Assembly (NCBI GenBank): GCA_964619155.1
Contig: CAZUEM010000004.1
Coordinates: 1-54,367, forward strand
DNA from: an uncultured bacterium
GTDB lineage: Bacteria > Eisenbacteria > RBG-16-71-46
Length of the DNA: 54,367 nt
Direction: 5' to 3'
Shown: in pieces, positions 1 to 54,367 of the stretch
Numbering within the stretch: the stretch's first letter is position 1
Layout of the letters: every line of letters starts with the position of its first letter
Program-made: the position numbers and the translations under genes
The notes under the pieces: generated by a model
Seen by the model: only the letters and a program-made list of their open reading frames with translations
What the model was told of the DNA's origin: nothing
The model's database searches: none

Positions 1-2
1 AG

Positions 3-500
3 CTCGCGCTGGCGAGCGTCGCGCGCCTGGCCCCTGGCGCGGACGGCGTCGACGCGGCCGAGCTCGCGCGCGCGTTGCCGCTCGCGGCCGAGGAGCTGGA
101 CGGCTTCTTCGAGTCCGAGATCCTGCCGGGCCTGCCGGCGGCCGGGCGGGCCGCGGCCGGCCGCGACCCGCGCGTTCCGGTGCGGTTGCAGCGCTCGCCG
201 CTCGTGCCCATGCGCGGCCTTCAGCCCGGCATGGAGGCCGCGCCGCCCGGGGTCGCCGAAACGCTGGCCGCCGTCGAGGCCGCGCTGCCGTCGGGGAGCA
301 CCGCGGTGGACCTCGCGTGGTTCGCGTGCGACGGGCGCCGCACGATCGGGGAGATCGCGGCGCTGCTCGCCGACGAGGGCTGCGACGCGCGCGAGGAGGA
401 CGTGGCGAAGCTGTTCGAGGTCACCGCGGCGCTCGGGGCGAGCACCTGGGCGCCGGGCCAGGCCTCGAGGGGCGAGGCGGCGTTCTCGAACGGAGCCTAG
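3..500 (+). CDS. 5'-partial CDS, hypothetical protein with a PqqD/RRE-like winged-helix C-terminus
   Basis: The frame is open from the window edge (no stop from nt 3) and ends at TAG 498-500. The TTG at 75 used by the ORF track is probably internal. The C-terminal stretch AVDLAWFACDGRRTIGEIAALLADEG..EEDVAKLFEVTAALGA fits the xDGxRT/SxxEI...DVxxF pattern I associate with PqqD-like domains. Confidence 0.5.
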   Translation, partial: LALASVARLAPGADGVDAAELARALPLAAEELDGFFESEILPGLPAAGRAAAGRDPRVPVRLQRSPLVPMRGLQPGMEAAPPGVAETLAAVEAALPSGSTAVDLAWFACDGRRTIGEIAALLADEGCDAREEDVAKLFEVTAALGASTWAPGQASRGEAAFSNGA

Positions 501-1171
501 GGGCCGCCGGGCGCGGCGGGCTTCGCCGCCGGCTTCTTCACCGCCGGCTTCGGCGCGGGTTCGAGGCGCGCACGCTTCACGAGGGCGAGTTGCTGGGGGT
601 TCGGGCCGTTCTGGTTGCGCGCGATGCCGGGCGTGTTCGCGAGCGCCGCGATGCGGTCGGCGACTTCCATCCCGGAGATCACGCGCCCGAACACGGTGTA
701 GCCGCCGCGGTCGAGGTCGGGACGGTCGGCGACGCAGACGAAGAACTGCGAACCGTTCGACTCCTTCGCGGGATTGACGGCGTCGGGCATGCGGGCCATC
801 GCGACGGCGCCGCGCACGTGCGGCAGGCCGATCTCCGCGGGCAGCGTGTAGCCGGGCCCGCCGAGCCCGTCGTTGAACGGGTCCGCGTCGCGCGAGAGCG
901 GGTCGCCGCCCTGGATCATGAAGCCGGGGATGACGCGGTGGAAGCAGGTGCCGTCGTAGAAGCCGGTCGCGACGAGGCGCCGGAAGTTCGCGGTGGTGCG
1001 CGGGGCCTCCTTCGTCGCGAGCCGGATGAGCATGCGGCCCTCGGCCGTCTCGAGGACCACCACGGAATCCGCGGCGGGTGCGGACGGGCGCGCGGCGCTG
1101 GCCGCGGCGGGCGCGGGGGCGCCGGAGGCGAGCAGCGCGAGCAGGGCGAACGGGCGGAGCCAGCGGTTCAT
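497..1171 (-). CDS. ppiA: Peptidyl-prolyl cis-trans isomerase, cyclophilin type, exported
   Basis: 224 aa with a signal-like N-terminus (MNRWLRPFALLALLASGAPAPAAA). Cyclophilin motifs are FHRVIPGFMIQGGDP, GGPGYTLPAE, NGSQFFVC and YTVFGRVISGMEV. GGAGGA lies upstream of ATG 1171. The C-terminal tail is Ala/Lys/Pro-rich. Confidence 0.9.
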   Translation of the reverse strand: MNRWLRPFALLALLASGAPAPAAASAARPSAPAADSVVVLETAEGRMLIRLATKEAPRTTANFRRLVATGFYDGTCFHRVIPGFMIQGGDPLSRDADPFNDGLGGPGYTLPAEIGLPHVRGAVAMARMPDAVNPAKESNGSQFFVCVADRPDLDRGGYTVFGRVISGMEVADRIAALANTPGIARNQNGPNPQQLALVKRARLEPAPKPAVKKPAAKPAAPGGP

Positions 1172-1202
1172 CGGTTTCCTCCGGTGGTTCGTGAGGCGGG
1201 CG

Positions 1203-1232
1203 ACGCTAGCGGGCGTGAAAAGACCGCGTCAA
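1203..1232 (-). promoter_or_regulatory. Candidate sigma-70 promoter for the cyclophilin gene
   Basis: On the minus strand: TTGACG (1232-1227), an 18-nt spacer, then TAGCGT (1208-1203), about 30 nt upstream of ATG 1171. This is motif matching only. Confidence 0.3.
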
Positions 1233-1325
1233 GGACGCGCGTGCGCGAATCGCCCGCTGCGCGCGGGCGGGCTTGTGGCTATACTCTCCGCCCGCCGTCG
1301 CACCCGCACGGGTCTTCCTTCCGCT

Positions 1326-2084
1326 TCACGATGCCGGCGCCAGCGCCGCCACGCCCCACAGGCGTCCGGTGCGGCCGTCGTCGCGACGGTGGGAGAAGTA
1401 CCAGTGGGGTTCGCATGCGCAGCACGCGCCGGTGTCCTCGATCGCGTCGGGCCGCACGCCCGCCGCTTCGAGGGCGATGCGGGCCGCCGTGGGCAGGTCG
1501 AGGCGCGGTCGTCCGGCGCCCGGCCGCACCGCGGCGGCGGGAAAGCGGGAGGCGACCTCGTCGCCGACCTCGTAACAGCAGGCCCGGATGCACGGGCCGA
1601 TGTGGACCGTGACGTGCTCCGGCGCGCAGCCGGCGCACGCGCACAGCGCCGCGAGGGCGGAGGCGGGCATGCCGTCGGCCGTCCCGCGCCAGCCCGCGTG
1701 GGCGGCGGCCACCGCCCCGGGGGCGACGTAGAGCAGCGACATGCAGTCGGCGGTGGTCACGGCCAGCGCCAGGCCGGGCACGCGCGTCACGAGCGCGTCG
1801 CAGCGGTCCTGGTGGCCCGGCCCGGTCACCTCCACCACGCGGGCGCCGTGCACCTGGCCCGCCGTGGCCAGCCGCGCGGGCGCGAGCCCGAGCGAGGCGA
1901 GCAGCCGGGAGCGGTTCCCGGCGACGGCTTCGGGACGGTCCTCGGTCGAGCGGCCGAGGTTGAGCGAGTCGAATGGCGCGGCGCTGGTGCCGCCGCGCCG
2001 GGTGCTGAAGGCGAGGCGCGTTCCCGGGATGGCGGGAGCGGGCTTCCACAGGGGAACGGGCGCGGTGCGGTCGAGCGTCCACAT
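1326..2084 (-). CDS. pgeF: YfiH/PgeF family (DUF152) purine nucleoside phosphorylase / peptidoglycan editing factor
   Basis: 252 aa. Family-typical stretches are FSTRRGGTS..FDSLNLG, GQVHGARVV, TADCMSLLY, AAHAGWRG and HIGPCIRACCYEVG. Confidence 0.85.
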   Translation of the reverse strand: MWTLDRTAPVPLWKPAPAIPGTRLAFSTRRGGTSAAPFDSLNLGRSTEDRPEAVAGNRSRLLASLGLAPARLATAGQVHGARVVEVTGPGHQDRCDALVTRVPGLALAVTTADCMSLLYVAPGAVAAAHAGWRGTADGMPASALAALCACAGCAPEHVTVHIGPCIRACCYEVGDEVASRFPAAAVRPGAGRPRLDLPTAARIALEAAGVRPDAIEDTGACCACEPHWYFSHRRDDGRTGRLWGVAALAPAS

Positions 2085-2144
2085 GGGCGCGGCACGCTAG
2101 GGAGGCGTGCGCCCGGGGTCAAGCGCGGAACGCGCGAAGGAGAG

Positions 2145-5135
2145 ATGCGAACGGTGAACGCACGTCAGGCAGTCCTGCTCGCCGCGGTGGCCTTGGCCGC
2201 CGCCGGATCGCTGGAGGCTCTCGCGCAGGCGCCCTCGGGCCGCCCCGCGGCGGCGCCGGCCGCGAAGCCCGCGGTCGCCACCGTGGGCGCGCGCCCGATC
2301 GCGCGCGAGGACTGGGAGCGCCGCTCGGCCGCCGCGCTCGAGGACTTCCGGCGCCGGAGCGGCTCCGCCGAGTTGCCGGACGAGGTCCGCGACATGGTGC
2401 GGCGCCAGGTGCTCGAGAGCCAGGTGCGCATCGAGCTGCTGGCGCTCGAGGCGAAGCGGACGGGGGTGACGGCGTCGGCCGCCGAGGCCGAGGCCGTGCT
2501 CAAGCAGGACCCGTTCTTCAACCCGGGCGGCAAGTTCGACGAGCAGCGCTTCCTCGCGATCAAGACGGGCCAGAAGCCCGCCTTCGACGCGACGATCGCG
2601 GCGCTCGCCGAGCAGGTCGCGGCCCGCAAGCTGAGCGCGCGGATCGAGGCGCGCTACCGGCCGTCCGACGACAGCCTGCGGCGGGCCGCCGTGCGCGCGC
2701 TCTCGCGGGTGACGCTCGAGCACCTGTCGCTGCGCACCGGGGAGTTCGAGGGGGCCTATCCCGAGCCGCGCGAGCGGGACGTGCTGGACTACTACGCGGC
2801 GCACGCCGCCGACTGGCAGCGGCCCGACCGCGCCAGCCTGACCGTCGCGTTCGTGAACTCGCCCGGCCTCACCGAGGCCGAGCGCTCCGCGCCGGGCGGC
2901 GTCGAGGCCTGGACGCGGCGGATGAAGGCGGTCGCCGACAGCATCCTCGGGGAGGTGCGCGGCGGCGCGACGCTCGAGCAGGCGGCCGGCTTCCTCGGGC
3001 CGCGCCCGAACACCGTGGTGACCAGCGACAACTTCCCGGGCTACTGGCGCGCGTCCGAGTCGCTCAACCGGCGGCTCTTCGACCCGGCCGGCGTCGGCAA
3101 GGTGATCCCGGAGGCGTTCCCCGCCGCCGAGGGCTGGCTCGTCGTGCGCGTGGACCGCATGACGCCGGCGCACGTCGCGCCGCTGCGCGACGTGGCGCGC
3201 GAGATCCGGGGCATCCTGCGCAAGGACCGCCGCGAGCACCACGGCGAGCGCGAGCAGCGCGCGCTCTACGCGCGGGTCCGCGACTCGCTGGCGGCGCCGG
3301 GCTGGCGTTTCCGCCTCGCCGTCTCCGACACCGCCGACGTGCGCGTGCCGGAACCGACGGCGGCGGAACTCGACCGCTACTACCGCGGCCACCTCGCGGA
3401 CTACTCGGGCTTCGACCCCAAGACCGGGAGCATCGTCTCGCGGTCGCTCGCCGAGGTGCGCGAGGAGGTGCGCGCGCGCTGGTTCGCCGAGCAGCGCCGC
3501 GTCGAAACGCGGCTGCGCGCCGAGGAACTGCTCAAGGCCTGGCGCGCCGGGCGACGCGACGCGCGGCTCGAGTCGCGCCTGCGTGTGCGTGAGACCGCGC
3601 CGCTGGTCGCGGGCGCCGACCTCGGCGAAGGCGCCGGCTTCGCGGCTCTGCGGGACACCGTGTGGGCGTACGCCGACCCGCGGGGGCCGGGCCTCGTGCA
3701 GGCCGGCGGCGGCTGGATCGTGTGGACCGTCGCGGGGAAGGTGGAGCGCGCGGTGCCGAGCTTCGAGCAGGCCCGGCCGCTGCTCGCGCGGCGGGCGGCC
3801 GAGGAGCAGGCGATCGCCGAGGAGCGCGGAGCCCGCGCCCTGTTCGAGGCCGACCCGAAGCGCTTCGGCGGATCCGAGGTCATCCATTTCACCCGCTTCC
3901 CGGTGACGCCGGTCTCGCCCCTCGGCGTTCCGCTGACGCGTCAGGAGGTCGAGAACCACCACCGCGCGAACCTCGACAAGTACTCGGCCCCGGAGCTGGT
4001 GACCGCGAGGCACATCCTCGTCCGGCCCGCGGCCGAGACGCCGGAGGCCGACGCGGCGGCGCGCGCGCGCGCGGCCGACCTGCTGCGGCGGGCCCGCGCC
4101 GGCGAGGAGTTCGCGAAGCTCGCCCGCGATCAGTCGGACGACGAAGCTACGAAGGACAAGGGCGGCGACCTCGGCACGTTCGGCCGCGGCACCATGCTCG
4201 ACGCGTTCGAGCGCGCGGTCTTCGCGCTCCGGCCGGGGGAATACGCGCCGGAGCCGGTGCGGACCCCGCTCGGCTGGCACGTGATCTACTGCAGCGACCA
4301 CGTGCCCGCGGTGATCCACAACCTGGACTGGATCTACGCCATCGTCGGGTCGGACGCGGCGCGCGAGAAGGCCGCGCGCATGGCCGCGGCCCGGGCCGAC
4401 AGTTTCACCCGCGCGCTGAAGGGTCCCGCCGAGGCGCGCGCCGCGGCGAACCGGTTCGGCCTGACGATGTTCTCGCTCAGCAAGGTGAAGGGCGAGTCCT
4501 CCGTCAACCCCGGGCTGGCCGAGTACTTCGCACGGCTCGACCGCGCGAAGCCCGGGGAGATGGTGGCCCGGGCCGAGCGGATGCCGGGCTCGGACTACTT
4601 CGTGACGTGGGTGGACAGCATCGTCCCCCAGCGCGCGCCGAGCTGGGAGTCCGCGCGCCGCGCGGCGCTCGAGGAGTACCGGCGCGGCGCCGGCGCACGG
4701 GCGATCGAGTCGAAGAAGGCGGAGCTGGACTCGCTGCTGGCGTCGGGCTGGTCGCTGGACAGCCTCGGCGCCCTGTGGGGCGGCCTCGAGCGGGCGGCCG
4801 ACCTCCAGCCGAACCGCGGCCTCTCCGGCCTGGGCGGCGGGCCCGCGCTCGACTCGCTGGTGCGCGAGGCCCCGGGACGCCGGCCGCTGCGGCCCGGCGA
4901 GGTGAGCGGCTGGCTCGCGCTCCCGGGCGGCGCGTCGCGCGTCCGCCTCGTGTCGCGCTCCGAGCCCTCGCGCGAGCAGTTGCTCGCGCGCATGGAGAAC
5001 GACCGCGCGGCCGCGGTCGAGCGCGGCCTCATCGCGTACTTCGATGGCCTGCGCAAGCGCTGGCCGGTCCGCATCCTCGACGCGCGGATGCGCGAGGTGC
5101 TGCCGGCGCAGCCTCCGCCGCCCGACGCGTTCTAG
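2145..5135 (+). CDS. Large periplasmic PpiD/SurA-like chaperone with a parvulin PPIase domain
   Basis: ATG 2145 is preceded by GAAGGAGAG and followed by a signal peptide (MRTVNARQAVLLAAVALAAAGSLEALAQAP). A parvulin domain lies at about nt 4005-4300 (ARHILVRP..GGDLGTFGRGTMLDAFERAVFAL..PLGWHVIYCSDH). The upstream part of ORF 993..5135 is a shadow extension. Confidence 0.85.
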   Translation: MRTVNARQAVLLAAVALAAAGSLEALAQAPSGRPAAAPAAKPAVATVGARPIAREDWERRSAAALEDFRRRSGSAELPDEVRDMVRRQVLESQVRIELLALEAKRTGVTASAAEAEAVLKQDPFFNPGGKFDEQRFLAIKTGQKPAFDATIAALAEQVAARKLSARIEARYRPSDDSLRRAAVRALSRVTLEHLSLRTGEFEGAYPEPRERDVLDYYAAHAADWQRPDRASLTVAFVNSPGLTEAERSAPGGVEAWTRRMKAVADSILGEVRGGATLEQAAGFLGPRPNTVVTSDNFPGYWRASESLNRRLFDPAGVGKVIPEAFPAAEGWLVVRVDRMTPAHVAPLRDVAREIRGILRKDRREHHGEREQRALYARVRDSLAAPGWRFRLAVSDTADVRVPEPTAAELDRYYRGHLADYSGFDPKTGSIVSRSLAEVREEVRARWFAEQRRVETRLRAEELLKAWRAGRRDARLESRLRVRETAPLVAGADLGEGAGFAALRDTVWAYADPRGPGLVQAGGGWIVWTVAGKVERAVPSFEQARPLLARRAAEEQAIAEERGARALFEADPKRFGGSEVIHFTRFPVTPVSPLGVPLTRQEVENHHRANLDKYSAPELVTARHILVRPAAETPEADAAARARAADLLRRARAGEEFAKLARDQSDDEATKDKGGDLGTFGRGTMLDAFERAVFALRPGEYAPEPVRTPLGWHVIYCSDHVPAVIHNLDWIYAIVGSDAAREKAARMAAARADSFTRALKGPAEARAAANRFGLTMFSLSKVKGESSVNPGLAEYFARLDRAKPGEMVARAERMPGSDYFVTWVDSIVPQRAPSWESARRAALEEYRRGAGARAIESKKAELDSLLASGWSLDSLGALWGGLERAADLQPNRGLSGLGGGPALDSLVREAPGRRPLRPGEVSGWLALPGGASRVRLVSRSEPSREQLLARMENDRAAAVERGLIAYFDGLRKRWPVRILDARMREVLPAQPPPPDAF

Positions 5136-5160
5136 GCGCGCCGAGGACGCTGCGATTCCC

Positions 5161-5197
5161 CGCGGCCGGGCCGTGCGAAATGCACGGCCCGGCCGCG
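5161..5197 (+). terminator. Intrinsic-terminator-like hairpin downstream of the PpiD-like gene
   Basis: Perfect 16-bp stem (cgcggccgggccgtgc / gcacggcccggccgcg) with loop gaaat, 26 nt after stop TAG 5133-5135. There is no clean U-tract (ccgccttcc follows). Confidence 0.5.
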
Positions 5198-5251
5198 CCG
5201 CCTTCCGGAACGCACGGGATTCTCAGGTCGGGGGGCGAAACGGCCGATGGT

Positions 5252-6622
5252 ATGGTGCGTGCTGACGCCTTCCCCGGAACCCTTCCCATGGCCACCCTTC
5301 CGACCGAGAACGTGAACGCCTCCCCGAAGCGCGTCGTGCTGGTGGACTTCGACTGGGCCGACGCGGACCTCATGCCCGAGCTGCTGCGCCGCCCGGGCGT
5401 GGCGGTCCGCCTCGTCGCGGGCAACCACGCCCAGGATCCCGGCCTGCGCGTCGCCGAGATGTGCGGCCTGCCCCGCACTCTCGACCTCGCCGACCTCACG
5501 CGCGAGATCTTCGACCTCGCGATCGTCGGGGAGAGCAGTTCGCGGCGCTCGCAGCTCGAGAGCCTGCTGCTGGCCCTCGGCACGCCCTGCCTCACGCCGC
5601 AGGAGTTCCTGCGCGGCGGTTCGGGCGCCTCGGCGCCGCCGACCGCGATCGAGGCCCCGCTCGCGCTGCACGCGGCCGCGCTCGAGCACACCCTGGGCGG
5701 CAGCAACTTCGACGCGCTCATCGAGCAGGCCCTGCCGGACCTCGGCGCCGACGCCCCGGTCCGGCCGGCGCCGGTCAAGCCGGCCGCGCATCCCCGCATC
5801 CGCATCGCCAGCTTCGAGGACTTCCCCTCGCACGAGGCCCGCGCCCACCTCGAGGAAGCGCTCAAGGACCTCGTGCTCCACTCCGGCGCGGGCACCGCCG
5901 AGCTCCACGCCGGCGACGGCGGCTCGTTGCAGCTGCTGGCGCAGGTGGGGCCCGAGGACAAGCTCCTGCGCGGGCTCGTGGACCTCGCGAACGAGATGGG
6001 CACCCCGCAGGTGATCACGCGCCTGTCCGACCCGGGCCAGGGCAAGGCCTGGGGCGCATGGCCGTTCCGCACCTCGCAGCGCCGCGGCGTGCTCGCGGCC
6101 GCCTCGCTCGACCCGCAGGCGGGCTGGGGCGCGTGGCAGAAGATGGTGGACGAGCTGCGCGATTCGTGGGAGGAGCAGGACCGCGAGCGCGCCGGGGCGT
6201 CGTTCCCGTTCACGCCGCTGCGCTCGCCCGGCTGGCTCTCGTGTGACGAGTTCGGGGCGCGCATCGAACTGGCGCTCGAACGCAACCGGCACGACCGGAT
6301 GCGCTTCGAACTGCACCGGCTCGACTTCCCGGACGCACCGGTGGCCGTGGAGGCCCTGTGCGGCTGGCTGCCGGGGCAGATCCGGGACTCGGACTGCATC
6401 TGCCGGCCGGCGCCCGGAAGCGTGCTGATGCTGACCGCGGGCCCCTCGGAGGCGTACGTCTACCTCCGGCGCCGGCTGCTGGCGCTGTGGGACACGGCCT
6501 GGCGCGATTCCGGCGCCGCCCCTCCCGCGCCCGCGCTCGTGGACCAGCACGTGGCGATGGCCGGCCCCGAGGACGCCGAAGCGTTCCTCGCCGCGGCCGG
6601 GGCCTGGCTCACGCGGCGCTGA
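5252..6622 (+). CDS. Hypothetical cytoplasmic protein, possibly regulatory (GAF-like middle, degenerate GGDEF-like C-terminus)
   Basis: In-frame starts at ATG 5252 or ATG 5288, neither with a good SD. Unlike the overlapping Arg/Pro-rich shadow ORFs, the amino-acid composition is normal (D/E/L/A-rich). The C-terminal pattern RFELHRLDF..EALCGWLPGQIRDSDCICRPAPGSVLMLTAG..YVYLRRRL resembles a GGDEF fold that lacks the GGDEF signature. Confidence 0.55.
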   Translation: MVRADAFPGTLPMATLPTENVNASPKRVVLVDFDWADADLMPELLRRPGVAVRLVAGNHAQDPGLRVAEMCGLPRTLDLADLTREIFDLAIVGESSSRRSQLESLLLALGTPCLTPQEFLRGGSGASAPPTAIEAPLALHAAALEHTLGGSNFDALIEQALPDLGADAPVRPAPVKPAAHPRIRIASFEDFPSHEARAHLEEALKDLVLHSGAGTAELHAGDGGSLQLLAQVGPEDKLLRGLVDLANEMGTPQVITRLSDPGQGKAWGAWPFRTSQRRGVLAAASLDPQAGWGAWQKMVDELRDSWEEQDRERAGASFPFTPLRSPGWLSCDEFGARIELALERNRHDRMRFELHRLDFPDAPVAVEALCGWLPGQIRDSDCICRPAPGSVLMLTAGPSEAYVYLRRRLLALWDTAWRDSGAAPPAPALVDQHVAMAGPEDAEAFLAAAGAWLTRR

Positions 6623-6713
6623 GCGCCGCCGCGCCGTCCGCGGCCCGCAACCACCGCCCGCTTGACCCTGCCGGGGGAGCGGGGCACTGTGCGCGCCTTC
6701 CACTGGAGGACGC

Positions 6714-8474
6714 GTGTCCCGTCCCATCCGCCGCCTGCCCGAGGAGACGGCTTCCCGGATCGCCGCGGGCGAGGTCATCGAACGGCCGCTCTCGGCCCTC
6801 AAGGAAATCCTCGAGAACGCTCTCGACGCCGGCGCCCGGCGCGTCGAAATCCGCGTCGAGCGCGCGCTCGACCAGGGCTTCGTCGTGTCCGACGACGGGC
6901 ACGGCATCGCCCCGGGCGAACTGGAACTGGCGCTCGAGCGCCACGCGACCAGCAAGCTGTCGGCGTTCGACGACCTCGACCGCCTGGCCACGCTGGGCTT
7001 CCGCGGCGAGGCGCTGCCGAGCATCGCGGCGGTGAGCCGCCTGCGCCTCGTCTCGCGGCCGCGCGAAACGGAGGCCGCGGCGTTCGTCGAGGCGGAGGGC
7101 GGGCGCGTGACGGGCCGCGGGACCGCCCCGCGCTCGCCGGGCACGACCGTCGAGGTCCGCGACCTGTTCTTCAACACGCCGGCGCGGCGCAAGTTCCTCA
7201 ACACGCCCGGGGGCGAGCTGCGCGCGGCGCTGCGCATGATCGAGGGCTACGCGCTCGCCCGTCCCGAGGTCGCGTTCCGCATGCTGGTGGACGGCAAGGA
7301 GCGCTTCGAGTGGGGCGAGGCCGCGGGGCGCCGCGAGCGCGCCGGCCAGATCTGGGGCGCGCGCCACGCGGAGCAGCTCGTCGAGGCGCTCGGCGAGCGC
7401 GGCGGCGCGCGCGTGCACGGCCTGCTCGGGCTGCCGGAGCACGCCCGGGCCACGCGCGAGGGCCAGGTGTTCCTCGTCAACGGCCGCTGGATCCAGAACG
7501 CCGCGCTCTCGCAGGCGCTGCGCCACGCGTACGGCAACCTGCTTCCCGGCGGCCGCTTTCCCTCGGCGGTGCTGTGGGTGGACGTCCCGCCGGAGCGGCT
7601 CGACGTCAACGTGCACCCGACCAAGCGCGAGGTGCGCTTCGCCGACGACGACGCGATCTTCGCGCTCGTGGCCGGCGCCTGCGCGCAGCCGCTCTCGAAG
7701 CTCTACCCGCCCTTCACGGTGGTGCCGGGGGGCGCCGCGGAGTCCCCGCAGCCGTCGTGGGCGGAGCGCGTGCGCGAGGGCCCGCCCGCCGACGAGGCCC
7801 AGCTCGGCCTCGCGCTCCCCGGCGCGGCGCCCGCGCCGGCGGCCGGCGGCGGCGCGCCGGTGGGGACCGCGCCGGCCGCCGAGCCCGAATTCTGGCAGCT
7901 GCACCGCACGTACATCCTCGCGCCCGTGCGCGGGGGGCTCGTCATCCTCGACCAGCACGCGGCGCACGAGCGCATCCTCTACGAGGAGGCCCGCGCGCGC
8001 CTCGAGGGCCGCGAGGGCGCCTCGCAGGGGCTGCTCTTCCCGGCGCTCGTGGACCTGACGCACGCGCAGTTCGAGATGCTGCTCGAGTCGGTCCCGATGC
8101 TGCGCCGGCTCGGCTGGGACGTGACCCCGCTCGGCCCGCCGACCGTCGTCATCCAGGGCGTGCCGTCGGGCCTCAAGGTCGAGCACCCGGGGCTGCTCCT
8201 GCAGGACCTGCTCGACGGCGCCGCCGACGGCGCGCTGCCGCACCAGCACCACGGCGGCCCGGCGCTCGCGCAGGACGACCTGCTCGAGCGCCTCGCGCGC
8301 TCGCACGCCTGCCACTCGGCGGTGAAGGCCGGCGACGCGCTGTCCGTGGACGACATGCGGGCGCTCGTGGACCGGCTCTTCGCGACCGCGCGGCCGCACG
8401 GCGACCCGCACGGGCGGCCGACGTTCGTGCGCATGGAGCTGGACGAGCTGCACCGCCGCTTCGGGCGCTCGTGA
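6714..8474 (+). CDS. mutL: DNA mismatch repair protein MutL
   Basis: GTG 6714 is preceded by GGAGGA. The N-terminal GHKL ATPase motifs are IRRLPEETASRIAAGEVIERPLSALKEILENALDAG and GFRGEALPSIAAVS. The C-terminal dimerization region includes QLHRTYILA. Confidence 0.92.
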   Translation: MSRPIRRLPEETASRIAAGEVIERPLSALKEILENALDAGARRVEIRVERALDQGFVVSDDGHGIAPGELELALERHATSKLSAFDDLDRLATLGFRGEALPSIAAVSRLRLVSRPRETEAAAFVEAEGGRVTGRGTAPRSPGTTVEVRDLFFNTPARRKFLNTPGGELRAALRMIEGYALARPEVAFRMLVDGKERFEWGEAAGRRERAGQIWGARHAEQLVEALGERGGARVHGLLGLPEHARATREGQVFLVNGRWIQNAALSQALRHAYGNLLPGGRFPSAVLWVDVPPERLDVNVHPTKREVRFADDDAIFALVAGACAQPLSKLYPPFTVVPGGAAESPQPSWAERVREGPPADEAQLGLALPGAAPAPAAGGGAPVGTAPAAEPEFWQLHRTYILAPVRGGLVILDQHAAHERILYEEARARLEGREGASQGLLFPALVDLTHAQFEMLLESVPMLRRLGWDVTPLGPPTVVIQGVPSGLKVEHPGLLLQDLLDGAADGALPHQHHGGPALAQDDLLERLARSHACHSAVKAGDALSVDDMRALVDRLFATARPHGDPHGRPTFVRMELDELHRRFGRS

Positions 8475-9424
8475 GCGCGCCGGCCCGGGCGCTGGTCGCG
8501 GTGGTCGGGGCGACGGCCACCGGCAAGAGCGACCTCGGCGAGGCGCTCGCGCGCGCGCTCGGAGGCGAGGTCGTGTGCGCGGACGCGCGCCAGGTGTTCC
8601 GCGAGCTCGAGGCGGGCACCGGCAAGCCGTCGCCCGCCGAACGCGCGGCGCTCCCGCACCACCTGTTCGACGCGCTCTCGCTCGAGGAACGGCCGAGCGC
8701 CGGGTGGTTCGCGCGGGCGGCGGGCGGGGCGTGCGAGGCCGTCTTCGCGCGCGGGAGGGTGCCGGTGCTGGTCGGCGGCTCGGGCCTCTACGTCCGGGCC
8801 CTCCTCGAGGGACTGCACGCGGCGCCGCCGCACGACCCGGCGGTCCGCGCGCGGCTCGCCGGCGAACTCGCGGCGGAGGGGCCCGAGGCGCTGCACGCGC
8901 GCCTGGCCGCCGTGGACCCGGCGACGGCCGCGCGCCTCGCGCCCGGCGATCGCCAGCGGGTCACGCGGGCGCTCGAGGTGTACGAGTCGAGCGGCCGCCC
9001 GCTGTCGGCCTGGCACGCCGGGGGTGCGCGCGGGGCGCTCGCCGCGGACGCGCGCCTCGTGGAAGTGACGTGCCCGCCGCCCGCGCTCGCGGCGCGCATC
9101 GAACGGCGCACGGCGGCGATGTTCGCGGGCGGCCTGCTCGAGGAGACCCGCGCCCTGCTTTCGGCGGGCCGCGGCGAGTCGCTCGCGCGCCTGCGCGCGA
9201 TCGGCTACGGCGAGGCGATGGCGGTGGTGCGCGGCGCGCTGACCGTCGAACGGGCCGCGGAGGAGACGAACCGGCGCACGCGCCAGCTCGCCAAGCGGCA
9301 GCGGACCTGGTTCCGCCACCAGGCCGGGGCGGCGGCGCTGGCGGCGAGGGAGCGCTGGGGGGAGGGGGACGTGGCGGAGGCGCTCGCGGCGCTGCGGTTG
9401 ACACCCCCGCTCGGCCTCCCGTAG
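8471..9424 (+). CDS. miaA: tRNA dimethylallyltransferase MiaA
   Basis: GTG 8471 overlaps the mutL stop (GTGA). P-loop VVGATATGKSDLGEALA, followed by HHLFD and RQLAKRQRTWFR. Confidence 0.88.
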   Translation: MSAPARALVAVVGATATGKSDLGEALARALGGEVVCADARQVFRELEAGTGKPSPAERAALPHHLFDALSLEERPSAGWFARAAGGACEAVFARGRVPVLVGGSGLYVRALLEGLHAAPPHDPAVRARLAGELAAEGPEALHARLAAVDPATAARLAPGDRQRVTRALEVYESSGRPLSAWHAGGARGALAADARLVEVTCPPPALAARIERRTAAMFAGGLLEETRALLSAGRGESLARLRAIGYGEAMAVVRGALTVERAAEETNRRTRQLAKRQRTWFRHQAGAAALAARERWGEGDVAEALAALRLTPPLGLP

Positions 9425-9458
9425 CGTGCCGCGTTGCCGAACATCCCATCGGGTTCAC

Positions 9459-9534
9459 GCGGGCATAGCTCAGTTGGTAGAGCGCGAGCTTCCCAAGCTT
9501 GAGGTCGCGGGTTCGAACCCCGTTGCCCGCTCCA
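9459..9534 (+). tRNA. tRNA-Gly (anticodon CCC), CCA encoded
   Basis: Hand-folded cloverleaf: acceptor gcgggca/tgcccgc, D arm gctc-agttggta-gagc, anticodon arm cgagc-ttCCCaa-gcttg, T arm gcggg-ttcgaac-cccgt, discriminator t, then cca. Confidence 0.9.
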
Positions 9535-9551
9535 TTCCTGGCCGTACCCGC

Positions 9552-9588
9552 GGCGCGCCGGCTCGCTCGAGCGGCGCGCCCTTTCCTT
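9552..9588 (+). terminator. Intrinsic terminator after tRNA-Gly (end of the mutL-miaA-tRNA unit)
   Basis: Stem ggcgcgccg (9552-9560) pairs with cggcgcgcc (9572-9580), with further inner pairing. It is followed by cTTTCCTT. Confidence 0.5.
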
Positions 9589-9604
9589 GAGCGCCTGCGA
9601 GGCC

Positions 9605-10915
9605 ATGTCCGCTCCCGTCGTCGCGATCATCGGCCGGCCCAACGTCGGCAAGTCCACGCTCTTCAACCGCATCATCGGCGAGCGCCGCGCGGTCGTGCAC
9701 GACCGTCCCGGCGTGACGCGCGACCGCAACGCCGTGCGCGCCGAGTGGACCGGGCGCGCGTTCGTGCTGGTGGACACCGGCGGCTTCCTGCCGACCGCCT
9801 CCGAGGGGCGGGACGCCGACGTGCGCCGCCAGGCCGAGGCGGCGATCGGGCTCGCCCACGCCGTCATCTTCCTGGTGGACGCGCAGACCGGCGTCACCGA
9901 CCTCGACCAGGCCATCGCCACCCAGCTGCGCCGCACGCACGCGCGCTCGCTGCTCGTCGTCAACAAGGTGGACAAGCCCGGCGACGCGATCGTGCACGAC
10001 TTCCACCGCCTCGGCCTCGGCGAGCCGCTGCCCGTCGCGGCCGAGGGCGGGCTGGGCATCGGCGACCTGCTCGACGCGGTGCTCGCGCTTCTGCCCGAGG
10101 AGCGGGGCAGCGAGCAGCGTCCGGACGCGCGCGTCGCGATCGTGGGCCGGCCCAACGTCGGCAAGTCGTCGATCGTGAACGCGCTCCTCGGCGAGGACCG
10201 CGTGCTGGTCGAGCCGACGGCGGGCACGACCATGGACGCCATCGACACCGACTGGGTGACGCCGCACGGGCGGTTCACGCTCGTGGACACCGCGGGCATC
10301 CGGCGGCAGGCGATGTTCGACGACCAGGCCGAGTTCTACGCGACCATGCGGGCGCTGAACGCGCTCGAGCGGGCGGACGTGGCCTGCCTCGTGGTGGACG
10401 CGGTCGAGGGCTTCCAGAAGCAGGAGGCCCGGCTCGCGCACCACGCGCTCGACGCCGGCTGCTCGCTGCTCGTGCTCTACAACAAGTGGGATCTCGTGGA
10501 GGGCCGCGAGCAGGCCTGGAAGGACGCCGTGGCGGACCGGGGGCGGCGCTTCCCGACGCTCGCGGACCTGCCCGCGCACCCGGTGTCGGCGAAGGAGAGG
10601 ACGCACCTCGCCCGGCTCCCGGAGTACATTGCGCAGCGGGCGGCGGAGAACAACCGCCGGATCCCCACGGCCGAGCTCAACGAGTGGCTGGCGCTCGTGC
10701 AGAAGCGCCGGCAGGTGCCGAGCAACGCCTCGGGCCGCAGCCCGAAGATCTATTACCTGACGCAGACGGGTTCGGGGCCGCCGACCTTCACGCTGTTCGT
10801 GAACGCCCCGTCGCGCCTGAACGACAACTACCGCCGCTACCTGTGGGGGCAGTTCGTGGAGCACTTCGGCTTCCGGGGCACGCCGTTGCGGTTCAAGGTG
10901 AAGAAGAGCGAGTAG
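9605..10915 (+). CDS. der: Ribosome-associated GTPase Der (EngA), tandem GTPase domains
   Basis: Two G domains: IIGRPNVGKSTLFNRI..DTGG and IVGRPNVGKSSIVNALLG..DTAG..NKWD. KH-like C-terminus. ATG 9605 is preferred over TTG 9587. Confidence 0.92.
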   Translation: MSAPVVAIIGRPNVGKSTLFNRIIGERRAVVHDRPGVTRDRNAVRAEWTGRAFVLVDTGGFLPTASEGRDADVRRQAEAAIGLAHAVIFLVDAQTGVTDLDQAIATQLRRTHARSLLVVNKVDKPGDAIVHDFHRLGLGEPLPVAAEGGLGIGDLLDAVLALLPEERGSEQRPDARVAIVGRPNVGKSSIVNALLGEDRVLVEPTAGTTMDAIDTDWVTPHGRFTLVDTAGIRRQAMFDDQAEFYATMRALNALERADVACLVVDAVEGFQKQEARLAHHALDAGCSLLVLYNKWDLVEGREQAWKDAVADRGRRFPTLADLPAHPVSAKERTHLARLPEYIAQRAAENNRRIPTAELNEWLALVQKRRQVPSNASGRSPKIYYLTQTGSGPPTFTLFVNAPSRLNDNYRRYLWGQFVEHFGFRGTPLRFKVKKSE

Positions 10916-10916
10916 C

Positions 10917-11558
10917 ATGCACCCCGCCCTCGCGATGGCCGCGACCCTGCTCGCCGGGTACGTCGCCGGCTCGCTGCCCTTCGGGCTGTGGCTCGGGCTC
11001 GGGCTGCGCGGCGTGGACGTGCGCACCGTGGGCTCGGGCAACCTCGGCGCGACCAACGTCTACCGCTCGCTCGGCCCCGGGATCGGCGTCACGACCCTGC
11101 TCCTCGACATCGCCAAGGGCGCGCTGCCCGTGTGGCTGCTGCCCGCGTCGCCGCTCGGGGCCGCGTTCCCCGGCGGCCCGGAATGGTGCGCCATCACGGC
11201 GGCGTTCGCGGCCGTGGCCGGCCACGTGTGGACGTTTCTCGCCGGTTTCCGCGGCGGCAAGGGCGTCGCCACCTCGGCGGGCGTCCTGCTCGCGCTCTCG
11301 CCGCCGTCCTTCGGGGTGTTCGCGGGCGTCTTCCTCGCGGTGCTGCTGCTGACCCGCTACGTCTCGCTCGGCTCGATGCTCGGGGCCGTGGCGTTCTGCG
11401 CGGCGCTCGCTCGCTTCAGCCCCTCGGGGGTCGCGAGCCCGTCGTTCGCCGTGGGCGTGCTGCTCGCCGGGCTGGTCGTCGTGCGCCACCGGGACAACAT
11501 CGGACGGCTCCTGCGCGGCGAGGAGCGGCGCTTCCGGTTCACGCGGGGCAGGTCGTGA
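10917..11558 (+). CDS. plsY: Glycerol-3-phosphate acyltransferase PlsY
   Basis: 213-aa membrane protein with GSGNLGATNVYRSLG and FRGGKGVATSAGV motifs. It starts 1 nt after the der stop. Confidence 0.9.
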   Translation: MHPALAMAATLLAGYVAGSLPFGLWLGLGLRGVDVRTVGSGNLGATNVYRSLGPGIGVTTLLLDIAKGALPVWLLPASPLGAAFPGGPEWCAITAAFAAVAGHVWTFLAGFRGGKGVATSAGVLLALSPPSFGVFAGVFLAVLLLTRYVSLGSMLGAVAFCAALARFSPSGVASPSFAVGVLLAGLVVVRHRDNIGRLLRGEERRFRFTRGRS

Positions 11559-12544
11559 GCACCGTCGCGATCCTCGGCGCCGGCTCGTGGGGGACGACGC
11601 TGGCGGTGCAGCTCGCCAATGCCGGGCACGAGGCCCGGCTGTGGGGCAACGATCGCCCGGCTCTGGCCGAGATCGAGCGCGACCGGGAGAACCGCAAGTT
11701 TTTGGCTGGCATCCGGCTACCGGCCGGCGTTAAGGTGCGGCCGGAACTGGACGAGGCGCTGGAGAGCGCCGAGTTCCACTTCTACGTGGTGCCCTCGCAG
11801 GCCACCCGCGAGGTGGCGGAGGCGGTCCGGGAGACCGGAGCGAGGGGAATCCCCGTCTGCGCCAGCAAGGGCCTCGAGCTCGGGACGCTGGCGCGCATGT
11901 CGGTGGTTCTCGGCGAGGCGCTGGGAGACCCGGCGCCGGTGGCGTTCACGGGGCCGAGCCACGCGGAGGAAGTCGCGGTCGGCGTGCCGACCTCGATCGT
12001 CGCGGCCTGCGCGGACGAGTCCCGCGCGCGCGCGGTCCAGGTGCTGTGCGCCACGCCGCGGCTGCGGGTGTACACGAACGACGACGTGACGGGCTGCGAG
12101 TACGGCGGCGCGCTCAAGAACGTGATCGCCATCGCGGCGGGCCTGTGCGACGGGCTCGGGTACGGGGACAACACGAAGGGCGCGCTGCTCACGCGCGGCC
12201 TGGCCGAGATCAGCCGGCTCGGGGTCGCGATGGGCGGACGGCGCGAGACGTTCTTCGGCCTCACGGGCATGGGCGACCTCATCGCCACGGCGATGAGCCG
12301 CCACAGCCGCAACCGCCACGTCGGCGAACGGATCGGGAAGGGCGAAACGCTGCACGAGGTGCTCGGCGCCATGGTCATGGTGGCCGAGGGTGTCACCACG
12401 GCGCGGGCCGCGCGGGACCTGGGGCGCGAGCGCGGCGTGGAGTTGCCGATCACGGAGCAGGTCTGCGCGGTGCTGCTCGACGGGCGCGACCCGGGCGAGG
12501 CGATGCTCGCGCTGATGACCCGCGACCTGAAGCGCGAGAACTGA
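11555..12544 (+). CDS. gpsA: NAD(P)H-dependent glycerol-3-phosphate dehydrogenase GpsA
   Basis: GTG 11555 overlaps the plsY stop (GTGA). Rossmann motif AILGAGSWGTTLA, followed by KGLE, GALKNVIAIAAG and GDL..T..S..SRNR. Confidence 0.9.
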   Translation: MSTVAILGAGSWGTTLAVQLANAGHEARLWGNDRPALAEIERDRENRKFLAGIRLPAGVKVRPELDEALESAEFHFYVVPSQATREVAEAVRETGARGIPVCASKGLELGTLARMSVVLGEALGDPAPVAFTGPSHAEEVAVGVPTSIVAACADESRARAVQVLCATPRLRVYTNDDVTGCEYGGALKNVIAIAAGLCDGLGYGDNTKGALLTRGLAEISRLGVAMGGRRETFFGLTGMGDLIATAMSRHSRNRHVGERIGKGETLHEVLGAMVMVAEGVTTARAARDLGRERGVELPITEQVCAVLLDGRDPGEAMLALMTRDLKREN

Positions 12545-12567
12545 GCGCGCGACGCGAGGAGGCGACC

Positions 12568-12978
12568 TTGGGTGTCCGCCGGACGGAAGCCGACGCCGAC
12601 AGCAAGCTGTACCGCTCGATCAGCGAAGTGAGCGAGATGCTGGACGTGAAGCCGCACGTGCTCCGCTACTGGGAGACGCAGTTCAGCATGCTCCGGCCCA
12701 AGAAGAACCGGGCCGGCAACCGCATGTACCGGCCCGACGAGATCAAGCTCCTGCTGCGCATCCGCGAGCTGCTCTACGGCAAGCGCTTCACCATCGCCGG
12801 GGCCCGCCGGACGCTGCTGGCCGAGCGGCGCGAGGAGTCGCCGCAGGGCGAACTCGGGTTCGCCGAGGCCGAGCGCCGCATGCTGCTGTTCGAGGTGAAG
12901 GAGGGCCTGCGCGACATCGTCGCGCGGCTGCGGACCCGCGGCGGCGAGCGCGCGCTGGAGACGAGCGGGTCGCGCTGA
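12568..12978 (+). CDS. MerR-family transcriptional regulator
   Basis: TTG 12568 is preceded by GAGGAGG. The HTH region is YRSISEVSEMLDVKPHVLRYWETQFSMLRPKKNRAGNRMYRPDEIKLLLRIRELLY. The start codon is uncertain. Confidence 0.75.
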   Translation: MGVRRTEADADSKLYRSISEVSEMLDVKPHVLRYWETQFSMLRPKKNRAGNRMYRPDEIKLLLRIRELLYGKRFTIAGARRTLLAERREESPQGELGFAEAERRMLLFEVKEGLRDIVARLRTRGGERALETSGSR

Positions 12979-12988
12979 GGGGCCGTTC

Positions 12989-13017
12989 TTGCGGAAAGCC
13001 GCCGCGGCCGTTACATT
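12989..13017 (+). promoter_or_regulatory. Candidate sigma-70 promoter for tRNA-Pro(GGG)
   Basis: TTGCGG (12989-12994), a 17-nt spacer, then TACATT (13012-13017), about 30 nt before the mature tRNA 5' end. Motif match only. Confidence 0.35.
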
Positions 13018-13047
13018 GCGCGCCGCTTTTCCCGCGGCACCTTCGGT

Positions 13048-13124
13048 CGGGGCGTAGCGCAGCCCGGTAGCGCACCTGCATGGGGTGCAGGGGGTCGCTG
13101 GTTCGAATCCAGTCGCCCCGACCA
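13048..13124 (+). tRNA. tRNA-Pro (anticodon GGG), CCA encoded
   Basis: Hand-folded: acceptor cggggcg/cgccccg, D arm gcgc-agcccggta-gcgc, anticodon arm cctgc-atGGGgt-gcagg, T arm gctgg-ttcgaat-ccagt, discriminator a, then cca. Confidence 0.9.
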
Positions 13125-13144
13125 TCTCCTCCTCCCACAACGGC

Positions 13145-13939
13145 ATGATCACCATCCTGGGCTACCGGATCGCGGCGGCGCTGGCGCGGGTCCTCCCGGC
13201 CCGGGTCGCGGACGCCCTCGCCGCCCTCCTCGCGCGCGTCGCGTTCGCCTGCCGCGTTCCCGCCCGGCGGGCGCTCGAGGAGAACCTCGCGCGGCTGCTC
13301 CCGCGGGTCCCGGCCGGCGAGCGGCGGCGCCACGCCCGCAGGGCGTTCGAATCGTTCGCGCGCTCGTTCGCCGGCTTCCTGCGGGGCGCCGAGCCGGCGC
13401 GCGTCCGGGTCGAGGGCGCCGGGCACCTCGAGGCGGCGCTCGCGAGCGGGCGCGGCGTCATCGTGCTCTCGGCGCACCTGGGGGACTGGGAGGAGGGGGC
13501 GGCGGCGATCGTCTCGCGCGGGGGCCGCCTGCACCTCGCCGCCCGTGCGCAGCCGCACGGCCCGGTGGCGGCCCTCTTCGCCGCGCGCCGCGGCGCGTCC
13601 GGCGTCCGCGCCCTGCCCGCCGGGGCGCTCCTGCCCTCGGCCTCGCGCGTCCTGCGGCGCGGAGAGTGGCTCGCGCTCATGGCGGACCGCGGCCCGGCCC
13701 GGGGCAACGGGGCTTCCGTCTGCGGCTGGGCCGCAGCGCTCGCGCAGCGCACGGGGGCGCTGGTGCTGCCCGCGGTGTGCGTGCGCGAGCGGGACGGCGG
13801 GCACCGGCTGTTCGTGGAAGCGCCGCTCGATCCCGCGGAGTGCCGCGACGGCGCGTTCCGCGACGCCATGCGGCGCTGGCTCGAGCGCTGGCCCGACCAG
13901 TGGGCCGCCTTCGAGGCGCTCCCCGAGGGGCTGGCGTGA
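13145..13939 (+). CDS. Lipid A biosynthesis (LpxL/HtrB-like) lysophospholipid acyltransferase family protein
   Basis: 264 aa with the family layout: N-terminal hydrophobic helix, SAHLGDWEEG (HX4D/E-type motif), and WLALMADRG. The specific substrate is not inferable. Confidence 0.7.
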   Translation: MITILGYRIAAALARVLPARVADALAALLARVAFACRVPARRALEENLARLLPRVPAGERRRHARRAFESFARSFAGFLRGAEPARVRVEGAGHLEAALASGRGVIVLSAHLGDWEEGAAAIVSRGGRLHLAARAQPHGPVAALFAARRGASGVRALPAGALLPSASRVLRRGEWLALMADRGPARGNGASVCGWAAALAQRTGALVLPAVCVRERDGGHRLFVEAPLDPAECRDGAFRDAMRRWLERWPDQWAAFEALPEGLA

Positions 13940-13955
13940 CGCCGGCCGCCCGTCC

Positions 13956-14642
13956 GTGCCGCTGAAGGTCGCGGCGCTGGTGCCGGCCTACCAGGCCGCC
14001 GCGCACCTGGGCGAGGTCCTGCTGGGGATCGGGGCGCTGCCGTCGCCCCCGCACGTGCTCGTCGTCGACGACGGCTCGCGCGACGCCACCGGGGAGGTGG
14101 CCCGGCAGTTCGGCGCCCAGGTGCACGCGTTCGCGGCCAATCGCGGCAAGGGCCACGCGCTGCTCGCGGGCTTCGCGTTGCTGCGCGGCTTCGACGCGGT
14201 CGTGACGCTGGACGCGGACGGCCAGCACCCCCCGGAGCGCATCCCGGCTTTCGTCGCCGCGGCCGAGGCGGGCGCGGACCTCGTGCTGGGGCGACGGGCG
14301 ATCTCGGCCGACATGCCGGCGCTGCGGCGCTTCGCGAACCGCTTCAGCAGCGGCTGGTGCAGCGCGATCGCCCGCCAGCGCATCAGCGACAGCCAGTGCG
14401 GCTACCGGCTCTACCGCCGGGCGGTCCTCGAGCGCACGCCCGTGCGGGCCAGCCGCTACGAGGTCGAGACCGAGATGGCCGTGCGCGCGGCGCGGCTGGG
14501 TTTCCGGGTGGCGGAGGTCGAGATCCCGACCGTGTACGGGGACGAGACCAGCCACTTGAGCATTTCGCGGGACGTTCCGCGCATCGTCGGCATGATGGTT
14601 CGGCTATCCTTCGAGCGCCCCCCGGCGGGGAAAGGTTCCTGA
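13956..14642 (+). CDS. Family 2 glycosyltransferase
   Basis: GT-A motifs: LVPAYQAA, VVDDGSRDAT, TLDADGQH (DxD) and QCGYRLYRR. GTG 13956 is in frame. The start is uncertain. Confidence 0.8.
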   Translation: MPLKVAALVPAYQAAAHLGEVLLGIGALPSPPHVLVVDDGSRDATGEVARQFGAQVHAFAANRGKGHALLAGFALLRGFDAVVTLDADGQHPPERIPAFVAAAEAGADLVLGRRAISADMPALRRFANRFSSGWCSAIARQRISDSQCGYRLYRRAVLERTPVRASRYEVETEMAVRAARLGFRVAEVEIPTVYGDETSHLSISRDVPRIVGMMVRLSFERPPAGKGS

Positions 14643-15388
14643 TGCACATCCTGGTCACCAACGACGACGGCATCGCCTCGCCCGCGCTGCGACAGCTCAA
14701 GCGCCAGCTCGAGGCCTTCGGCCGCGTGACGATCATCGCGCCCGACCGCAACCAGAGCGCCACCTCGCAGTCGCTGACGCTGCACCGGCCGTTGCGCATC
14801 CACGCGCTGGAACCCGACGTCTACAGCGTGGACGGCACCCCCACCGACTGCGTGCTGATCGCGTTCCACGGGATGCTCGTCGAGAAGCCCGACTTCGTGG
14901 TCTCGGGCGTGAACCACGGCCCCAACATGGGCGAGGACGTGTACTACTCCGGCACCGTGGCCGCGGCGCTCGAGGGCGTCCTGCAGGGCGTGCCGGCCAT
15001 CGCGGCCTCGCTCGCGACCCGCCAGCCCACCGACTTCGCGGACCCGGCGGCGAGCATCGGCCGGCTGATGCGCCAGGTGCTCGAGCACGGCGTGCCGCCG
15101 CGCATGCTGCTCAACGTGAACTTCCCGCACCGGCCCGCCGCGGAGTTGCGCGGCGTCCAGCTCACGCGCCTCGGCACGCGCATCTACCACGACACGCTCG
15201 TCAAGAAGGTGGACCCGCGCGGCAAGGACTACTACTGGATCGGCGGCGAGGACCCGCTCTGGGAACCCGAGCCGGGCACCGACTTCCACGCCGTCCACCA
15301 CGGCATGGTCTCCGTCACCCCCATGCGGCTCGACCGCACCGACGCCGACGCGATCGGCCGCCTCGAGGGGTGGTCGCTGCAGCCATGA
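14642..15388 (+). CDS. surE: 5'/3'-nucleotidase SurE
   Basis: MHILVTNDDGIASP, DRNQSATS, DGTPTDCV and SGVNHGPNMGEDVYYSGTVAAA. ATG 14642 overlaps the GT2 stop. Confidence 0.92.
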   Translation: MHILVTNDDGIASPALRQLKRQLEAFGRVTIIAPDRNQSATSQSLTLHRPLRIHALEPDVYSVDGTPTDCVLIAFHGMLVEKPDFVVSGVNHGPNMGEDVYYSGTVAAALEGVLQGVPAIAASLATRQPTDFADPAASIGRLMRQVLEHGVPPRMLLNVNFPHRPAAELRGVQLTRLGTRIYHDTLVKKVDPRGKDYYWIGGEDPLWEPEPGTDFHAVHHGMVSVTPMRLDRTDADAIGRLEGWSLQP

Positions 15389-16068
15389 GCGACGGCCGCG
15401 AGCACGAGTCCGAGGCCGAGGCGGAGGCCCGCCGCCGGATGGTGGACGAACAGCTCGCGGCCCGTGGCATCCGCGATCCCGCGGTGCTCGCCGCGATGGG
15501 CCGGCTGCCGCGCCAGTGCTTCGTCGAGCCCGAGCAGCGCGGGCGCGCCTACGCCGACTCCGCGCTGCCCGTGCGCGAGGGCCAGACCATCTCGCAGCCC
15601 TGGATCGTGGCGCGCATGCTGGAACTGGCCGAGCTGGCGCCGGGGCAGCGGGTCCTCGAGATCGGCACCGGCACCGGTTACCAGACCGCGCTGCTCGCCG
15701 GGCTCGCGGGCGAGGTGTACACGGTCGAGCGCGTGCCGGGCCTTCTCGACGTGGCGCGCACGCGGCTCGACGCCATGGGCTACGCCAACGTCCGCTACCG
15801 GCTCGGCGACGGCACGCTGGGTTGGCAGGCCTTCGCGCCCTATGCTAGGGTGCTCGCCGCTGCGGCGGCACCGCATGTCCCTCGAGCGCTTCTCGACCAG
15901 CTCGACGACGGGGGCGTGCTGGTGATCCCCGTCGGCGGCGCCTCGTACCAGTGCCTCGAAGTCTGGCGCCGGCGGGGTCACCGCGTCCTTCACGAGCGGC
16001 GCGACGAGTGCCGGTTCGTGCCCCTCATCGGGGAGGACGCGTGGCGGGAGAACCCGCACCACAACTGA
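15385..16068 (+). CDS. pcm: Protein-L-isoaspartate O-methyltransferase
   Basis: ATG 15385 overlaps the surE stop (ATGA). Motifs GQTISQPWIVARMLE and VLEIGTGTGYQTALLA (SAM-binding), followed by GGVLVIPVG. Confidence 0.9.
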   Translation: MSDGREHESEAEAEARRRMVDEQLAARGIRDPAVLAAMGRLPRQCFVEPEQRGRAYADSALPVREGQTISQPWIVARMLELAELAPGQRVLEIGTGTGYQTALLAGLAGEVYTVERVPGLLDVARTRLDAMGYANVRYRLGDGTLGWQAFAPYARVLAAAAAPHVPRALLDQLDDGGVLVIPVGGASYQCLEVWRRRGHRVLHERRDECRFVPLIGEDAWRENPHHN

Positions 16069-16080
16069 ATAGAACATCGT

Positions 16081-16157
<77 letters not shown>

Positions 16158-16167
16158 TCGCATCGCC

Positions 16168-16202
16168 GGATCCGTCCCCGCGGGACGGGTCCGGTTTCGT
16201 TT
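16168..16202 (+). terminator. Intrinsic terminator after tRNA-Pro(CGG)
   Basis: 11-bp stem ggatccgtccc / gggacgggtcc (one G-U pair), loop cgc, followed by GGTTTCGTTTG. Confidence 0.6.
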
Positions 16203-16248
16203 GCGCGCCGCGCTTGCGACGGCGCGCGCGCCCGGCCATCCTGCCGGC

Positions 16249-16521
16249 ATGCGACACCGGCTGGTCGCCATCGTCCACGGGCGCGTGCAGGGCGTCGGCT
16301 ACCGGCGCTTCGCGGAGCGCAGGGCCGCGGAGTTCGGCGTCTCGGCTCTGCCCTGGAACCGCCCCGACGGCACGGTCGAAGTGCGCGCCGAAGGCTCGCG
16401 CGCCGGGCTGGAGGCGCTGCTCGCCGCGCTGCGCGCCGGGCCGCCGGCGGCGCGCGTGGACCGGGTGGACGAGATCTGGACAGACGCCGGAGAGGCGGAA
16501 AGGGAACGCGGCAGGTCATGA
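16249..16521 (+). CDS. acyP: Acylphosphatase
   Basis: 90 aa. The signature [13 protein letters not shown] lies near the N-terminus, followed by G.V.N..DGTVEV-type motifs. Confidence 0.85.
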
Positions 16522-17612
16522 CGACGGACGGCAGGGAAGCGCTCGAGCCGCTCGGCTTCGCGGAGCGGCTGGCCGAGGCGGCGGCGCGCGCGCGCGCGAG
16601 CGGGACCGTGGACGCGCGCGAGTACGAGTCGCTCCTGCTCGACCCCGCCTTCGAGACGGGGGCGTTCGAGGACTTCCGCGCCGCGCTGCGCGCCGACGGC
16701 GTGCGGCTTCCCGACGAGGCCGACGACGAGCCCGTGCCGGTGCGCGCCGACCGCGCGCTGGCCCGCGGCGAGAGCGAACGCGACCTGCTCGACCTCTATC
16801 TCGACGAGATCGGCCGCTTCCCGCTGATGGCGCACGAGGAGCTGCTCGCCGAGGCGCGCCGCGCCCGCGCCGGCGACGAACCGGCCCGCAAGCGCGTCAT
16901 CCTCGCGAACCTCCGCCTGGTGGTGCACGTGGCGCGCACGTACCGCAACCGCGGCCTGCCGTTCCTCGACCTGATCGAGGAGGGCAACCTCGGGCTCATC
17001 CGGGCCGTGGACCACTTCGAGCCCGAACGCGGCGTGCGCTTCTCGACCTACGCGGCCCTGTGGATCCGCCAGAGCATCCTGCGCGGCCTCGCCGAGCAGT
17101 CGCGCGCCGTGCGCATCCCGGTGCAGATGTTCCTGCAGGTGAACCGCTTCGTCGCCGCGCGCCGCGCGCTCGAACGGCAGCTGCGGCGCGAGCCGGCGCC
17201 CCACGAGATCGCGGCCGAGCTGCGGATCAGCGTCGAGCGCGTCGAGCGGCTGCGGGCGCTGCAGGAGGGCGTCCAGTCGCTCGACACGCACGAGGGCGTG
17301 GACGCGTTCGAGGAGCTCTCGGCCGAGGAGGTCGGGCAGGCCCCGAACTCGGTCGAGCGTCTCGTCGAGCTGCAGCTGCAGCACGAGAAGATCGACCGGC
17401 TGCTGCGCTCGCTCGGTCCGCGCGAGGAGCAGCTGATCCGCATCCGCTACGGCTTCTACGACGGCATCGCGCGCACGCTGCAGGAGACCGGGGAGCACTT
17501 CGGGATCACCCGCGAGCGCGTCCGCCAGATCGAGGCGCGCGCGCTCGAGAAGCTGCGCCGCGCGATCGAACTGGCCGACCTCGACCGCGAGCACGGCGCG
17601 CCCGTCCACTGA
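16518..17612 (+). CDS. RNA polymerase sigma-70 family factor (RpoD/RpoS-like, regions 1.2-4.2)
   Basis: ATG 16518 overlaps the acyP stop (ATGA). Region 2: [57 protein letters not shown]. Region 3: RIPVQM. Region 4.2: [29 protein letters not shown]. At 364 aa it is shorter than typical primary sigma factors. Confidence 0.88.
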
Positions 17613-17687
17613 CGCCGCGGGTTTCCCGCCCGGGCCCGCCGGGGTTAGGATGCCGCCCGTTTCGCCGACCCACCCGGAGCGCCGCCC

Positions 17688-18206
17688 ATGGACCTGAAGA
17701 GCTACATCCGCGATGTCCCGGACTTCCCGAAGAAGGGCATCCTGTTCAAGGACATCATGCCGCTCATCGCCACGCCCGACGCGTTCGCCGAGGCGCTGCG
17801 GCAGATGATGGCGCGCACCGCGAAGCCCGACGCCGTGGTCGCGATCGAGTCGCGCGGGTTCATCTTCGGCGCCCCGCTCGCGCACGCCTGGCACGTGCCG
17901 TTCGTGACCGCCCGCAAGTTCGGCAAGCTGCCGGGCAAGACCGTCCGGCAGGTCTACTCGCTCGAGTACGGCGAGGACACGCTCGAGCTGCACGCCGACG
18001 CGCTCCAGCGCGGCTGGAGCGTCGTGCTCGTGGACGACCTGCTCGCCACGGGCGGGACCGCGCAGGCCACCGTCGGCCTGGTCGAGCAGCTGGGCGCGCG
18101 CGTGAGCGTGGCGATGTTCCCGGTCGAGCTGCGCGGCCTCGGGGGCCGCGAACGGCTCGCGCCGACGCGGGTCGAGGCGCTGATGGCGTTCGACGTCGCG
18201 GGCTGA
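17688..18206 (+). CDS. apt: Adenine phosphoribosyltransferase
   Basis: 172 aa. Motifs IRDVPDFPKKGILFKDI, ESRGFIFG and VVLVDDLLATGGTA (PRPP-binding). Confidence 0.92.
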   Translation: MDLKSYIRDVPDFPKKGILFKDIMPLIATPDAFAEALRQMMARTAKPDAVVAIESRGFIFGAPLAHAWHVPFVTARKFGKLPGKTVRQVYSLEYGEDTLELHADALQRGWSVVLVDDLLATGGTAQATVGLVEQLGARVSVAMFPVELRGLGGRERLAPTRVEALMAFDVAG

Positions 18207-18224
18207 CCGCCCGGCCGGACCGAA

Positions 18225-18255
18225 ACGCCCGCGGCGGAGGGAGCGCCGCGGGCGT
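18225..18255. terminator. Bidirectional terminator-like hairpin between convergent apt and the thioredoxin-TPR gene
   Basis: Perfect 12-bp stem acgcccgcggcg / cgccgcgggcgt with a 7-nt loop. No U-tract on either strand. Confidence 0.45.
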
Positions 18256-18278
18256 CGCCGCGTCCGGCGGCCGCGCGG

Positions 18279-19631
18279 TCAGTTCGCCGGCAGCGCCGCC
18301 AGCTTGCGCTGCAGGTTCGCGAGCCGTCCAGGCGTGCGCTGCTCCTCGGGCAGGGTCGCGAGGTACGCGATCGCGCCCTCGAGCGTGCGGCGCGCCGCCG
18401 CCACGTCCCCGAGCCCGAGGTAGATGTCCGAACGCGTGGCGTAGAGCAGCAGCTTGCGCGGGCCGTACGCCTTCAGCATCGCCCGGTCCGACGCCGCGAG
18501 CGCCTCGGGGTGGCGCTTCATCGCCAGGTAGGCCGTCGCCATGCGGGCGTGCGGGTTGTAGTCGTCCGGCCGGTCGCGCGCCGACTGCTCGAGCATGGGG
18601 ATCGCGCGCTGCGGCTCGTCCAGCTCCAGGTAGGCCGAGAGCCGGTGCGAGTCGTACACCATCCGCTGTTCCGGCGTCGCCGCGGCGGCCGCGGCGCGCT
18701 CGAGGTAGGCCGCCCATTCGCCCGCGACCGCCCGCACCCCCGCGCTGTCGCCGAGCGCCTCGCGCGCACCCAGCAGCTCGATCCAGGCGCCCGAGCGGTC
18801 GTCGGCCGCGGCGGGGAAGGACTCGTCGGCGACCAGCGAGCGCGTGCCCGTCTCGAACTCGGCGATCGCGGCGGCGCGCCCCGGCACGCTGTCCGGAAGG
18901 CTGTAGGCGCAGTTGAGGCCGCTCGCCGAGACGCTGAGCGCCGAGGACGAGCGCCCGAGGCGGGGCAGCGCCTCGCGCGCCTGCGCGAGGCCCTCGGCGT
19001 GCCGCGCGGTCTGCAGCAGCGCGTACATGCGCGACTCGACCGCCCGCGCGTAGCCCTTCCAGCCCGGCTCCGCCGCGGCCAGCACGGCCGCGTACTCCTG
19101 CGCGGCGGCCGCGTTGTTCCCGGAGCCGAAGATGCTGTCGGCGCGCGCGACGCGGGCGAGCAGGGCGCGCGGCGTGTACGCCCCGCTGCGCGCGTCGTCG
19201 AGGAACGCGTGCAGTTGCGGCACCGTCATGCTTCCGATCCAGCGCACCTTCGCGACCTGGTCCTCGGGATCCACGACGTAGAAGCTCGGGATGGCCTCGA
19301 TCGGGTAGCGCTTGCGGAACGCGGAGTTCCGGGGGTCCTCGGTGTCGATGTCCAGCCACACGAAGTGCCTGGCGTGCCGCGCGAGCGAGGAGTCCGTGAA
19401 GACGTACGCGCGCATCGAGCGGCAGGTGTGGCACCAGGGCGCCCACGCCTCGACGAAGACCGGCAGCTTGCGCGCCTTCGCGAGGGCGATGGCCTGCTCG
19501 TAGTCGTTCGCGATCCAGGGCAGGACGTGCGCCGGGCGGCCCGCGTCGGGCTTGCCGGCGGCCGCGGCCGGGGCCGCGCCGGAGACGGCCGCGAGCGCGA
19601 GCGCGAGCGCGGCGAGCGTGAGTGATTTCAT
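18279..19631 (-). CDS. Exported thioredoxin-fold (CxxC) protein with C-terminal TPR repeats
   Basis: ATG 19631 with signal peptide MKSLTLAALALALAAVSGAAPAAAAG. Thioredoxin-like region: KLPVFVEAWAPWCHTCRSM..IEAIPSFYVV. The rest is TPR-like helical repeats. The upstream part of ORF 18279..20300 is rejected. Confidence 0.8.
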   Translation of the reverse strand: MKSLTLAALALALAAVSGAAPAAAAGKPDAGRPAHVLPWIANDYEQAIALAKARKLPVFVEAWAPWCHTCRSMRAYVFTDSSLARHARHFVWLDIDTEDPRNSAFRKRYPIEAIPSFYVVDPEDQVAKVRWIGSMTVPQLHAFLDDARSGAYTPRALLARVARADSIFGSGNNAAAAQEYAAVLAAAEPGWKGYARAVESRMYALLQTARHAEGLAQAREALPRLGRSSSALSVSASGLNCAYSLPDSVPGRAAAIAEFETGTRSLVADESFPAAADDRSGAWIELLGAREALGDSAGVRAVAGEWAAYLERAAAAAATPEQRMVYDSHRLSAYLELDEPQRAIPMLEQSARDRPDDYNPHARMATAYLAMKRHPEALAASDRAMLKAYGPRKLLLYATRSDIYLGLGDVAAARRTLEGAIAYLATLPEEQRTPGRLANLQRKLAALPAN

Positions 19632-19787
19632 GGCGCGCAGCCTAGCAGATGCCCGGGGGCCGCGAGCCCGGCGGCGCCCGGCGCGGCGGGCCGCGGCACC
19701 GACGCCGGAGCCGCGCGGCTTGACTCCGCGCCGGCCGGCGCGCGAGCGTGGACCCGCGCGCCACCGTCGCGGCGCCGGAGGAGACGC

Positions 19788-20252
19788 ATGCAGCCGAAAC
19801 CACCGGAGGAGCGGACGGCGGCGAACGCGCCGGAGCGCTTCGCGATCCGCATTCCGGTCCTGCCGTCGGACATCGACGCCCACGGGCACGTCAACAACGT
19901 CGTCTATGTCCGCTGGGTGCAGGAGGCCGCCACCGCGCACTGGAACGCGCGCACGAGCGAGGCGGAGAGGGCCTCGGTCGCGTGGGTGGTCCTGCGCCAC
20001 GAGATCGACTACCGGCGCGCCGCGTTCCCGGGCGACACGGTCTCGGCGCTCACGTGGGTCGGACCCGCGTCGCGGCACGCGTACGAGCGCAACACCGAGC
20101 TGCGCCGGGTGGGCGACGGCGAACTGCTCGCCCGCGCGCGGACGCTCTGGTGCCCGCTCGACCCCGCGACGGGCCGGCCGGTGCGGCTGGAGGACGGGCT
20201 GCGCGCGCGCTTCTCCGTGCCCGGCGAGCCGCCCGGGCCAGCGGGGCGCTGA
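19788..20252 (+). CDS. Acyl-CoA thioesterase, 4HBT/YbgC-like hotdog fold
   Basis: ATG 19788 is preceded by GGAGGAG. Motifs IRIPVLPSDIDAHGHVNNVVYVRWVQEA and VVLRHEIDYRRAAFPGD. Confidence 0.8.
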   Translation: MQPKPPEERTAANAPERFAIRIPVLPSDIDAHGHVNNVVYVRWVQEAATAHWNARTSEAERASVAWVVLRHEIDYRRAAFPGDTVSALTWVGPASRHAYERNTELRRVGDGELLARARTLWCPLDPATGRPVRLEDGLRARFSVPGEPPGPAGR

Positions 20253-20258
20253 GGAAGC

Positions 20259-20290
20259 GCCCGGCGCGCGAACGCGGCCGGGCCCATTTT
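20259..20290 (+). terminator. Intrinsic terminator after the thioesterase gene
   Basis: 10-bp stem with one bulge (gcccggcgcg / cgcggccgggc), loop cgaa, followed by ccATTTTCGCCTT. Confidence 0.55.
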
Positions 20291-20377
20291 CGCCTTGCAC
20301 ACGGCACGGCTTCCGACATGATAGCCGCGCGTTCGAGACACGGACGTTTCTCGACCCACCCGAACAGGGAGTTCGTC

Positions 20378-20824
20378 ATGATGCGACCGGGACACCGCCA
20401 TGGATGGGCGGCCCTGACCGGCGCGGCGTCGACGGCGCTCGTCGCCTCCGCCGTGCTCGCTTCCACCCCGAACGCGGGCCGGACGCCGTCCCCGCCGCGT
20501 ACCGCCCCGGCGCCGGTTCCGGCCGCACCCGTACCCGGCTCGATCGGCCTGATGGCCTTCCTGGACCCCGAGACCGGCCTGCTGACCGGCCCCATCGGGA
20601 GCCTCGTCCCGCCCGCGGACCAGCGCTCGTCGTCGTCGGCCGTCGTCTTCGAGGCCCGGCCCCGCGCCAACGGCGCGTGGCTGCTCGACCTCAAGGGCAC
20701 GATGCTCGACTACTACGTCCTCCACGTGGACGCGTTCGGCCGCCGCACGGTCTCGTGCGCGCAGTCTCCCGGGCACGTCCACCTGCCGGCGCCGATTCCG
20801 GCGGCCATCGCGGCGGAGCGCTGA
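20378..20824 (+). CDS. Hypothetical exported protein
   Basis: ATG 20378 is preceded by AGGGAG. The N-terminus is signal-like (AALTGAASTALVASAVLAST) and is followed by a Pro-rich linker. The gene ends 1 nt before the metalloprotease gene. I recognise no motif. Confidence 0.55.
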   Translation: MMRPGHRHGWAALTGAASTALVASAVLASTPNAGRTPSPPRTAPAPVPAAPVPGSIGLMAFLDPETGLLTGPIGSLVPPADQRSSSSAVVFEARPRANGAWLLDLKGTMLDYYVLHVDAFGRRTVSCAQSPGHVHLPAPIPAAIAAER

Positions 20825-20825
20825 C

Positions 20826-22808
20826 ATGGCCCGCCCGCGACTCCTCGCCGCCTCGCTCGCGCTCGCGGCCCTCGCGCTCGTGCCGCTCGCGCACGCAGTG
20901 CCCGGCCGGATCGTGATCAAGAACCTCGACTCGGCGGGCGAGGGCTTCAACTCGCCCACGGCCGCCGCGCCGGTGGGCGGCAACCCCGGCACGACCGTCG
21001 GCCAGCAGCGACTCAACGTCTTCCAGTACGCCGCCGACATCTGGGGCGCCATCCTGCAGAACCCCGACACGATCTACGTGAACGCCAGGTTCGACTCGCA
21101 GACCTGCACCGTGAGCAGCGCGGTGCTGGGAAGCGCCGGGCCCACGTTCGTGGATCGCGACGATCCGGCTTATCCCTTCGCCGCCACCTGGTACCACATC
21201 GCGCTCGCCGAGAAGCTGGCGGGCGGCCGGATCGTCACCGGCGCGCAGGGCGAGATCAATGCCACGTTCAACTCCGAACTGGACGGCGACCCGGCCTGCC
21301 TCGGAGGGACGATGTGGTACTACGGGTTCGACGGGCTCGAAGGCACGAAGATCGAGTTGCTCCCCGTCGTCCTTCATGAACTCGGGCACGGGCTGGGATT
21401 CAGCACGACCACGAGCGGCGCCACCGGGAACTTCATCAACGACGGCTCGGGCCCGAAGCCGCACGTCTGGGACCACTTCCTGTACGACTCGCTCACGGGC
21501 CGCACCTGGGCCCACCCCTCGGAGTCGAACACCAACCGCGTGACCTCCGCGATCAGCGGCGACAAGCTGTCGTGGAGCGGCGCGGCCGGGCGCTACGGCG
21601 TGACGCACCGGCCGCTCAACCGCCGGGCACGCATCCTCGCCAGCCCGTCCGTCGCGGGCCTCGACTCGGTGAACGCCGCGAACTTCGGCGCACCCCTCAC
21701 GCTGGGAGGCGTGACCGCGAACCTCGTGCTGGTCACGGACGGCTCCGGAGCGGCCAACGACGGCTGCTCGGGGCTCACCAACGGCGCCGCGGTGAACGGA
21801 AACGTCGCGCTCGTGGACCGCGGGACGTGCAACTTCACGACCAAGGCGCAGACCGCGCAGGCGGCGGGCGCGGTCGCCGTCGTCATCGCCAACAACCAGG
21901 CGGGCGCCCTCGCCCCGACCGGGACCGACCCCGGTATCACGATCCCGGTGGTCGCCGTCTCCTTCCACGAGGGCGTGGCGCTCAAGAACGCGATTTCGGG
22001 CGGGCCCGTGTCCGTGACCGTGGGCTTCGACCCCGTGCTCTACGCGGGCGCGGACGGCTCGCAGCGCCCGCTCATGTACGCTCCCAATCCCTACCAGCAG
22101 GGCTCGTCCGTTTCGCACTTCGACGTGAGCACGTCGCCCAACGCGCTCATGGAGCCCGCCATCAATACGGACCTCAGCTCCGACGTGGATCTCGCGAAGC
22201 ACGTCTTCGTGGACATCGGCTGGCTGCCCATGTCCACCCCGGTCGCGCTCGCGAACTTCACCGCCGAGGACCTCGAGGCTGGGGTGCTGCTCCGCTGGCG
22301 GTTCGCCGACGCATCGGACGTGGCGACGCTCACGCTTCAGCGCGCGCCCGCGGAGGAGGGGCCGTGGACCCCGCTGGAGGCCGAGTTCTTCACCCGCGAC
22401 GGCATGACCGCCGCGCTCGACACCGCGGCCGAGCCGGGTCGCACGCACTTCTACCGGTTGCACGTCGTCGAGACCGGCGGCCGCGAATCCACGTGGGGAC
22501 TCGTCTCCGCCTACCACGCGGGCGCCGGGGCCGGCCCTGCGGTGCTTCGGGCGCCGAGCCCGAACCCGACGCGCACGGGCACGACCTTCGCGTTCCGCCT
22601 GCCGAGGCCCGAGTTCGTGCGCCTCGAGGTCGTGGACGCCTCCGGACGCCGCCTGCGCACGTTGCGGGAGGGCATGACGGCGGCGGGCGAACACCAGCTG
22701 TTCTGGGACGGCACCGCGGCGGGGCGTGAGGTGCCCGCGGGGCTCTACTTCGCGGTGCTGCGAACGTCGCAGGGGCGGCTCGCGCAGCGCATCGCGATCA
22801 TCCGTTAG
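20826..22808 (+). CDS. Secreted zinc metalloprotease with a PA domain and a C-terminal FlgD-Ig/T9SS-like sorting domain
   Basis: Signal peptide MARPRLLAASLALAALALVPLAHA. HELGH at nt 21375-21389 (VVLHELGHGLGF). PA domain at about 21718-21903 (NLVLVTDG..VALVDRGTCNFTTKAQTAQAAGAVAVVIANN). The C-terminal ~90 aa reads RLEVVDASGRRLRTL..GLYFAVLRTSQGRLAQRIAIIR. Confidence 0.85.
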   Translation: MARPRLLAASLALAALALVPLAHAVPGRIVIKNLDSAGEGFNSPTAAAPVGGNPGTTVGQQRLNVFQYAADIWGAILQNPDTIYVNARFDSQTCTVSSAVLGSAGPTFVDRDDPAYPFAATWYHIALAEKLAGGRIVTGAQGEINATFNSELDGDPACLGGTMWYYGFDGLEGTKIELLPVVLHELGHGLGFSTTTSGATGNFINDGSGPKPHVWDHFLYDSLTGRTWAHPSESNTNRVTSAISGDKLSWSGAAGRYGVTHRPLNRRARILASPSVAGLDSVNAANFGAPLTLGGVTANLVLVTDGSGAANDGCSGLTNGAAVNGNVALVDRGTCNFTTKAQTAQAAGAVAVVIANNQAGALAPTGTDPGITIPVVAVSFHEGVALKNAISGGPVSVTVGFDPVLYAGADGSQRPLMYAPNPYQQGSSVSHFDVSTSPNALMEPAINTDLSSDVDLAKHVFVDIGWLPMSTPVALANFTAEDLEAGVLLRWRFADASDVATLTLQRAPAEEGPWTPLEAEFFTRDGMTAALDTAAEPGRTHFYRLHVVETGGRESTWGLVSAYHAGAGAGPAVLRAPSPNPTRTGTTFAFRLPRPEFVRLEVVDASGRRLRTLREGMTAAGEHQLFWDGTAAGREVPAGLYFAVLRTSQGRLAQRIAIIR

Positions 22809-22831
22809 CGGCGCGACTCGACGCGGAACGG

Positions 22832-22863
22832 CGAACGGCCGCCCCTCGCGGGGCGGCCGTTCG
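22832..22863. terminator. Bidirectional terminator-like hairpin between the convergent metalloprotease gene and glnS
   Basis: Perfect 14-bp stem cgaacggccgcccc / ggggcggccgttcg with loop tcgc. It abuts the glnS stop codon (22864-22866). Confidence 0.5.
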
Positions 22864-24699
22864 TCATTCGCCCTGGCGCTTCTCGATGCGCGCCCAGGCG
22901 TCCTTGAGCGTCACGGTGCGATTGAAGACCGGCGCCCCGGGCTTCGAATCCGCGTCGGGATAGAAGTAGCCCACGCGCTCGAACTGGACCGGCGTCCCCG
23001 CCGGCACGTCGGCCAGCGCGGCTTCGAGGCGGCAGCCGGTCACGACCTCGAGCGATCCGGGGTGGATGCCCGCGACGAAGTCCGCGCCCTCGGGCACGTC
23101 CTCGGGGTCCACCTGCGGGAACAGCGACTCGTAGAGGCGCACCTCGGCGCTCACGGCGTGCGGCGCCGACACCCAGTGGATCGTCGCCTTGACCTTGCGG
23201 CCGTCGGGGGCGTTGCCGCTGCGCGTGGCCGGATCGTACGTCGCCCGCACCTCGGTCACTTCGCCGGTCTCGGGGTCCTTCACGACGCCCGTGCAGCGGA
23301 CAAGGTACGCCGCGCGCAGCCGCACCTCGGCGCCGGGGGAGAGCCGGAAGTACTTCGGCGGCGGCGTCTCGCGGAAGTCGTCCTGCTCGATCCACAGCTC
23401 GCGCGAGAACGGCACCCGCCGCGTCCCTGCCGCCGGGTCCTCGGGGTTGTTCGCGGCCTCGAAGTGCTCGACCTGTCCTTCGGGATAGTTCTCGAGCACG
23501 ACCTTGAGCGGGCGCAGCACCGCCATGCGCCGCAGCGCGTGCCGGTTGAGGTCCTCGCGCACGCAGTGCTCGAGCAGCGCCAGTTCGACCCGGTTCTCGC
23601 GCCGCGCGACGCCGACGCGCTCCACGAAGTCGCGCAGCGCCGCCGCCGGGTAGCCGCGCCGCCGCATGGCCGAGATGGTCGGCATGCGCGGGTCGTCCCA
23701 GCCGCGCACGACGCCCTCCTGCACGAGGCGCAGGAGCTTGCGCTTGCTCATGACCGTGTGGGTGACGTTGAGGCGCGCGAACTCGTACTGGTGGGGCAGC
23801 GGCCGCGGCAGGTCGAGGGCCTCCAGCAGCCAGTCGTACAGCGGCCGGTGCGGGACGAACTCGAGCGTGCAGATGGAGTGCGTGACGCCTTCGATGTAGT
23901 CCGAGAGTCCGTGCGCGTAATCGTACATCGGGTAGATGCACCAGGCGTCGCCCGTCTGGTGGTGCGTCGCATGCCGGATCCGGTAGAGGATGGGGTCGCG
24001 CAGCCAGACGTTGTGTGAGTCCATGTCGATCTTCGCCCGCAGGGTGCGGGCGCCGTCGGGGAACTCGCCGGCGCGCATGCGCGCGAACAGCTCGAGGCTC
24101 TCGGCGGCCGGCCGCTCGCGCCAGCGGCTCGGGACGCCGGGTTCGCCGGGCGCGCCGCGCATGCGGTCCACCTCCTCGGCGGTGTGGTCACAGACGTAGG
24201 CGCGGCCTTTCTCGATGAGCCGCACGGCGTAGGCGTGGAGTTGCTCGAAGTAGTCCGAGGCGTAGAACGGTTCGAGCTCCGCGTCGCCGGCGGAGGCCGC
24301 CATCACCGGCGGCATGAAGAAGTCCTCGCGCCCCGCGACGTCCTGCGTCACGGGGGCCTCGTGCGCCTTCTTGAGGGCGAGCCGGTCGTCCGCCCAGCCC
24401 GCGACCAGCCAGCGCACGTCGGCGAGGATGGACTCGACGTACTCGACCTCCTCCTTCGCCGGGTTCGTGTCGTCCATGCGGAGGTTGCAGCGTCCTCCGA
24501 ACTGCTTCGCGATCCCGAAGTTGAGCACGATGGCCTTGGCGTGACCGATGTGCAGATAGCCGTTCGGCTCGGGCGGGAAGCGGGTGACGATGTTCGTGTG
24601 CAGCCCGCGGGCCAGGTCGGCCTTCACGATCTCGCGGATGAAGTCCTCGCGCTCGGCGGGCGCGGCGTCCGGCGTGCCGGTGGGGGTCGTCTCGCTCAT
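22864..24699 (-). CDS. glnS: Glutamine--tRNA ligase
   Basis: ATG 24699 (MSETTPTG..). Class I motifs: RFPPEPNGYLHIGHAKA (HIGH) and VMSKRKL (KMSKS). The C-terminal anticodon-binding beta-barrels have glutaminyl-type layout. Confidence 0.92.
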   Translation of the reverse strand: MSETTPTGTPDAAPAEREDFIREIVKADLARGLHTNIVTRFPPEPNGYLHIGHAKAIVLNFGIAKQFGGRCNLRMDDTNPAKEEVEYVESILADVRWLVAGWADDRLALKKAHEAPVTQDVAGREDFFMPPVMAASAGDAELEPFYASDYFEQLHAYAVRLIEKGRAYVCDHTAEEVDRMRGAPGEPGVPSRWRERPAAESLELFARMRAGEFPDGARTLRAKIDMDSHNVWLRDPILYRIRHATHHQTGDAWCIYPMYDYAHGLSDYIEGVTHSICTLEFVPHRPLYDWLLEALDLPRPLPHQYEFARLNVTHTVMSKRKLLRLVQEGVVRGWDDPRMPTISAMRRRGYPAAALRDFVERVGVARRENRVELALLEHCVREDLNRHALRRMAVLRPLKVVLENYPEGQVEHFEAANNPEDPAAGTRRVPFSRELWIEQDDFRETPPPKYFRLSPGAEVRLRAAYLVRCTGVVKDPETGEVTEVRATYDPATRSGNAPDGRKVKATIHWVSAPHAVSAEVRLYESLFPQVDPEDVPEGADFVAGIHPGSLEVVTGCRLEAALADVPAGTPVQFERVGYFYPDADSKPGAPVFNRTVTLKDAWARIEKRQGE

Positions 24700-24883
24700 G
24701 CCGGCAGGAAACGACACGAGGGCCCCGGCTGTCCACTCGCGGCGCCCCTTCGTCCGGCGGCCCGGCGCGCTCGTCGCGTGGACGGGGCGCGACGGTGCGG
24801 TCTCGGCTATCCTCATGTCCGTACGTCACGCCCGCAGGTCCCGGGTCCCCCGCCCGGCCGGGCGGCCCGGCCTGAACCCGATC

Positions 24884-27800
24884 ATGAACCCCACGACCCG
24901 ACGCCTGCTCACCGGCCTGCTGGCCATCGGTTGCGCGCTGTCCCCCGCGCCCGCGAACGCCGCCGGCGTTCCCGTCTCGACGGCTCCGTACGCACAGTCC
25001 GCGCCCCGGATCGTGGCCAGGCCCGGCGGGGGGGCCTGGGTGGCCTGGCTCGACGGGCGCTCGGGCTATTCGATCGACGTTTACGGCGCCATGCTCGATG
25101 CCGCGGGCACGCCCTCGACCGGCGGCGCCGACCAGGGCCTCGCGTTCACCGACATCACGTGCGTGAAGCGGGACCTCACGCTCGTCGCCGACGGCACCGG
25201 CGGGGCGATCGCGGCGTGGTCGGACAACCGCTGCAGCACTCCCGAGGGCTTCGACATCTTCGTGCTGCGGCTCGGGGCGGACGGCCGGCCGGCCGCGGGC
25301 TGGCCGGCGAACGGGAGGAACGTCTCCGCGGCTCCGGACTGGCAGGTCCAGCCCGCCCTGGCGCCGGACGGGAGCGGGGGCGCTTTCGTGGGATGGGTCG
25401 AACTGACCGGCTTCCTGCCCCGGGTCGTCGTCCACCACGTGCTCGCGAACGGAACGCTCGATCCGGCCTGGCCGGTCGCGGGCATCACGCTCGCCGTGGC
25501 GGGGGCCGAGGCCGCGTCTCCCGTCCTTGGCCCCGACGGCGCGGGCGGGTTCTACATCGCGTGGGGCGACCGCCGCGACGGCGACCTCGACCTGCGCCTG
25601 CAGCGGGTGTCGGGCACGGGGGCGATCGCCGCGGGCTGGCCCGCCGAGGCGATCGAGGCGTGCACCGCGCCGGACGAGCAGTTCGAACCGCGGCTCATCG
25701 CGGGCGTCTCGGGCGTCTCGCTGGCCTGGCTGGACCGGCGCGCGGAGGGCACCGCCCGCGTCTACGCGTGCCGCTTCCTGCCGAGCGGACAGCGCGCCCC
25801 GGGCTGGCCACTCGATGGCGTCGCGGTCGCGGCGGGCGGCGGGGCGCAGTCCGACCTCGTCGTCGCGCGCGCCGACGTCGGCGGCCTCCGGTTCGCCTGG
25901 GCGGAGGACCGCGGGCTCGGGAGCGGCCGCGACGTGTACGCGCAGCGCGTGGACTCGACGGGCGCCGTCGTCGCCGGGTGGCCGGCCTCCGGCGCCACGG
26001 CGTGCGCGGCGCCCGGCGACCAGTACGCGCCCTCGTTCACGCCCGACGGCGCGGGCGGGGCCTATTTCACGTGGACGGACGAGCGCGACACGCTGGCCGG
26101 CGGCCGCGACGTGTACGTGCAGCGCCTCGACGCCTCCGGGTCGGTGGCGGCCGGCTGGCCGGTGCACGGCTTCGCCCTGTGCGCGGACGCCGGGCACCAG
26201 CGCGAGCCCGTGCTGACGGGCAATGGCCGGGGCGGCGCGTTCGCCGTCTGGACCGACGGACGCAACGACGCCACCACGGCGGACGACATCGTCATGCGCG
26301 AGGTCGCACCCGCCGGTCCGGCGAGCGTCGGCGTGAGCGGCGTCACGGCCGCGCACCACGACGGGCAGACCTTCGTCCGCTGGAACGCGCCACCCGGCCA
26401 CGGCTGGACGTATCGCGTTTACGCCTCCGCCTCGCCGATCGCGGACGAGGGCGGCCTCGCCGCCGCCACGCTCGTCGGCACGGCGCGGGACTCCTCGGCC
26501 AGCGACGCGCGGCTCTCAGTCCTGCTCGGACAGGCCTGCGGCTACCGGACGGAGGCCGGCGGGCCGGAACTCGATCCCGCCGGGGGGCTCTTCGTCCGCA
26601 CCGTGCCCGCGCCGGGCGCCTCGTGGTACGCGGTGACCGCCCAGCCGGGCGCGCTCGGCGAGGACCGCACCGTGGCGGCCGGGAGCAACGCGCTCGCTTC
26701 CGCCGTCGCCGAGACGGTCGCCACGCCGCGTCCCGTCCTTCAGCGCACGGTCCCGTTCGGGGGGCGCGACGTCGAACTCTGGACGCTGTGGACCTGGGAC
26801 GAGGACGCCCCCGGGTTCCCGGCGATGGCCAACGAGGCCGGGCTGCCGTTCCCCTTCGGGCTGGTCCGGGGCGGTTCCCTCGGACCGCTCGTGCTCGGCT
26901 TCCACGCGCGCGGGGGCAGCCTGTTCGACGGCGTCGGCGGTTTCCTGCTCCCGGGCGAGTGGGTGCTCGCCCTCGACGACAGGCTGCCGAACGGCGAGAG
27001 CACGTTCTGGTTCGGATACCACCGCGCCTACGACGTGCGCACGGCTTCGAGCCCGCCGCCGATGGCCGGCGAGGTCGTGGGCTACACGGCGCGGCGCGTG
27101 GACTTCCTGCTCGACTGGGTGCGCCGCTCCTGCCCGGTGGACACGGCGCGCGTCTACGCCTACGGCTACTCGATGGGGGGCATGGGCGCGACCCAGCTCG
27201 CCCTGCGCTCGCCGGCGAAGGTCGCCGGCGTCATGACCGTGATCGGGCAGTTCGACTTCTCGTTCGAGGCCGACCCCAATCCCTCGTGCTGGTTCAATCC
27301 CGGCGGGCCGTTCCGCGCGCTCGCCGACCGGATCTGGGGCCCGGTGTCGGTGAACCTGCCGTCGGCCCCCGGCGGCACGCCCGTGTTCGATCTCCTGAAC
27401 GGCACGGCGGTCGCCGGGCAGGGCGCCCCCGGCGCGGACCTGCCTCCGCTCCTGTCCTTCAACGGCCGCAACGACGTCAACGTCGGCTGGGCCGAGAAGC
27501 CCCGCTTCTGGGCGGCGATGCAGGCCCACCGGCGCGGCGGCTGGTTCTACTGGGACGGGCGCGAGCACGGCGTCGCGGGCGCGTCGTGGATCCCCATGCA
27601 GACCCCGGCCGACCTCCTCGCACTGCGCACGGACCGGAGCTTCCCCGCGCTCTCCAACGGGGACGCGGACGGGGACCCGGGCGACGGCTCGCCCGCCAGC
27701 GGCGATTCCGTGGGCACCTTGAACGGCCACCTCGAGTGGGACGTGCCCCTGGAGGACGCGGCCGGCTGGAGCGTGACGCTCACGCTGCGCCCGCTCGAAC

Positions 27801-28324
27801 TGCTCGGACGCACGGTCCCGGCGCCGGAGTCGGCGCTCGTGGACGTCACGCCCCGGCGGCTGCAGTCGTTCGCCGTCGCGCCGTCGGAGCCCGTGCCGTA
27901 CCGGGTCGTGCGCGCCGCCGACGGGGCCGTCCTCGCCCGGGGTTTCGCCGTCGCGGACTCCGCCGGCGCCCTCACAGTGGCGGGCGTGCGCGTTCACCGG
28001 GCGGGCACGCGGATCGAGCTCGGGTCGCCCGCGCTCGCCGGCGTCGCGGGGACGGCCGGCGCGGCGGCGCTGCAGCTGGCGTGCGCCACGCCGGTCCGCG
28101 GCGGCGCGCTCGCGGCCGCGGTCGTGTGGCCCGCGGCGGAGGAGAGCCGGCTCGAGTTGCTCGACGTGGGCGGGCGCCGCGTCGCCACGCTCTTCGCGGG
28201 GCGGCCCTCGCCGGGGCCCGCGCGCTACGGCGCCCGCGGGGCAGCGCTCGCGCCCGGGCTCTACTTCCTGCGCGCCTCGTGCGGCGCCCGGACGCTCGCG
28301 CGCCGCGTCGTCGTGCTGCGCTGA
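24884..28324 (+). CDS. 1146-aa exported multidomain protein: ~8-blade repeat region, FN3-like linker, alpha/beta-hydrolase (esterase-like) domain, C-terminal sorting-like domain
   Basis: ATG 24884 with signal peptide MNPTTRRLLTGLLAIGCALSPAPANA. Eight tandem ~56-59-aa repeats. Nucleophile elbow GYSMGG (about nt 27164-27181). The C-terminus (RLELLDVGGRRVATL..GLYFLRASCGARTLARRVVVLR) resembles that of the protein at 20826..22808. Confidence 0.8.
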   Translation: MNPTTRRLLTGLLAIGCALSPAPANAAGVPVSTAPYAQSAPRIVARPGGGAWVAWLDGRSGYSIDVYGAMLDAAGTPSTGGADQGLAFTDITCVKRDLTLVADGTGGAIAAWSDNRCSTPEGFDIFVLRLGADGRPAAGWPANGRNVSAAPDWQVQPALAPDGSGGAFVGWVELTGFLPRVVVHHVLANGTLDPAWPVAGITLAVAGAEAASPVLGPDGAGGFYIAWGDRRDGDLDLRLQRVSGTGAIAAGWPAEAIEACTAPDEQFEPRLIAGVSGVSLAWLDRRAEGTARVYACRFLPSGQRAPGWPLDGVAVAAGGGAQSDLVVARADVGGLRFAWAEDRGLGSGRDVYAQRVDSTGAVVAGWPASGATACAAPGDQYAPSFTPDGAGGAYFTWTDERDTLAGGRDVYVQRLDASGSVAAGWPVHGFALCADAGHQREPVLTGNGRGGAFAVWTDGRNDATTADDIVMREVAPAGPASVGVSGVTAAHHDGQTFVRWNAPPGHGWTYRVYASASPIADEGGLAAATLVGTARDSSASDARLSVLLGQACGYRTEAGGPELDPAGGLFVRTVPAPGASWYAVTAQPGALGEDRTVAAGSNALASAVAETVATPRPVLQRTVPFGGRDVELWTLWTWDEDAPGFPAMANEAGLPFPFGLVRGGSLGPLVLGFHARGGSLFDGVGGFLLPGEWVLALDDRLPNGESTFWFGYHRAYDVRTASSPPPMAGEVVGYTARRVDFLLDWVRRSCPVDTARVYAYGYSMGGMGATQLALRSPAKVAGVMTVIGQFDFSFEADPNPSCWFNPGGPFRALADRIWGPVSVNLPSAPGGTPVFDLLNGTAVAGQGAPGADLPPLLSFNGRNDVNVGWAEKPRFWAAMQAHRRGGWFYWDGREHGVAGASWIPMQTPADLLALRTDRSFPALSNGDADGDPGDGSPASGDSVGTLNGHLEWDVPLEDAAGWSVTLTLRPLELLGRTVPAPESALVDVTPRRLQSFAVAPSEPVPYRVVRAADGAVLARGFAVADSAGALTVAGVRVHRAGTRIELGSPALAGVAGTAGAAALQLACATPVRGGALAAAVVWPAAEESRLELLDVGGRRVATLFAGRPSPGPARYGARGAALAPGLYFLRASCGARTLARRVVVLR
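25004..26310 (+). repeat. Protein-level tandem repeat array (8 units of ~56-59 aa), probable beta-propeller
   Basis: Read by eye, the units share the consensus P.l.pDG.GGa..aW.D.R.g...DvY.QRvd.sG....GWP..G...c.a.g.Q. Example unit starts: PDGAGGFYIAWGDRRDGDLDLRLQRVSGTGAIAAGWP, ADVGGLRFAWAEDRGLGSGRDVYAQRVDSTGAVVAGWP, PDGAGGAYFTWTDERDTLAGGRDVYVQRLDASGSVAAGWP. The DNA copies are diverged and are not exact repeats. Confidence 0.75.
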
Positions 28325-28328
28325 CGGC

Positions 28329-31160
28329 TCAGCCGTCCGCCTTCGGCCCGCGCGGCTGGACGAACTGCCAGCCGAAGCGGCCCTTCACGCACAGGTTGCC
28401 CTGCGTGATCGGGTTCTCGAGAGGCGAGGTGGCCTTGACCAGGCGGCCGTCCTGTTCGTGCATGCGCAGCGTGCAGCCCACGCCGCAGTAGGGGCAGATC
28501 GTGTCGGTCTCGCTCTGGCGCTCGGGATGCCACTCGCCGGCCGCGCGCAGGTCGAACTCGGACTTCGCCATGAGCGCGCCGGTGGGGCAGACGGCGATGC
28601 AGTTGCCGCAGTAGACGCACGCGGATTCGGGCAGCGGCACGTCGAGCTCGGTCGAGATGCGCGCGCCGAAGCCGCGCCCGGCGACCGCGATGGCGAACGT
28701 GTTCTGGTGGTCCTCGCCGCACGCCTCGACGCACTTGTAGCAGAGCACGCACTTCGCGTAGTCGCGGACGTACAGGTCGTTGTCCACCTTGACGGGCTGC
28801 GCGACCGTGGCGGCCACGCCGTCGGCGGGCGGTTCGTGGTGCCCGGCCTGCGCGTGGTCGCGGTCCTCGGGGGGCGCGGGCGGGCCGAAGCGGTCCGGTG
28901 CGCAGCCGTACTCGCGCTGGAGCGCCAGCATCTCGGGGGCGGCGGAGAGGTCCACCGAGGAGCCCAGCAGTTCGAGCACCAGCCGCCGCGAGTGGCGCAC
29001 GCGGGGCGATGCCGTGTGCACCACCATGCCGGGTTCGGCCGCGCGCGAGCAGCTCGGCGCCAGGACGCGCGCGCCCTCGACCTCGACCACACAGAGCCGG
29101 CAGGCGTTGGCCTGCGCCAGGGTCTTCAGGTAGCAGAGCGTCGGCACGCGGATGCCGAGCTTCGCGCAGGCGTCGAGCAGGGTGGCGCCCCGCGGCACCT
29201 CGACGGCCCGGCCGTCCACGGTCAGGGAGACCACGTCGGCGCGTTCGGGCGCGGGGGCGACGGCGGGCGATCGCACCGGGGCGGGGGCCGCCGACGGCGG
29301 CGCGTCGCCGAAGAGCGCGAACTTGCGCAGCGCCGACTCGACCGCCGCGCTCGCCGTCTGGCCGAGCCCGCAGATCGAGGCGTCGCGCATGTGCGAGCCC
29401 ACCTCGTCGAGCAGCACCAGTTCGTCGCGGAGCGACCCCCGCGGGCGGCCGCCGGCGAGGCGGTGGAGCGCCTCCTCCTGGCGCACCGTGCCGACGCGGC
29501 AGGGCACGCACTGGCCGCAGGACTCGTCGCGGAAGAACGCGGCGATGCGCAGCACGACGTCGCGCAGGTCCACCGAGTCGTCGAACACCATGACGACGCC
29601 CGATCCGAGCGTCGTGCCCGCGGCGCGCGCGGCCTCGAGCGTGAGCGGCAGGTCGAGTTCGTCGGCGGTGAGGAACGTCCCTGCGGCGCCGCCCAGCAGC
29701 ACGGCCCGGATCTCCCGGCCTTCGCCGACGTCGCCCGCCATCGCGACCAGTTCGCGCAGCGTGGTGCCCATCGGCACCTCGTAGACGCCCGGGAAGCGCA
29801 CGCTGCCGCTCAGGCAGAAGAGCCGTGTGCCGGTGGACTGCGCGGTGCCGCGCCGCGCGTAGGCCGCGCCGCCCTCGAGCACGATGCCCGGGACGTTGGC
29901 CAGCGTCTCGACGTTGTTGACGACGGTCGGGCGGCCGAACAGGCCGTGTTCGGCCGGGAACGGCGGCTTGCTGCGAGGCTCGCCGCGCCGTCCCTCGATG
30001 GACTCGAAGAGCGCGGTCTCCTCGCCGCAGATATAGGCGCCCGAGCCGCGCCGCACCTCGATGTCGAACGAGAACTCCGAGCCGAGGATGCGCTCCCCGA
30101 GCAGCCCGGCGGAACGCGCGGCCGACAGGGCGTTCGTCATGCGCTGGAACGCGAACGGGTACTCGGCCCGCACGTAGAGCCAGCCCTTCGTGCACCCGGC
30201 CGCGAACGCGGCGATGGTCATGGACTCCACGATCGCGAACGGATCGGCGCACAGCAGCACGCTGTCCTTGAACGTGCCGGGCTCGGATTCGTCGGCGTTG
30301 CAGACGAGGTGCTTCGGGCCCGCGGGCTGGGCGCGCACCGCCTGCCACTTGCGCGCGGTCGGGAAGGCGGCGCCGCCGCGGCCGACCAGACCGGCGGCGT
30401 CCACCTCGCGGATCACCGCCTCGGCGCCGATCTCGAGCGCGCGCGCGAGCGCCGCGTAGCCGCCCGATGCGCGGTAGGCCTCGAGGCGGGTCGGGTCCAC
30501 GACGCCGACGCGCCGCAGCAGCACCAGCGTCGGGTCGCCGCGCTGGGGGACGTCCGGGTGGGTCTCGCCGTCGGGCGGCGGCACCGGCCCCGCGAGCATG
30601 GTATGCACCGTGTGCGGCGTGACGTGGCCGATCAGGATCTCCTTCGGCTCCGCGCCGGCCTCGGTGAAGAGCGCCACGGGCCCGGCGTCGCAGAGCCCCA
30701 GGCAGGGCGAGCGCATCCAGCCCGAGGCCGCGTGGCCGTCGCCGTGCGGCAGCGGCGGACCGGCTTCGCGCTCGATCCGCTCGCACAGGCCGGACGCGCC
30801 GCGCGCCCGGCAGCCGATGTCGTCGCACACGTGCACGACGCGCTTCGGGCGCGGCGTGGTGGCGAGCAGCGCGTAGAAACTGGCCACCGACCAGCCTTCC
30901 GCCGGCGGCACGCCGAGGCGTTCGCAGACGTAGTTGAGCCCGCCGGCCGTGACCCAGCCCGCGCGAGCCTGCAGCGCCTGCAGCGCGGGCAGCAGGAGCG
31001 TGCGGCGCTCGCGCTGTTCGCGCCCGCCGTGCGCGACGCGCGCGTCGCGGTCCGAGCCGCGGGGGCCGCCGTCCCAGGCGGAGCGGGGAGGGCCGAGCAG
31101 CGCGTCCACGGCGGCGCGCTCGTCGGGGGTCGGGGCGGCGTCGAGGAGGCGGATGTCCAT
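28329..31160 (-). CDS. Fused NuoE-like / NuoF-like / NuoG-N-terminal-like iron-sulfur flavoprotein carrying the formate dehydrogenase N-terminal Fe-S modules (FdsG-FdsB-FdsA' fusion)
   Basis: ATG 31160 (MDIRLLDAAP) shares one nt with the upstream stop (TGATG). NuoE-type 2Fe-2S: VCDDIGC..SPCLGLCD. NuoF: GRGGAAFPTARKW, CNADESEPGTFKD, ESCGQCVPCRVG. NuoG-type 2Fe-2S: TVDGRAVEV..CRLCVVEV. Two 4Fe-4S ferredoxin motifs: CVLCYKCVEAC and CVYCGNCIAVCPTGA. The last 55 aa carry the MopB-type 4Fe-4S motif CPYCGVGC..CVKGRFGWQFV (nt about 28391-28496), and then the protein stops. Confidence 0.85.
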   Translation of the reverse strand: MDIRLLDAAPTPDERAAVDALLGPPRSAWDGGPRGSDRDARVAHGGREQRERRTLLLPALQALQARAGWVTAGGLNYVCERLGVPPAEGWSVASFYALLATTPRPKRVVHVCDDIGCRARGASGLCERIEREAGPPLPHGDGHAASGWMRSPCLGLCDAGPVALFTEAGAEPKEILIGHVTPHTVHTMLAGPVPPPDGETHPDVPQRGDPTLVLLRRVGVVDPTRLEAYRASGGYAALARALEIGAEAVIREVDAAGLVGRGGAAFPTARKWQAVRAQPAGPKHLVCNADESEPGTFKDSVLLCADPFAIVESMTIAAFAAGCTKGWLYVRAEYPFAFQRMTNALSAARSAGLLGERILGSEFSFDIEVRRGSGAYICGEETALFESIEGRRGEPRSKPPFPAEHGLFGRPTVVNNVETLANVPGIVLEGGAAYARRGTAQSTGTRLFCLSGSVRFPGVYEVPMGTTLRELVAMAGDVGEGREIRAVLLGGAAGTFLTADELDLPLTLEAARAAGTTLGSGVVMVFDDSVDLRDVVLRIAAFFRDESCGQCVPCRVGTVRQEEALHRLAGGRPRGSLRDELVLLDEVGSHMRDASICGLGQTASAAVESALRKFALFGDAPPSAAPAPVRSPAVAPAPERADVVSLTVDGRAVEVPRGATLLDACAKLGIRVPTLCYLKTLAQANACRLCVVEVEGARVLAPSCSRAAEPGMVVHTASPRVRHSRRLVLELLGSSVDLSAAPEMLALQREYGCAPDRFGPPAPPEDRDHAQAGHHEPPADGVAATVAQPVKVDNDLYVRDYAKCVLCYKCVEACGEDHQNTFAIAVAGRGFGARISTELDVPLPESACVYCGNCIAVCPTGALMAKSEFDLRAAGEWHPERQSETDTICPYCGVGCTLRMHEQDGRLVKATSPLENPITQGNLCVKGRFGWQFVQPRGPKADG

Positions 31161-33091
31161 CAGGGCGTTCCCGTGGCGTTCGCGAGCGCGGGCTCCACGC
31201 GCACCGCGCAGGCCTTGAACTCCGCCGTCCCCGACTTCGGGTCGGCGGCGTCGATGGTGAGGAGGTTGGTCGCCACGTCGTCGGGGAAGTGCAGCGTCAT
31301 GAAGACGAGGCCCGCGCGCAGCCCGGCGTCCACGCGGGCGGGGGCGGTGAGCGACCCGCGCCGCGACGTGACGCGGACGGGGTCGCCGGTCTCGACGCCG
31401 AGGCGCGCCGCGTCCTCGGGCGAGAGGTCGAGCGTCTCGCCGAAGTGCAGGGGCGAGGCGTAGCCGCTCGTCTGCACCCCCGTGTTGTACGACTCGAGCC
31501 GGCGGCCCGTGGTGAGCAGGAACGGGTATTCCGCGTCCGGCTTCTCCGCGGGGCCCACCCAGCGGACGACCGAGAACGGCGCCGGGCGCCCGCCGAGCGG
31601 CTCCTCCCAGAGGCGCCCGTGCAGGAACGGCGTTCCGGGGTGGGACTCGTCGGGGCAGGGCCACTGGATGCCCTGCAGCGCCTCGAGCCGGGCGTAGCTC
31701 ATGCCGCCCGCGAACTCCGGCGCGACCGCGCGGAACTCGTTCCACAGCTCCTCGGCCGACGGCGAGCCGAGATCGGTCCCGAACCGGCGCGCGAGCTCGG
31801 CGAGGATCCACAGTTCGTCGCGCGCGCCCTCGGGCGGCGCGACGGCGCGGCGCACGCGCTGCACGCGGCGCTCGCTGTTCGTGACCGTACCCTCGCCCTC
31901 GACCCAGGTGGCCGCCGCGGGCAGCACGACGTGCGCGAACTCGGCGGTCCGGGTCAGGAAGATCTCCTGCACGACCAGGTGCTCCAGCCCGGCGAGAAGC
32001 TGCTCGACGTGGCCGGCGTCGGCGTCGGACTGGGCCGGGTTTTCGCCGATCACGAACAGCGAGCGGAGATCCCCGCGGCCCATCGCTCGCAGCATCTCGG
32101 TCAGGTTCCAGCCGTATCGCGGCTGGATCGGCACGCCCCAGCGCGCCTCGAAGCGCGCGCGCACCGCCGGGTCGAGGATGTCCTGGAAACCCGGCAGCCG
32201 GTTCGGGATCGCGCCCATGTCGCCGCCGCCCTGCACGTTGTTCTGCCCGCGGAGCGGGTTGCAGCCGCTGCCGCGCCGCCCGACGTGGCCGGTGAGCAGC
32301 GTGAGGTTGATGAGCGCGAGGACGTTGTCCACCGCGTCGTGGTGCTCGGTGATCCCGAGCGTCCAGCAGATCATGGCCTTGCCGGCCTTCGCGAACGCGT
32401 GCGCCGCCTCGCGGATCACGTCGCCCGGCACGCCCGTCACGCGCTCGGCGTACTCGAGCGTGTACGGCTCGACCGCCTCGCGGTAGGCCTCGAACCCGGT
32501 CGTGGCGTGCCCGATGAAGCGCCGGTGGTGGAGGCCGGCGGCGATGATCTCGCGCCCCATGGCGTTCGCCAGCGCGATGTCGCTGCCCACGTCGAGCCCC
32601 AGCCAGACGTCGGCCCAGCGGGCGGACGACGTCCGCCGCGGGTCCATCACGTACAGCCGCGTGCCGCGGTGCAGCCCCTTCAGCAGGTGGTGGAACCAGA
32701 TGGGGTGCGCTTCACGCGCGTTCGAGCCCCAGAGGAAGACGACGTCCGTCTCCTCCACCTCCTGGTAGGAGTTCGTCCCGCCACCCGCACCGAAGACCGT
32801 CGCCAGACCGACGACGCTGGGCGCGTGTCAGGTACGGTTGCAGCTGTCGATGTTGTTCGTGCCGAACGCGACGCGGGCCAGCTTCTGCGCCAGGAAGTTC
32901 ACCTCGTTGGTGGACTTCGAGCAGCTGAAGATGCCGAGCGCGTTCGGCCCGTGCGCGTCGCGCACGCGGCGGAACCCCGACGCGGCGCGATCCAGCGCCT
33001 CGTCCCAGCTCGCGGGCCTCAGGCGGCCGTTCTCGCGGACGAGGGGCTGCGTCAGGCGGGCGTTGGGGCGGGGGCTGAAGCGAGCGGACAT
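31160..33091 (-). CDS. fdhA: Formate dehydrogenase catalytic (molybdopterin) subunit, selenocysteine-containing, lacking the N-terminal Fe-S domains
   Basis: ATG 33091 is preceded by GGAGGT. The in-frame TGA at 32830-32828 sits in the motif NNIDSCNRT-U-HAPSVVGLATVFGAGGGTNSYQEVEETDVVFLWGSNAREAHP, which is the active-site Sec/Cys-His context of FdhF/FdhA. The frame is continuous with ORF 31160..32758 (RGQNNVQGGGDMG and others). The ORF track shows the gene as two ORFs (32828..33091 and 31160..32758). Confidence 0.85.
32799..32815 (-). promoter_or_regulatory. Bacterial SECIS-like hairpin downstream of the in-frame UGA
   Basis: mRNA: UGA CAC GCG CCC AGC GUC GUC GGU CUG GCG AC. A 6-bp stem GUCGUC/GGCGAC (one G-U pair) closes the loop GGUCU and starts 12 nt after the UGA. 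As I recall it, the GGUCUG element sits at the same codon offset as in the E. coli fdhF SECIS. Confidence 0.7.
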
Positions 33092-33178
33092 GACCGACCT
33101 CCGGGAACGGAACGTGCGAGACGGACGACCGCAGGATGGACGAGGCCCCGCCCCGGTGGCAAGCGCGCGGCGCGACCG

Positions 33179-35179
33179 CTAGCGCAGGACGAAGACGCGG
33201 ACGAGCGTGTTGCCGATGCCGACGAGCGCCGCGCCCGCCACGAGGCCCGCGCACACGGGCTCGTGCGAGCCGATCCACAGCCGGTGCCCCGTCGTGCCGG
33301 GACGCTTCGCCCAGCGCCGGTTCGCGAGCTCGAAGAACGCGGCGCCGGCGAACATGGCCATCGTGGACTCCGGCGGCACCAGCACGCCGAGCCCGATCGC
33401 GAGCGGGCTCAGCCAGAAGCGCCCGCCGGTGACGATGCGCAGCACCTCGAAGGCGACGCCCGCCACGGCGGCCGCGATCATGGACGCGACGATCGAGTCC
33501 GTGAGCAGGGTGCCCTGGCCGCCCGCCCCGAAGATGGACGTGACCAGCTCCGAGACGCCCTTCCACTGCACCGCCGAGGGGAAGCTGAACTGGCCGTCCT
33601 CCGGGGCCATCGCGGCCTGGACGCTGGCGCCCGGCTTCCAGTCCGAAAGGAACAGGGCGTAGAAGAGCGGCGTCGAGGCGAGCGCGCCGGCGACGATGCC
33701 GATCGCGTGCCCGATCGCCTGCTGGCGGGGCTTGGCGCCGAGCATGTAGCCGGGCTTGATGTCCATGAGCAGGTTCGAGGCGTTCGACGCCACCTCGACG
33801 CACATGACGCCGGTCATGAGGTTCGTGGGCGGGTGCTTCGGGTCGAGGGCGCCGAACGTGAACTGCGGGATCTTCGAGAGCGCGCCGGTCGGGGTGATGC
33901 TGGTCATCGCGGTGCTGCGCGCCGCGATCAGCGTGAGCAGCACGATCATCGGGATGGCCAGCGCGCCCCACAGCGGGTGGACGCCGAACCAGTGCCACGC
34001 CATCCACACGCCGACGGCCCCGACCACCGGGATGCCCACGTACGAGACGGGCAGCGGCAGTTCGAGGTGCGCGACCGGGTCCCCGGCGGCGGGCCGGGCC
34101 GGCCCGGTCCGCCGGAACCCCTTCACCAGGTCGAGGAACACCTGCGGCTTCGCGAACAGCGAGACGAGCGACGCCGAGACCATGATCGCGATGCCCCACC
34201 ACAGCGACCAGCCGTTCACCACGTGGACGCGGCCGAAGACCGCGGTGCCGTCGGCGAGCGAGCCCGAGCGCGGCGCGATCTCGCCCGCGTGGATCATCCA
34301 CGGCACGAGCACCACGAAGTTGACGACCATGCCCACCAGCAGGCTGGTCGCGGTGCGGATGCCCATCAGGCCGCCGGCCCCGAACATCGCCCAGTCGAGC
34401 GCGGGCCGCAGCCCGAGCTGGCGGAAGTCGATCCCGGCCACGGTCGGCGCGGCGGCGAGGCCACGGTCCACGAGGCCGTAGTACCACTGGTCCAGCTCGC
34501 GCGGCAGGAACCATGCCCTCTCGAGCCCCGCGAGCCGCTCCTGGATCCAGCGCATGTACGACTCGCCGGAGACGAAGGTCACCGTCCCGGCGACGAGCGC
34601 GGCGAAGCCGAGGGCCTTGGCCTTGAACACGCCGATCGCCGCGTCGGCGGTGTAGAGCGTGTCGAGCACCACGCCGCAGGCGCGCCCCTGCGGGAACGGC
34701 TGCTGCTCGTCGTTGATGAACATCCGCTTCATCGGGAAGGCGACCAGCACCCCGAGCAGCGACAGCACGACGTTGAAGGCCAGCATGGGCAGCCACGGCA
34801 GCGGCTCGTTCTGGATCCACATGTAGGCCGCCAGCCCCGAGGTGAGCGGCCCGGTCATGTAGCCCGCCGCGGTCGCCACCGACTGCGTGGCGTTGTTCTC
34901 GAGGATGGTCATGTCCTTCGCGCCGAGCGTCGCGAGCAGCCGGTAGAGCGCGAACGACAGGATCACCGAGGTCAGCCCGACGCCGAGCGTCCAGCCCGTC
35001 ATCGCGCCCACGTAGAGGTTCGTGGCGCTCAGCAGCCCGCCGAGGACGAAGCCCGTGAGCGCGGCGCGGACCGTGAGCTGCGGCATGTCGCCGCGGTAGA
35101 CCTTTTCCAGCCACCAGCGGTCCTTCTGCTCGCGGCTCCAGTCGCGGACCTGCTGCTCGGTCAGGTGCTCGATCGCCAT
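33179..35179 (-). CDS. OPT-family oligopeptide transporter
   Basis: ATG 35179 (MAIEHLTEQQ..) is preceded by GGAGGG. 666-aa polytopic membrane protein with an OPT-like N-terminus (QLTVRAALTGFVLGGLLSATNLYVGAMTGWTLG) and about 14-16 hydrophobic segments. Confidence 0.8.
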   Translation of the reverse strand: MAIEHLTEQQVRDWSREQKDRWWLEKVYRGDMPQLTVRAALTGFVLGGLLSATNLYVGAMTGWTLGVGLTSVILSFALYRLLATLGAKDMTILENNATQSVATAAGYMTGPLTSGLAAYMWIQNEPLPWLPMLAFNVVLSLLGVLVAFPMKRMFINDEQQPFPQGRACGVVLDTLYTADAAIGVFKAKALGFAALVAGTVTFVSGESYMRWIQERLAGLERAWFLPRELDQWYYGLVDRGLAAAPTVAGIDFRQLGLRPALDWAMFGAGGLMGIRTATSLLVGMVVNFVVLVPWMIHAGEIAPRSGSLADGTAVFGRVHVVNGWSLWWGIAIMVSASLVSLFAKPQVFLDLVKGFRRTGPARPAAGDPVAHLELPLPVSYVGIPVVGAVGVWMAWHWFGVHPLWGALAIPMIVLLTLIAARSTAMTSITPTGALSKIPQFTFGALDPKHPPTNLMTGVMCVEVASNASNLLMDIKPGYMLGAKPRQQAIGHAIGIVAGALASTPLFYALFLSDWKPGASVQAAMAPEDGQFSFPSAVQWKGVSELVTSIFGAGGQGTLLTDSIVASMIAAAVAGVAFEVLRIVTGGRFWLSPLAIGLGVLVPPESTMAMFAGAAFFELANRRWAKRPGTTGHRLWIGSHEPVCAGLVAGAALVGIGNTLVRVFVLR

Positions 35180-35230
35180 GCGGCCCTCCGGGTGCGGATC
35201 GGGAGCCGGCACCTTAGCGCGCGCGCCGCC

Positions 35231-35254
35231 CCGCGGGCGAGTGCGCGCCCGCGG
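35231..35254 (-). terminator. Terminator-like hairpin between the flippase gene and the OPT gene
   Basis: Perfect 9-bp stem (ccgcgggcg / cgcccgcgg) with a 6-nt loop, 5 nt downstream of the flippase stop on the minus strand. No U-tract. Confidence 0.35.
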
Positions 35255-35258
35255 TCCT

Positions 35259-36818
35259 TCAGCTCCGGCGCAGCCGCCCGAGCAGCGAGCCGGCCAGCAT
35301 GCGCGTCTCGGCCCAGCCGACCGCGGCCAGCGTCGAGCCGGCCAGGCAGAGCGCGCCGCCCGCGACGCCCGCGCCGAGCACCGTGGCGAGCGAGTGGCCG
35401 TACCAGGGCTTCGCGAACCACAGGAGCGCCAGGGCCGGCGCGCCGCCCGCCAGAGCGGGCGCGAGCGAGGCGAGCGAGCCGCGGATGGACGGGATCGTGG
35501 AGTCGCCGCGGTTGAGGAGCGGCCGCAGCAGCAGGTTCTTGAGCAGCACCGCCGCGGCGTGGCCGAGCGCGAACCCCATGGGCCCCAGGCCCAGCGGCAG
35601 GGCCAGCGCGAGGCCGATCGCGGGCTTGGTCACCGCGGCGATCACGTCGCCGGCGGCGATGCGGCCGATCTGGCCGCGCGCCATCATCGCCATCCAGGTG
35701 GGCTCGAGCGGCATGCCGACGAGCATCGGCAGCAGCACGGCCATCATGTACTGCTGGCAGTGCGCGTAATCGGGTCCGACCCAGCGGGCGAGGAACACGT
35801 CGCCGAGGATGCACGGCACGAGGCAGACGGGCACCGCGATCGCGCTCGTGATGCGCGCCGCGCGATGGACGACCGCCCGCGTGCGCTCGAGGTCGCCGCG
35901 CGCCTCCATCTGCGTGAGCAGGGGCGTCAGCGCCGAGACGCCCGCCCAAAGGAAGCCCTGGATCATCGGCGCCCAGCGCGTTCCGAGCGAATACTCCGTC
36001 ACGCGCGCCGGGCCGTAGAGGCCGCCGATGAGCAGGTTGTCGGTCGCGAGATAAAGGATCGAGGCCACCTGCGAGAGCACGCCGAGGCCGCTGAACGCGA
36101 AGAGCGCCCGCCGCACCTCGCGGTCGCCGAACTCGAGCGGCGGGACGATCCGCGGCACGACCCGGCTGCGCGCGGCCACGAACCCCAGCAGCACCGTGCC
36201 CGCGATCTCGGCGAGCAGCGCCGCGGCGGCGTAGACCCGCAGGCTCGGCACGAAGAGCAGGAACGCGGGCACCACGAAGCCGACCCGCAGCAGCGCCTGG
36301 GCGATGCGCACGAGCGAGATGCGCGAGGTCCGCCCGGTGACGTAGACCGGGACCTCGAGGATCGCGCCCACGTCCATCACCCCGGCGCTGAGGAAGATGA
36401 GCACCAGCCCGCCGACCGCGTCGGTGAGCAGGTGCGGCTCGACCTTCATGAACGCGCAGAGCAGCCGCGCGACCGCGATGCCGATGCCGACCACGGCGAG
36501 CCGCAGCACGGACGCCCACCAGAACCCGGCGGAGTAGTAGCGCTGCGCGAGGTCGCGCTCGCCGGCGTGCCAGTGCACCGTGACGTAGCGCCGCATGCCC
36601 GTGCCGAGCCCGCCGCGCAGCAGCCACAGGTACTCGAGGACCGAGCCGGCGGCGGCGCTGATGCCGTACAGCTCGCGGCCGATGCCGTGCAGGACGAAGG
36701 GGGTGAGCACGATGCCCACCACCATGTTCGCGACGCGCGCCGTCAGGCTGGTGGCCGCGTTCAGGGCCGCGGTGGCCGCCATGCCGCGGGCGGGGGGCTT
36801 CTCGGCCGGGGCGCTCAC
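35259..36818 (-). CDS. MOP/Wzx-type polysaccharide or oligosaccharide flippase family membrane protein
   Basis: GTG 36818 overlaps the stop of the upstream GNAT gene (GTGA). The alternative start is ATG 36782 (MAATAALNAAT). There are about 12-14 hydrophobic segments, and the layout is typical of polysaccharide biosynthesis / MurJ-Wzx superfamily proteins. Confidence 0.75.
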   Translation of the reverse strand: MSAPAEKPPARGMAATAALNAATSLTARVANMVVGIVLTPFVLHGIGRELYGISAAAGSVLEYLWLLRGGLGTGMRRYVTVHWHAGERDLAQRYYSAGFWWASVLRLAVVGIGIAVARLLCAFMKVEPHLLTDAVGGLVLIFLSAGVMDVGAILEVPVYVTGRTSRISLVRIAQALLRVGFVVPAFLLFVPSLRVYAAAALLAEIAGTVLLGFVAARSRVVPRIVPPLEFGDREVRRALFAFSGLGVLSQVASILYLATDNLLIGGLYGPARVTEYSLGTRWAPMIQGFLWAGVSALTPLLTQMEARGDLERTRAVVHRAARITSAIAVPVCLVPCILGDVFLARWVGPDYAHCQQYMMAVLLPMLVGMPLEPTWMAMMARGQIGRIAAGDVIAAVTKPAIGLALALPLGLGPMGFALGHAAAVLLKNLLLRPLLNRGDSTIPSIRGSLASLAPALAGGAPALALLWFAKPWYGHSLATVLGAGVAGGALCLAGSTLAAVGWAETRMLAGSLLGRLRRS

Positions 36819-37891
36819 GCGGCGTGCACGTCGTGGGGCGCGGGGTCGAACGGCTGGATGGGCGCGTCGGAGTGCAGGAACGTGACGTGCACGTGCGCGG
36901 GCGGCAGGCCCGCGAACGCCGGCCACGCGTGCACGGGAGCGTCCACGCCCGCGTGGCGGAAGCGGTTCCGCACCAGCGCCTCGCGCAGCAGCGGGCAGCT
37001 CGCGCGCGCGAGGATGCGGCTCGGACGCTCGGGCGCGAACGACAGGCACGCCTCCGAGACCATCCACGCGTAGAGCGGAACGTCGGCGCGCGGCGCGAAG
37101 ACCTCGACCAGCGAGCCCTGCAGCCCCGTCTTGCCCTGGTAGAGCCGCGTCATCGCCCAGCCGCGCAGCCGTCCGTCGAGCCGGAACGCGAGGTAGCGCC
37201 AGCGGCCGCTCCAGCGGCTGGCGGTGAGCCACGCCAGCACCTCGCGATCGGGCTGCTGCACGTAGCCGCACCCGGTGTCCCCCTCGTAGAGCGCCTCGAC
37301 GCCCTCGGGCGGGACGTCGGACACGCCGACCGAGCCGCTCCCGGGCGCCGGCAGCGGGCGGGGCGCGAAGATCGGCCCCGCGAGGGGGGCGACCGCGACG
37401 CGCGCCAGGCCCTGCGGCAGGCTCGTCGCGTGCGCGACGCGTTCGGCGAGCACGTCCGCGCTGAGCGGCAGCTCGAAGGCGTGCGCCTCGCCGAGCGCCT
37501 GCCAGCCCATGAGCGGCAGCGTGGCGTGCACGTCCGCCGTGCCGCCGATGGAGATCACGCGCTCGGGCGAGCGCATCATCGCGCGCATGAGCCGGATGCC
37601 CGCCCCGGTGCCGCGCAGTTCGGGCAGCGCGTGCCAGTCGAAGACCTCGAGCACGGGCTCCGCCGCGCCCGCGAGCCGCCACGTCTTGCGCAGCGCGAAC
37701 AGCGTGCCCACGCACTCCCCGCCGCGCAGGGCGACGAACATGCGGCTGATGCCGGCGGGCTCGAGGTAGCGCCAGCGGTAGTAGGCGTCCTCCCGCGGGC
37801 GCGTCCAGTAGCGTTCCGAGAAGTCCCGGACCGGGCCGAGGAGCGACGGCTCGAACGGCACCACGCGGATCGCAGTCTCGCTCGCGCTCAC
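36815..37891 (-). CDS. Two-lobed GNAT-family acyltransferase (FemAB-like size and architecture)
   Basis: GTG 37891, 358 aa. GNAT motif-A-like stretch: VFDWHALPELRGTGAGIRLMRAM. The second half (RYLAFRLDGRLRGWAMTRLYQG..SLVEVFAP) looks like a second, degenerate GNAT lobe. Confidence 0.6.
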   Translation of the reverse strand: MSASETAIRVVPFEPSLLGPVRDFSERYWTRPREDAYYRWRYLEPAGISRMFVALRGGECVGTLFALRKTWRLAGAAEPVLEVFDWHALPELRGTGAGIRLMRAMMRSPERVISIGGTADVHATLPLMGWQALGEAHAFELPLSADVLAERVAHATSLPQGLARVAVAPLAGPIFAPRPLPAPGSGSVGVSDVPPEGVEALYEGDTGCGYVQQPDREVLAWLTASRWSGRWRYLAFRLDGRLRGWAMTRLYQGKTGLQGSLVEVFAPRADVPLYAWMVSEACLSFAPERPSRILARASCPLLREALVRNRFRHAGVDAPVHAWPAFAGLPPAHVHVTFLHSDAPIQPFDPAPHDVHAA

Positions 37892-37938
37892 GCCGCCGTC
37901 CGGGGTCGTGCGGCCGTCGGCCGCGGGGGGAATGGGAA

Positions 37939-37965
37939 GCGCGCGGAGGGGGCGCCTCCGCGCGC
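37939..37965 (-). terminator. Strong hairpin (possible internal terminator or attenuator) between the SGNH-like and GNAT genes
   Basis: Perfect 11-bp stem gcgcgcggagg / cctccgcgcgc with a 5-nt loop. On the minus-strand RNA it is followed by UUCCCAUUCCCC. It lies in the 85-nt gap between stop 37977 and start 37891. Confidence 0.4.
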
Positions 37966-37976
37966 GGGGATCGAAG

Positions 37977-38819
37977 TCAACGGCGGGCGGGGAGGCCGGC
38001 GAGCAGCGCGAGCAGCGCCTCGGCGGCGCGGCGGCGGCCCTCGGCGTTCAGGTGCGAGCCGTCGTCCGTGTAGCCGGGGAACATGGCGTACGCGGTGCGG
38101 CCGCCGAGCGCGATGGTCTCGCGGGTGCCGTCGGGCCGCGTCGACTCGATCGCGGCGAGGTCGAAGAGGCGCCCGCTCGCGCCGTATTCGCGCCGCAGCG
38201 CCTCGTTGAACTCCTCGCGCTTGAAGTTGGACGCGTAGCGGCCCGGGGCCTGGCCCAGCAGCTTCTTCAGGGCCGCGCGCGGGCCGGCCTGGACGCGCAC
38301 CAGCGGGGCGGTGACGTGCACGAACGCCACGTCCGGGTGTTCGGCCTCCAGCCGCGCCATGGTCTCGCGGTAGTGGCGCAGGACGGGCTCCACGTCGGTC
38401 GTGTCGATGATGTCGGCGTAGCAGTACTTGTGGAACGCGACCCGCACGGGGCCCGCCGCGCCGGCCGCGACGTTGCGGGCGAAGTCGTCGGTCTTGAGCG
38501 CCGGGTCGCCGTTGCGGCCGACCAGTCCGTGCACGATCGCACCGACGCTGTCCGCCGGCGCGGCGTCGAGCACGCGCAGGCCCAGCTCCGGACGGGCGTC
38601 CGCGATCTCGCGCACGCCGTCCATGACGTTTCCGCCCACCGACTGGTGCCCGAAGTAGATCCGCGTCGCCGCCAGCGCCGCCCACGCCGAGTCCGGCACG
38701 TCCTCGAACCGCGCCATCCGCACGACCTCCTGTCCGCCGTCGCCGCCGCCGGGCGAGCATCCGCCGGCGAGCGCCGCCAGCAGGACGACCGCCACCGCCG
38801 CCTTCACCGTCCGCTTCAT
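37977..38819 (-). CDS. Lipoprotein with an SGNH/GDSL-like hydrolase or acyltransferase fold
   Basis: ATG 38819 is preceded by GGGAGG. Signal plus lipobox: MKRTVKAAVAVVLLAALAGGCS. The C-terminal block-V-like motif is DDGSHLNAEGRRRAAEAL. The N-terminal block YFGHQSVGGN may carry the nucleophile Ser. The fold assignment is tentative. Confidence 0.6.
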   Translation of the reverse strand: MKRTVKAAVAVVLLAALAGGCSPGGGDGGQEVVRMARFEDVPDSAWAALAATRIYFGHQSVGGNVMDGVREIADARPELGLRVLDAAPADSVGAIVHGLVGRNGDPALKTDDFARNVAAGAAGPVRVAFHKYCYADIIDTTDVEPVLRHYRETMARLEAEHPDVAFVHVTAPLVRVQAGPRAALKKLLGQAPGRYASNFKREEFNEALRREYGASGRLFDLAAIESTRPDGTRETIALGGRTAYAMFPGYTDDGSHLNAEGRRRAAEALLALLAGLPARR

Positions 38820-38860
38820 CGGGGCCTCCCGTCCGGGCCGCGCATCGCCGCCGCGGCGCC

Positions 38861-39109
38861 TCACGACGCCTTGCGCTTGCGCTCGACGAACGCGGCGATG
38901 CGCTCGATCGAGTCGAGGTTCTCGGGCACGATCTCGTCGTCCTCGACCGTCACGCCGAAGGTCGTCTCGAGGAACCCCATGATCTCGAGCACGCCGGTCG
39001 AGTCCACCACGCCCAGGTCGAGCAGGGAAGCCGTGTCGGTGAGCCCGGCGGCATCCTGCACGAAAAAGTTCCCCGTCACGAACTCGCGCACCCGCTTTCT
39101 CGTGTCCAT
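38861..39109 (-). CDS. Stand-alone acyl/peptidyl carrier protein
   Basis: 82 aa. Phosphopantetheine attachment context LLDLGVVDS(37)TGVLEIMGFLETTFGV. It starts 8 nt after the ligase stop. The upstream part of ORF 38861..40423 is a shadow extension. Confidence 0.8.
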   Translation of the reverse strand: MDTRKRVREFVTGNFFVQDAAGLTDTASLLDLGVVDSTGVLEIMGFLETTFGVTVEDDEIVPENLDSIERIAAFVERKRKAS

Positions 39110-39117
39110 GGATTCCG

Positions 39118-40683
39118 TCACTTGAGTTCCGATTTCCTGACCTTCCCGCCGCTCGTGCGCGGGAGGTCGGCCACGAACGCCACGTACTTCGGCACCATGA
39201 ACGACTCGAGCCGCTTCTCGCACTCGAGCCGCACCGTCTTCTCGCTCAGTTCGGCGCCCTCGCGGCGGACGATGAACGCCTTGACCGCCTGCCCGAGGAT
39301 CTCGTCCGGCACGCCGACGACCGCCACCTCGCCCACCCCGGGAATGGCGGCGATCGCGCTTTCGACCTCGCGGGGCGAGACCTTTTCCCCGCGGCTCTTG
39401 ATGATATCGTCCATCCGGCTCACGAAATAGAGGTAGCCTTCCTCGTCCATCCGGCAGAGGTCGCCCGTGTGCAGCACCCATTCGCCGGGCACCGGGCCGG
39501 GCTTGAGCCGCTCCGCCGTGGCCTCCGGCCGCCGCCAGTAGCCGCGCATGACGTGCGCGCCGCGCACCACGAGCTCGCCCACCTGGTTCGCCGGCGCCCG
39601 GCGGCCCTGCTCGTCCTGGATCCAGAACTCGGTGTTCGGGATCGGGACGCCGATGCTCGCCGGCTTGCGGTCGAGATCCTCCGGGGGCAGGTACGAGATG
39701 CGGGCGCACTCCGTCTGCCCGTACATCGAGAAGAAGCGCACGTGCGGCAGCCGCTCGCGGATGCCCTGCAGGTGGGGCACGGGCAGCGCCGCGGCGGCGT
39801 TCGTCAGGTAGCGCAGTCGCGAGAGGTCGTAGTCCGCGAGGTTTCTCGTCTGCAGGAGGACCGCGTAGATCATCGGCACGCCGGCGAAGCCCGTGACGCC
39901 CTCGGCGACCATGCGCGCGAGCACCTGCGCGGGGTAGGCGAACGACCGCTCGAGCACGAGCCGCGCGCCGGTGCGGAAGGCGACCAGCATCTGGTAGACG
40001 CCGTAGGTGAGGGAGAGCGGCAGCACGCTCAGCACCACGTCGTCCTCGCCGTTCCCGAGGTAGGCCGCGATCGAGGCGGATGCGGCGAGCATGTTGCGGT
40101 GCGAGAGCATGATCGCCTTGGGCTCCCCGGTCGTGCCGGAGGAGTAGATGATCGAGGCGAGGTCCTGGTCGAGGTTGAGCCGCGGGGGCGGGCCTGCGCC
40201 TTCGGCGGCCAGCGCCTCGTCCCAGGCGAGGAACCCGCTCAGGCGCCCCGCGAGGGCGGGCTCCACCTCGCCCGAGACCACGACGGTGCGCAGGTCGCCC
40301 GCCGCCGCGGCGGGGTCCGCGAACGTCGCCGCGTGGCGCCGGTCGGTGACGAGCGCCGCGGCGCCGCTGTCGGAGAGCATGCGCGACAGCTTCTCGGCCC
40401 GGGTCTGCGAGTTGATGACGCACGCCACGGCGCTGGCCTTGAGCGTCGCCCAGTAGGCGACCACGGCCTGGACCGTGTTGTCGGCGAAGATCACCACCCG
40501 GTCCCCGCGCTGCAGTCCCCGCCCGGCGAGGGCGCGGGCGAGCGCGTCGGTGCGGGCGTCGAGTTCGCGGTACGTGAGCCGCTCGCCATCGCAGACGAGG
40601 GCGACCTTGTCCGGGAGCCGCCGCGCCGAGTCGGCGAGGAAATCCTGCACGAGCGGCGAGGCCGCGGGGTGGCGCTGCACCAT
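39118..40683 (-). CDS. Adenylate-forming (AMP-dependent) ligase, acyl- or aminoacyl-carrier-protein ligase type
   Basis: ATG 40683. The alternative GTG 40698 overlaps the asnB-like stop (GTGA). ANL motifs: IIYSSGTTGEPKAIMLSHRN, YGQTE, HTGDLCRMDEEGYLYFVSRMDDIIKSRGEKVSPREVE, and PRTSGGKVRK at the C-terminus. Confidence 0.85.
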   Translation of the reverse strand: MVQRHPAASPLVQDFLADSARRLPDKVALVCDGERLTYRELDARTDALARALAGRGLQRGDRVVIFADNTVQAVVAYWATLKASAVACVINSQTRAEKLSRMLSDSGAAALVTDRRHAATFADPAAAAGDLRTVVVSGEVEPALAGRLSGFLAWDEALAAEGAGPPPRLNLDQDLASIIYSSGTTGEPKAIMLSHRNMLAASASIAAYLGNGEDDVVLSVLPLSLTYGVYQMLVAFRTGARLVLERSFAYPAQVLARMVAEGVTGFAGVPMIYAVLLQTRNLADYDLSRLRYLTNAAAALPVPHLQGIRERLPHVRFFSMYGQTECARISYLPPEDLDRKPASIGVPIPNTEFWIQDEQGRRAPANQVGELVVRGAHVMRGYWRRPEATAERLKPGPVPGEWVLHTGDLCRMDEEGYLYFVSRMDDIIKSRGEKVSPREVESAIAAIPGVGEVAVVGVPDEILGQAVKAFIVRREGAELSEKTVRLECEKRLESFMVPKYVAFVADLPRTSGGKVRKSELK

Positions 40684-40694
40684 GCCGGCCGGGT

Positions 40695-42701
40695 TCACGG
40701 GCGGGACCTCGAGGAACGGTCGATCCGGGTGTCGAGCCGTAGCGGCGCTCCGGGCGCCGGCGCGCGCTCGATCATGTCCCGGGAGAGGAGCTGGGTGGAG
40801 AGGATCCCCACCAGTGCCATGTTGTCGGCATTCGAGAACGGACTCTCCAGCGCCCGCTCGCGGCACTTGCGATGGAACCGTGCGGCCAGCTCCGGGTCGA
40901 AGATTCCCGCCCGGGCCAGCGCCGGCGGGGCCAGCACCTCGTCCACCCACGCCGGGGCGCCGCCGCCGCTGAACGAAACCGCGTCGGGGGCCCGGTAGGG
41001 CTGCTTCTTGCGCTCGAGGACGGCGGGCGGCACGAGGCCGCGGGCCGCGCGCTTGAGCACCGCCTTCTCGTCGAGGCCGGCGAGCTTGTAGCGGTCGGGG
41101 AGGGAGTTCGCGAGCGCGACCACGTCGCGGTCGAGGAACGGGAAGCGGCCCTCGACCGAGTTCGCCATCAGCATGCGGTCGCCCTGCGAGGAGAGGAGGT
41201 AGGCCGACAGCAGCGTGCGCACTTCGAGGTACTGGTCGCCGGCGAGCGGCGTCCAGCGCCCGAACGCCTCGGGCAGCCGCGCCAGCAGCGCGCCCGCCGG
41301 ATCGCTCCCGGCGAGCGCCTCGCGCACGTCGCGGGCGAGCAGGCGCTGCAGCGCGGCCGCTCCCCGCCAGCGCGGCGCGTGGCCGAAGCCGGGCGCGCGC
41401 CACCCCTCCAGGTCCTGCCCGAAGAACCGCCGCGCCATCGCGCCCCGCGCGACCGGCGAGCGCTCGAGCCACGGGTAGATCCGCTCGAGCAGCCGCGGAC
41501 GCGCCTCCGATCGCGGCTGCCGCGCCCAGAAGCGGCGGATGCGCGCCTCGCGGAACAGGTCGTAGCCCGCGAACATCTCGTCGGCGCCTTCGCCCGTGAG
41601 CACGACCTTGATGCCCGTCTCGCGGACGAGCCGCGAGAGGAGGAAGAGCGGGGCGGGGGCGGCGCGGAGCAGCGGCCGCTCCGTGTGCGCGATCACGTCC
41701 GGGAAGACGCGCGCGATGTCCGCGCGCGAGACCACGACTTCGTGGTGCGTGCTGCCCAGCTCGCCGGCGACCAGGCGCTGGTAGGCCGTTTCGTCGTACT
41801 CGGCGTCCTCGAAGCGCAGGGAGAACGTCTGGAAGCTCCCTCCGGCGGCCCTTCGCCCGAGCGCCGCGACGAGCGAGCTGTCGAGCCCGCCCGAGAGGTA
41901 GCTGCCGACCGGCACGTCCGAGCGCAGCATGCGCAGGCGCGACGCCCGTTCGAGCGCGGCGAGCACCGCCCCGGCCGCGTCTTCGAACGAGCCCGCGAAC
42001 TCCCCGCGGCCGGCCTCCGGGTAGCTCGGCGCCCACCATTCGCGGTCCTCGGCCCGGCCGCCCTCGTACACGCGCAGGTGGCCCGGCTCCAGTTCGCGCA
42101 CGCCCGCGAACACGGTCCGCGGCGGCACGGTGGACCAGAACGTGAAGATCTCCGCGAGGCCGTGCGGGTCGAGCGCGCGCGGCAGGTCCGGGGCGCCGGC
42201 GAAGAGCGCCTTCACCTCGCTCGCGAACCACACCCGCCCGCCGTGCTCGGCGTAGTACAGCGGCCGCACGCCGAGCGCGTCCCGCGCGAGCACCAGCCGC
42301 CCGGCCCGCTCGTCCCACAGGGCCACCGCCCACTGGCCGTTGAAGCGGCGGAACGCGTCGTCGCCCCACGCCTCCCAGGCGTGGACGATGACCTCGGTGT
42401 CGCTGCGCGTGCGGAACGCGTGCCCGAGCGCCTCGAGCTCGGCGCGCAGCTCGACGTAGTTGAAGATCTCGCCGTTGAACGCGATCCAGAGGGTCGCGTC
42501 CTCGTTCGCGAGCGGTTGCTGGCCGGTGGACAGGTCGATGATCGAGAGCCGGGCGTGCGCGAGCCCCGCGCGGTCCTCGCGGTAGGCGCCCGCCTCGTCC
42601 GGTCCGCGATGGCGCAGCGCCGCCGCCATGCGCTCCAGCGTCCCGAAGGCGACCGGTTCGTGCGCCCCGCCGACCGTCACGACGCCGGCGATGCCGCACA
42701 T
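40695..42701 (-). CDS. Asparagine synthase-family glutamine-hydrolysing amidotransferase (long, polysaccharide-cluster type)
   Basis: ATG 42701 shares one nt with the upstream stop (TGATG). Ntn nucleophile MCGIAG. Motifs HRGPDE, FNGEIFNY and SDTEV, then the PP-loop-type region SYLSGGLDSS. 668 aa. Confidence 0.85.
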   Translation of the reverse strand: MCGIAGVVTVGGAHEPVAFGTLERMAAALRHRGPDEAGAYREDRAGLAHARLSIIDLSTGQQPLANEDATLWIAFNGEIFNYVELRAELEALGHAFRTRSDTEVIVHAWEAWGDDAFRRFNGQWAVALWDERAGRLVLARDALGVRPLYYAEHGGRVWFASEVKALFAGAPDLPRALDPHGLAEIFTFWSTVPPRTVFAGVRELEPGHLRVYEGGRAEDREWWAPSYPEAGRGEFAGSFEDAAGAVLAALERASRLRMLRSDVPVGSYLSGGLDSSLVAALGRRAAGGSFQTFSLRFEDAEYDETAYQRLVAGELGSTHHEVVVSRADIARVFPDVIAHTERPLLRAAPAPLFLLSRLVRETGIKVVLTGEGADEMFAGYDLFREARIRRFWARQPRSEARPRLLERIYPWLERSPVARGAMARRFFGQDLEGWRAPGFGHAPRWRGAAALQRLLARDVREALAGSDPAGALLARLPEAFGRWTPLAGDQYLEVRTLLSAYLLSSQGDRMLMANSVEGRFPFLDRDVVALANSLPDRYKLAGLDEKAVLKRAARGLVPPAVLERKKQPYRAPDAVSFSGGGAPAWVDEVLAPPALARAGIFDPELAARFHRKCRERALESPFSNADNMALVGILSTQLLSRDMIERAPAPGAPLRLDTRIDRSSRSRP

Positions 42702-43681
42702 CAGTGGCTCACCTCGGGGACCTCGTGGACGAGCAGCGGGTGGAGCTGGAGGTAGCGCGTGGCGCGGCGCTTCTGGTCGATGTCGCGGTAGACCCGCTCG
42801 ACCTGCTCCGCCGAGAGCCCGACCGCCGGGGCGACATCGGCCGCCGGCACGCCGTGGTTGCGGCCGTACAGGCACAGGTCCATGCGGTCGTGAGGGAGGG
42901 CGAAGTAGAACTCCTCCTGCGTCTGCGGGAGCGGGAACGTGTCCGTCGTCGGGGTTCGCAGCCGGATCGCCTCGGGCACGCCGAGGTGCCCGGCGAGCTG
43001 GAAGACCTGGGTCTTGTAGAGGTGGGCGATCGGCTTGAAGTCGGCGGCCCCGTCGCCCTGCTTCACGAAGAAACCCTGGTCGTACTCGAGCCGGTTGGGC
43101 GTTCCTGCGACGGCGTAGTGCATCCGGTCGGCGTGGTAGTACTCCATCATCTTCCGGATGCGCTGCTTGAAGTTGGTCGCGGCGATGAGCTGCAGGTAGG
43201 GCTTGAGCGGCATGCGCGCCGTGCGCCGCTCGCCGCCGGGAGTCTCGACCGTCAACTCGGAGACGTTCAGCCGCTCGCCTTCGAGGATCGAGGGCAGCGT
43301 GACCTTGAAGCGCCAGCCCGGCTCGTAGTCGGGGAAGACCATGCGGATGGCCTCGTCCTGGCGCTCGTAGCACCGGGCCGCCGCCACGACGGGCGCGATG
43401 TCCTCGACGAGCGTCGGGATGCCGAACGCCTCCCCGAGCGCCCGGCCGAGCGCCAGCGATTCGCCCGAGGAGTCGCGCTCGGGCATGAGGAGTGCGAGGA
43501 CGCGCTCGCCGCCGAGGGCGCGCGCGCACAGCGCCGCGGTGACCGAACTGTCGATGCCGCCCGAGACCCCGACCACGACGCCGCGGCGCTTGAGCGTCCC
43601 CAGCACCTGCCCGCGGATCGCCTCCGCGATCTCCGCCACCGCCGCCGGCGCGTCCAGCCGGAGCACGTCCCTGTCGAGCAT
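42701..43681 (-). CDS. NAD synthetase-family (NadE-like) PP-loop ATP pyrophosphatase
   Basis: 326 aa. PP-loop VVGVSGGIDSSVTAAL, and later the NadE-like stretch YAVAGTPNRLEYDQGFFVKQGDGAADFKPIAHLYKTQV. It is the first gene of the minus-strand cluster, downstream of a 353-bp intergenic region. Confidence 0.75.
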   Translation of the reverse strand: MLDRDVLRLDAPAAVAEIAEAIRGQVLGTLKRRGVVVGVSGGIDSSVTAALCARALGGERVLALLMPERDSSGESLALGRALGEAFGIPTLVEDIAPVVAAARCYERQDEAIRMVFPDYEPGWRFKVTLPSILEGERLNVSELTVETPGGERRTARMPLKPYLQLIAATNFKQRIRKMMEYYHADRMHYAVAGTPNRLEYDQGFFVKQGDGAADFKPIAHLYKTQVFQLAGHLGVPEAIRLRTPTTDTFPLPQTQEEFYFALPHDRMDLCLYGRNHGVPAADVAPAVGLSAEQVERVYRDIDQKRRATRYLQLHPLLVHEVPEVSH

Positions 43682-44034
43682 CCCCGAGCACCCCTTTCGT
43701 TTGCGCGCACCTTAGCACGCACCCCGGACACCCGCCGCCGTCCTGCCGTTTTGGGAATGGGCCGTGCCACGGTGGCAGGTTCGTTCCCCCCGGGCGTTGA
43801 GGCCGGATGGGGATTTCCTTCAGGGCGCGGGCGCAACCTTCGTATTTTCAACCCCGGGCGTTATCGGCGGGGCGGCCGCCCGGCTTTGGCCTGCGGGATG
43901 CAGCGGGCGGGGGGTAGCGCATCGCAATCCGCGCGAGCGTGCGTTCCGGTGCCGGCCCCGCGTGCGGGTGAGGCTGGGCGGCGGATCCGTCCGAACGGCT
44001 CGCGGCGGCCGCTCGATGCTCGAGAGGACCCGCC

Positions 44035-45411
44035 ATGACCGCGCCGAGAAAGCTCCGCACCCTCGTGATGGGGGCCGCGGGACGCGACTTCCACGACTTC
44101 AACGTCTGGTGGAAGCGCCAGCGCGACGTCGAAGTCGTCGCGTTCACCGCCGCGCAGATCCCGGACATCGCCGGCCGCACCTACCCGGCCGAGCTCGCCG
44201 GGCCGGCCTACCCGAACGGCATCCCGATCCACCCCGAGGACCAGCTCGAGTCGCTGATCCGCGACCTCGCCGTGGACCAGGTGGCGTTCGCTTACTCCGA
44301 CGTCTCGCACGAGCACGTGATGCACATGGCCTCGCGCGTGCATGCCGCCGGGGCCGAGTTCCGCCTGCTCGGGCCGCGCCAGACCATGCTGCACAGCACC
44401 AAGCCGGTCATCGCGGTCGGCGCGGTGCGCACCGGCTGCGGCAAGAGCCAGACGTCGCGCCGGGTGGCGAAGATCCTCTCGGGCCTCGGGCTGAAGGTCG
44501 CGGTCATCCGCCACCCGATGCCGTACGGCGACCTGCGCCGGCAGGTGTGCCAGCGCTTCGCCACCATGGCGGACATGGACGCCCACCAGTGCACCATCGA
44601 GGAGCGCGAGGAGTACGAGCCGCACGTCGCGGCCGGCAGCCTCGTCTTCGCCGGAGTGGACTACGAGGTCATCCTGCACGCGGCCGAGCGCGAGGCCGAC
44701 GTGATCCTGTGGGACGGCGGCAACAACGACCTGCCGTTCTACCGCCCGGACCTGGACATCGTCGTCACCGACCCGCACCGCGCGGGGCACGAGATGCGCT
44801 ACTTCCCGGGCGAGGCGAACCTGCGCATGGCCGACCTCGTGATCGTGAACAAGGTGGACACCGCCGACGCGGCCAGCGTCGAGGCCGTCGAGGCGAACAT
44901 CCGCCGGCTGAACCCGAAGGCGGTGGTCCTGCGGGCGAACTCGCCGGTCACCGTGCGCGACCCGTCCCTCGTCGCCGGCAAGCGCGTGCTCGTGGTCGAG
45001 GACGGCCCGACGCTGACCCACGGCGAGATGCGCTACGGCGCCGGCTTCGTGGCCGCCCGCACGCACGGGGCCGCCGCCATCGTGGACCCGCGCCCGTACG
45101 CGGTCGGTTCGCTGAAGGGCGTCTTCGAGAAGTACGGACACCTCTCGCAGGTGCTGCCCGCGATGGGCTACGGCGAGCGCCAGGTCGAGGAACTGCGCGC
45201 CACCATCGCCGCGGTGCCCTGCGACAGCGTGCTCGTCGCCACCCCGATCGACCTCGCGCGCGTGGTGAAGATCGACAAGCCCGCGACGCGCGCGCTCTAC
45301 GAACTCGACGAAGCGGACCACACGGTGCTGCCGCGCGCCATCGAGCAGGCGCTCGAGCGGCATGCGCGTTCGACCGAGGCGTCCCAGGAGGAACGTCATG
45401 CCGGCCACTGA
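44035..45411 (+). CDS. P-loop protein of the family usually annotated cyclic 2,3-diphosphoglycerate synthetase-like / GTPase
   Basis: 458 aa. N-terminal VMGAAGRDFHDFN, Walker A AVGAVRTGCGKSQTS, and later WDGGNNDLPF and VNKVD. Its 3' end overlaps the rocD start by 14 nt. The function in bacteria is uncertain. Confidence 0.7.
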   Translation: MTAPRKLRTLVMGAAGRDFHDFNVWWKRQRDVEVVAFTAAQIPDIAGRTYPAELAGPAYPNGIPIHPEDQLESLIRDLAVDQVAFAYSDVSHEHVMHMASRVHAAGAEFRLLGPRQTMLHSTKPVIAVGAVRTGCGKSQTSRRVAKILSGLGLKVAVIRHPMPYGDLRRQVCQRFATMADMDAHQCTIEEREEYEPHVAAGSLVFAGVDYEVILHAAEREADVILWDGGNNDLPFYRPDLDIVVTDPHRAGHEMRYFPGEANLRMADLVIVNKVDTADAASVEAVEANIRRLNPKAVVLRANSPVTVRDPSLVAGKRVLVVEDGPTLTHGEMRYGAGFVAARTHGAAAIVDPRPYAVGSLKGVFEKYGHLSQVLPAMGYGERQVEELRATIAAVPCDSVLVATPIDLARVVKIDKPATRALYELDEADHTVLPRAIEQALERHARSTEASQEERHAGH

Positions 45412-46636
45412 TCCCCGCCCGGCCGCGGCGGCCGTGGATTCCGAGACCGCCCGCCACATCGCCCTCGTCCAGTACTACAGCGCCCGCAACTACGCGCCGC
45501 TGCCCGTCGTGCTCGCACGCGGCCAGGGCGCGTGGGTGGAGGACGTCGAAGGCCACCGCTACCTCGACATGCTGAGCGCCTACTCGGCGGTCAACTTCGG
45601 GCACTGCCATCCCGAGCTGGTCGAGACCTTCACGCGCCAGGCGGAAACGCTCACGCTCACGTCCCGGGCCTTCCACAACGACCAGTTCGGCCCGTTCTGC
45701 GAGGAGATCACCGAGCTCACCGGGCAGGAGCTGGTGCTGCCGATGAACACCGGCGCGGAGGCGGTGGAGACCGCGCTCAAGACCGCCCGCAAGTGGGGCT
45801 ACAAGGTCAAGGGCGTGCCCGAGGGCAAGGCCGAGATCGTCACCTGCCTCGGCAACTTCCACGGCCGGACGATCACGATCGTCGGCTTCTCGGACGACGC
45901 GCAGTACCGCGACGGATTCGGGCCGTTCACGCCCGGGTTCAAGCTGATCCCGTACGGCGACGTCGCCGCGCTCGAGAAGGCGATCGGGCCCAACACGGTC
46001 GGCTTCCTCGTCGAGCCCATCCAGGGCGAGGGCGGCATCGTCGTGCCGCCGCCCGGGTACCTGAAGGCCGCGGCCGAGCTGTGCCGCAGGCACCGCGTGC
46101 TGTTCATGGCCGACGAGATCCAGACCGGGCTCGCCCGCACGGGCCGGCTTCTCGCGTGCGACCACGAGGACGTGAAGCCCGACGTGCTCATGCTGGGCAA
46201 GGCGCTCGGAGGCGGCATGATGCCGGTCTCGGCCGTGCTGGCCTCGCGCGAGGTGCTCGGCGTGTTCGAGCCCGGCGACCACGGCAGCACGTTCGGGGGC
46301 AACCCGCTCGCCTGCGCGGTGGCCCGCACGGCCATGAAGATCCTGAAACGGGACCGCCTGGCGGAGCGCGCCGAAAGCCTGGGCCGCACGTTCGCCGACG
46401 ACCTGCGCCGTCGCGGGCTGTCCGTGGTGAAGGAGATCCGCGGCAAGGGCCTGCTCATCGGCATCGAGCTCAAGCCCGAGGCGGGCCCGGCCAAGGAGTA
46501 CGCCAAGCGCCTCAAGGCCGAGGGACTGCTGTGCAAGGACACCGTCGAGAGCGTCCTGCGGCTCGCGCCGCCGCTCGTCATCGACCCGGCCGATCTGGAG
46601 TGGGCCAGCGAGCGCATCGCGCGCGTGCTGGCCTGA
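45398..46636 (+). CDS. rocD: Ornithine--oxo-acid aminotransferase
   Basis: ATG 45398 is preceded by AGGAGGA. Class III aminotransferase with OAT-like motifs: NYAPLPVVLARGQGAWVEDVEGHRYLDMLSAYSAVNFGHCHP, EPIQGEGG, DEIQTGLARTG, LGKALGGG (PLP Lys) and HGSTFGGNPLA. Confidence 0.85.
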   Translation: MPATDPRPAAAAVDSETARHIALVQYYSARNYAPLPVVLARGQGAWVEDVEGHRYLDMLSAYSAVNFGHCHPELVETFTRQAETLTLTSRAFHNDQFGPFCEEITELTGQELVLPMNTGAEAVETALKTARKWGYKVKGVPEGKAEIVTCLGNFHGRTITIVGFSDDAQYRDGFGPFTPGFKLIPYGDVAALEKAIGPNTVGFLVEPIQGEGGIVVPPPGYLKAAAELCRRHRVLFMADEIQTGLARTGRLLACDHEDVKPDVLMLGKALGGGMMPVSAVLASREVLGVFEPGDHGSTFGGNPLACAVARTAMKILKRDRLAERAESLGRTFADDLRRRGLSVVKEIRGKGLLIGIELKPEAGPAKEYAKRLKAEGLLCKDTVESVLRLAPPLVIDPADLEWASERIARVLA

Positions 46637-46712
46637 GCGACCCCCTGCGGCCGCCGGGCGGGGCCCGGCGGCCGGTCGGCGCCGGGCACGGCCCGGGCCG
46701 CGAGGACCATCC

Positions 46713-47675
46713 ATGGCGACCATGCTGAAACCCGAGCCGCGCTCCCCGAAGACCGGGCTGCGCCACTACGTCTCGGTGAAGGACCTGAACGCCGACGAGA
46801 CCCTCGGCGTGCTGCACCTCGCCGAGACCCTCAAGCGCGACCAGAAGCAGGGCCGCCCGCACCCGCGGCTGGCGGGCAAGACGCTCGCGATGATCTTCCA
46901 GAAGCCCTCGCTGCGGACCCGCGTGTCGTTCGAGGCGGGCATGACCCAGCTCGGCGGCCACGCGATCTACCTCGGGCCGGACGACATCAAGCTCGGCCAG
47001 CGCGAGACCACCGAGGACATCGCCATCGTGCTCTCGCGCATGGCCGACGTGATCATGGCCCGCGTGTTCGCGCACGTCATCGTCGAGGAGCTGGCCCGCT
47101 ACTCGAGCGCGCCGGTCATCAACGGGCTCTCCGACCACGAGCACCCGTGCCAGGCCCTCGGCGACCTGCTCACGATCCAGGAGCGCAAGAAGCGCCTCAA
47201 GGGCCTCAAGGCCGTGTTCGTCGGCGACGGGAACAACGTCGCGAACTCCCTGCTCTACGGCGCGGCCCTGACCGGCATGCACTGCGTGGTGGCGGGCCCC
47301 GAGGAGTTCGCCGTCTCGGGCGAGGTGCTCGAGGACGCGCGGCGGCTCGCGCGCGGCAGCGGCGCCGAGCTGTCGGCGACCGCCGACCTCGCGGCCGCGG
47401 CGAAGGACGCCGACGTGATCTACACGGACGTCTGGACCAGCATGGGGCAGGAGGCCGAGATGAAGCACCGCAAGCAGGCCTTCAAGCACTACCAGGTCAA
47501 CGCCTCGGTGATGGGCCTGGCGCGCAAGGACGCGATCCTGCTGCACTGCCTGCCGGCGCACTACGGCGAGGAACTCGACTACGAGACCTCGCGCAGCCCG
47601 AACTCGGCGATCTTCGACCAGGCGGAGAACCGCCTGCACGCCCAGAAGGCGCTCATGGTCACGCTGGCCGGCTGA
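46713..47675 (+). CDS. argF: Ornithine carbamoyltransferase
   Basis: 320 aa. Carbamoyl-phosphate motif FQKPSLRTRVSFE, HPCQALGD, ornithine-binding motif DVWTSMGQE, and HCLPAH. Confidence 0.88.
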   Translation: MATMLKPEPRSPKTGLRHYVSVKDLNADETLGVLHLAETLKRDQKQGRPHPRLAGKTLAMIFQKPSLRTRVSFEAGMTQLGGHAIYLGPDDIKLGQRETTEDIAIVLSRMADVIMARVFAHVIVEELARYSSAPVINGLSDHEHPCQALGDLLTIQERKKRLKGLKAVFVGDGNNVANSLLYGAALTGMHCVVAGPEEFAVSGEVLEDARRLARGSGAELSATADLAAAAKDADVIYTDVWTSMGQEAEMKHRKQAFKHYQVNASVMGLARKDAILLHCLPAHYGEELDYETSRSPNSAIFDQAENRLHAQKALMVTLAG

Positions 47676-47693
47676 CGGGGCTGGCGCTTCCGG

Positions 47694-47736
47694 GCGCGGC
47701 CCTTCCGCGGGGAGCGGAGGGGCCGCGCTTTCGCTT
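47694..47736 (+). terminator. Strong intrinsic terminator after argF
   Basis: 15-bp stem gcgcggcccttccgc / gcggaggggccgcgc (one G-U pair), loop gggga, followed by TTTCGCTT. Confidence 0.65.
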
Positions 47737-47764
47737 GTGGGGCCCCGCGGCCGGTCGCTACATT
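47735..47764 (+). promoter_or_regulatory. Candidate sigma-70 promoter for the urate-catabolism operon
   Basis: TTGTGG (47735-47740), an 18-nt spacer, then TACATT (47759-47764), about 40 nt upstream of ATG 47806. The -10 hexamer is the same as in the tRNA-Pro(GGG) candidate promoter. Motif match only. Confidence 0.3.
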
Positions 47765-47805
47765 GCCGCATTCTCGCGCCGCCCATCCTCCAACCCCGCG
47801 GGCCC

Positions 47806-49002
47806 ATGAACTTCGTCCACGAGTGGCTGAACCTCGTCCTGCGCTGGGCCCACGTGATCGCCGCCATCATGTGGATCGGCGACTCGTTCCTCTTCATGTG
47901 GATGGACGCCTCGCTGCGCCGGCCGGCCCGGACGCGCGAGGGCGACGTCGCGGGCGAGTTGTGGATGACGCATTCGGGGGGCTTCTACGAGGTCGTCAAG
48001 CACCGCACGCTGGGCGGGCTGCCGGAGCGGCTCCACTGGTTCAAGTGGCAGAGCTACTGGACCTGGATCACGGGCGTGCTGCTCCTGCTGGTCGTCTACG
48101 GCCTCGGCGGGCGCGCGATGCTCCTGCCCGCCGAATCGGGCCTCGCCCACGGGGCCGCGGTGGCGATCGCCCTCGGGGTGCTCGCCGCTTCGGTGGCCCT
48201 CTACGAAGGCCTGTGCCGCGTGCCCGGCCTGCGCGGCGCGGCGTTCGCGCTCGCCGGGCTCGCGCTCGTCACCGCGCTCGCGTGGGCGCTCGGCCGGGTG
48301 TACTCGCCGCGCGCCGCGTTCCTGCTCACCGGGGCGGCCGTCGGCACGGTCATGACCGCGAACGTCTTCCTCGTGATCATCCCGGGCCAGACCCGCATGC
48401 TGGCCGCGACCCGCGAAGGCCTCCCGCCGGACGCCTCGCACGGCGCGAAGGCCAAGGCGCGCTCGACCCACAACCACTACCTGACGCTGCCGGTGCTGCT
48501 CGTCATGCTCTCGAACCACTTCCCGTCGCTCTGGAGCGCGGAGCACGCGTGGGCGGTGCTCGCGGCGCTCTTCGTGTTCGGGGCGGGCGTCAAGCGCCTC
48601 ATGAACGGCCCGCGCACCGCGCCATGGCCGGTGGCCGCGGGCACGCTCGCCGCACTCGCGGCCGCGGTGGCGCTCACGCTGCCCCCGGGCCCGGGCCCCG
48701 AGGCGCGCGCGCTGGCGGACGCGCCGGCCGTGGACGACGCCACCGCGCGGGCCATCGTCCAGGCCCGGTGCACGAGCTGCCACGCCACGCGCCCCGGTAA
48801 CGAGGCTTTCGCGGCCCCGCCCGCGGGCGTGGTGCTGGAAAGCGTCGAGCAGATGCGCGCGTACGCCGACCGCATCGTCTTCCGCGTGGTCGAGACGAAG
48901 ACCATGCCGCTCGGCAACCTCACGGGCATGACCGAGGAGGAGCGCCGCACGCTCGGCGCCTGGGCGTGGCGGCAGTCGCGCGCGGGACGGGCGGCGCCGT
49001 GA
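47806..49002 (+). CDS. puuD: Membrane-bound urate hydroxylase PuuD-like protein with a C-terminal cytochrome c domain
   Basis: ATG 47806 (MNFVHEWLNLVLRWAHVIAAIMWIGDSFLFMW). Multiple TM helices. The heme-c motif CTSCH lies at nt 48769-48783. It sits at the head of the allB, alc-uraD, uraH, allA operon. Confidence 0.75.
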   Translation: MNFVHEWLNLVLRWAHVIAAIMWIGDSFLFMWMDASLRRPARTREGDVAGELWMTHSGGFYEVVKHRTLGGLPERLHWFKWQSYWTWITGVLLLLVVYGLGGRAMLLPAESGLAHGAAVAIALGVLAASVALYEGLCRVPGLRGAAFALAGLALVTALAWALGRVYSPRAAFLLTGAAVGTVMTANVFLVIIPGQTRMLAATREGLPPDASHGAKAKARSTHNHYLTLPVLLVMLSNHFPSLWSAEHAWAVLAALFVFGAGVKRLMNGPRTAPWPVAAGTLAALAAAVALTLPPGPGPEARALADAPAVDDATARAIVQARCTSCHATRPGNEAFAAPPAGVVLESVEQMRAYADRIVFRVVETKTMPLGNLTGMTEEERRTLGAWAWRQSRAGRAAP

Positions 49003-50390
49003 GCGGCGCCGGCTTCGTGCTGCGCGGCGGCCGCGTGCTCGCCGGGGGCCCGCCGCGACCCGCCGACGTGGTCGTGCGCGCGGGCCGCGTCGCCGCCGTC
49101 GCCCCGCACGGCTCCACCGGCGCGGGCCTGCCCGTGCACGACGCGGAGGACCTGCTCGTCATGCCCGGGGTCGTGGACGCGCACGTGCACGTCAACGAGC
49201 CCGGCCGCACGGAGTGGGAGGGCTGGGAGAGCGCGGGGCTGGCGGCCGCCGCCGGCGGCACCACGACCGTGGTCGAGATGCCCCTGAACGGCATCCCGCC
49301 GACCACCGGTCCGGAGGGCGTACGCGCCCGGGCCTCGGCGCTGTCCGGGAAGTGCCGGGTGGACGTCGCGCTCTGGGGCGGCATCGTCTCGGCGGATCCC
49401 GCCCCGCTGCGCGAACTGGCCGCGCTCGGCGTCGCCGGCTTCAAGTGCTTCCTGAGCCCTTCGGGGGTCCCCGAGTTCCCGCACGTGGGCGAGGCCGAAC
49501 TCGACGTGGTGCTGCCGGTGGCGCGGGAACTCGGGCTGCCCGTCCTCGCGCACGCGGAGTGGCCCGCGGCGCTCGATCGCGCCAGGGCCACCCTGCCCGC
49601 GGGTGCCGATCCGCGCGCCCATGCCACCTGGCTCGCGTCGCGGCCGGTGGAGGCCGAGACCGACGCCATCGGGCGGCTCGTCTCGCTCGCGCGCCGCCAC
49701 GGCGCGCGCCTCCACGTCGTCCACGTCTCGAGCCGCGAGGGCGCGGCGCTCGTGGCGCGCGCGCGCGCCGAGGGCCTGCCGCTCTCGGGCGAGACCTGCC
49801 CGCACTACCTCGCGTTCGAGGCGGCCGAGGTGCCGGACCGGGCGACGCACTACAAGTGCGCGCCCCCCATCCGCGAGGCCGCGCACCGCGAAGCCCTGTG
49901 GAGCGCCCTCGCGGACGGCGGACTCTCGCTGGTGGCGAGCGACCACTCGCCCTGCCCGCAGGGGATGAAGTCGCTCGAGCGCGGCGACTTCATGGCCGCC
50001 TGGGGCGGCATCGCCTCGCTGCAGCTCCTGCTGGCCGCGACCTGGACCGGCGCCGCCGAGCGCGGCCACGACCCCGAACGGCTCGCGGACTGGCTCTGCG
50101 CGGCGCCCGCCGCGCTCGCCGGGCTCTCCGGACGCAAGGGCGCGATCGTCCCGGGCGCCGACGCGGACTTCGTGGCCTGGGACGAGACCGCCACGTTCCG
50201 GGTGGACGTGGACCGCCTGCACCACCGTCACCCGCTGACGCCCTGGCGGGGCCGTACGCTGCGCGGCGTCGTCCACGAGACGTGGCTCCGCGGCCGTCTC
50301 GTCTATCATCGCGACCGGGGTTTCCCGGGCCCGCCCGGCGGAGCCCTGCTCGAGGTCCGGCGCCCCGCCGGCCCATCCGCGGCGAACTGA
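48999..50390 (+). CDS. allB: Allantoinase
   Basis: GTG 48999 overlaps the puuD stop (GTGA). Cyclic amidohydrolase motifs: PGVVDAHVHVNEPGRTEWEG, GFKCFL (carboxylated Lys context) and SDHSPC. Confidence 0.85.
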   Translation: MSGAGFVLRGGRVLAGGPPRPADVVVRAGRVAAVAPHGSTGAGLPVHDAEDLLVMPGVVDAHVHVNEPGRTEWEGWESAGLAAAAGGTTTVVEMPLNGIPPTTGPEGVRARASALSGKCRVDVALWGGIVSADPAPLRELAALGVAGFKCFLSPSGVPEFPHVGEAELDVVLPVARELGLPVLAHAEWPAALDRARATLPAGADPRAHATWLASRPVEAETDAIGRLVSLARRHGARLHVVHVSSREGAALVARARAEGLPLSGETCPHYLAFEAAEVPDRATHYKCAPPIREAAHREALWSALADGGLSLVASDHSPCPQGMKSLERGDFMAAWGGIASLQLLLAATWTGAAERGHDPERLADWLCAAPAALAGLSGRKGAIVPGADADFVAWDETATFRVDVDRLHHRHPLTPWRGRTLRGVVHETWLRGRLVYHRDRGFPGPPGGALLEVRRPAGPSAAN

Positions 50391-50403
50391 AGAAAGGAGT
50401 TCC

Positions 50404-51996
50404 GTGTCCCGGTCCTGTCCGCCTCCCGAGGCGTTCGCGCACCTGACCGAGCTTTCGCTCGAGTGCACCGGATCGTTCGTGCTGTTCGCGACCGACGACT
50501 ACTTCGCACCGGCCGACGCGCTGCTCCGGCCCCACGCGCCCGAGTGGCGCGAGGGCGCCTACACCGAGCGCGGGAAGTGGATGGACGGGTGGGAGTCGCA
50601 GCGCCGACGCACGCCCGGGCACGACTGGGCGGTCGTGCGCCTCGGTACGCCCGGGGCGATCGACGGGGTGGTGTGCGACACCACGCACTTCAAGGGCAAC
50701 GCCCCGCAGGAGGTTTCGCTCGAAGCCGTGGACGCGGCCCCGGGCACTCCGGCCGAGGACCTGCTCGCGCTGCCGGTGGCCGCGAACGCCGCCGAGGCCG
50801 CCGCGCTCGGCGGCCGCGCCTGGGTCGAGATCGTCCCGCGCACCGCGGTCGCCCCGGACTCGGTCAACGTGCTCGCGGTCGCCGTCGCGCTGGCGCGCGC
50901 GAGCCACGTGCGGCTGCGCATCCACCCGGACGGCGGCGTGGCGCGCCTGCGGATCTTCGGCCGCGTGCGCCCCGACCCCGACGTCTTCCTCGGCGCCGGT
51001 TCCGTGGACCTCGCCGCGATCGAGAACGGCGGGACGATCGCGCTCGCCAGCGACGCCTTCTTCGGCCCCCCCGCGAACCTGCTCCTGCCGGGGCGCGGCG
51101 CGGACATGGGCGAGGGCTGGGAGACGCGCCGCCGCCGCACGCCGGGTTCGGACTGGTGCGTCGTCCGTCTCGGCCGCCGGGGCCACGTGCAGCACCTCGA
51201 GCTCGACACCCACTTCTTCAAGGGCAACGCGCCGCAGGCCGTGCGCATCGACGGGCTCGACGCGGACGGGATCGCCGAGTCGGACCTCGACGCCCGCCTC
51301 GCGGCGCCCGGGGGCTGGAGCACGGTGATCGAGCGCACGGCGCTCTCGCCTCACCGGCGCCACCGGCTGGTTCCCGTGCGGCCCGCGCTCGTGACACACC
51401 TGCGCGTGCACATCTTCCCGCACGGCGGCGTCAACCGCCTGCGCGCCTTCGGCGAAGCCGTGGACACGGCCGCCGAGGCCCGCGCGCTCGCCGCGCTGCA
51501 CGCGCTCGCGCCGGGGGAGCGCCGCGAGGCGTTGCGCGCGTTCGGCGCCTCGGACGCGTTCGCCGCGGCGCTCGAGGCGCGTCTCCCCGCGCCGTCGGTG
51601 CGCGCGCTGCTCGCCGCGGCGATGGACGTCCTCGGCTCGCTCGCGCCCGCGCAGCTCGTCGAGGCCTTCGCCGCGCACCCGGAACTCGGGACGCCGCCGC
51701 CGGCCTCGGACGCCTCGGCGCACGCGGCGTGGTCGCGCGCCGAGCAGTCCGCGCTCGGCTCGGGCGCCGTCTCGGCGCTCGAGCGGCTCCGCGCGGGCAG
51801 CGCCGCGTACCGCGAACGCTTCGGGTTCCCGTTCATCGCCTGCGCCTCGGGCCGCGGGGCCGGGGAGCTGGCGGACGCCCTCGAGGAGCGCCTCGCGAAC
51901 GATCGCGAGGCCGAGATCGGCCACGCCGCGCGCGAACTGGCGCGCATCACCCGGCTGCGGATCGGCCGCTGGCTCGCCGCGCACGGCGCGGACTGA
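50404..51996 (+). CDS. alc: Bifunctional allantoicase / OHCU decarboxylase fusion
   Basis: GTG 50404 is preceded by AAGGAG. Two allantoicase repeats: WMDGWESQRRRTPGHDWAVVRLG..HFKGNAPQ and MGEGWETRRRRTPGSDWCVVRLG..FFKGNAPQ. From about nt 51470 there is an OHCU-decarboxylase-like domain: AHPELG..EQS..YRERFGFPFIACASGRGAGELADALEERLANDREAEI..ITRLRI. Confidence 0.8.
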   Translation: MSRSCPPPEAFAHLTELSLECTGSFVLFATDDYFAPADALLRPHAPEWREGAYTERGKWMDGWESQRRRTPGHDWAVVRLGTPGAIDGVVCDTTHFKGNAPQEVSLEAVDAAPGTPAEDLLALPVAANAAEAAALGGRAWVEIVPRTAVAPDSVNVLAVAVALARASHVRLRIHPDGGVARLRIFGRVRPDPDVFLGAGSVDLAAIENGGTIALASDAFFGPPANLLLPGRGADMGEGWETRRRRTPGSDWCVVRLGRRGHVQHLELDTHFFKGNAPQAVRIDGLDADGIAESDLDARLAAPGGWSTVIERTALSPHRRHRLVPVRPALVTHLRVHIFPHGGVNRLRAFGEAVDTAAEARALAALHALAPGERREALRAFGASDAFAAALEARLPAPSVRALLAAAMDVLGSLAPAQLVEAFAAHPELGTPPPASDASAHAAWSRAEQSALGSGAVSALERLRAGSAAYRERFGFPFIACASGRGAGELADALEERLANDREAEIGHAARELARITRLRIGRWLAAHGAD

Positions 51997-52014
51997 GCCG
52001 GAAGAGGAGGACAC

Positions 52015-52353
52015 GTGGGCATCAGCACGCACATCCTGGACACGGTCCGCGGCCGCCCGGCGGCGGGCATTCCCGTGACGCTCGAGGAGCGCCGCGGTCC
52101 CGACTGGCTGCCGGTGGGAGCCGCCGAGAGCGACGCCGACGGGCGCGTGGCGGCGCTGCTGGCGGAGGGACAAGCGCTCACCCCGGGCACGCACCGCCTG
52201 CGCTTCGACCTCGAGGAGTACTGCGCGGCGCAGGGTCGCGCCGCGTTCTTCCCGAGCGTCGAGATCGTCTTCCGCGTCGAGGAGCCGGGCGAGCACTACC
52301 ACGTGCCGCTGCTCCTCAGCGCGTTCGGCTACTCGACGTACCGCGGCTCGTGA
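52015..52353 (+). CDS. uraH: 5-hydroxyisourate hydrolase (transthyretin-like)
   Basis: GTG 52015 is preceded by GGAGGA. 112 aa: STHILDTVRGRPAAGIPV, HYHVPLLLSAFGYSTYRGS (family C-terminal YRGS). Confidence 0.88.
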   Translation: MGISTHILDTVRGRPAAGIPVTLEERRGPDWLPVGAAESDADGRVAALLAEGQALTPGTHRLRFDLEEYCAAQGRAAFFPSVEIVFRVEEPGEHYHVPLLLSAFGYSTYRGS

Positions 52354-52862
52354 GCGTCCGCCGCGTCACCCCGGAGCCGCTCGACGCCGCCGCGTTCGCG
52401 CCGTTCGGCCAGGTCGTGGCCGCGCCGGCCGAGGCGGGCCGTCGGGTGAACCTCGGCACGGCGGGGCGCAGCGACCGCGTCGTCGCTCCCGAGAACACCC
52501 GCGCCGCGGCGGAGCCCAACGTGGCCGTCTTCCGCTGCGATCCCCAGGAGCTGCCGTTTCGCGTCACGCTGTTCGAGCGTCACCCGCACTCGAGCCAGCT
52601 CTTCGCGTCGCTGCGCGGCGGCGACTGGCTGGTCGTGGTCGCGCCCGCGGCGCCCGGCGGAGGTCCCGACGCGGCCGGCGCGCGCGCGTTCCTCTGCGGG
52701 CCGGGGCGGGGGGTGAACCTCGCGCGCGGCGTCTGGCACCACCCCGTGGTCGCGCTCGGCGCGCCCGCGGAGCTGCTCATGCTCGCCTGGGAGGACGGCG
52801 GCCCCGGCGACTGCGAAGAGCACGTCCTCGCGGCGCCCTTCGAGGTCGGGCCAGGGGCGTGA
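52350..52862 (+). CDS. allA: Ureidoglycolate lyase
   Basis: GTG 52350 overlaps the uraH stop (GTGA). 170 aa with FAPFGQVV, FERHPHSSQLF and GVWHHP, motifs typical of the ureidoglycolate lyase/hydrolase family. Confidence 0.8.
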   Translation: MSVRRVTPEPLDAAAFAPFGQVVAAPAEAGRRVNLGTAGRSDRVVAPENTRAAAEPNVAVFRCDPQELPFRVTLFERHPHSSQLFASLRGGDWLVVVAPAAPGGGPDAAGARAFLCGPGRGVNLARGVWHHPVVALGAPAELLMLAWEDGGPGDCEEHVLAAPFEVGPGA

Positions 52863-52867
52863 AGAAG

Positions 52868-52887
52868 CCCGCCCCCGCGCGGGCGGG
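52868..52887. terminator. Weak hairpin between convergent allA and gltA
   Basis: 7-bp stem cccgccc / gggcggg with a 6-nt loop. No U-tract. Weak evidence. Confidence 0.25.
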
Positions 52888-52922
52888 GACGGGCTCCGGT
52901 GAGGCGGTCTTCCGGGCCGGCG

Positions 52923-54212
52923 CTACCCGGCCGTCTTGTACTCGCGCTTTGTCGCGCCCGTGTACACCTGCCGCGGGCGGCAGATCTTGAAGTCCGGGTC
53001 GCGGCGCATCTCGAGCCACTGCGCGATCCAGCCGGGCATGCGGCCCATGGCGAACATCACCGTGAACATGTTCACCGGGATGCCGAGCGCCTTGTAGATG
53101 ACGCCCGAGTAGAAGTCGACGTTCGGGTAGAGCTTGCGCGACACGAAGTAGTCGTCGTGCAGCGCGATCTCCTCGAGCTTCATCGCGATCTCGAGCAGGC
53201 GGCTGGACATGCCCACGCGCTTGATGACCTCCTCGCAGTGCTTCTTGAGGATCGCGGCGCGCGGGTCGTAGTTCTTGTAGACGCGGTGCCCGAAGCCCAT
53301 GAGGCGCGTCGTGTCGTTCTTGTCCTTCGCCTTGAACAGGAACTTCTCGGCGCTGCCCTCCTCGGCCTCGATGCGCTCCAGCATCTCGATGACCTCCTGG
53401 TTGGCGCCGCCGTGCAACGGGCCCCAGAGGGCGCTGATGCCGGCCGAGATGCTCGCGTACAGGTTCGCGCGCGAGCTGCCGACCATGCGGACCGTGCTGG
53501 TCGAGCAGTTCTGCTCGTGGTCCGCGTGCAGGATGAGCAGCATGTCGAGCGTGCGCGCCAGCACCGGGTCGGGCTGGTAGTCCTCGCACGGCGTCGCGAA
53601 CATCATGTGCAGGAAGTTCGAGGCGTAGTCGAGATTGTTCTTCGGGTACATCGACGGCTGCCCGATCGAGTGCTTGTACGCGTAGGCCGCGATGGTCGGG
53701 ATCTTGGCGATGAGCCGGACCACGGAGTCGCTGACGTTCGCGTCCGTCTCGGGCGCCTGGTAGAAGGTCGTCAGCGCGGCGACCGACGAGGCGCACACCG
53801 CCATGGGGTGGGCGTCCTTCGGGAACGCCTCGAAGAAGCGGCGGAAGTTCTCGTGCAGCAGCGTGTGGTGCGTGACCGAGTTGCGGAAGTCCTCGAGCTG
53901 CTTCGGCGTCGGCAACTCGCCGTAGATCAGCAGCCACGCGACCTCGAGGAACGAGGCCTTCTCCGCCAGCTCGTCGATGGGGTAGCCGCGGTAGCGAAGG
54001 ATGCCCTTGTCGCCGTCGATGAACGTGATGGAGCTCCGGCAGGAGCCCGTGTTTCCGTAGCCCGGGTCCAGCGTGATGAGGCCGGTCTGCGCCCGCAGCT
54101 TCTCGATGTTGATGGCGGTTTCGCCCTCGCTGCCCTGGATGACGGGAAGCGGGATCGTCTTGCCGCCGAACGAAATCGTCGCTTCGTTCTGGGGCACGGT
54201 CTGGGTCGGCAT
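52923..54212 (-). CDS. gltA: Citrate synthase (type II)
   Basis: ATG 54212 (MPTQTVPQNE) with GGAGG about 8 nt upstream. The ORF-track start at 54251 is an alternative. Motifs: GILRYRGYPIDELA, HADHEQNCSTSTVR, GPLHGGANQ and GFGHRVYKNYDPRA. Confidence 0.92.
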   Translation of the reverse strand: MPTQTVPQNEATISFGGKTIPLPVIQGSEGETAINIEKLRAQTGLITLDPGYGNTGSCRSSITFIDGDKGILRYRGYPIDELAEKASFLEVAWLLIYGELPTPKQLEDFRNSVTHHTLLHENFRRFFEAFPKDAHPMAVCASSVAALTTFYQAPETDANVSDSVVRLIAKIPTIAAYAYKHSIGQPSMYPKNNLDYASNFLHMMFATPCEDYQPDPVLARTLDMLLILHADHEQNCSTSTVRMVGSSRANLYASISAGISALWGPLHGGANQEVIEMLERIEAEEGSAEKFLFKAKDKNDTTRLMGFGHRVYKNYDPRAAILKKHCEEVIKRVGMSSRLLEIAMKLEEIALHDDYFVSRKLYPNVDFYSGVIYKALGIPVNMFTVMFAMGRMPGWIAQWLEMRRDPDFKICRPRQVYTGATKREYKTAG

Positions 54213-54367
54213 TGGGAACCCCTCCGCGGAGCGGACCGCGTGGTACGTCATGGCCCCCGGGCGATGCTCCGCTCCTCGATCGCCGGGACCTCGATTGGTC
54301 GGCTTTGCTCGCCGTCCCGACGCGCGGGCGGCGATGCGGCGCGCAGTGTAGCAGGACTCGCGCGCCG

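Follow-up and report, generated by a model that had tools for sequence, protein, structure and literature searches.

Two overlapping genes encode a predicted NAD-linked metal formate dehydrogenase with divided domains and permuted gene order, a variant widespread in soil bacteria

Two overlapping genes on the minus strand of a contig from an uncultured bacterium of the lineage Eisenbacteria (54,367 nucleotides analysed, hereafter the window) probably encode a cytoplasmic formate dehydrogenase of the FdsABG/MeFDH1 kind, which consists of two chains, is linked to NAD(P) and depends on molybdenum or tungsten, and in which the domains are divided in an unusual way. Judged from comparative sequence analysis, this layout is a real, widespread and probably functional new variant of the NAD-linked metal formate dehydrogenases. 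The original prediction had described a 943-residue chain with a terminal cap, coupled by a TGATG overlap to the gene for the catalytic body, and all of these sequence statements were borne out by translation and by Pfam and NCBIfam searches on both proteins, which placed the cap and the body on separate chains as claimed. The same searches and alignment also agree with the statement that FdsG-, FdsB- and FdsA'-like parts form one chain in the window. The features of the two genes are collected in Table 1.

Table 1. Coordinates of the two genes, their domains and their putative signals in the window
Feature	Coordinates	Strand	Details and basis
NuoE-NuoF-NuoG'-cap electron-transfer chain gene	28329..31160	(-)	943 aa, ~100 kDa; translation and Pfam/NCBIfam
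NuoE/FdsG-like thioredoxin-type [2Fe-2S] domain	30660..31013	(-)	Residues 50-167; Cys112, 117, 153, 157; Pfam 2Fe-2S_thioredx
NuoF/FdsB-like FMN/NAD(H) domain and [4Fe-4S]	29316..30404	(-)	Residues 253-615; Cys548, 551, 554, 597; Pfam Complex1_51K/SLBB/NADH_4Fe-4S
Pro/Ala-rich linker	29235..29315	(-)	Residues 616-642; product of the fusion of EF and G'-cap genes, from comparison with loci having a stop codon between both genes
NuoG/HoxU/FdsA-N-terminal-like module	28572..29234	(-)	[2Fe-2S] Cys676, 687, 690, 704; two [4Fe-4S], Cys804-814 and Cys848-858
MopB FS0 cap	28332..28511	(-)	[4Fe-4S] Cys889, 892, 896, 924 and conserved Lys926 of CVKGRF; then 17-residue tail and stop codon
TGATG stop/start overlap of body gene and fusion gene	31158..31162	(-)	...gggaacgcccTGATGgacatc...
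Cap-less Mo/W-bisPGD catalytic body gene	31160..33091	(-)	643 codons including Sec88; ~70 kDa; translation, Pfam, TIGR01591
SECIS element	32772..32833	(-)	Weak Rfam SECIS_3 match (18.4 bits), fold, synonymous-site conservation, RNAalifold
In-frame UGA (codon 88), decoded as selenocysteine	32828..32830	(-)	Motif SCNRT*HAPSV (SCNRT-U-HAPSV)
GGAGG Shine-Dalgarno	33098..33102	(-)	3' end 6 nt upstream of body start codon; read from sequence

The reading frame of the electron-transfer chain runs from an ATG at 31160 to a stop codon at 28329..28331, and its C-terminal end reads ...ICPYCGVGC...LCVKGRFGWQFVQPRGPKADG before the stop. Pfam recognised Fer2_4 (residues 643-718), Fer4 (801-863) and Molybdop_Fe4S4 (884-935) in the C-terminal half, and the search of the whole chain returned no Molybdopterin domain. 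According to the ligand map, in which cluster roles were assigned after PMC7171172, all ligands for the on-path clusters A1, A2, A3, A5 and B6 are present. In the alignment to RcFdsA, the NuoG' module lacks the His/Cys3 motif of off-path cluster A4, and SSVDLSAAPEML...YGC stands in its place. PDB matches of the NuoF part to HydB-type subunits outscore those to FdsB, which makes the assignment of NAD(P)+ as the acceptor tentative. The same full-length fusion architecture was found in approximately 47 database clusters at 66-95% identity. The window contains no further MopB, NuoE or NuoF paralogue.

The body gene opens with MSARFSPRPNARLTQPLVRENGRLRPASWDEAL at 33091, and its Pfam content consists of Molybdopterin (E = 9.7e-69) and Molydop_binding (4.5e-27) only. 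No Fe-S cluster motif was found in the 643 residues with the Cys/Sec map and domain profiles, and the FS0 cap is on the other chain. The active-site residues are U88, H89 and R281 of an RGQ motif; U88-H89 aligns with the CH pair of RcFdsA, and R281-G-Q aligns with its NPLRGQNNVQG. On the Fdh-alpha profile of NCBIfam (TIGR01591), the C-terminus of the fusion matches positions 1-49 and the body matches positions 52-672; therefore, because the two chains are complementary on one profile, the cut is clean. At 670.5 bits, the body clears the cutoff of 666.25 by only about 4 bits, because profile positions 1-51 are missing from it. Among the NCBIfam models matching the body, Fdh-alpha alone exceeds its cutoff, and the NasC and NasA models are next-best. 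When the pieces are joined in canonical order, residues 4-936 give one unbroken alignment with residues 25-932 of RcFdsA (6tg9_A, 613 bits), and an end-to-end alignment is obtained with the alpha subunit of MeFDH1 (605 bits); CVKGRF, the C/U-H pair and NPLRGQNNVQG all line up. The joined alignment and the divided profile uphold the claim of a single inter-domain break in the catalytic subunit, and likewise the claim that its two halves are encoded in an order opposite to the canonical one. Scanning 28000..33500 for promoters and terminators gave no hits, which is uninformative at 75% GC.

The body gene at 31160..33091 is not an uninterrupted reading frame. The original prediction made no mention of the in-frame TGA at codon 88, at which the ORF listing and gene callers break the gene into about 87-88 and 532-533 residues. 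This codon is TGA in all 64 readable related loci, always within the same motif, and the actinomycete orthologues have Cys at the position. The apical hairpin of the putative SECIS element, GUCGUC-GGUCU-GGCGAC, is located at 32799..32815, and its loop begins 18 nt past the UGA. In the SECIS of E. coli fdhF, the apical loop GGUCU lies at the same distance from the UGA. In an alignment of 67 sequences, synonymous sites are frozen across the hairpin only, where a Gly codon is GGT in 67 of 67 and four neighbouring wobble positions are likewise fixed. The 6-bp stem and GGUCU loop obtained with RNAalifold are broken in none of 64 sequences, and two sequences carry compensatory changes. The Rfam SECIS models score far below their gathering values (SECIS_3, 18.4 vs 63 bits; SECIS_2, 15.1 vs 70 bits), and at gathering thresholds Rfam finds three tRNAs and nothing else in the window; therefore, the case for the SECIS element rests on comparative evidence. 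An in-frame TGA followed by a conserved hairpin of this type indicates that the body gene encodes a selenoprotein with UGA recoded at codon 88. The window contains none of selA, selB, selC, selD and fdhD. Among the related loci, a tRNA-SeC gene is found near the body gene in three (L065, L067 and L072), and selD lies directly upstream in the first two of these.

The arrangement had been put forward as either a lineage-specific solution or a rearrangement scar, and a survey of related genomes for the same fission and order contradicts both suggestions. The 80 nearest genome loci bear approximately ten phylum labels; 76 of them have the body gene upstream and on the same strand, and in none is the cap joined to the body. 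In most related loci, the body gene is followed by the same -1 overlap or by a gap of 0-10 nt. Members of the split family come from Gemmatimonadota, Acidobacteriota, Chloroflexota, Actinomycetota, Dormibacterota and Eremiobacterota, and split components dominate the best matches listed in three word-index protein searches, each of which returned at least 8,000 candidates. Cultured actinomycetes (Streptomyces canus, Nonomuraea phyllanthi and Saccharopolyspora antimicrobica) have the same operon order in Cys versions; fdhD follows the operon in the first two species, and genes for the formate-producing enzymes oxalyl-CoA decarboxylase and formyl-CoA transferase lie beside it in the last two. 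The split bodies have a single origin, forming one clade in 200 of 200 bootstraps. Members of this clade share at least 52% identity with one another, and their identity to unsplit enzymes does not exceed 47%. Therefore, the single clade marks an old, selected architecture. These sequence comparisons identify the split layout as a widespread family in soil bacteria, neither a scar nor specific to one lineage. Restriction to lineages does hold for the fusion of NuoE-NuoF (EF) to NuoG'-cap (G'cap), which is rare (6 of 80 loci) and has at least two origins.

In 11 related loci, unrelated genes, some of them on the opposite strand, are located between the body and EF, and one locus (L053) has no body within 6 kb upstream; therefore, co-transcription is not obligatory. 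The inserts in some Chloroflexota and Gemmatimonadota loci encode kinases, a cold-shock protein and unknowns. Another locus, L051, also contains a complete unsplit Sec formate dehydrogenase. In the related loci, tblastn found no remnant of a second cap upstream of the body gene and none of a body after the cap. Long upstream open frames in four loci (L004, L005, L015 and L080) are probably due to chance in high-GC DNA.

The FdsABG(D) enzymes of Rhodobacter capsulatus and Cupriavidus necator (PDB 6TG9/6TGA) share their cofactor modules and the on-path chain bisPGD-A1-A2-A3-A5-B6-FMN with the window enzyme. However, FdsA is one chain, whereas the window version is cut after the FS0 cap and its body is encoded first; the canonical operon order is fdsGBACD. 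Furthermore, G, B and A are separate in FdsABG, whereas G, B and A' are one chain in the window; RcFDH has cluster A4 (His117, Cys121, Cys124, Cys130), which the window chain lacks; the metal ligand of FdsA is Cys, whereas that of the window body is Sec; and no FdsD was seen in the window. The beta subunit of MeFDH1, the tungsten FDH1 of Methylorubrum extorquens, is a NuoE-NuoF fusion. This enzyme (Fdh1AB; PDB 7VW6/7E5Z) is likewise two-chain and NAD-linked, its beta subunit matches the NuoF part of the window chain, and its alpha subunit also lacks the A4-type His/Cys3 motif in the alignment. In MeFDH1, the NuoG'-like module, cap and body are all on alpha, whereas in the window the other chain carries the module and cap, and Sec serves as the ligand. 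Escherichia coli FdhF shares the Sec-His active site, the RGQ arginine and the cap lysine (K44 in FdhF) with the window enzyme, but its cap and body are in one chain and the NuoE, NuoF and NuoG' modules are lacking. In complex I, NuoE-NuoF-NuoG (Nqo2-1-3) has the same E, F, G' module order and homologous clusters, and the counterpart of the window cap is the site of cluster N7; however, NuoG keeps a degenerate, cofactor-free MopB body in-chain, whereas the window body is separate and is predicted to be a catalytically competent selenoprotein. A precedent for a MopB catalytic subunit in two polypeptides is the formylmethanofuran dehydrogenase FwdB/FwdD of M. wolfeii (PMC7171172). That split takes off the C-terminal domain IV, whereas the window split takes off the N-terminal FS0 cap, so that the proximal cluster and the conserved Lys would act in trans.

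By its domain content, chain 1 provides the pterin-binding MopB body only, free of Fe-S clusters, with Sec88 as the metal ligand followed by His89 and with Arg281 in RGQ, and its UGA is predicted to be recoded by the SECIS hairpin directly downstream. Chain 2 provides the remainder. Its NuoE part has a [2Fe-2S] cluster; its NuoF part has FMN, the NAD(H) site and one [4Fe-4S] cluster; its NuoG' part has one [2Fe-2S] and two [4Fe-4S] clusters; and its very end is formed by the FS0 cap, which contributes a further [4Fe-4S] cluster together with the conserved Lys. Cluster A4, which in RcFDH lies off the path at the dimer interface, is missing. According to the mechanism that we propose, the cap would dock in trans on the body and complete MopB domain I, and electrons from formate would pass from the Mo/W-pterin to FS0, the two [4Fe-4S] clusters, [2Fe-2S], [4Fe-4S], FMN and finally NAD(P)+, as in RcFDH. 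The order body, EF and G'cap, followed by fdhD in some relatives, is a cyclic permutation of fdsG-B-A(-C). This permuted order arose once, the family would then have spread across soil phyla, and the EF and G'cap genes were additionally fused in the lineage of the window.

A broader reading, which we offer tentatively and hold somewhat short of even confidence, is that the family may be a monophyletic class of NAD(P)-linked Mo/W formate dehydrogenases that is found throughout soils, has so far gone uncharacterised and assembles MopB domain I in trans. The electron-wire chain would then carry the proximal [4Fe-4S] cluster and conserved Lys, and the Fe-S-free catalytic (seleno)subunit would mature independently. 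With the selenoprotein gene in first place and coupled through TGATG, synthesis of the cofactor-rich chain could be tied to successful UGA recoding, acting as a selenium checkpoint.

At first glance, an in-frame stop in the body gene and its fragmentation by gene callers might suggest a misassembly, a frameshift or a stop-broken pseudogene. However, dozens of independent assemblies, closed chromosomes among them, show the same cut, order and TGA, which speaks against the assembly or frameshift artefact that the original prediction had listed as one way to refute it; moreover, the operon is present with Cys in cultured isolates, the SECIS hairpin is conserved, and both genes have a third-position GC of 0.96-0.97, which is typical of coding sequence in the window. 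An artefact or a product of decay is effectively refuted, and we give it next to no probability. It is also very unlikely that the two gene products are not partners, with the cap chain serving as a diaphorase or electron wire for some other enzyme, or with the body working without FS0 or with a partner encoded elsewhere. The cap domain is specific to MopB enzymes and serves no purpose in the absence of a MopB body. On one profile, the body begins at the very point where the cap stops, the linkage is kept in 76 of 80 loci with genes that mostly overlap or abut, and the window holds no other MopB gene. These observations outweigh, in our view, the existence of MopB enzymes without FS0 altogether (PMC10100899), the unrelated genes that part body from EF in 11 loci, and the complete unsplit enzyme of L051.

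The two chains may form a real complex that is not a simple formate:NAD+ oxidoreductase but an NAD(P)H-driven CO2 reductase, an enzyme for another substrate, or a flavin-based bifurcating enzyme; we consider this unlikely. The nitrate-reductase families NasC and NasA are the second-best matches of the body, the EF part matches best to HydB/NfnB-type subunits of bifurcating enzymes, and RcFDH-type enzymes are reversible in vitro. Hallmarks of the bifurcating Bfu enzymes (HydABC/NfnABC-type) are a separate HydC and, at the C-terminus of HydB, a 2x[4Fe-4S] domain. The window chain has neither, as it enters the G' module (Fer2_4) directly past residue 615 and has a single thioredoxin-like [2Fe-2S] domain; a bifurcating enzyme, although suggested by the HydB-type best PDB matches, was rejected on this architecture. 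Formate as the substrate is favoured by the Sec-His pair and RGQ, which are the class I formate dehydrogenase signature (PMC8808070), by Fdh-alpha as the sole model above its cutoff, and by the fdhD and oxalate-to-formate genes that adjoin the operon in actinomycetes. An NAD(P)-linked formate dehydrogenase in two chains remains our preferred reading. We had also considered that the split might limit the waste from failed Sec insertion and would thus go with Sec, and dropped this idea as a general rule given the unsplit Sec enzyme of L051 and the split Cys versions of cultured actinomycetes.

Insertion of FS0 is a prerequisite for pterin insertion in NarG (PMC5123574), and the Lys adjacent to FS0 is essential for the active structure of FdhF (PMC12176258). 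The molybdoenzyme literature consulted treats the proximal FS0 as part of the catalytic chain, whereas the family described here would supply FS0 and Lys in trans and demonstrates that the cut is tolerated. It may serve as a natural in-trans system for separating cofactor maturation from assembly, and it may offer an Fe-S-free catalytic module for the engineering of CO2/formate catalysts. Neither a published description nor a curated family for the split layout was found in the full-text literature and databases searched, and the family is apparently uncharacterised. The possibility that it was already a common annotated family was thus half correct: it is common in public genomes, but its components bear generic names only, such as 'molybdopterin-dependent oxidoreductase', '2Fe-2S iron-sulfur cluster-binding protein' and 'NADH-quinone oxidoreductase subunit F'. 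Gene callers also split the Sec forms, and soil surveys of formate metabolism probably under-count or mislabel the family.

Because the window has a G+C content of 72-77%, mechanical ORF lists contain many shadow frames, and real genes were told from these by position-specific GC. Two overlapping genes encode the formate dehydrogenase (FDH). The product of the upstream gene, the MopB catalytic chain or body, contains the Molybdopterin and Molydop_binding domains only. The downstream product, a fusion, begins with a NuoE-type thioredoxin-like [2Fe-2S] domain, followed by a NuoF-type FMN/NAD domain with a [4Fe-4S] region, a Pro/Ala linker and a NuoG/HoxU-type module (G'; Fer2_4 and a di-cluster ferredoxin), and its final 60 residues are the MopB Molybdop_Fe4S4 domain, or cap. 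The NCBIfam Fdh-alpha profile is matched at positions 1-49 by the cap and at positions 52-672 by the body, the body-gene stop overlaps the fusion-gene start in TGATG, and the window contains no further MopB, NuoE or NuoF gene. Therefore, the original prediction of a split and reordered FDH, with the cap ending the fusion and the body encoded upstream, is accurate.

Locations of the genes and sites discussed (L numbers denote loci of related genomes)
Feature	Sequence	Position	Strand
Fusion gene, 943 aa, downstream of the two overlapping genes	window	28329..31160	-
Body gene, upstream of the two	window	31160..33091	-
In-frame TGA, body codon 88	window	32828..32830	-
OPT-family oligopeptide transporter gene	window	33179..35212	-
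Seven-gene run	window	35259..43681	-
1246-aa ORF	window	24584..28324	+
Glutaminyl-tRNA synthetase-type class I synthetase gene	window	22864..24816	-
tRNA-SeC/selD neighbourhood	L065	466..1867	
tRNA-SeC/selD neighbourhood	L067	217..3113	
tRNA-SeC neighbourhood	L072	37..135	
Split FDH operon and oxalate genes	L083, N. phyllanthi	1..4537	
Split FDH operon and oxalate genes	L084, S. antimicrobica	1279..6518	
Unsplit Sec FDH	L051, Limnocylindrales MAG	9511..14426	-
Frame change in body gene	L045	about 5626..5629	
Frame change in body gene	L064	about 4391..4510	

When fusion residues 641-943 are joined to the body in canonical order, the resulting sequence aligns in one stretch with FdsA of Rhodobacter capsulatus (RcFdsA; 6TG9_A, residues 25-932; 613 bits), with the alpha subunit of MeFDH1 from Methylorubrum extorquens (605 bits) and with 9wxb_B (957 residues, deposited as 'Formate dehydrogenase alpha subunit'; 604 bits). 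The polypeptide is divided within the loop linking CVKGRFG... to RLTxPL. According to a ligand map against the RcFDH structure (PMC7171172), all on-path clusters are present in the fusion, with ligands at Cys889, 892, 896 and 924 together with Lys926 (A1, or FS0), Cys848-858 and Cys804-814 (A2 and A3), Cys676-704 (A5, [2Fe-2S]) and Cys548-597 (B6); an off-path G7-like [2Fe-2S] cluster has its ligands at Cys112-157. The sole RcFDH cluster that the map and alignment show to be absent from the window chains is A4, an off-path His/Cys3 cluster at the RcFDH dimer interface (PMC7171172), which MeFDH1 alpha likewise lacks in the same alignment. The absence of A4 points to a simple MeFDH1-like heterodimer and not to a dimer of protomers as in RcFDH. 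The body is devoid of cluster motifs and carries U88, H89 and R281 of the RGQ motif, the U/C-H plus RGQ arginine signature of class I FDHs (PMC8808070). The NuoE-NuoF part (EF) is most similar to HydB-type subunits (414 bits), with lower scores for CnFdsB (353), MeFDH1 beta (323) and RcFdsB (301). It has no extra C-terminal ferredoxin domain, which is a hallmark of bifurcating enzymes.

Codon 88 of the body gene, which the original prediction did not mention, is an in-frame TGA (SCNRT*HAPSV) at the FDH metal-ligand position, aligned with the Cys of CH in RcFdsA. TGA occurs in the identical context in 64/64 related loci with a readable codon, and orthologues of cultured actinomycetes have Cys there (SCNRTCHAPSV). 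These and the following observations indicate that the codon encodes selenocysteine. Directly 3' of it lies the hairpin GUCGUC-GGUCU-GGCGAC, exactly on which SECIS_3 and SECIS_2 match weakly in a local Rfam scan, far below the gathering score. In a comparison of 67 body-gene sequences spanning many phyla, the five hairpin codons have frozen synonymous third positions (GTC 65/67, xxC 67/67, GGT 67/67, CTG 67/67, GCG 65/67) and adjacent four-fold sites vary freely. Moreover, RNAalifold independently recovered the same 6-bp stem, which is broken in none of the sequences and shows a compensatory C-G to G-C change in two. The window itself contains no sel genes or tRNA-SeC; three Chloroflexota MAG loci (L065, L067 and L072) have a tRNA-SeC gene 2-3 kb upstream of the body, and two of them (L065 and L067) also have selD directly upstream of the body gene (322 and 330 bits; cutoff 125). 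Gene callers split Sec bodies into pieces of about 88 aa and 533 aa.

A genome scan yielded 512 relatives, and we dissected the best 80 loci by domain-wise tblastn. The predicted split and order recur in 76 of these 80, with the body upstream on the same strand and, in most, overlapping or abutting the EF gene; in 11 loci the two are 0.85-4.7 kb apart, with unrelated genes between them in the two loci examined. Of the other four, L021 and L074 lie on contigs that end before a body could show, L049 offers just 2.8 kb of upstream sequence, and in L053 no body lies within 6 kb upstream. In none of the best 80 loci does a body follow the cap, a stop occurring 0-73 codons past its matched part. The closest relatives are labelled Eisenbacteria (about 70% identity; closest MAGs, Candidatus Eisenbacteria), and the other labels include Gemmatimonadota, Acidobacteriota, Chloroflexota, Actinomycetota, Dormibacterota, Eremiobacterota and Planctomycetota, with one 'proteobacterium' and one Spirochaetia. 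L015 (DATLRQ010000161.1), a typical split operon 58% identical to that of the window, is labelled 'Candidatus Micrarchaeaceae archaeon' and is probably mis-binned. The body genes of L045 and L064 have frame changes amid otherwise intact homology, which may be sequencing errors or recent pseudogenisation.

The window represents a rarer sub-variant in which the EF and G'-cap genes are fused. In 74/80 loci EF (about 630 aa) and G'-cap (about 318 aa) are separate proteins with a stop between them, and the fusion is confined to L001-L006 among the best 80. Because the L006 linker retains LVQLQRPTIATD, the N-terminal motif of separate G' proteins in its Gemmatimonadaceae relatives, and the Pro/Ala linker of the window clade is unrelated to it, the fusion arose at least twice. 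Protein searches agree with the locus survey: they found about 47 clusters with the 943-aa-type architecture and far more numerous stand-alone EF and G'-cap proteins, under generic names ('NADH-quinone oxidoreductase subunit F', '2Fe-2S iron-sulfur cluster-binding protein', 'YjgC', 'HndD').

The layout also occurs in cultured organisms. A full-library HMMER search found a cap-less Cys-type body in Streptomyces tendae, and a search with this protein found cap-less bodies of 612-637 aa in S. canus, S. flavofungini, S. niveus and many Nonomuraea species, as well as in Actinomadura, Saccharopolyspora, Actinoallomurus and Allonocardiopsis. The body gene is followed by genes for NuoE-NuoF (about 600 aa) and then Fer2_4-Fer4-Molybdop_Fe4S4 (about 290-335 aa) proteins in S. 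canus, N. phyllanthi (closed chromosome CP045572) and Saccharopolyspora antimicrobica, and fdhD comes after the G'-cap gene in the first two. Genes for oxalyl-CoA decarboxylase, formyl-CoA transferase and an ADP-forming CoA ligase adjoin the operon divergently in N. phyllanthi and S. antimicrobica, which links it to oxalate catabolism; since that pathway yields formate, formate is supported as the substrate.

In a neighbour-joining tree of 541 trimmed columns from the body region 3' of the Sec/Cys codon, the split forms all group in one clade, whether they have Sec or Cys (200/200 bootstraps). The actinomycete Cys forms are a subclade (200/200), and the Sec forms alone are a clade in only 52/200 replicates. 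Members of the split clade share at least 52% identity with one another and at most 47% with any unsplit representative, including the unsplit Sec enzyme of L051. The interleaving of taxa within this clade suggests that the family spread horizontally. Compared with fdsGBACD, body-EF-G'cap-(fdhD) is a cyclic permutation of E-F-[G'cap-body], which could have come about by tandem duplication and then two deletions, or if the body segment transposed once; domain-wise tblastn of related loci found no relics that decide between them. The L051 enzyme (HCART-U-HAPTV), on a contig that also carries a split FDH, has the order [G'-cap-body], E, F and is 45-49% identical to the window body. Four database proteins of 1365-1373 aa (P0248, P0250, P0258 and P0260), with a MopB body from about residue 810-830, appear to be larger single-chain fusions, probably of a NuoF-like part with a complete FdsA.

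A Sec-dependent, Fe-S-free catalytic chain is produced first, and the coupled gene yields one chain with FMN, the NAD(H) site, six Fe-S clusters and the cap. We propose that the cap docks onto the body in trans to complete domain I of MopB, that Lys926 and FS0 stand in for K44 and FS0 of FdhF (roles described in PMC12176258), and that electrons would flow to FMN and then NAD(P)+. NarG takes up FS0 before the pterin, and this step makes pterin insertion possible (PMC5123574); a cap supplied in trans implies that maturation follows another order. Speculatively, the gene order couples translation of the costly second chain to successful UGA read-through, although this cannot be the sole reason for the order because the Cys forms retain it.

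The enzyme probably works like FdsABG and MeFDH1, sharing the catalytic and cofactor features of both, but differs from them in its cap outside the catalytic chain, its divided alpha chain, its departure from the G-B-A order and, with respect to FdsABG, its lack of A4. FwdB/FwdD is a known MopB split, but at the opposite protein end. The superfamily reviews and phylogenies consulted mention FS0 loss and Fe-S-rich extensions and contain no mention of FS0 in trans (PMC8808070, PMC5123574, PMC10100899), and no description of the layout was found in the full-text literature searched, which leaves out most subscription journals. We consider the variant real, conserved and widespread and, within an enzyme kind already known, apparently undescribed; it is surprising for molybdoenzyme specialists and of use in annotation and engineering, but opens no new category.

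A glutaminyl-tRNA synthetase-type gene is also present in the window. The 1246-aa ORF has coding-like codon-position GC (GC3 0.95) but belongs to no Pfam or NCBIfam family; 4 nt separate its stop from that of the convergent fusion gene, leaving no room for terminators. The OPT transporter gene, which shares the strand of the body gene and lies 87 nt upstream of it, is not conserved as an FDH neighbour in related locus L081. The same-strand run beyond it encodes a polysaccharide-type flippase, a GNAT protein, a 295-aa protein, an 86-aa acyl carrier protein, an acyl-CoA ligase (best model TIGR03098, exosortase-A-associated ligase; 450 bits against a cutoff of 592), an AsnB-type amidotransferase and NAD synthase, and it resembles an exosortase/PEP-CTERM-associated acyl-modification cassette.

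Follow-up and report, generated by a model that had tools for sequence, protein, structure and literature searches.

The alpha subunit of formate dehydrogenase (FDH) is the most widespread selenoprotein of bacteria (PMC5029168), and the residues (Sec/Cys)-His ... Arg-Gly-Gln are given as strictly conserved among FDHs (PMC8808070). In the SECIS element of E. coli, G23 and U24 (numbered from the U of the UGA) are determinants of recognition, and E. coli SelB in addition requires a bulged U17 (PMC8659212). A second group of described enzymes, the NAD+-dependent Mo/W FDHs of the FdsGBA type from Rhodobacter capsulatus (6tg9) and Cupriavidus necator (6vw7) together with FDH1 of Methylobacterium extorquens (7vw6/7e5z), is composed of NuoE-like, NuoF-like, NuoG-N-terminal-like Fe-S, [4Fe-4S] and Mo/W-pterin modules. 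The same module set is encoded in the window, by which we mean the whole stretch of 54,367 nucleotides that was analysed, and the gene for its catalytic subunit is interrupted by an in-frame TGA. We consider it very probable from the sequence that this TGA is a selenocysteine codon within a single 643-codon gene for a cytoplasmic FDH catalytic subunit, and that a 17-nt hairpin downstream of it is the SelB-binding part of a SECIS.

A formate dehydrogenase gene continuous across an in-frame TGA

On the minus strand, positions 33091..31160 form one 643-codon gene, the sole interruption of which is TGA 32830-32828. The frame is opened by ATG 33091, reaches this TGA, and resumes in the same frame until the stop codon at 31162-31160; translation through the TGA gives ..NNIDSCNRT*HAPSVVGLATVFGAGGG... 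Gene callers returned an 87-aa and a 532-aa fragment, and the called start of the latter (31160..32758) is only the first GTG, 24 codons past the TGA, within a stop-to-stop ORF that spans 31160..32827. The earlier note had proposed that these two minus-strand ORFs share a frame, are separated by nothing but the TGA, and are pieces of one selenoprotein gene that ORF callers had split. The sequence itself and the GC3, which stays at 0.92-0.97 with the phase unchanged on either side of the TGA, confirmed that the two calls are one gene. This TGA is the sole in-frame TGA of the 54-kb window with coding signal on both sides. A scan of positions 28000-33500 for promoters and terminators found none. 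The features of the gene are as follows.

31160..33091, minus strand: complete gene for the FDH catalytic subunit (Mo/W-bis-PGD), from Pfam, NCBIfam, the FdhF alignment and GC3
32828..32830, minus strand: in-frame UGA, probable Sec88, from the alignment with FdhF and solved FDHs and from ortholog conservation
32827-32825, minus strand: His89 codon, aligned to FdhF His141
32251-32249, minus strand: catalytic Arg281 codon, aligned to FdhF Arg333
33098..33102, minus strand: Shine-Dalgarno-like GGAGG, 6 nt 5' of ATG 33091, read from the sequence

The product matched PF00384 and PF01568 in Pfam, and NCBIfam TIGR01591 (Fdh-alpha) with 670.5 bits, where the cutoff is 666.25; this match, with Cys scored as a stand-in for Sec, covers profile positions 52-672. 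Solved FDH structures were matched at E = 1e-161 to 1e-141, and E. coli FdhF is 39.7% identical over 632 aligned positions, beginning at FdhF residue ~60. As had been proposed from the residues around the UGA, the context is that of an FDH active site: residues 88, 89 and 281 fall in the columns of Sec140, His141 and Arg333 of FdhF, with the His and the Arg kept, and the motifs T-U-H-A-P and P-L-R-G-Q-N-N-V-Q-G are both present. The column of the UGA is occupied by Sec (given as X) in the F420-dependent FDH 9t1s_L and by Cys in the Cys-type FDHs 7qv7_S and 7bkb_D, and also by Cys in some members of the family itself, so that the UGA falls on the catalytic Sec/Cys column. What the earlier note missed is that the [4Fe-4S] domain expected at the N-terminus is missing from this polypeptide; positions 1-49 of TIGR01591 are matched in the product of the downstream gene instead.

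The TGA was kept in all 81 ortholog loci that cover the site, at 67-100% protein identity and in at least seven phyla, the loci being drawn from Eisenbacteria, Gemmatimonadota, Acidobacteriota, Planctomycetota, Actinomycetota, Binatia and Myxococcales MAGs. None of these orthologs terminates at the TGA, and conserved coding is found on both sides of it in 81/81, with identities of 56-100% for the 87-aa N-terminal part and 67-100% for the C-terminal part. Cultured organisms with the UGA form are Allonocardiopsis opalescens, Halopolyspora algeriensis and Actinoallomurus iriomotensis, and large contigs with it include ERZ25039492 contig_2926 (4.16 Mb) and OY969804.1 (3.79 Mb); an FDH fragment identical to that of the window occurs in Logan SRR23136764. 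It could be argued that the gene is a pseudogene in which the active-site codon has mutated to a stop, because callers divide it into two fragments and because the window holds no Sec genes: selA, selB, selD and tRNA-Sec were found nowhere within the 54 kb by tblastn with E. coli SelA/SelB/SelD, by ARAGORN, or by Pfam searches of 42 predicted ORFs. However, the retention of the TGA across these phyla under purifying selection on both sides effectively refutes this explanation, and the His and Arg of the active site are unchanged, while the translationally coupled partner gene downstream is intact; we consider its probability negligible.

It is also extremely unlikely that translation really ends at the TGA and that the enzyme consists of two polypeptides, an 87-aa piece and a reinitiated piece of ~532 aa, lacking a Sec/Cys ligand. 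A natural split is tolerated elsewhere in this family, in which the [4Fe-4S] domain is on another gene. However, codons +1 to +23, which lie between the TGA and the called start and include the catalytic His, precede the first possible start; their protein sequence is nearly invariant (~100% conserved) while their synonymous sites vary, and this region is therefore translated. Furthermore, callers place the starts of the orthologs arbitrarily (the products range over 495-579 aa), the Cys-form relatives are continuously coding through the point of the UGA, and the metal ligand would be absent from an enzyme made in two pieces.

The hairpin downstream of the UGA

The earlier note had described a hairpin GUCGUC-[GGUCU]-GGCGAC starting 12 nt past the UGA, which we located at 32815-32799. 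It occupies +15..+31, with its loop at +21..+25, so that G23 and U24 are within the loop. The resemblance to the E. coli fdhF SECIS, which the earlier note had pointed out, also proved correct, since in NC_000913 (TGACACGGCCCATCGGTTGCAGGTCTGCACC) GGTCTG occupies the matching positions (+21..+26). The bulged U17 is absent; the predicted stem has six uninterrupted pairs, one of which joins U17 to A31.

32799..32815, minus strand: apical SECIS hairpin GUCGUC/GGUCU/GGCGAC (probable), from frozen synonymous sites, offset and pairing
32815-32810, minus strand: 5' arm GUCGUC, from the sequence
32809-32805, minus strand: loop GGUCU, from the sequence
32804-32799, minus strand: 3' arm GGCGAC, from the sequence
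32787..32827, minus strand: possible extended SECIS with a lower stem pairing +6, +7, +9, +10 with +43, +42, +40, +39, from RNAalifold (four extra pairs) and the span of the Rfam SECIS_3/SECIS_2 alignments

A 6-bp hairpin with a GGUCU loop occurs only once in the window on both strands, where ~0.4 would be expected by chance per window and ~4e-6 at any given position. Its pairing is intact in 372/372 alignment cells. The substitutions seen (U:G to U:A or C:G, and U:A to U:G) always keep the pairing; double compensatory changes were not found, and a shuffle control was not separated from the observed covariation. Four of the stem pairs are invariant and two vary on one side only, so that doubly compensated pairs are missing because the stem scarcely varies. 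Since covariation was uninformative for this reason, the entropy of synonymous sites was used instead. Among 268 four-fold-degenerate columns, the five with a third-position entropy below 0.3 bit are exactly codons +5..+9, that is, all five in the hairpin (permutation 0/100000, p < 1e-5), and the mean at the other synonymous sites is 1.26 bit. For instance, the GGT in the hairpin is fixed in 78 of 79 sequences although it is the rarest Gly codon (8.7%). The hairpin is thus under constraint at the RNA level.

Other measures did not strengthen the case. The 69-nt region folded no more stably than shuffled sequences did (z = -0.29), and at 75% GC stability by itself is no evidence. The best Rfam matches, RF01989 SECIS_3 and RF01988 SECIS_2, are registered exactly on the UGA, but their scores of 18.4 and 15.1 bits are far under the gathering scores of 63 and 70, respectively. 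The pairs of the possible lower stem coincide with invariant first and second codon positions and thus speak neither for nor against it.

The Cys forms, in which TGT or TGC replaces the TGA, served as a control. The hairpin with its GGUCU loop is kept in all 81 UGA forms and lost in three of the four Cys forms (Fisher exact test on these counts, p ~ 4e-5, with phylogeny ignored). It is still present in one Cys form (L093) and in one CGA form (L086), both of which can be explained by recent conversion, with the SECIS remaining as a fossil. The only full-length close homolog (P0094) had been a candidate for a further Cys form and was rejected; it has Arg (CGA) at this position with the hairpin intact, and it lies on a lone 2.2-kb metagenome contig.

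These two retained hairpins might instead indicate that the synonymous sites were frozen by a constraint unconnected with a SECIS (a recombination hotspot, biased codon usage or an antisense element, for example), and the lack of doubly compensated pairs, the unremarkable folding energy and the sub-threshold Rfam matches would agree with this. We regard such an origin as highly improbable, because the frozen sites match the extent of the stem-loop exactly and their spacing from the UGA is canonical, a disfavoured Gly codon is fixed among them, and the motif was lost in most of the Cys forms.

Similarly, it is very unlikely that the UGA is read as Trp, Gly or Cys through a reassigned code, a suppressor tRNA or a near-cognate tRNA, with the hairpin merely stimulating read-through. 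UGA followed by C is a leaky stop context, which counts in favour of this reading, as does the fact that we infer rather than observe the insertion of Sec. However, TGA is the usual stop codon of the window, where it ends 31 of 39 predicted genes including the FDH gene itself; the position is that of the Sec/Cys metal ligand; and the SelB determinants are in the loop at the E. coli offset. Furthermore, genes for Sec adjoin the operon in one of the ortholog loci, an Acidimicrobiales MAG (L069), in which selB, selD, selA and a tRNA-Sec lie 3-7 kb from the operon and the three protein-coding genes score above the NCBIfam cutoffs. A Sec codon is thus the reading we prefer, and the source organism is a probable Sec decoder. 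By the E. coli paradigm, the complex of SelB, GTP and Sec-tRNA(Sec) would dock on the loop at G23/U24 while the UGA is being decoded, so that Sec would be inserted without termination, and Sec88, His89 and Arg281 would then form the active site at the metal.

The downstream subunit and the rotated operon

The ATG of the next gene overlaps the stop codon of the FDH gene (TGATG), and its 943-aa product carries the remaining modules.

28329..31160, minus strand: gene for the 943-aa electron-transfer (diaphorase) subunit, from Pfam, NCBIfam and PDB relatives
31013-30660, minus strand: NuoE-like 2Fe-2S domain, from Pfam/NCBIfam
30404-29316, minus strand: NuoF-like FMN/NADH and 4Fe-4S domain, from Pfam/NCBIfam
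29234-28572, minus strand: NuoG-N-terminal-like 2Fe-2S and 4Fe-4S domain, from Pfam/NCBIfam
28356..28502, minus strand: C-terminal [4Fe-4S] domain Molybdop_Fe4S4 (residues 887-935 of the 943-aa subunit), from PF04879 and TIGR01591 positions 1-49

Residues 887-935 align to residues 6-53 of E. coli FdhF (E = 3e-15), with the ligand pattern CxxCxxxC...C visible. The [4Fe-4S] domain that usually precedes the pterin domain is thus at the C-terminus of a downstream NuoE/F/G-like gene, and the usual operon is therefore both split and rotated. The order pterin domain, NuoE/F, NuoG-N with Fe4S4 was shared by every comparison locus whose contig extends far enough past the FDH gene; in 79 of 82 the FDH gene is directly followed by a homolog of the downstream gene, either single or as a gene pair, and the contigs of the other three end less than 150 bp from it. 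Relatives of 1365 aa, which were candidates for all-in-one NuoEF-FDH fusions, were rejected because they contain a GltD-like insert. No fdhD was found in the window.

The PDB relatives of the 943-aa subunit are of the HydB/NuoF/FdsB type. The FDH beta subunits 6vw7_B, 7e5z_B and 6tg9_B match it at E = 1e-104 to 1e-88, and the best structural relatives of its NuoF-like part are subunits of electron-bifurcating hydrogenases, this part being equally close to bifurcating HydB and to FdsB. The two subunits would presumably assemble, with electrons from formate passing to the [4Fe-4S] cluster that the C-terminal domain of the coupled subunit would provide in trans, and from there through the Fe-S chain of the NuoG-like part to the flavin site of the NuoF-like part. 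NAD(P)+ would be the final acceptor, as domain homology suggests.

Significance and comparison with known systems

With respect to annotation, the 87-aa and the 532-aa call need to be joined as a single selenoprotein of 643 aa. Of the best 120 database homologs, at least 115 are cut at the same point, so that the same error affects nearly all of these, including homologs from cultured actinomycetes (Allonocardiopsis opalescens). Because callers truncate nearly all members, these would be misdescribed in surveys that work gene by gene. The lineages with a selenium-needing FDH would now include Eisenbacteria-like, Gemmatimonadota, Vicinamibacterales and Thermoleophilia MAGs.

The protein is of the commonest kind of bacterial selenoprotein, and its gene layout is split and unusual; current understanding is not overturned by it. 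Literature searches on the split architecture returned nothing relevant. We tentatively suggest, at somewhat less than even chances, that these genes represent a family of NAD-linked FDHs that we did not find described in the papers searched, in which the operon is split and cyclically rotated, the C-terminus of the diaphorase provides in trans the [4Fe-4S] cluster that lies beside the active site, and the Sec form occurs in all retrieved members from uncultured soil phyla (Eisenbacteria, Gemmatimonadota, Vicinamibacterales, Thermoleophilia and others). If this is true, these soil lineages, which are largely aerobic, would depend on selenium to oxidize formate. With its split and rotated order, the operon offers a clear case from nature of a cofactor-binding domain shifted to a partner subunit, and the layout could be of interest to engineers of FDHs for CO2 reduction.

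Compared with E. coli FdhF and its SECIS, the locus is alike in that the UGA is followed by CAC, the stem-loop starts 11-12 nt past the UGA, the offset of GGUCU is identical, and G23/U24 are conserved. In contrast to fdhF, six uninterrupted base pairs make up the stem, the loop has 5 nt, and U17 is not bulged; in contrast to FdhF, the protein is without its own N-terminal [4Fe-4S] domain, and its partner is a NuoE/F/G-like subunit and not the hydrogenase-3 complex. The FdsGBA-type enzymes and FDH1 share the modules of the window, whereas the alpha subunit is divided here between the [4Fe-4S] and the pterin domain and the order is rotated; the PDB sequences of those enzymes align Cys or another residue at the position that is mostly Sec in the family of the window, and the nearest non-split relatives are at most 47% identical. 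A further parallel is found in Cys-containing members from cultured actinomycetes (Streptomyces, Nonomuraea), named 'molybdopterin oxidoreductase family protein' or 'formate dehydrogenase subunit alpha' in databases, one of which (P0136) is 64% identical to the protein of the window. These members have the same split operon (Mo subunit, NuoEF, NuoG-N with Fe4S4) and share the motif DSCNRT-C-HAPSV..PLRGQNNVQG. Actinomycete members of the split family have FdhD in the operon, and in Streptomyces and Nonomuraea NuoEF and NuoG-N are encoded by two genes with fdhD after them, whereas the two are fused in the window.

Probable read-through of an in-frame TGA

On the evidence of its sequence, the gene very probably encodes a selenocysteine (Sec) formate dehydrogenase (FDH) catalytic subunit with a bacterial SECIS. 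The earlier note had proposed a Sec-containing subunit divided in two by ORF callers, and TGA conservation, the alignment with Sec140 and the frozen hairpin bear this reading out.

Features of the FDH locus in the window
35212..33179, minus strand: OPT-family (oligopeptide) transporter gene, upstream of the FDH gene on the same strand
33091..31160, minus strand: FDH catalytic-subunit gene, 643 codons
32815-32799, minus strand: hairpin GUCGUC-GGUCU-GGCGAC, starting 12 nt after the UGA
28329..31160, minus strand: 943-aa subunit directly downstream, its ATG overlapping the FDH stop (TGATG)
28329-33091, minus strand: split, rotated FDH operon, also in comparison loci L002-L082, L087 and L089-L092

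From the ATG at 33091, the minus strand runs through AAC CGT ACC TGA CAC GCG CCC AGC and on into GTC GTC GGT CTG GCG ACG. Reading of the sequence and the frames confirmed that the two ORFs are parted by this TGA alone, as the ORF 33091..32828 and the stop-to-stop frame 32827..31160 form a single frame whose sole interruption is TGA 32830-32828. The GC content of the window is ~75%, and at such high GC the third-codon-position GC is a sensitive indicator of frame; it was 0.92-0.97 before as well as after the TGA, with no change of phase. When both strands of the window were scanned, no other in-frame TGA with coding signal on both flanks was found. A reassigned genetic code was excluded, because TGA is the normal stop here, ending 31 of the 39 predicted genes of the window.

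The read-through product (643 aa) contains the Molybdopterin and Molydop_binding domains, is matched by solved formate dehydrogenases at E = 1e-161 to 1e-141 and, with Cys as a placeholder for Sec, scored 670.5 bits against NCBIfam TIGR01591 'formate dehydrogenase subunit alpha' (curated cutoff, 666.25). In the pairwise alignment with E. coli FdhF (39.7% identity), the UGA falls in the catalytic Sec column, as anticipated, being aligned with Sec140, while the next residue corresponds to His141 and Arg281 to Arg333. This arrangement is that of the (Sec/Cys)-His...Arg-Gly-Gln motif, described as strictly conserved in FDHs (PMC8808070).

Among the best 120 homologs from 5.8 billion proteins (76-100% identical, except P0094 at 68%), essentially all were 495-579 aa long, covered only 77-85% of the query and were cut off at the same place. 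The sole full-length match among them was P0094, encoded on a single 2.2-kb contig (locus L086), which has CGA (Arg) at the site and an intact hairpin. A scan of GTDB species representatives gave 80 loci (67-82% protein identity) from MAGs of Eisenbacteria, Gemmatimonadota, Vicinamibacterales and other Acidobacteriota, Planctomycetota, Thermoleophilia/Gaiellales, Acidimicrobiales, Binatia and Myxococcales. TGA was found in all 78 that include the site, in the context DSCNRT*HAPSV(V/A)GL, and likewise in L001, L002, L087 and, from the cultured Allonocardiopsis opalescens, L091. The orthologs do not end at the TGA, homology continuing on both sides of it: the first 87 residues show in-frame conservation, and from the TGA to the start chosen by gene callers, a stretch of 23 codons, the protein is nearly invariant with variable synonymous sites. 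This conservation of the TGA and of coding sequence on both flanks rules out a pseudogene, which the earlier note had thought unlikely, and likewise a genuine split into two polypeptides at the TGA.

The candidate SECIS

The hairpin is present as it had been described, and no other 6-bp hairpin of the window has a GGUCU loop (~0.4 expected). What the earlier note gave of the E. coli fdhF SECIS is right, as checked against NC_000913: GGTCTG lies at +21..+26 in both genes. In the loop, the counterparts of G23/U24 in the E. coli element are present; the bulged U17 of the latter is absent from the window hairpin. The folding energy was uninformative (z = -0.29). In the covariance-model check, the best Rfam SECIS_3 and SECIS_2 matches were registered exactly on the UGA but scored 18.4 and 15.1 bits, far under the gathering scores of 63 and 70. 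As to compensatory substitutions, RNAalifold and explicit pair counts showed 100% pairing across orthologs, with one-sided, pairing-compatible stem changes (U:G to U:A or C:G; U:A to U:G), but no doubly compensated pair.

We regard synonymous-site conservation as the decisive evidence on the hairpin. Over the 268 four-fold-degenerate columns of a codon alignment covering 78 distinct orthologs, third-position entropy averaged 1.26 bit. It was <0.3 bit in exactly five, which are codons +5..+9 in a row (Val Val Gly Leu Ala) and make up the stem-loop; none of 100000 permutations did as well. Of 79 sequences, 78 use GGT at codon +7, although just 8.7% of the Gly codons of these genes are GGT.

Cys-containing members of the same family, from Streptomyces, Nonomuraea and a Frankiales MAG, provided four loci with DNA as a control. 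In three of these the loop is now GGCCU or GGCUU and only 3-4 of 6 pairs are left; the hairpin occurs in 81/81 UGA forms vs 1/4 Cys forms (Fisher p ~4e-5 by our own calculation, with shared ancestry ignored). It is still present in one Cys locus, L093, and in the CGA variant L086, both of which look like recent conversions. L093 (Frankiales MAG, GCA_025963245.1) has the Cys codon TGC and a complete hairpin, GUUGCC-GGUCU-GGCGGC, which looks like a fossil SECIS of a recent Sec-to-Cys conversion.

Arg at the Sec/Cys position was observed in L086, whose CGA is one step from TGA, and in L090 (Streptomyces canus; P0288/P0289/P0292). In the Streptomyces canus-type proteins the codon is CGT and the active site has degenerated, with loss of the RGQ motif and C-terminal deletions, in an operon kept with fdhD. 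They could be relics left to decay after Sec loss, or enzymes that have acquired a new function.

Sec machinery and other genes of the window

No tRNA-Sec is among the three tRNAs of the window, tblastn with E. coli queries found no SelA, SelB or SelD in it, and Pfam scans of its predicted genes returned housekeeping functions only. In L069, an Acidimicrobiales MAG, selB, selD, selA and tRNA-Sec lie within 3-7 kb after the orthologous FDH operon (sel cluster directly after it at 4626-8898; tRNA-Sec, complement 8803-8898), and SelB, SelD and SelA all score above curated NCBIfam cutoffs. This arrangement agrees with the reported frequent clustering of sel genes with the FDH alpha gene, either nearby or within one operon (PMC5029168).

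Elsewhere in the window, a compact purine/urate degradation cluster (47737-52862, plus strand) encodes a membrane urate oxidase-like protein (PF06181), an amidohydrolase, an allantoicase fused to OHCU decarboxylase, HIU hydrolase and ureidoglycolate lyase. An unusually long SurA-N/PPIase-domain protein (1275-5135, plus strand; 1286 aa) has domains over only about a quarter of its length. Three large ORFs had no Pfam match despite strong coding signal: 5180-6622 (plus strand, 480 aa), 37977-38864 (minus strand, 295 aa) and 24584-28324 (plus strand, 1246 aa), the last of which meets the FDH operon tail to tail, their stop codons just 4 nt apart.

The split, rotated operon

The window FDH protein begins at the equivalent of about residue 60 of FdhF and is without the [4Fe-4S] domain. 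The 943-aa protein consists of NuoE-like 2Fe-2S, NuoF-like FMN/NADH and NuoG-N-terminal-like Fe-S modules and, at its extreme C-terminus, Molybdop_Fe4S4, which aligns to FdhF 6-53 with a visible CxxCxxxC...C cluster-ligand pattern. Because this domain sits there, the TIGR01591 profile is split over two genes, positions 1-49 on the downstream and 52-672 on the upstream one. Every comparison locus with enough sequence downstream shows the split layout, across at least 7 phyla; the closest non-split relatives are <=47% identical. NuoEF and NuoG-N-plus-Fe4S4 are separate genes in most lineages and are fused only in the window and its closest relatives (L002, L004, L006-8, L010, L012, L087). Among the comparison loci, the OPT transporter is an operon neighbour only in the window and L001. 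The actinomycete operons (L089, L090, L091) carry fdhD, the sulfurtransferase required for FDH maturation, after the FDH genes; the 54-kb window yielded no fdhD.

The gene of the window belongs to the commonest bacterial selenoprotein family, FDH alpha being the most widespread bacterial selenoprotein (PMC5029168). What is mildly novel is limited to the split, rotated operon and to the predominance of the Sec form among uncultured soil phyla. No description of the split layout was found in the literature searched, but databases already contain members of this split family from cultured genera, under generic names. In comparison with the canonical fdsG-fdsB-fdsA, the window order corresponds to a cut inside fdsA followed by a rotation that places the pterin-domain gene first.
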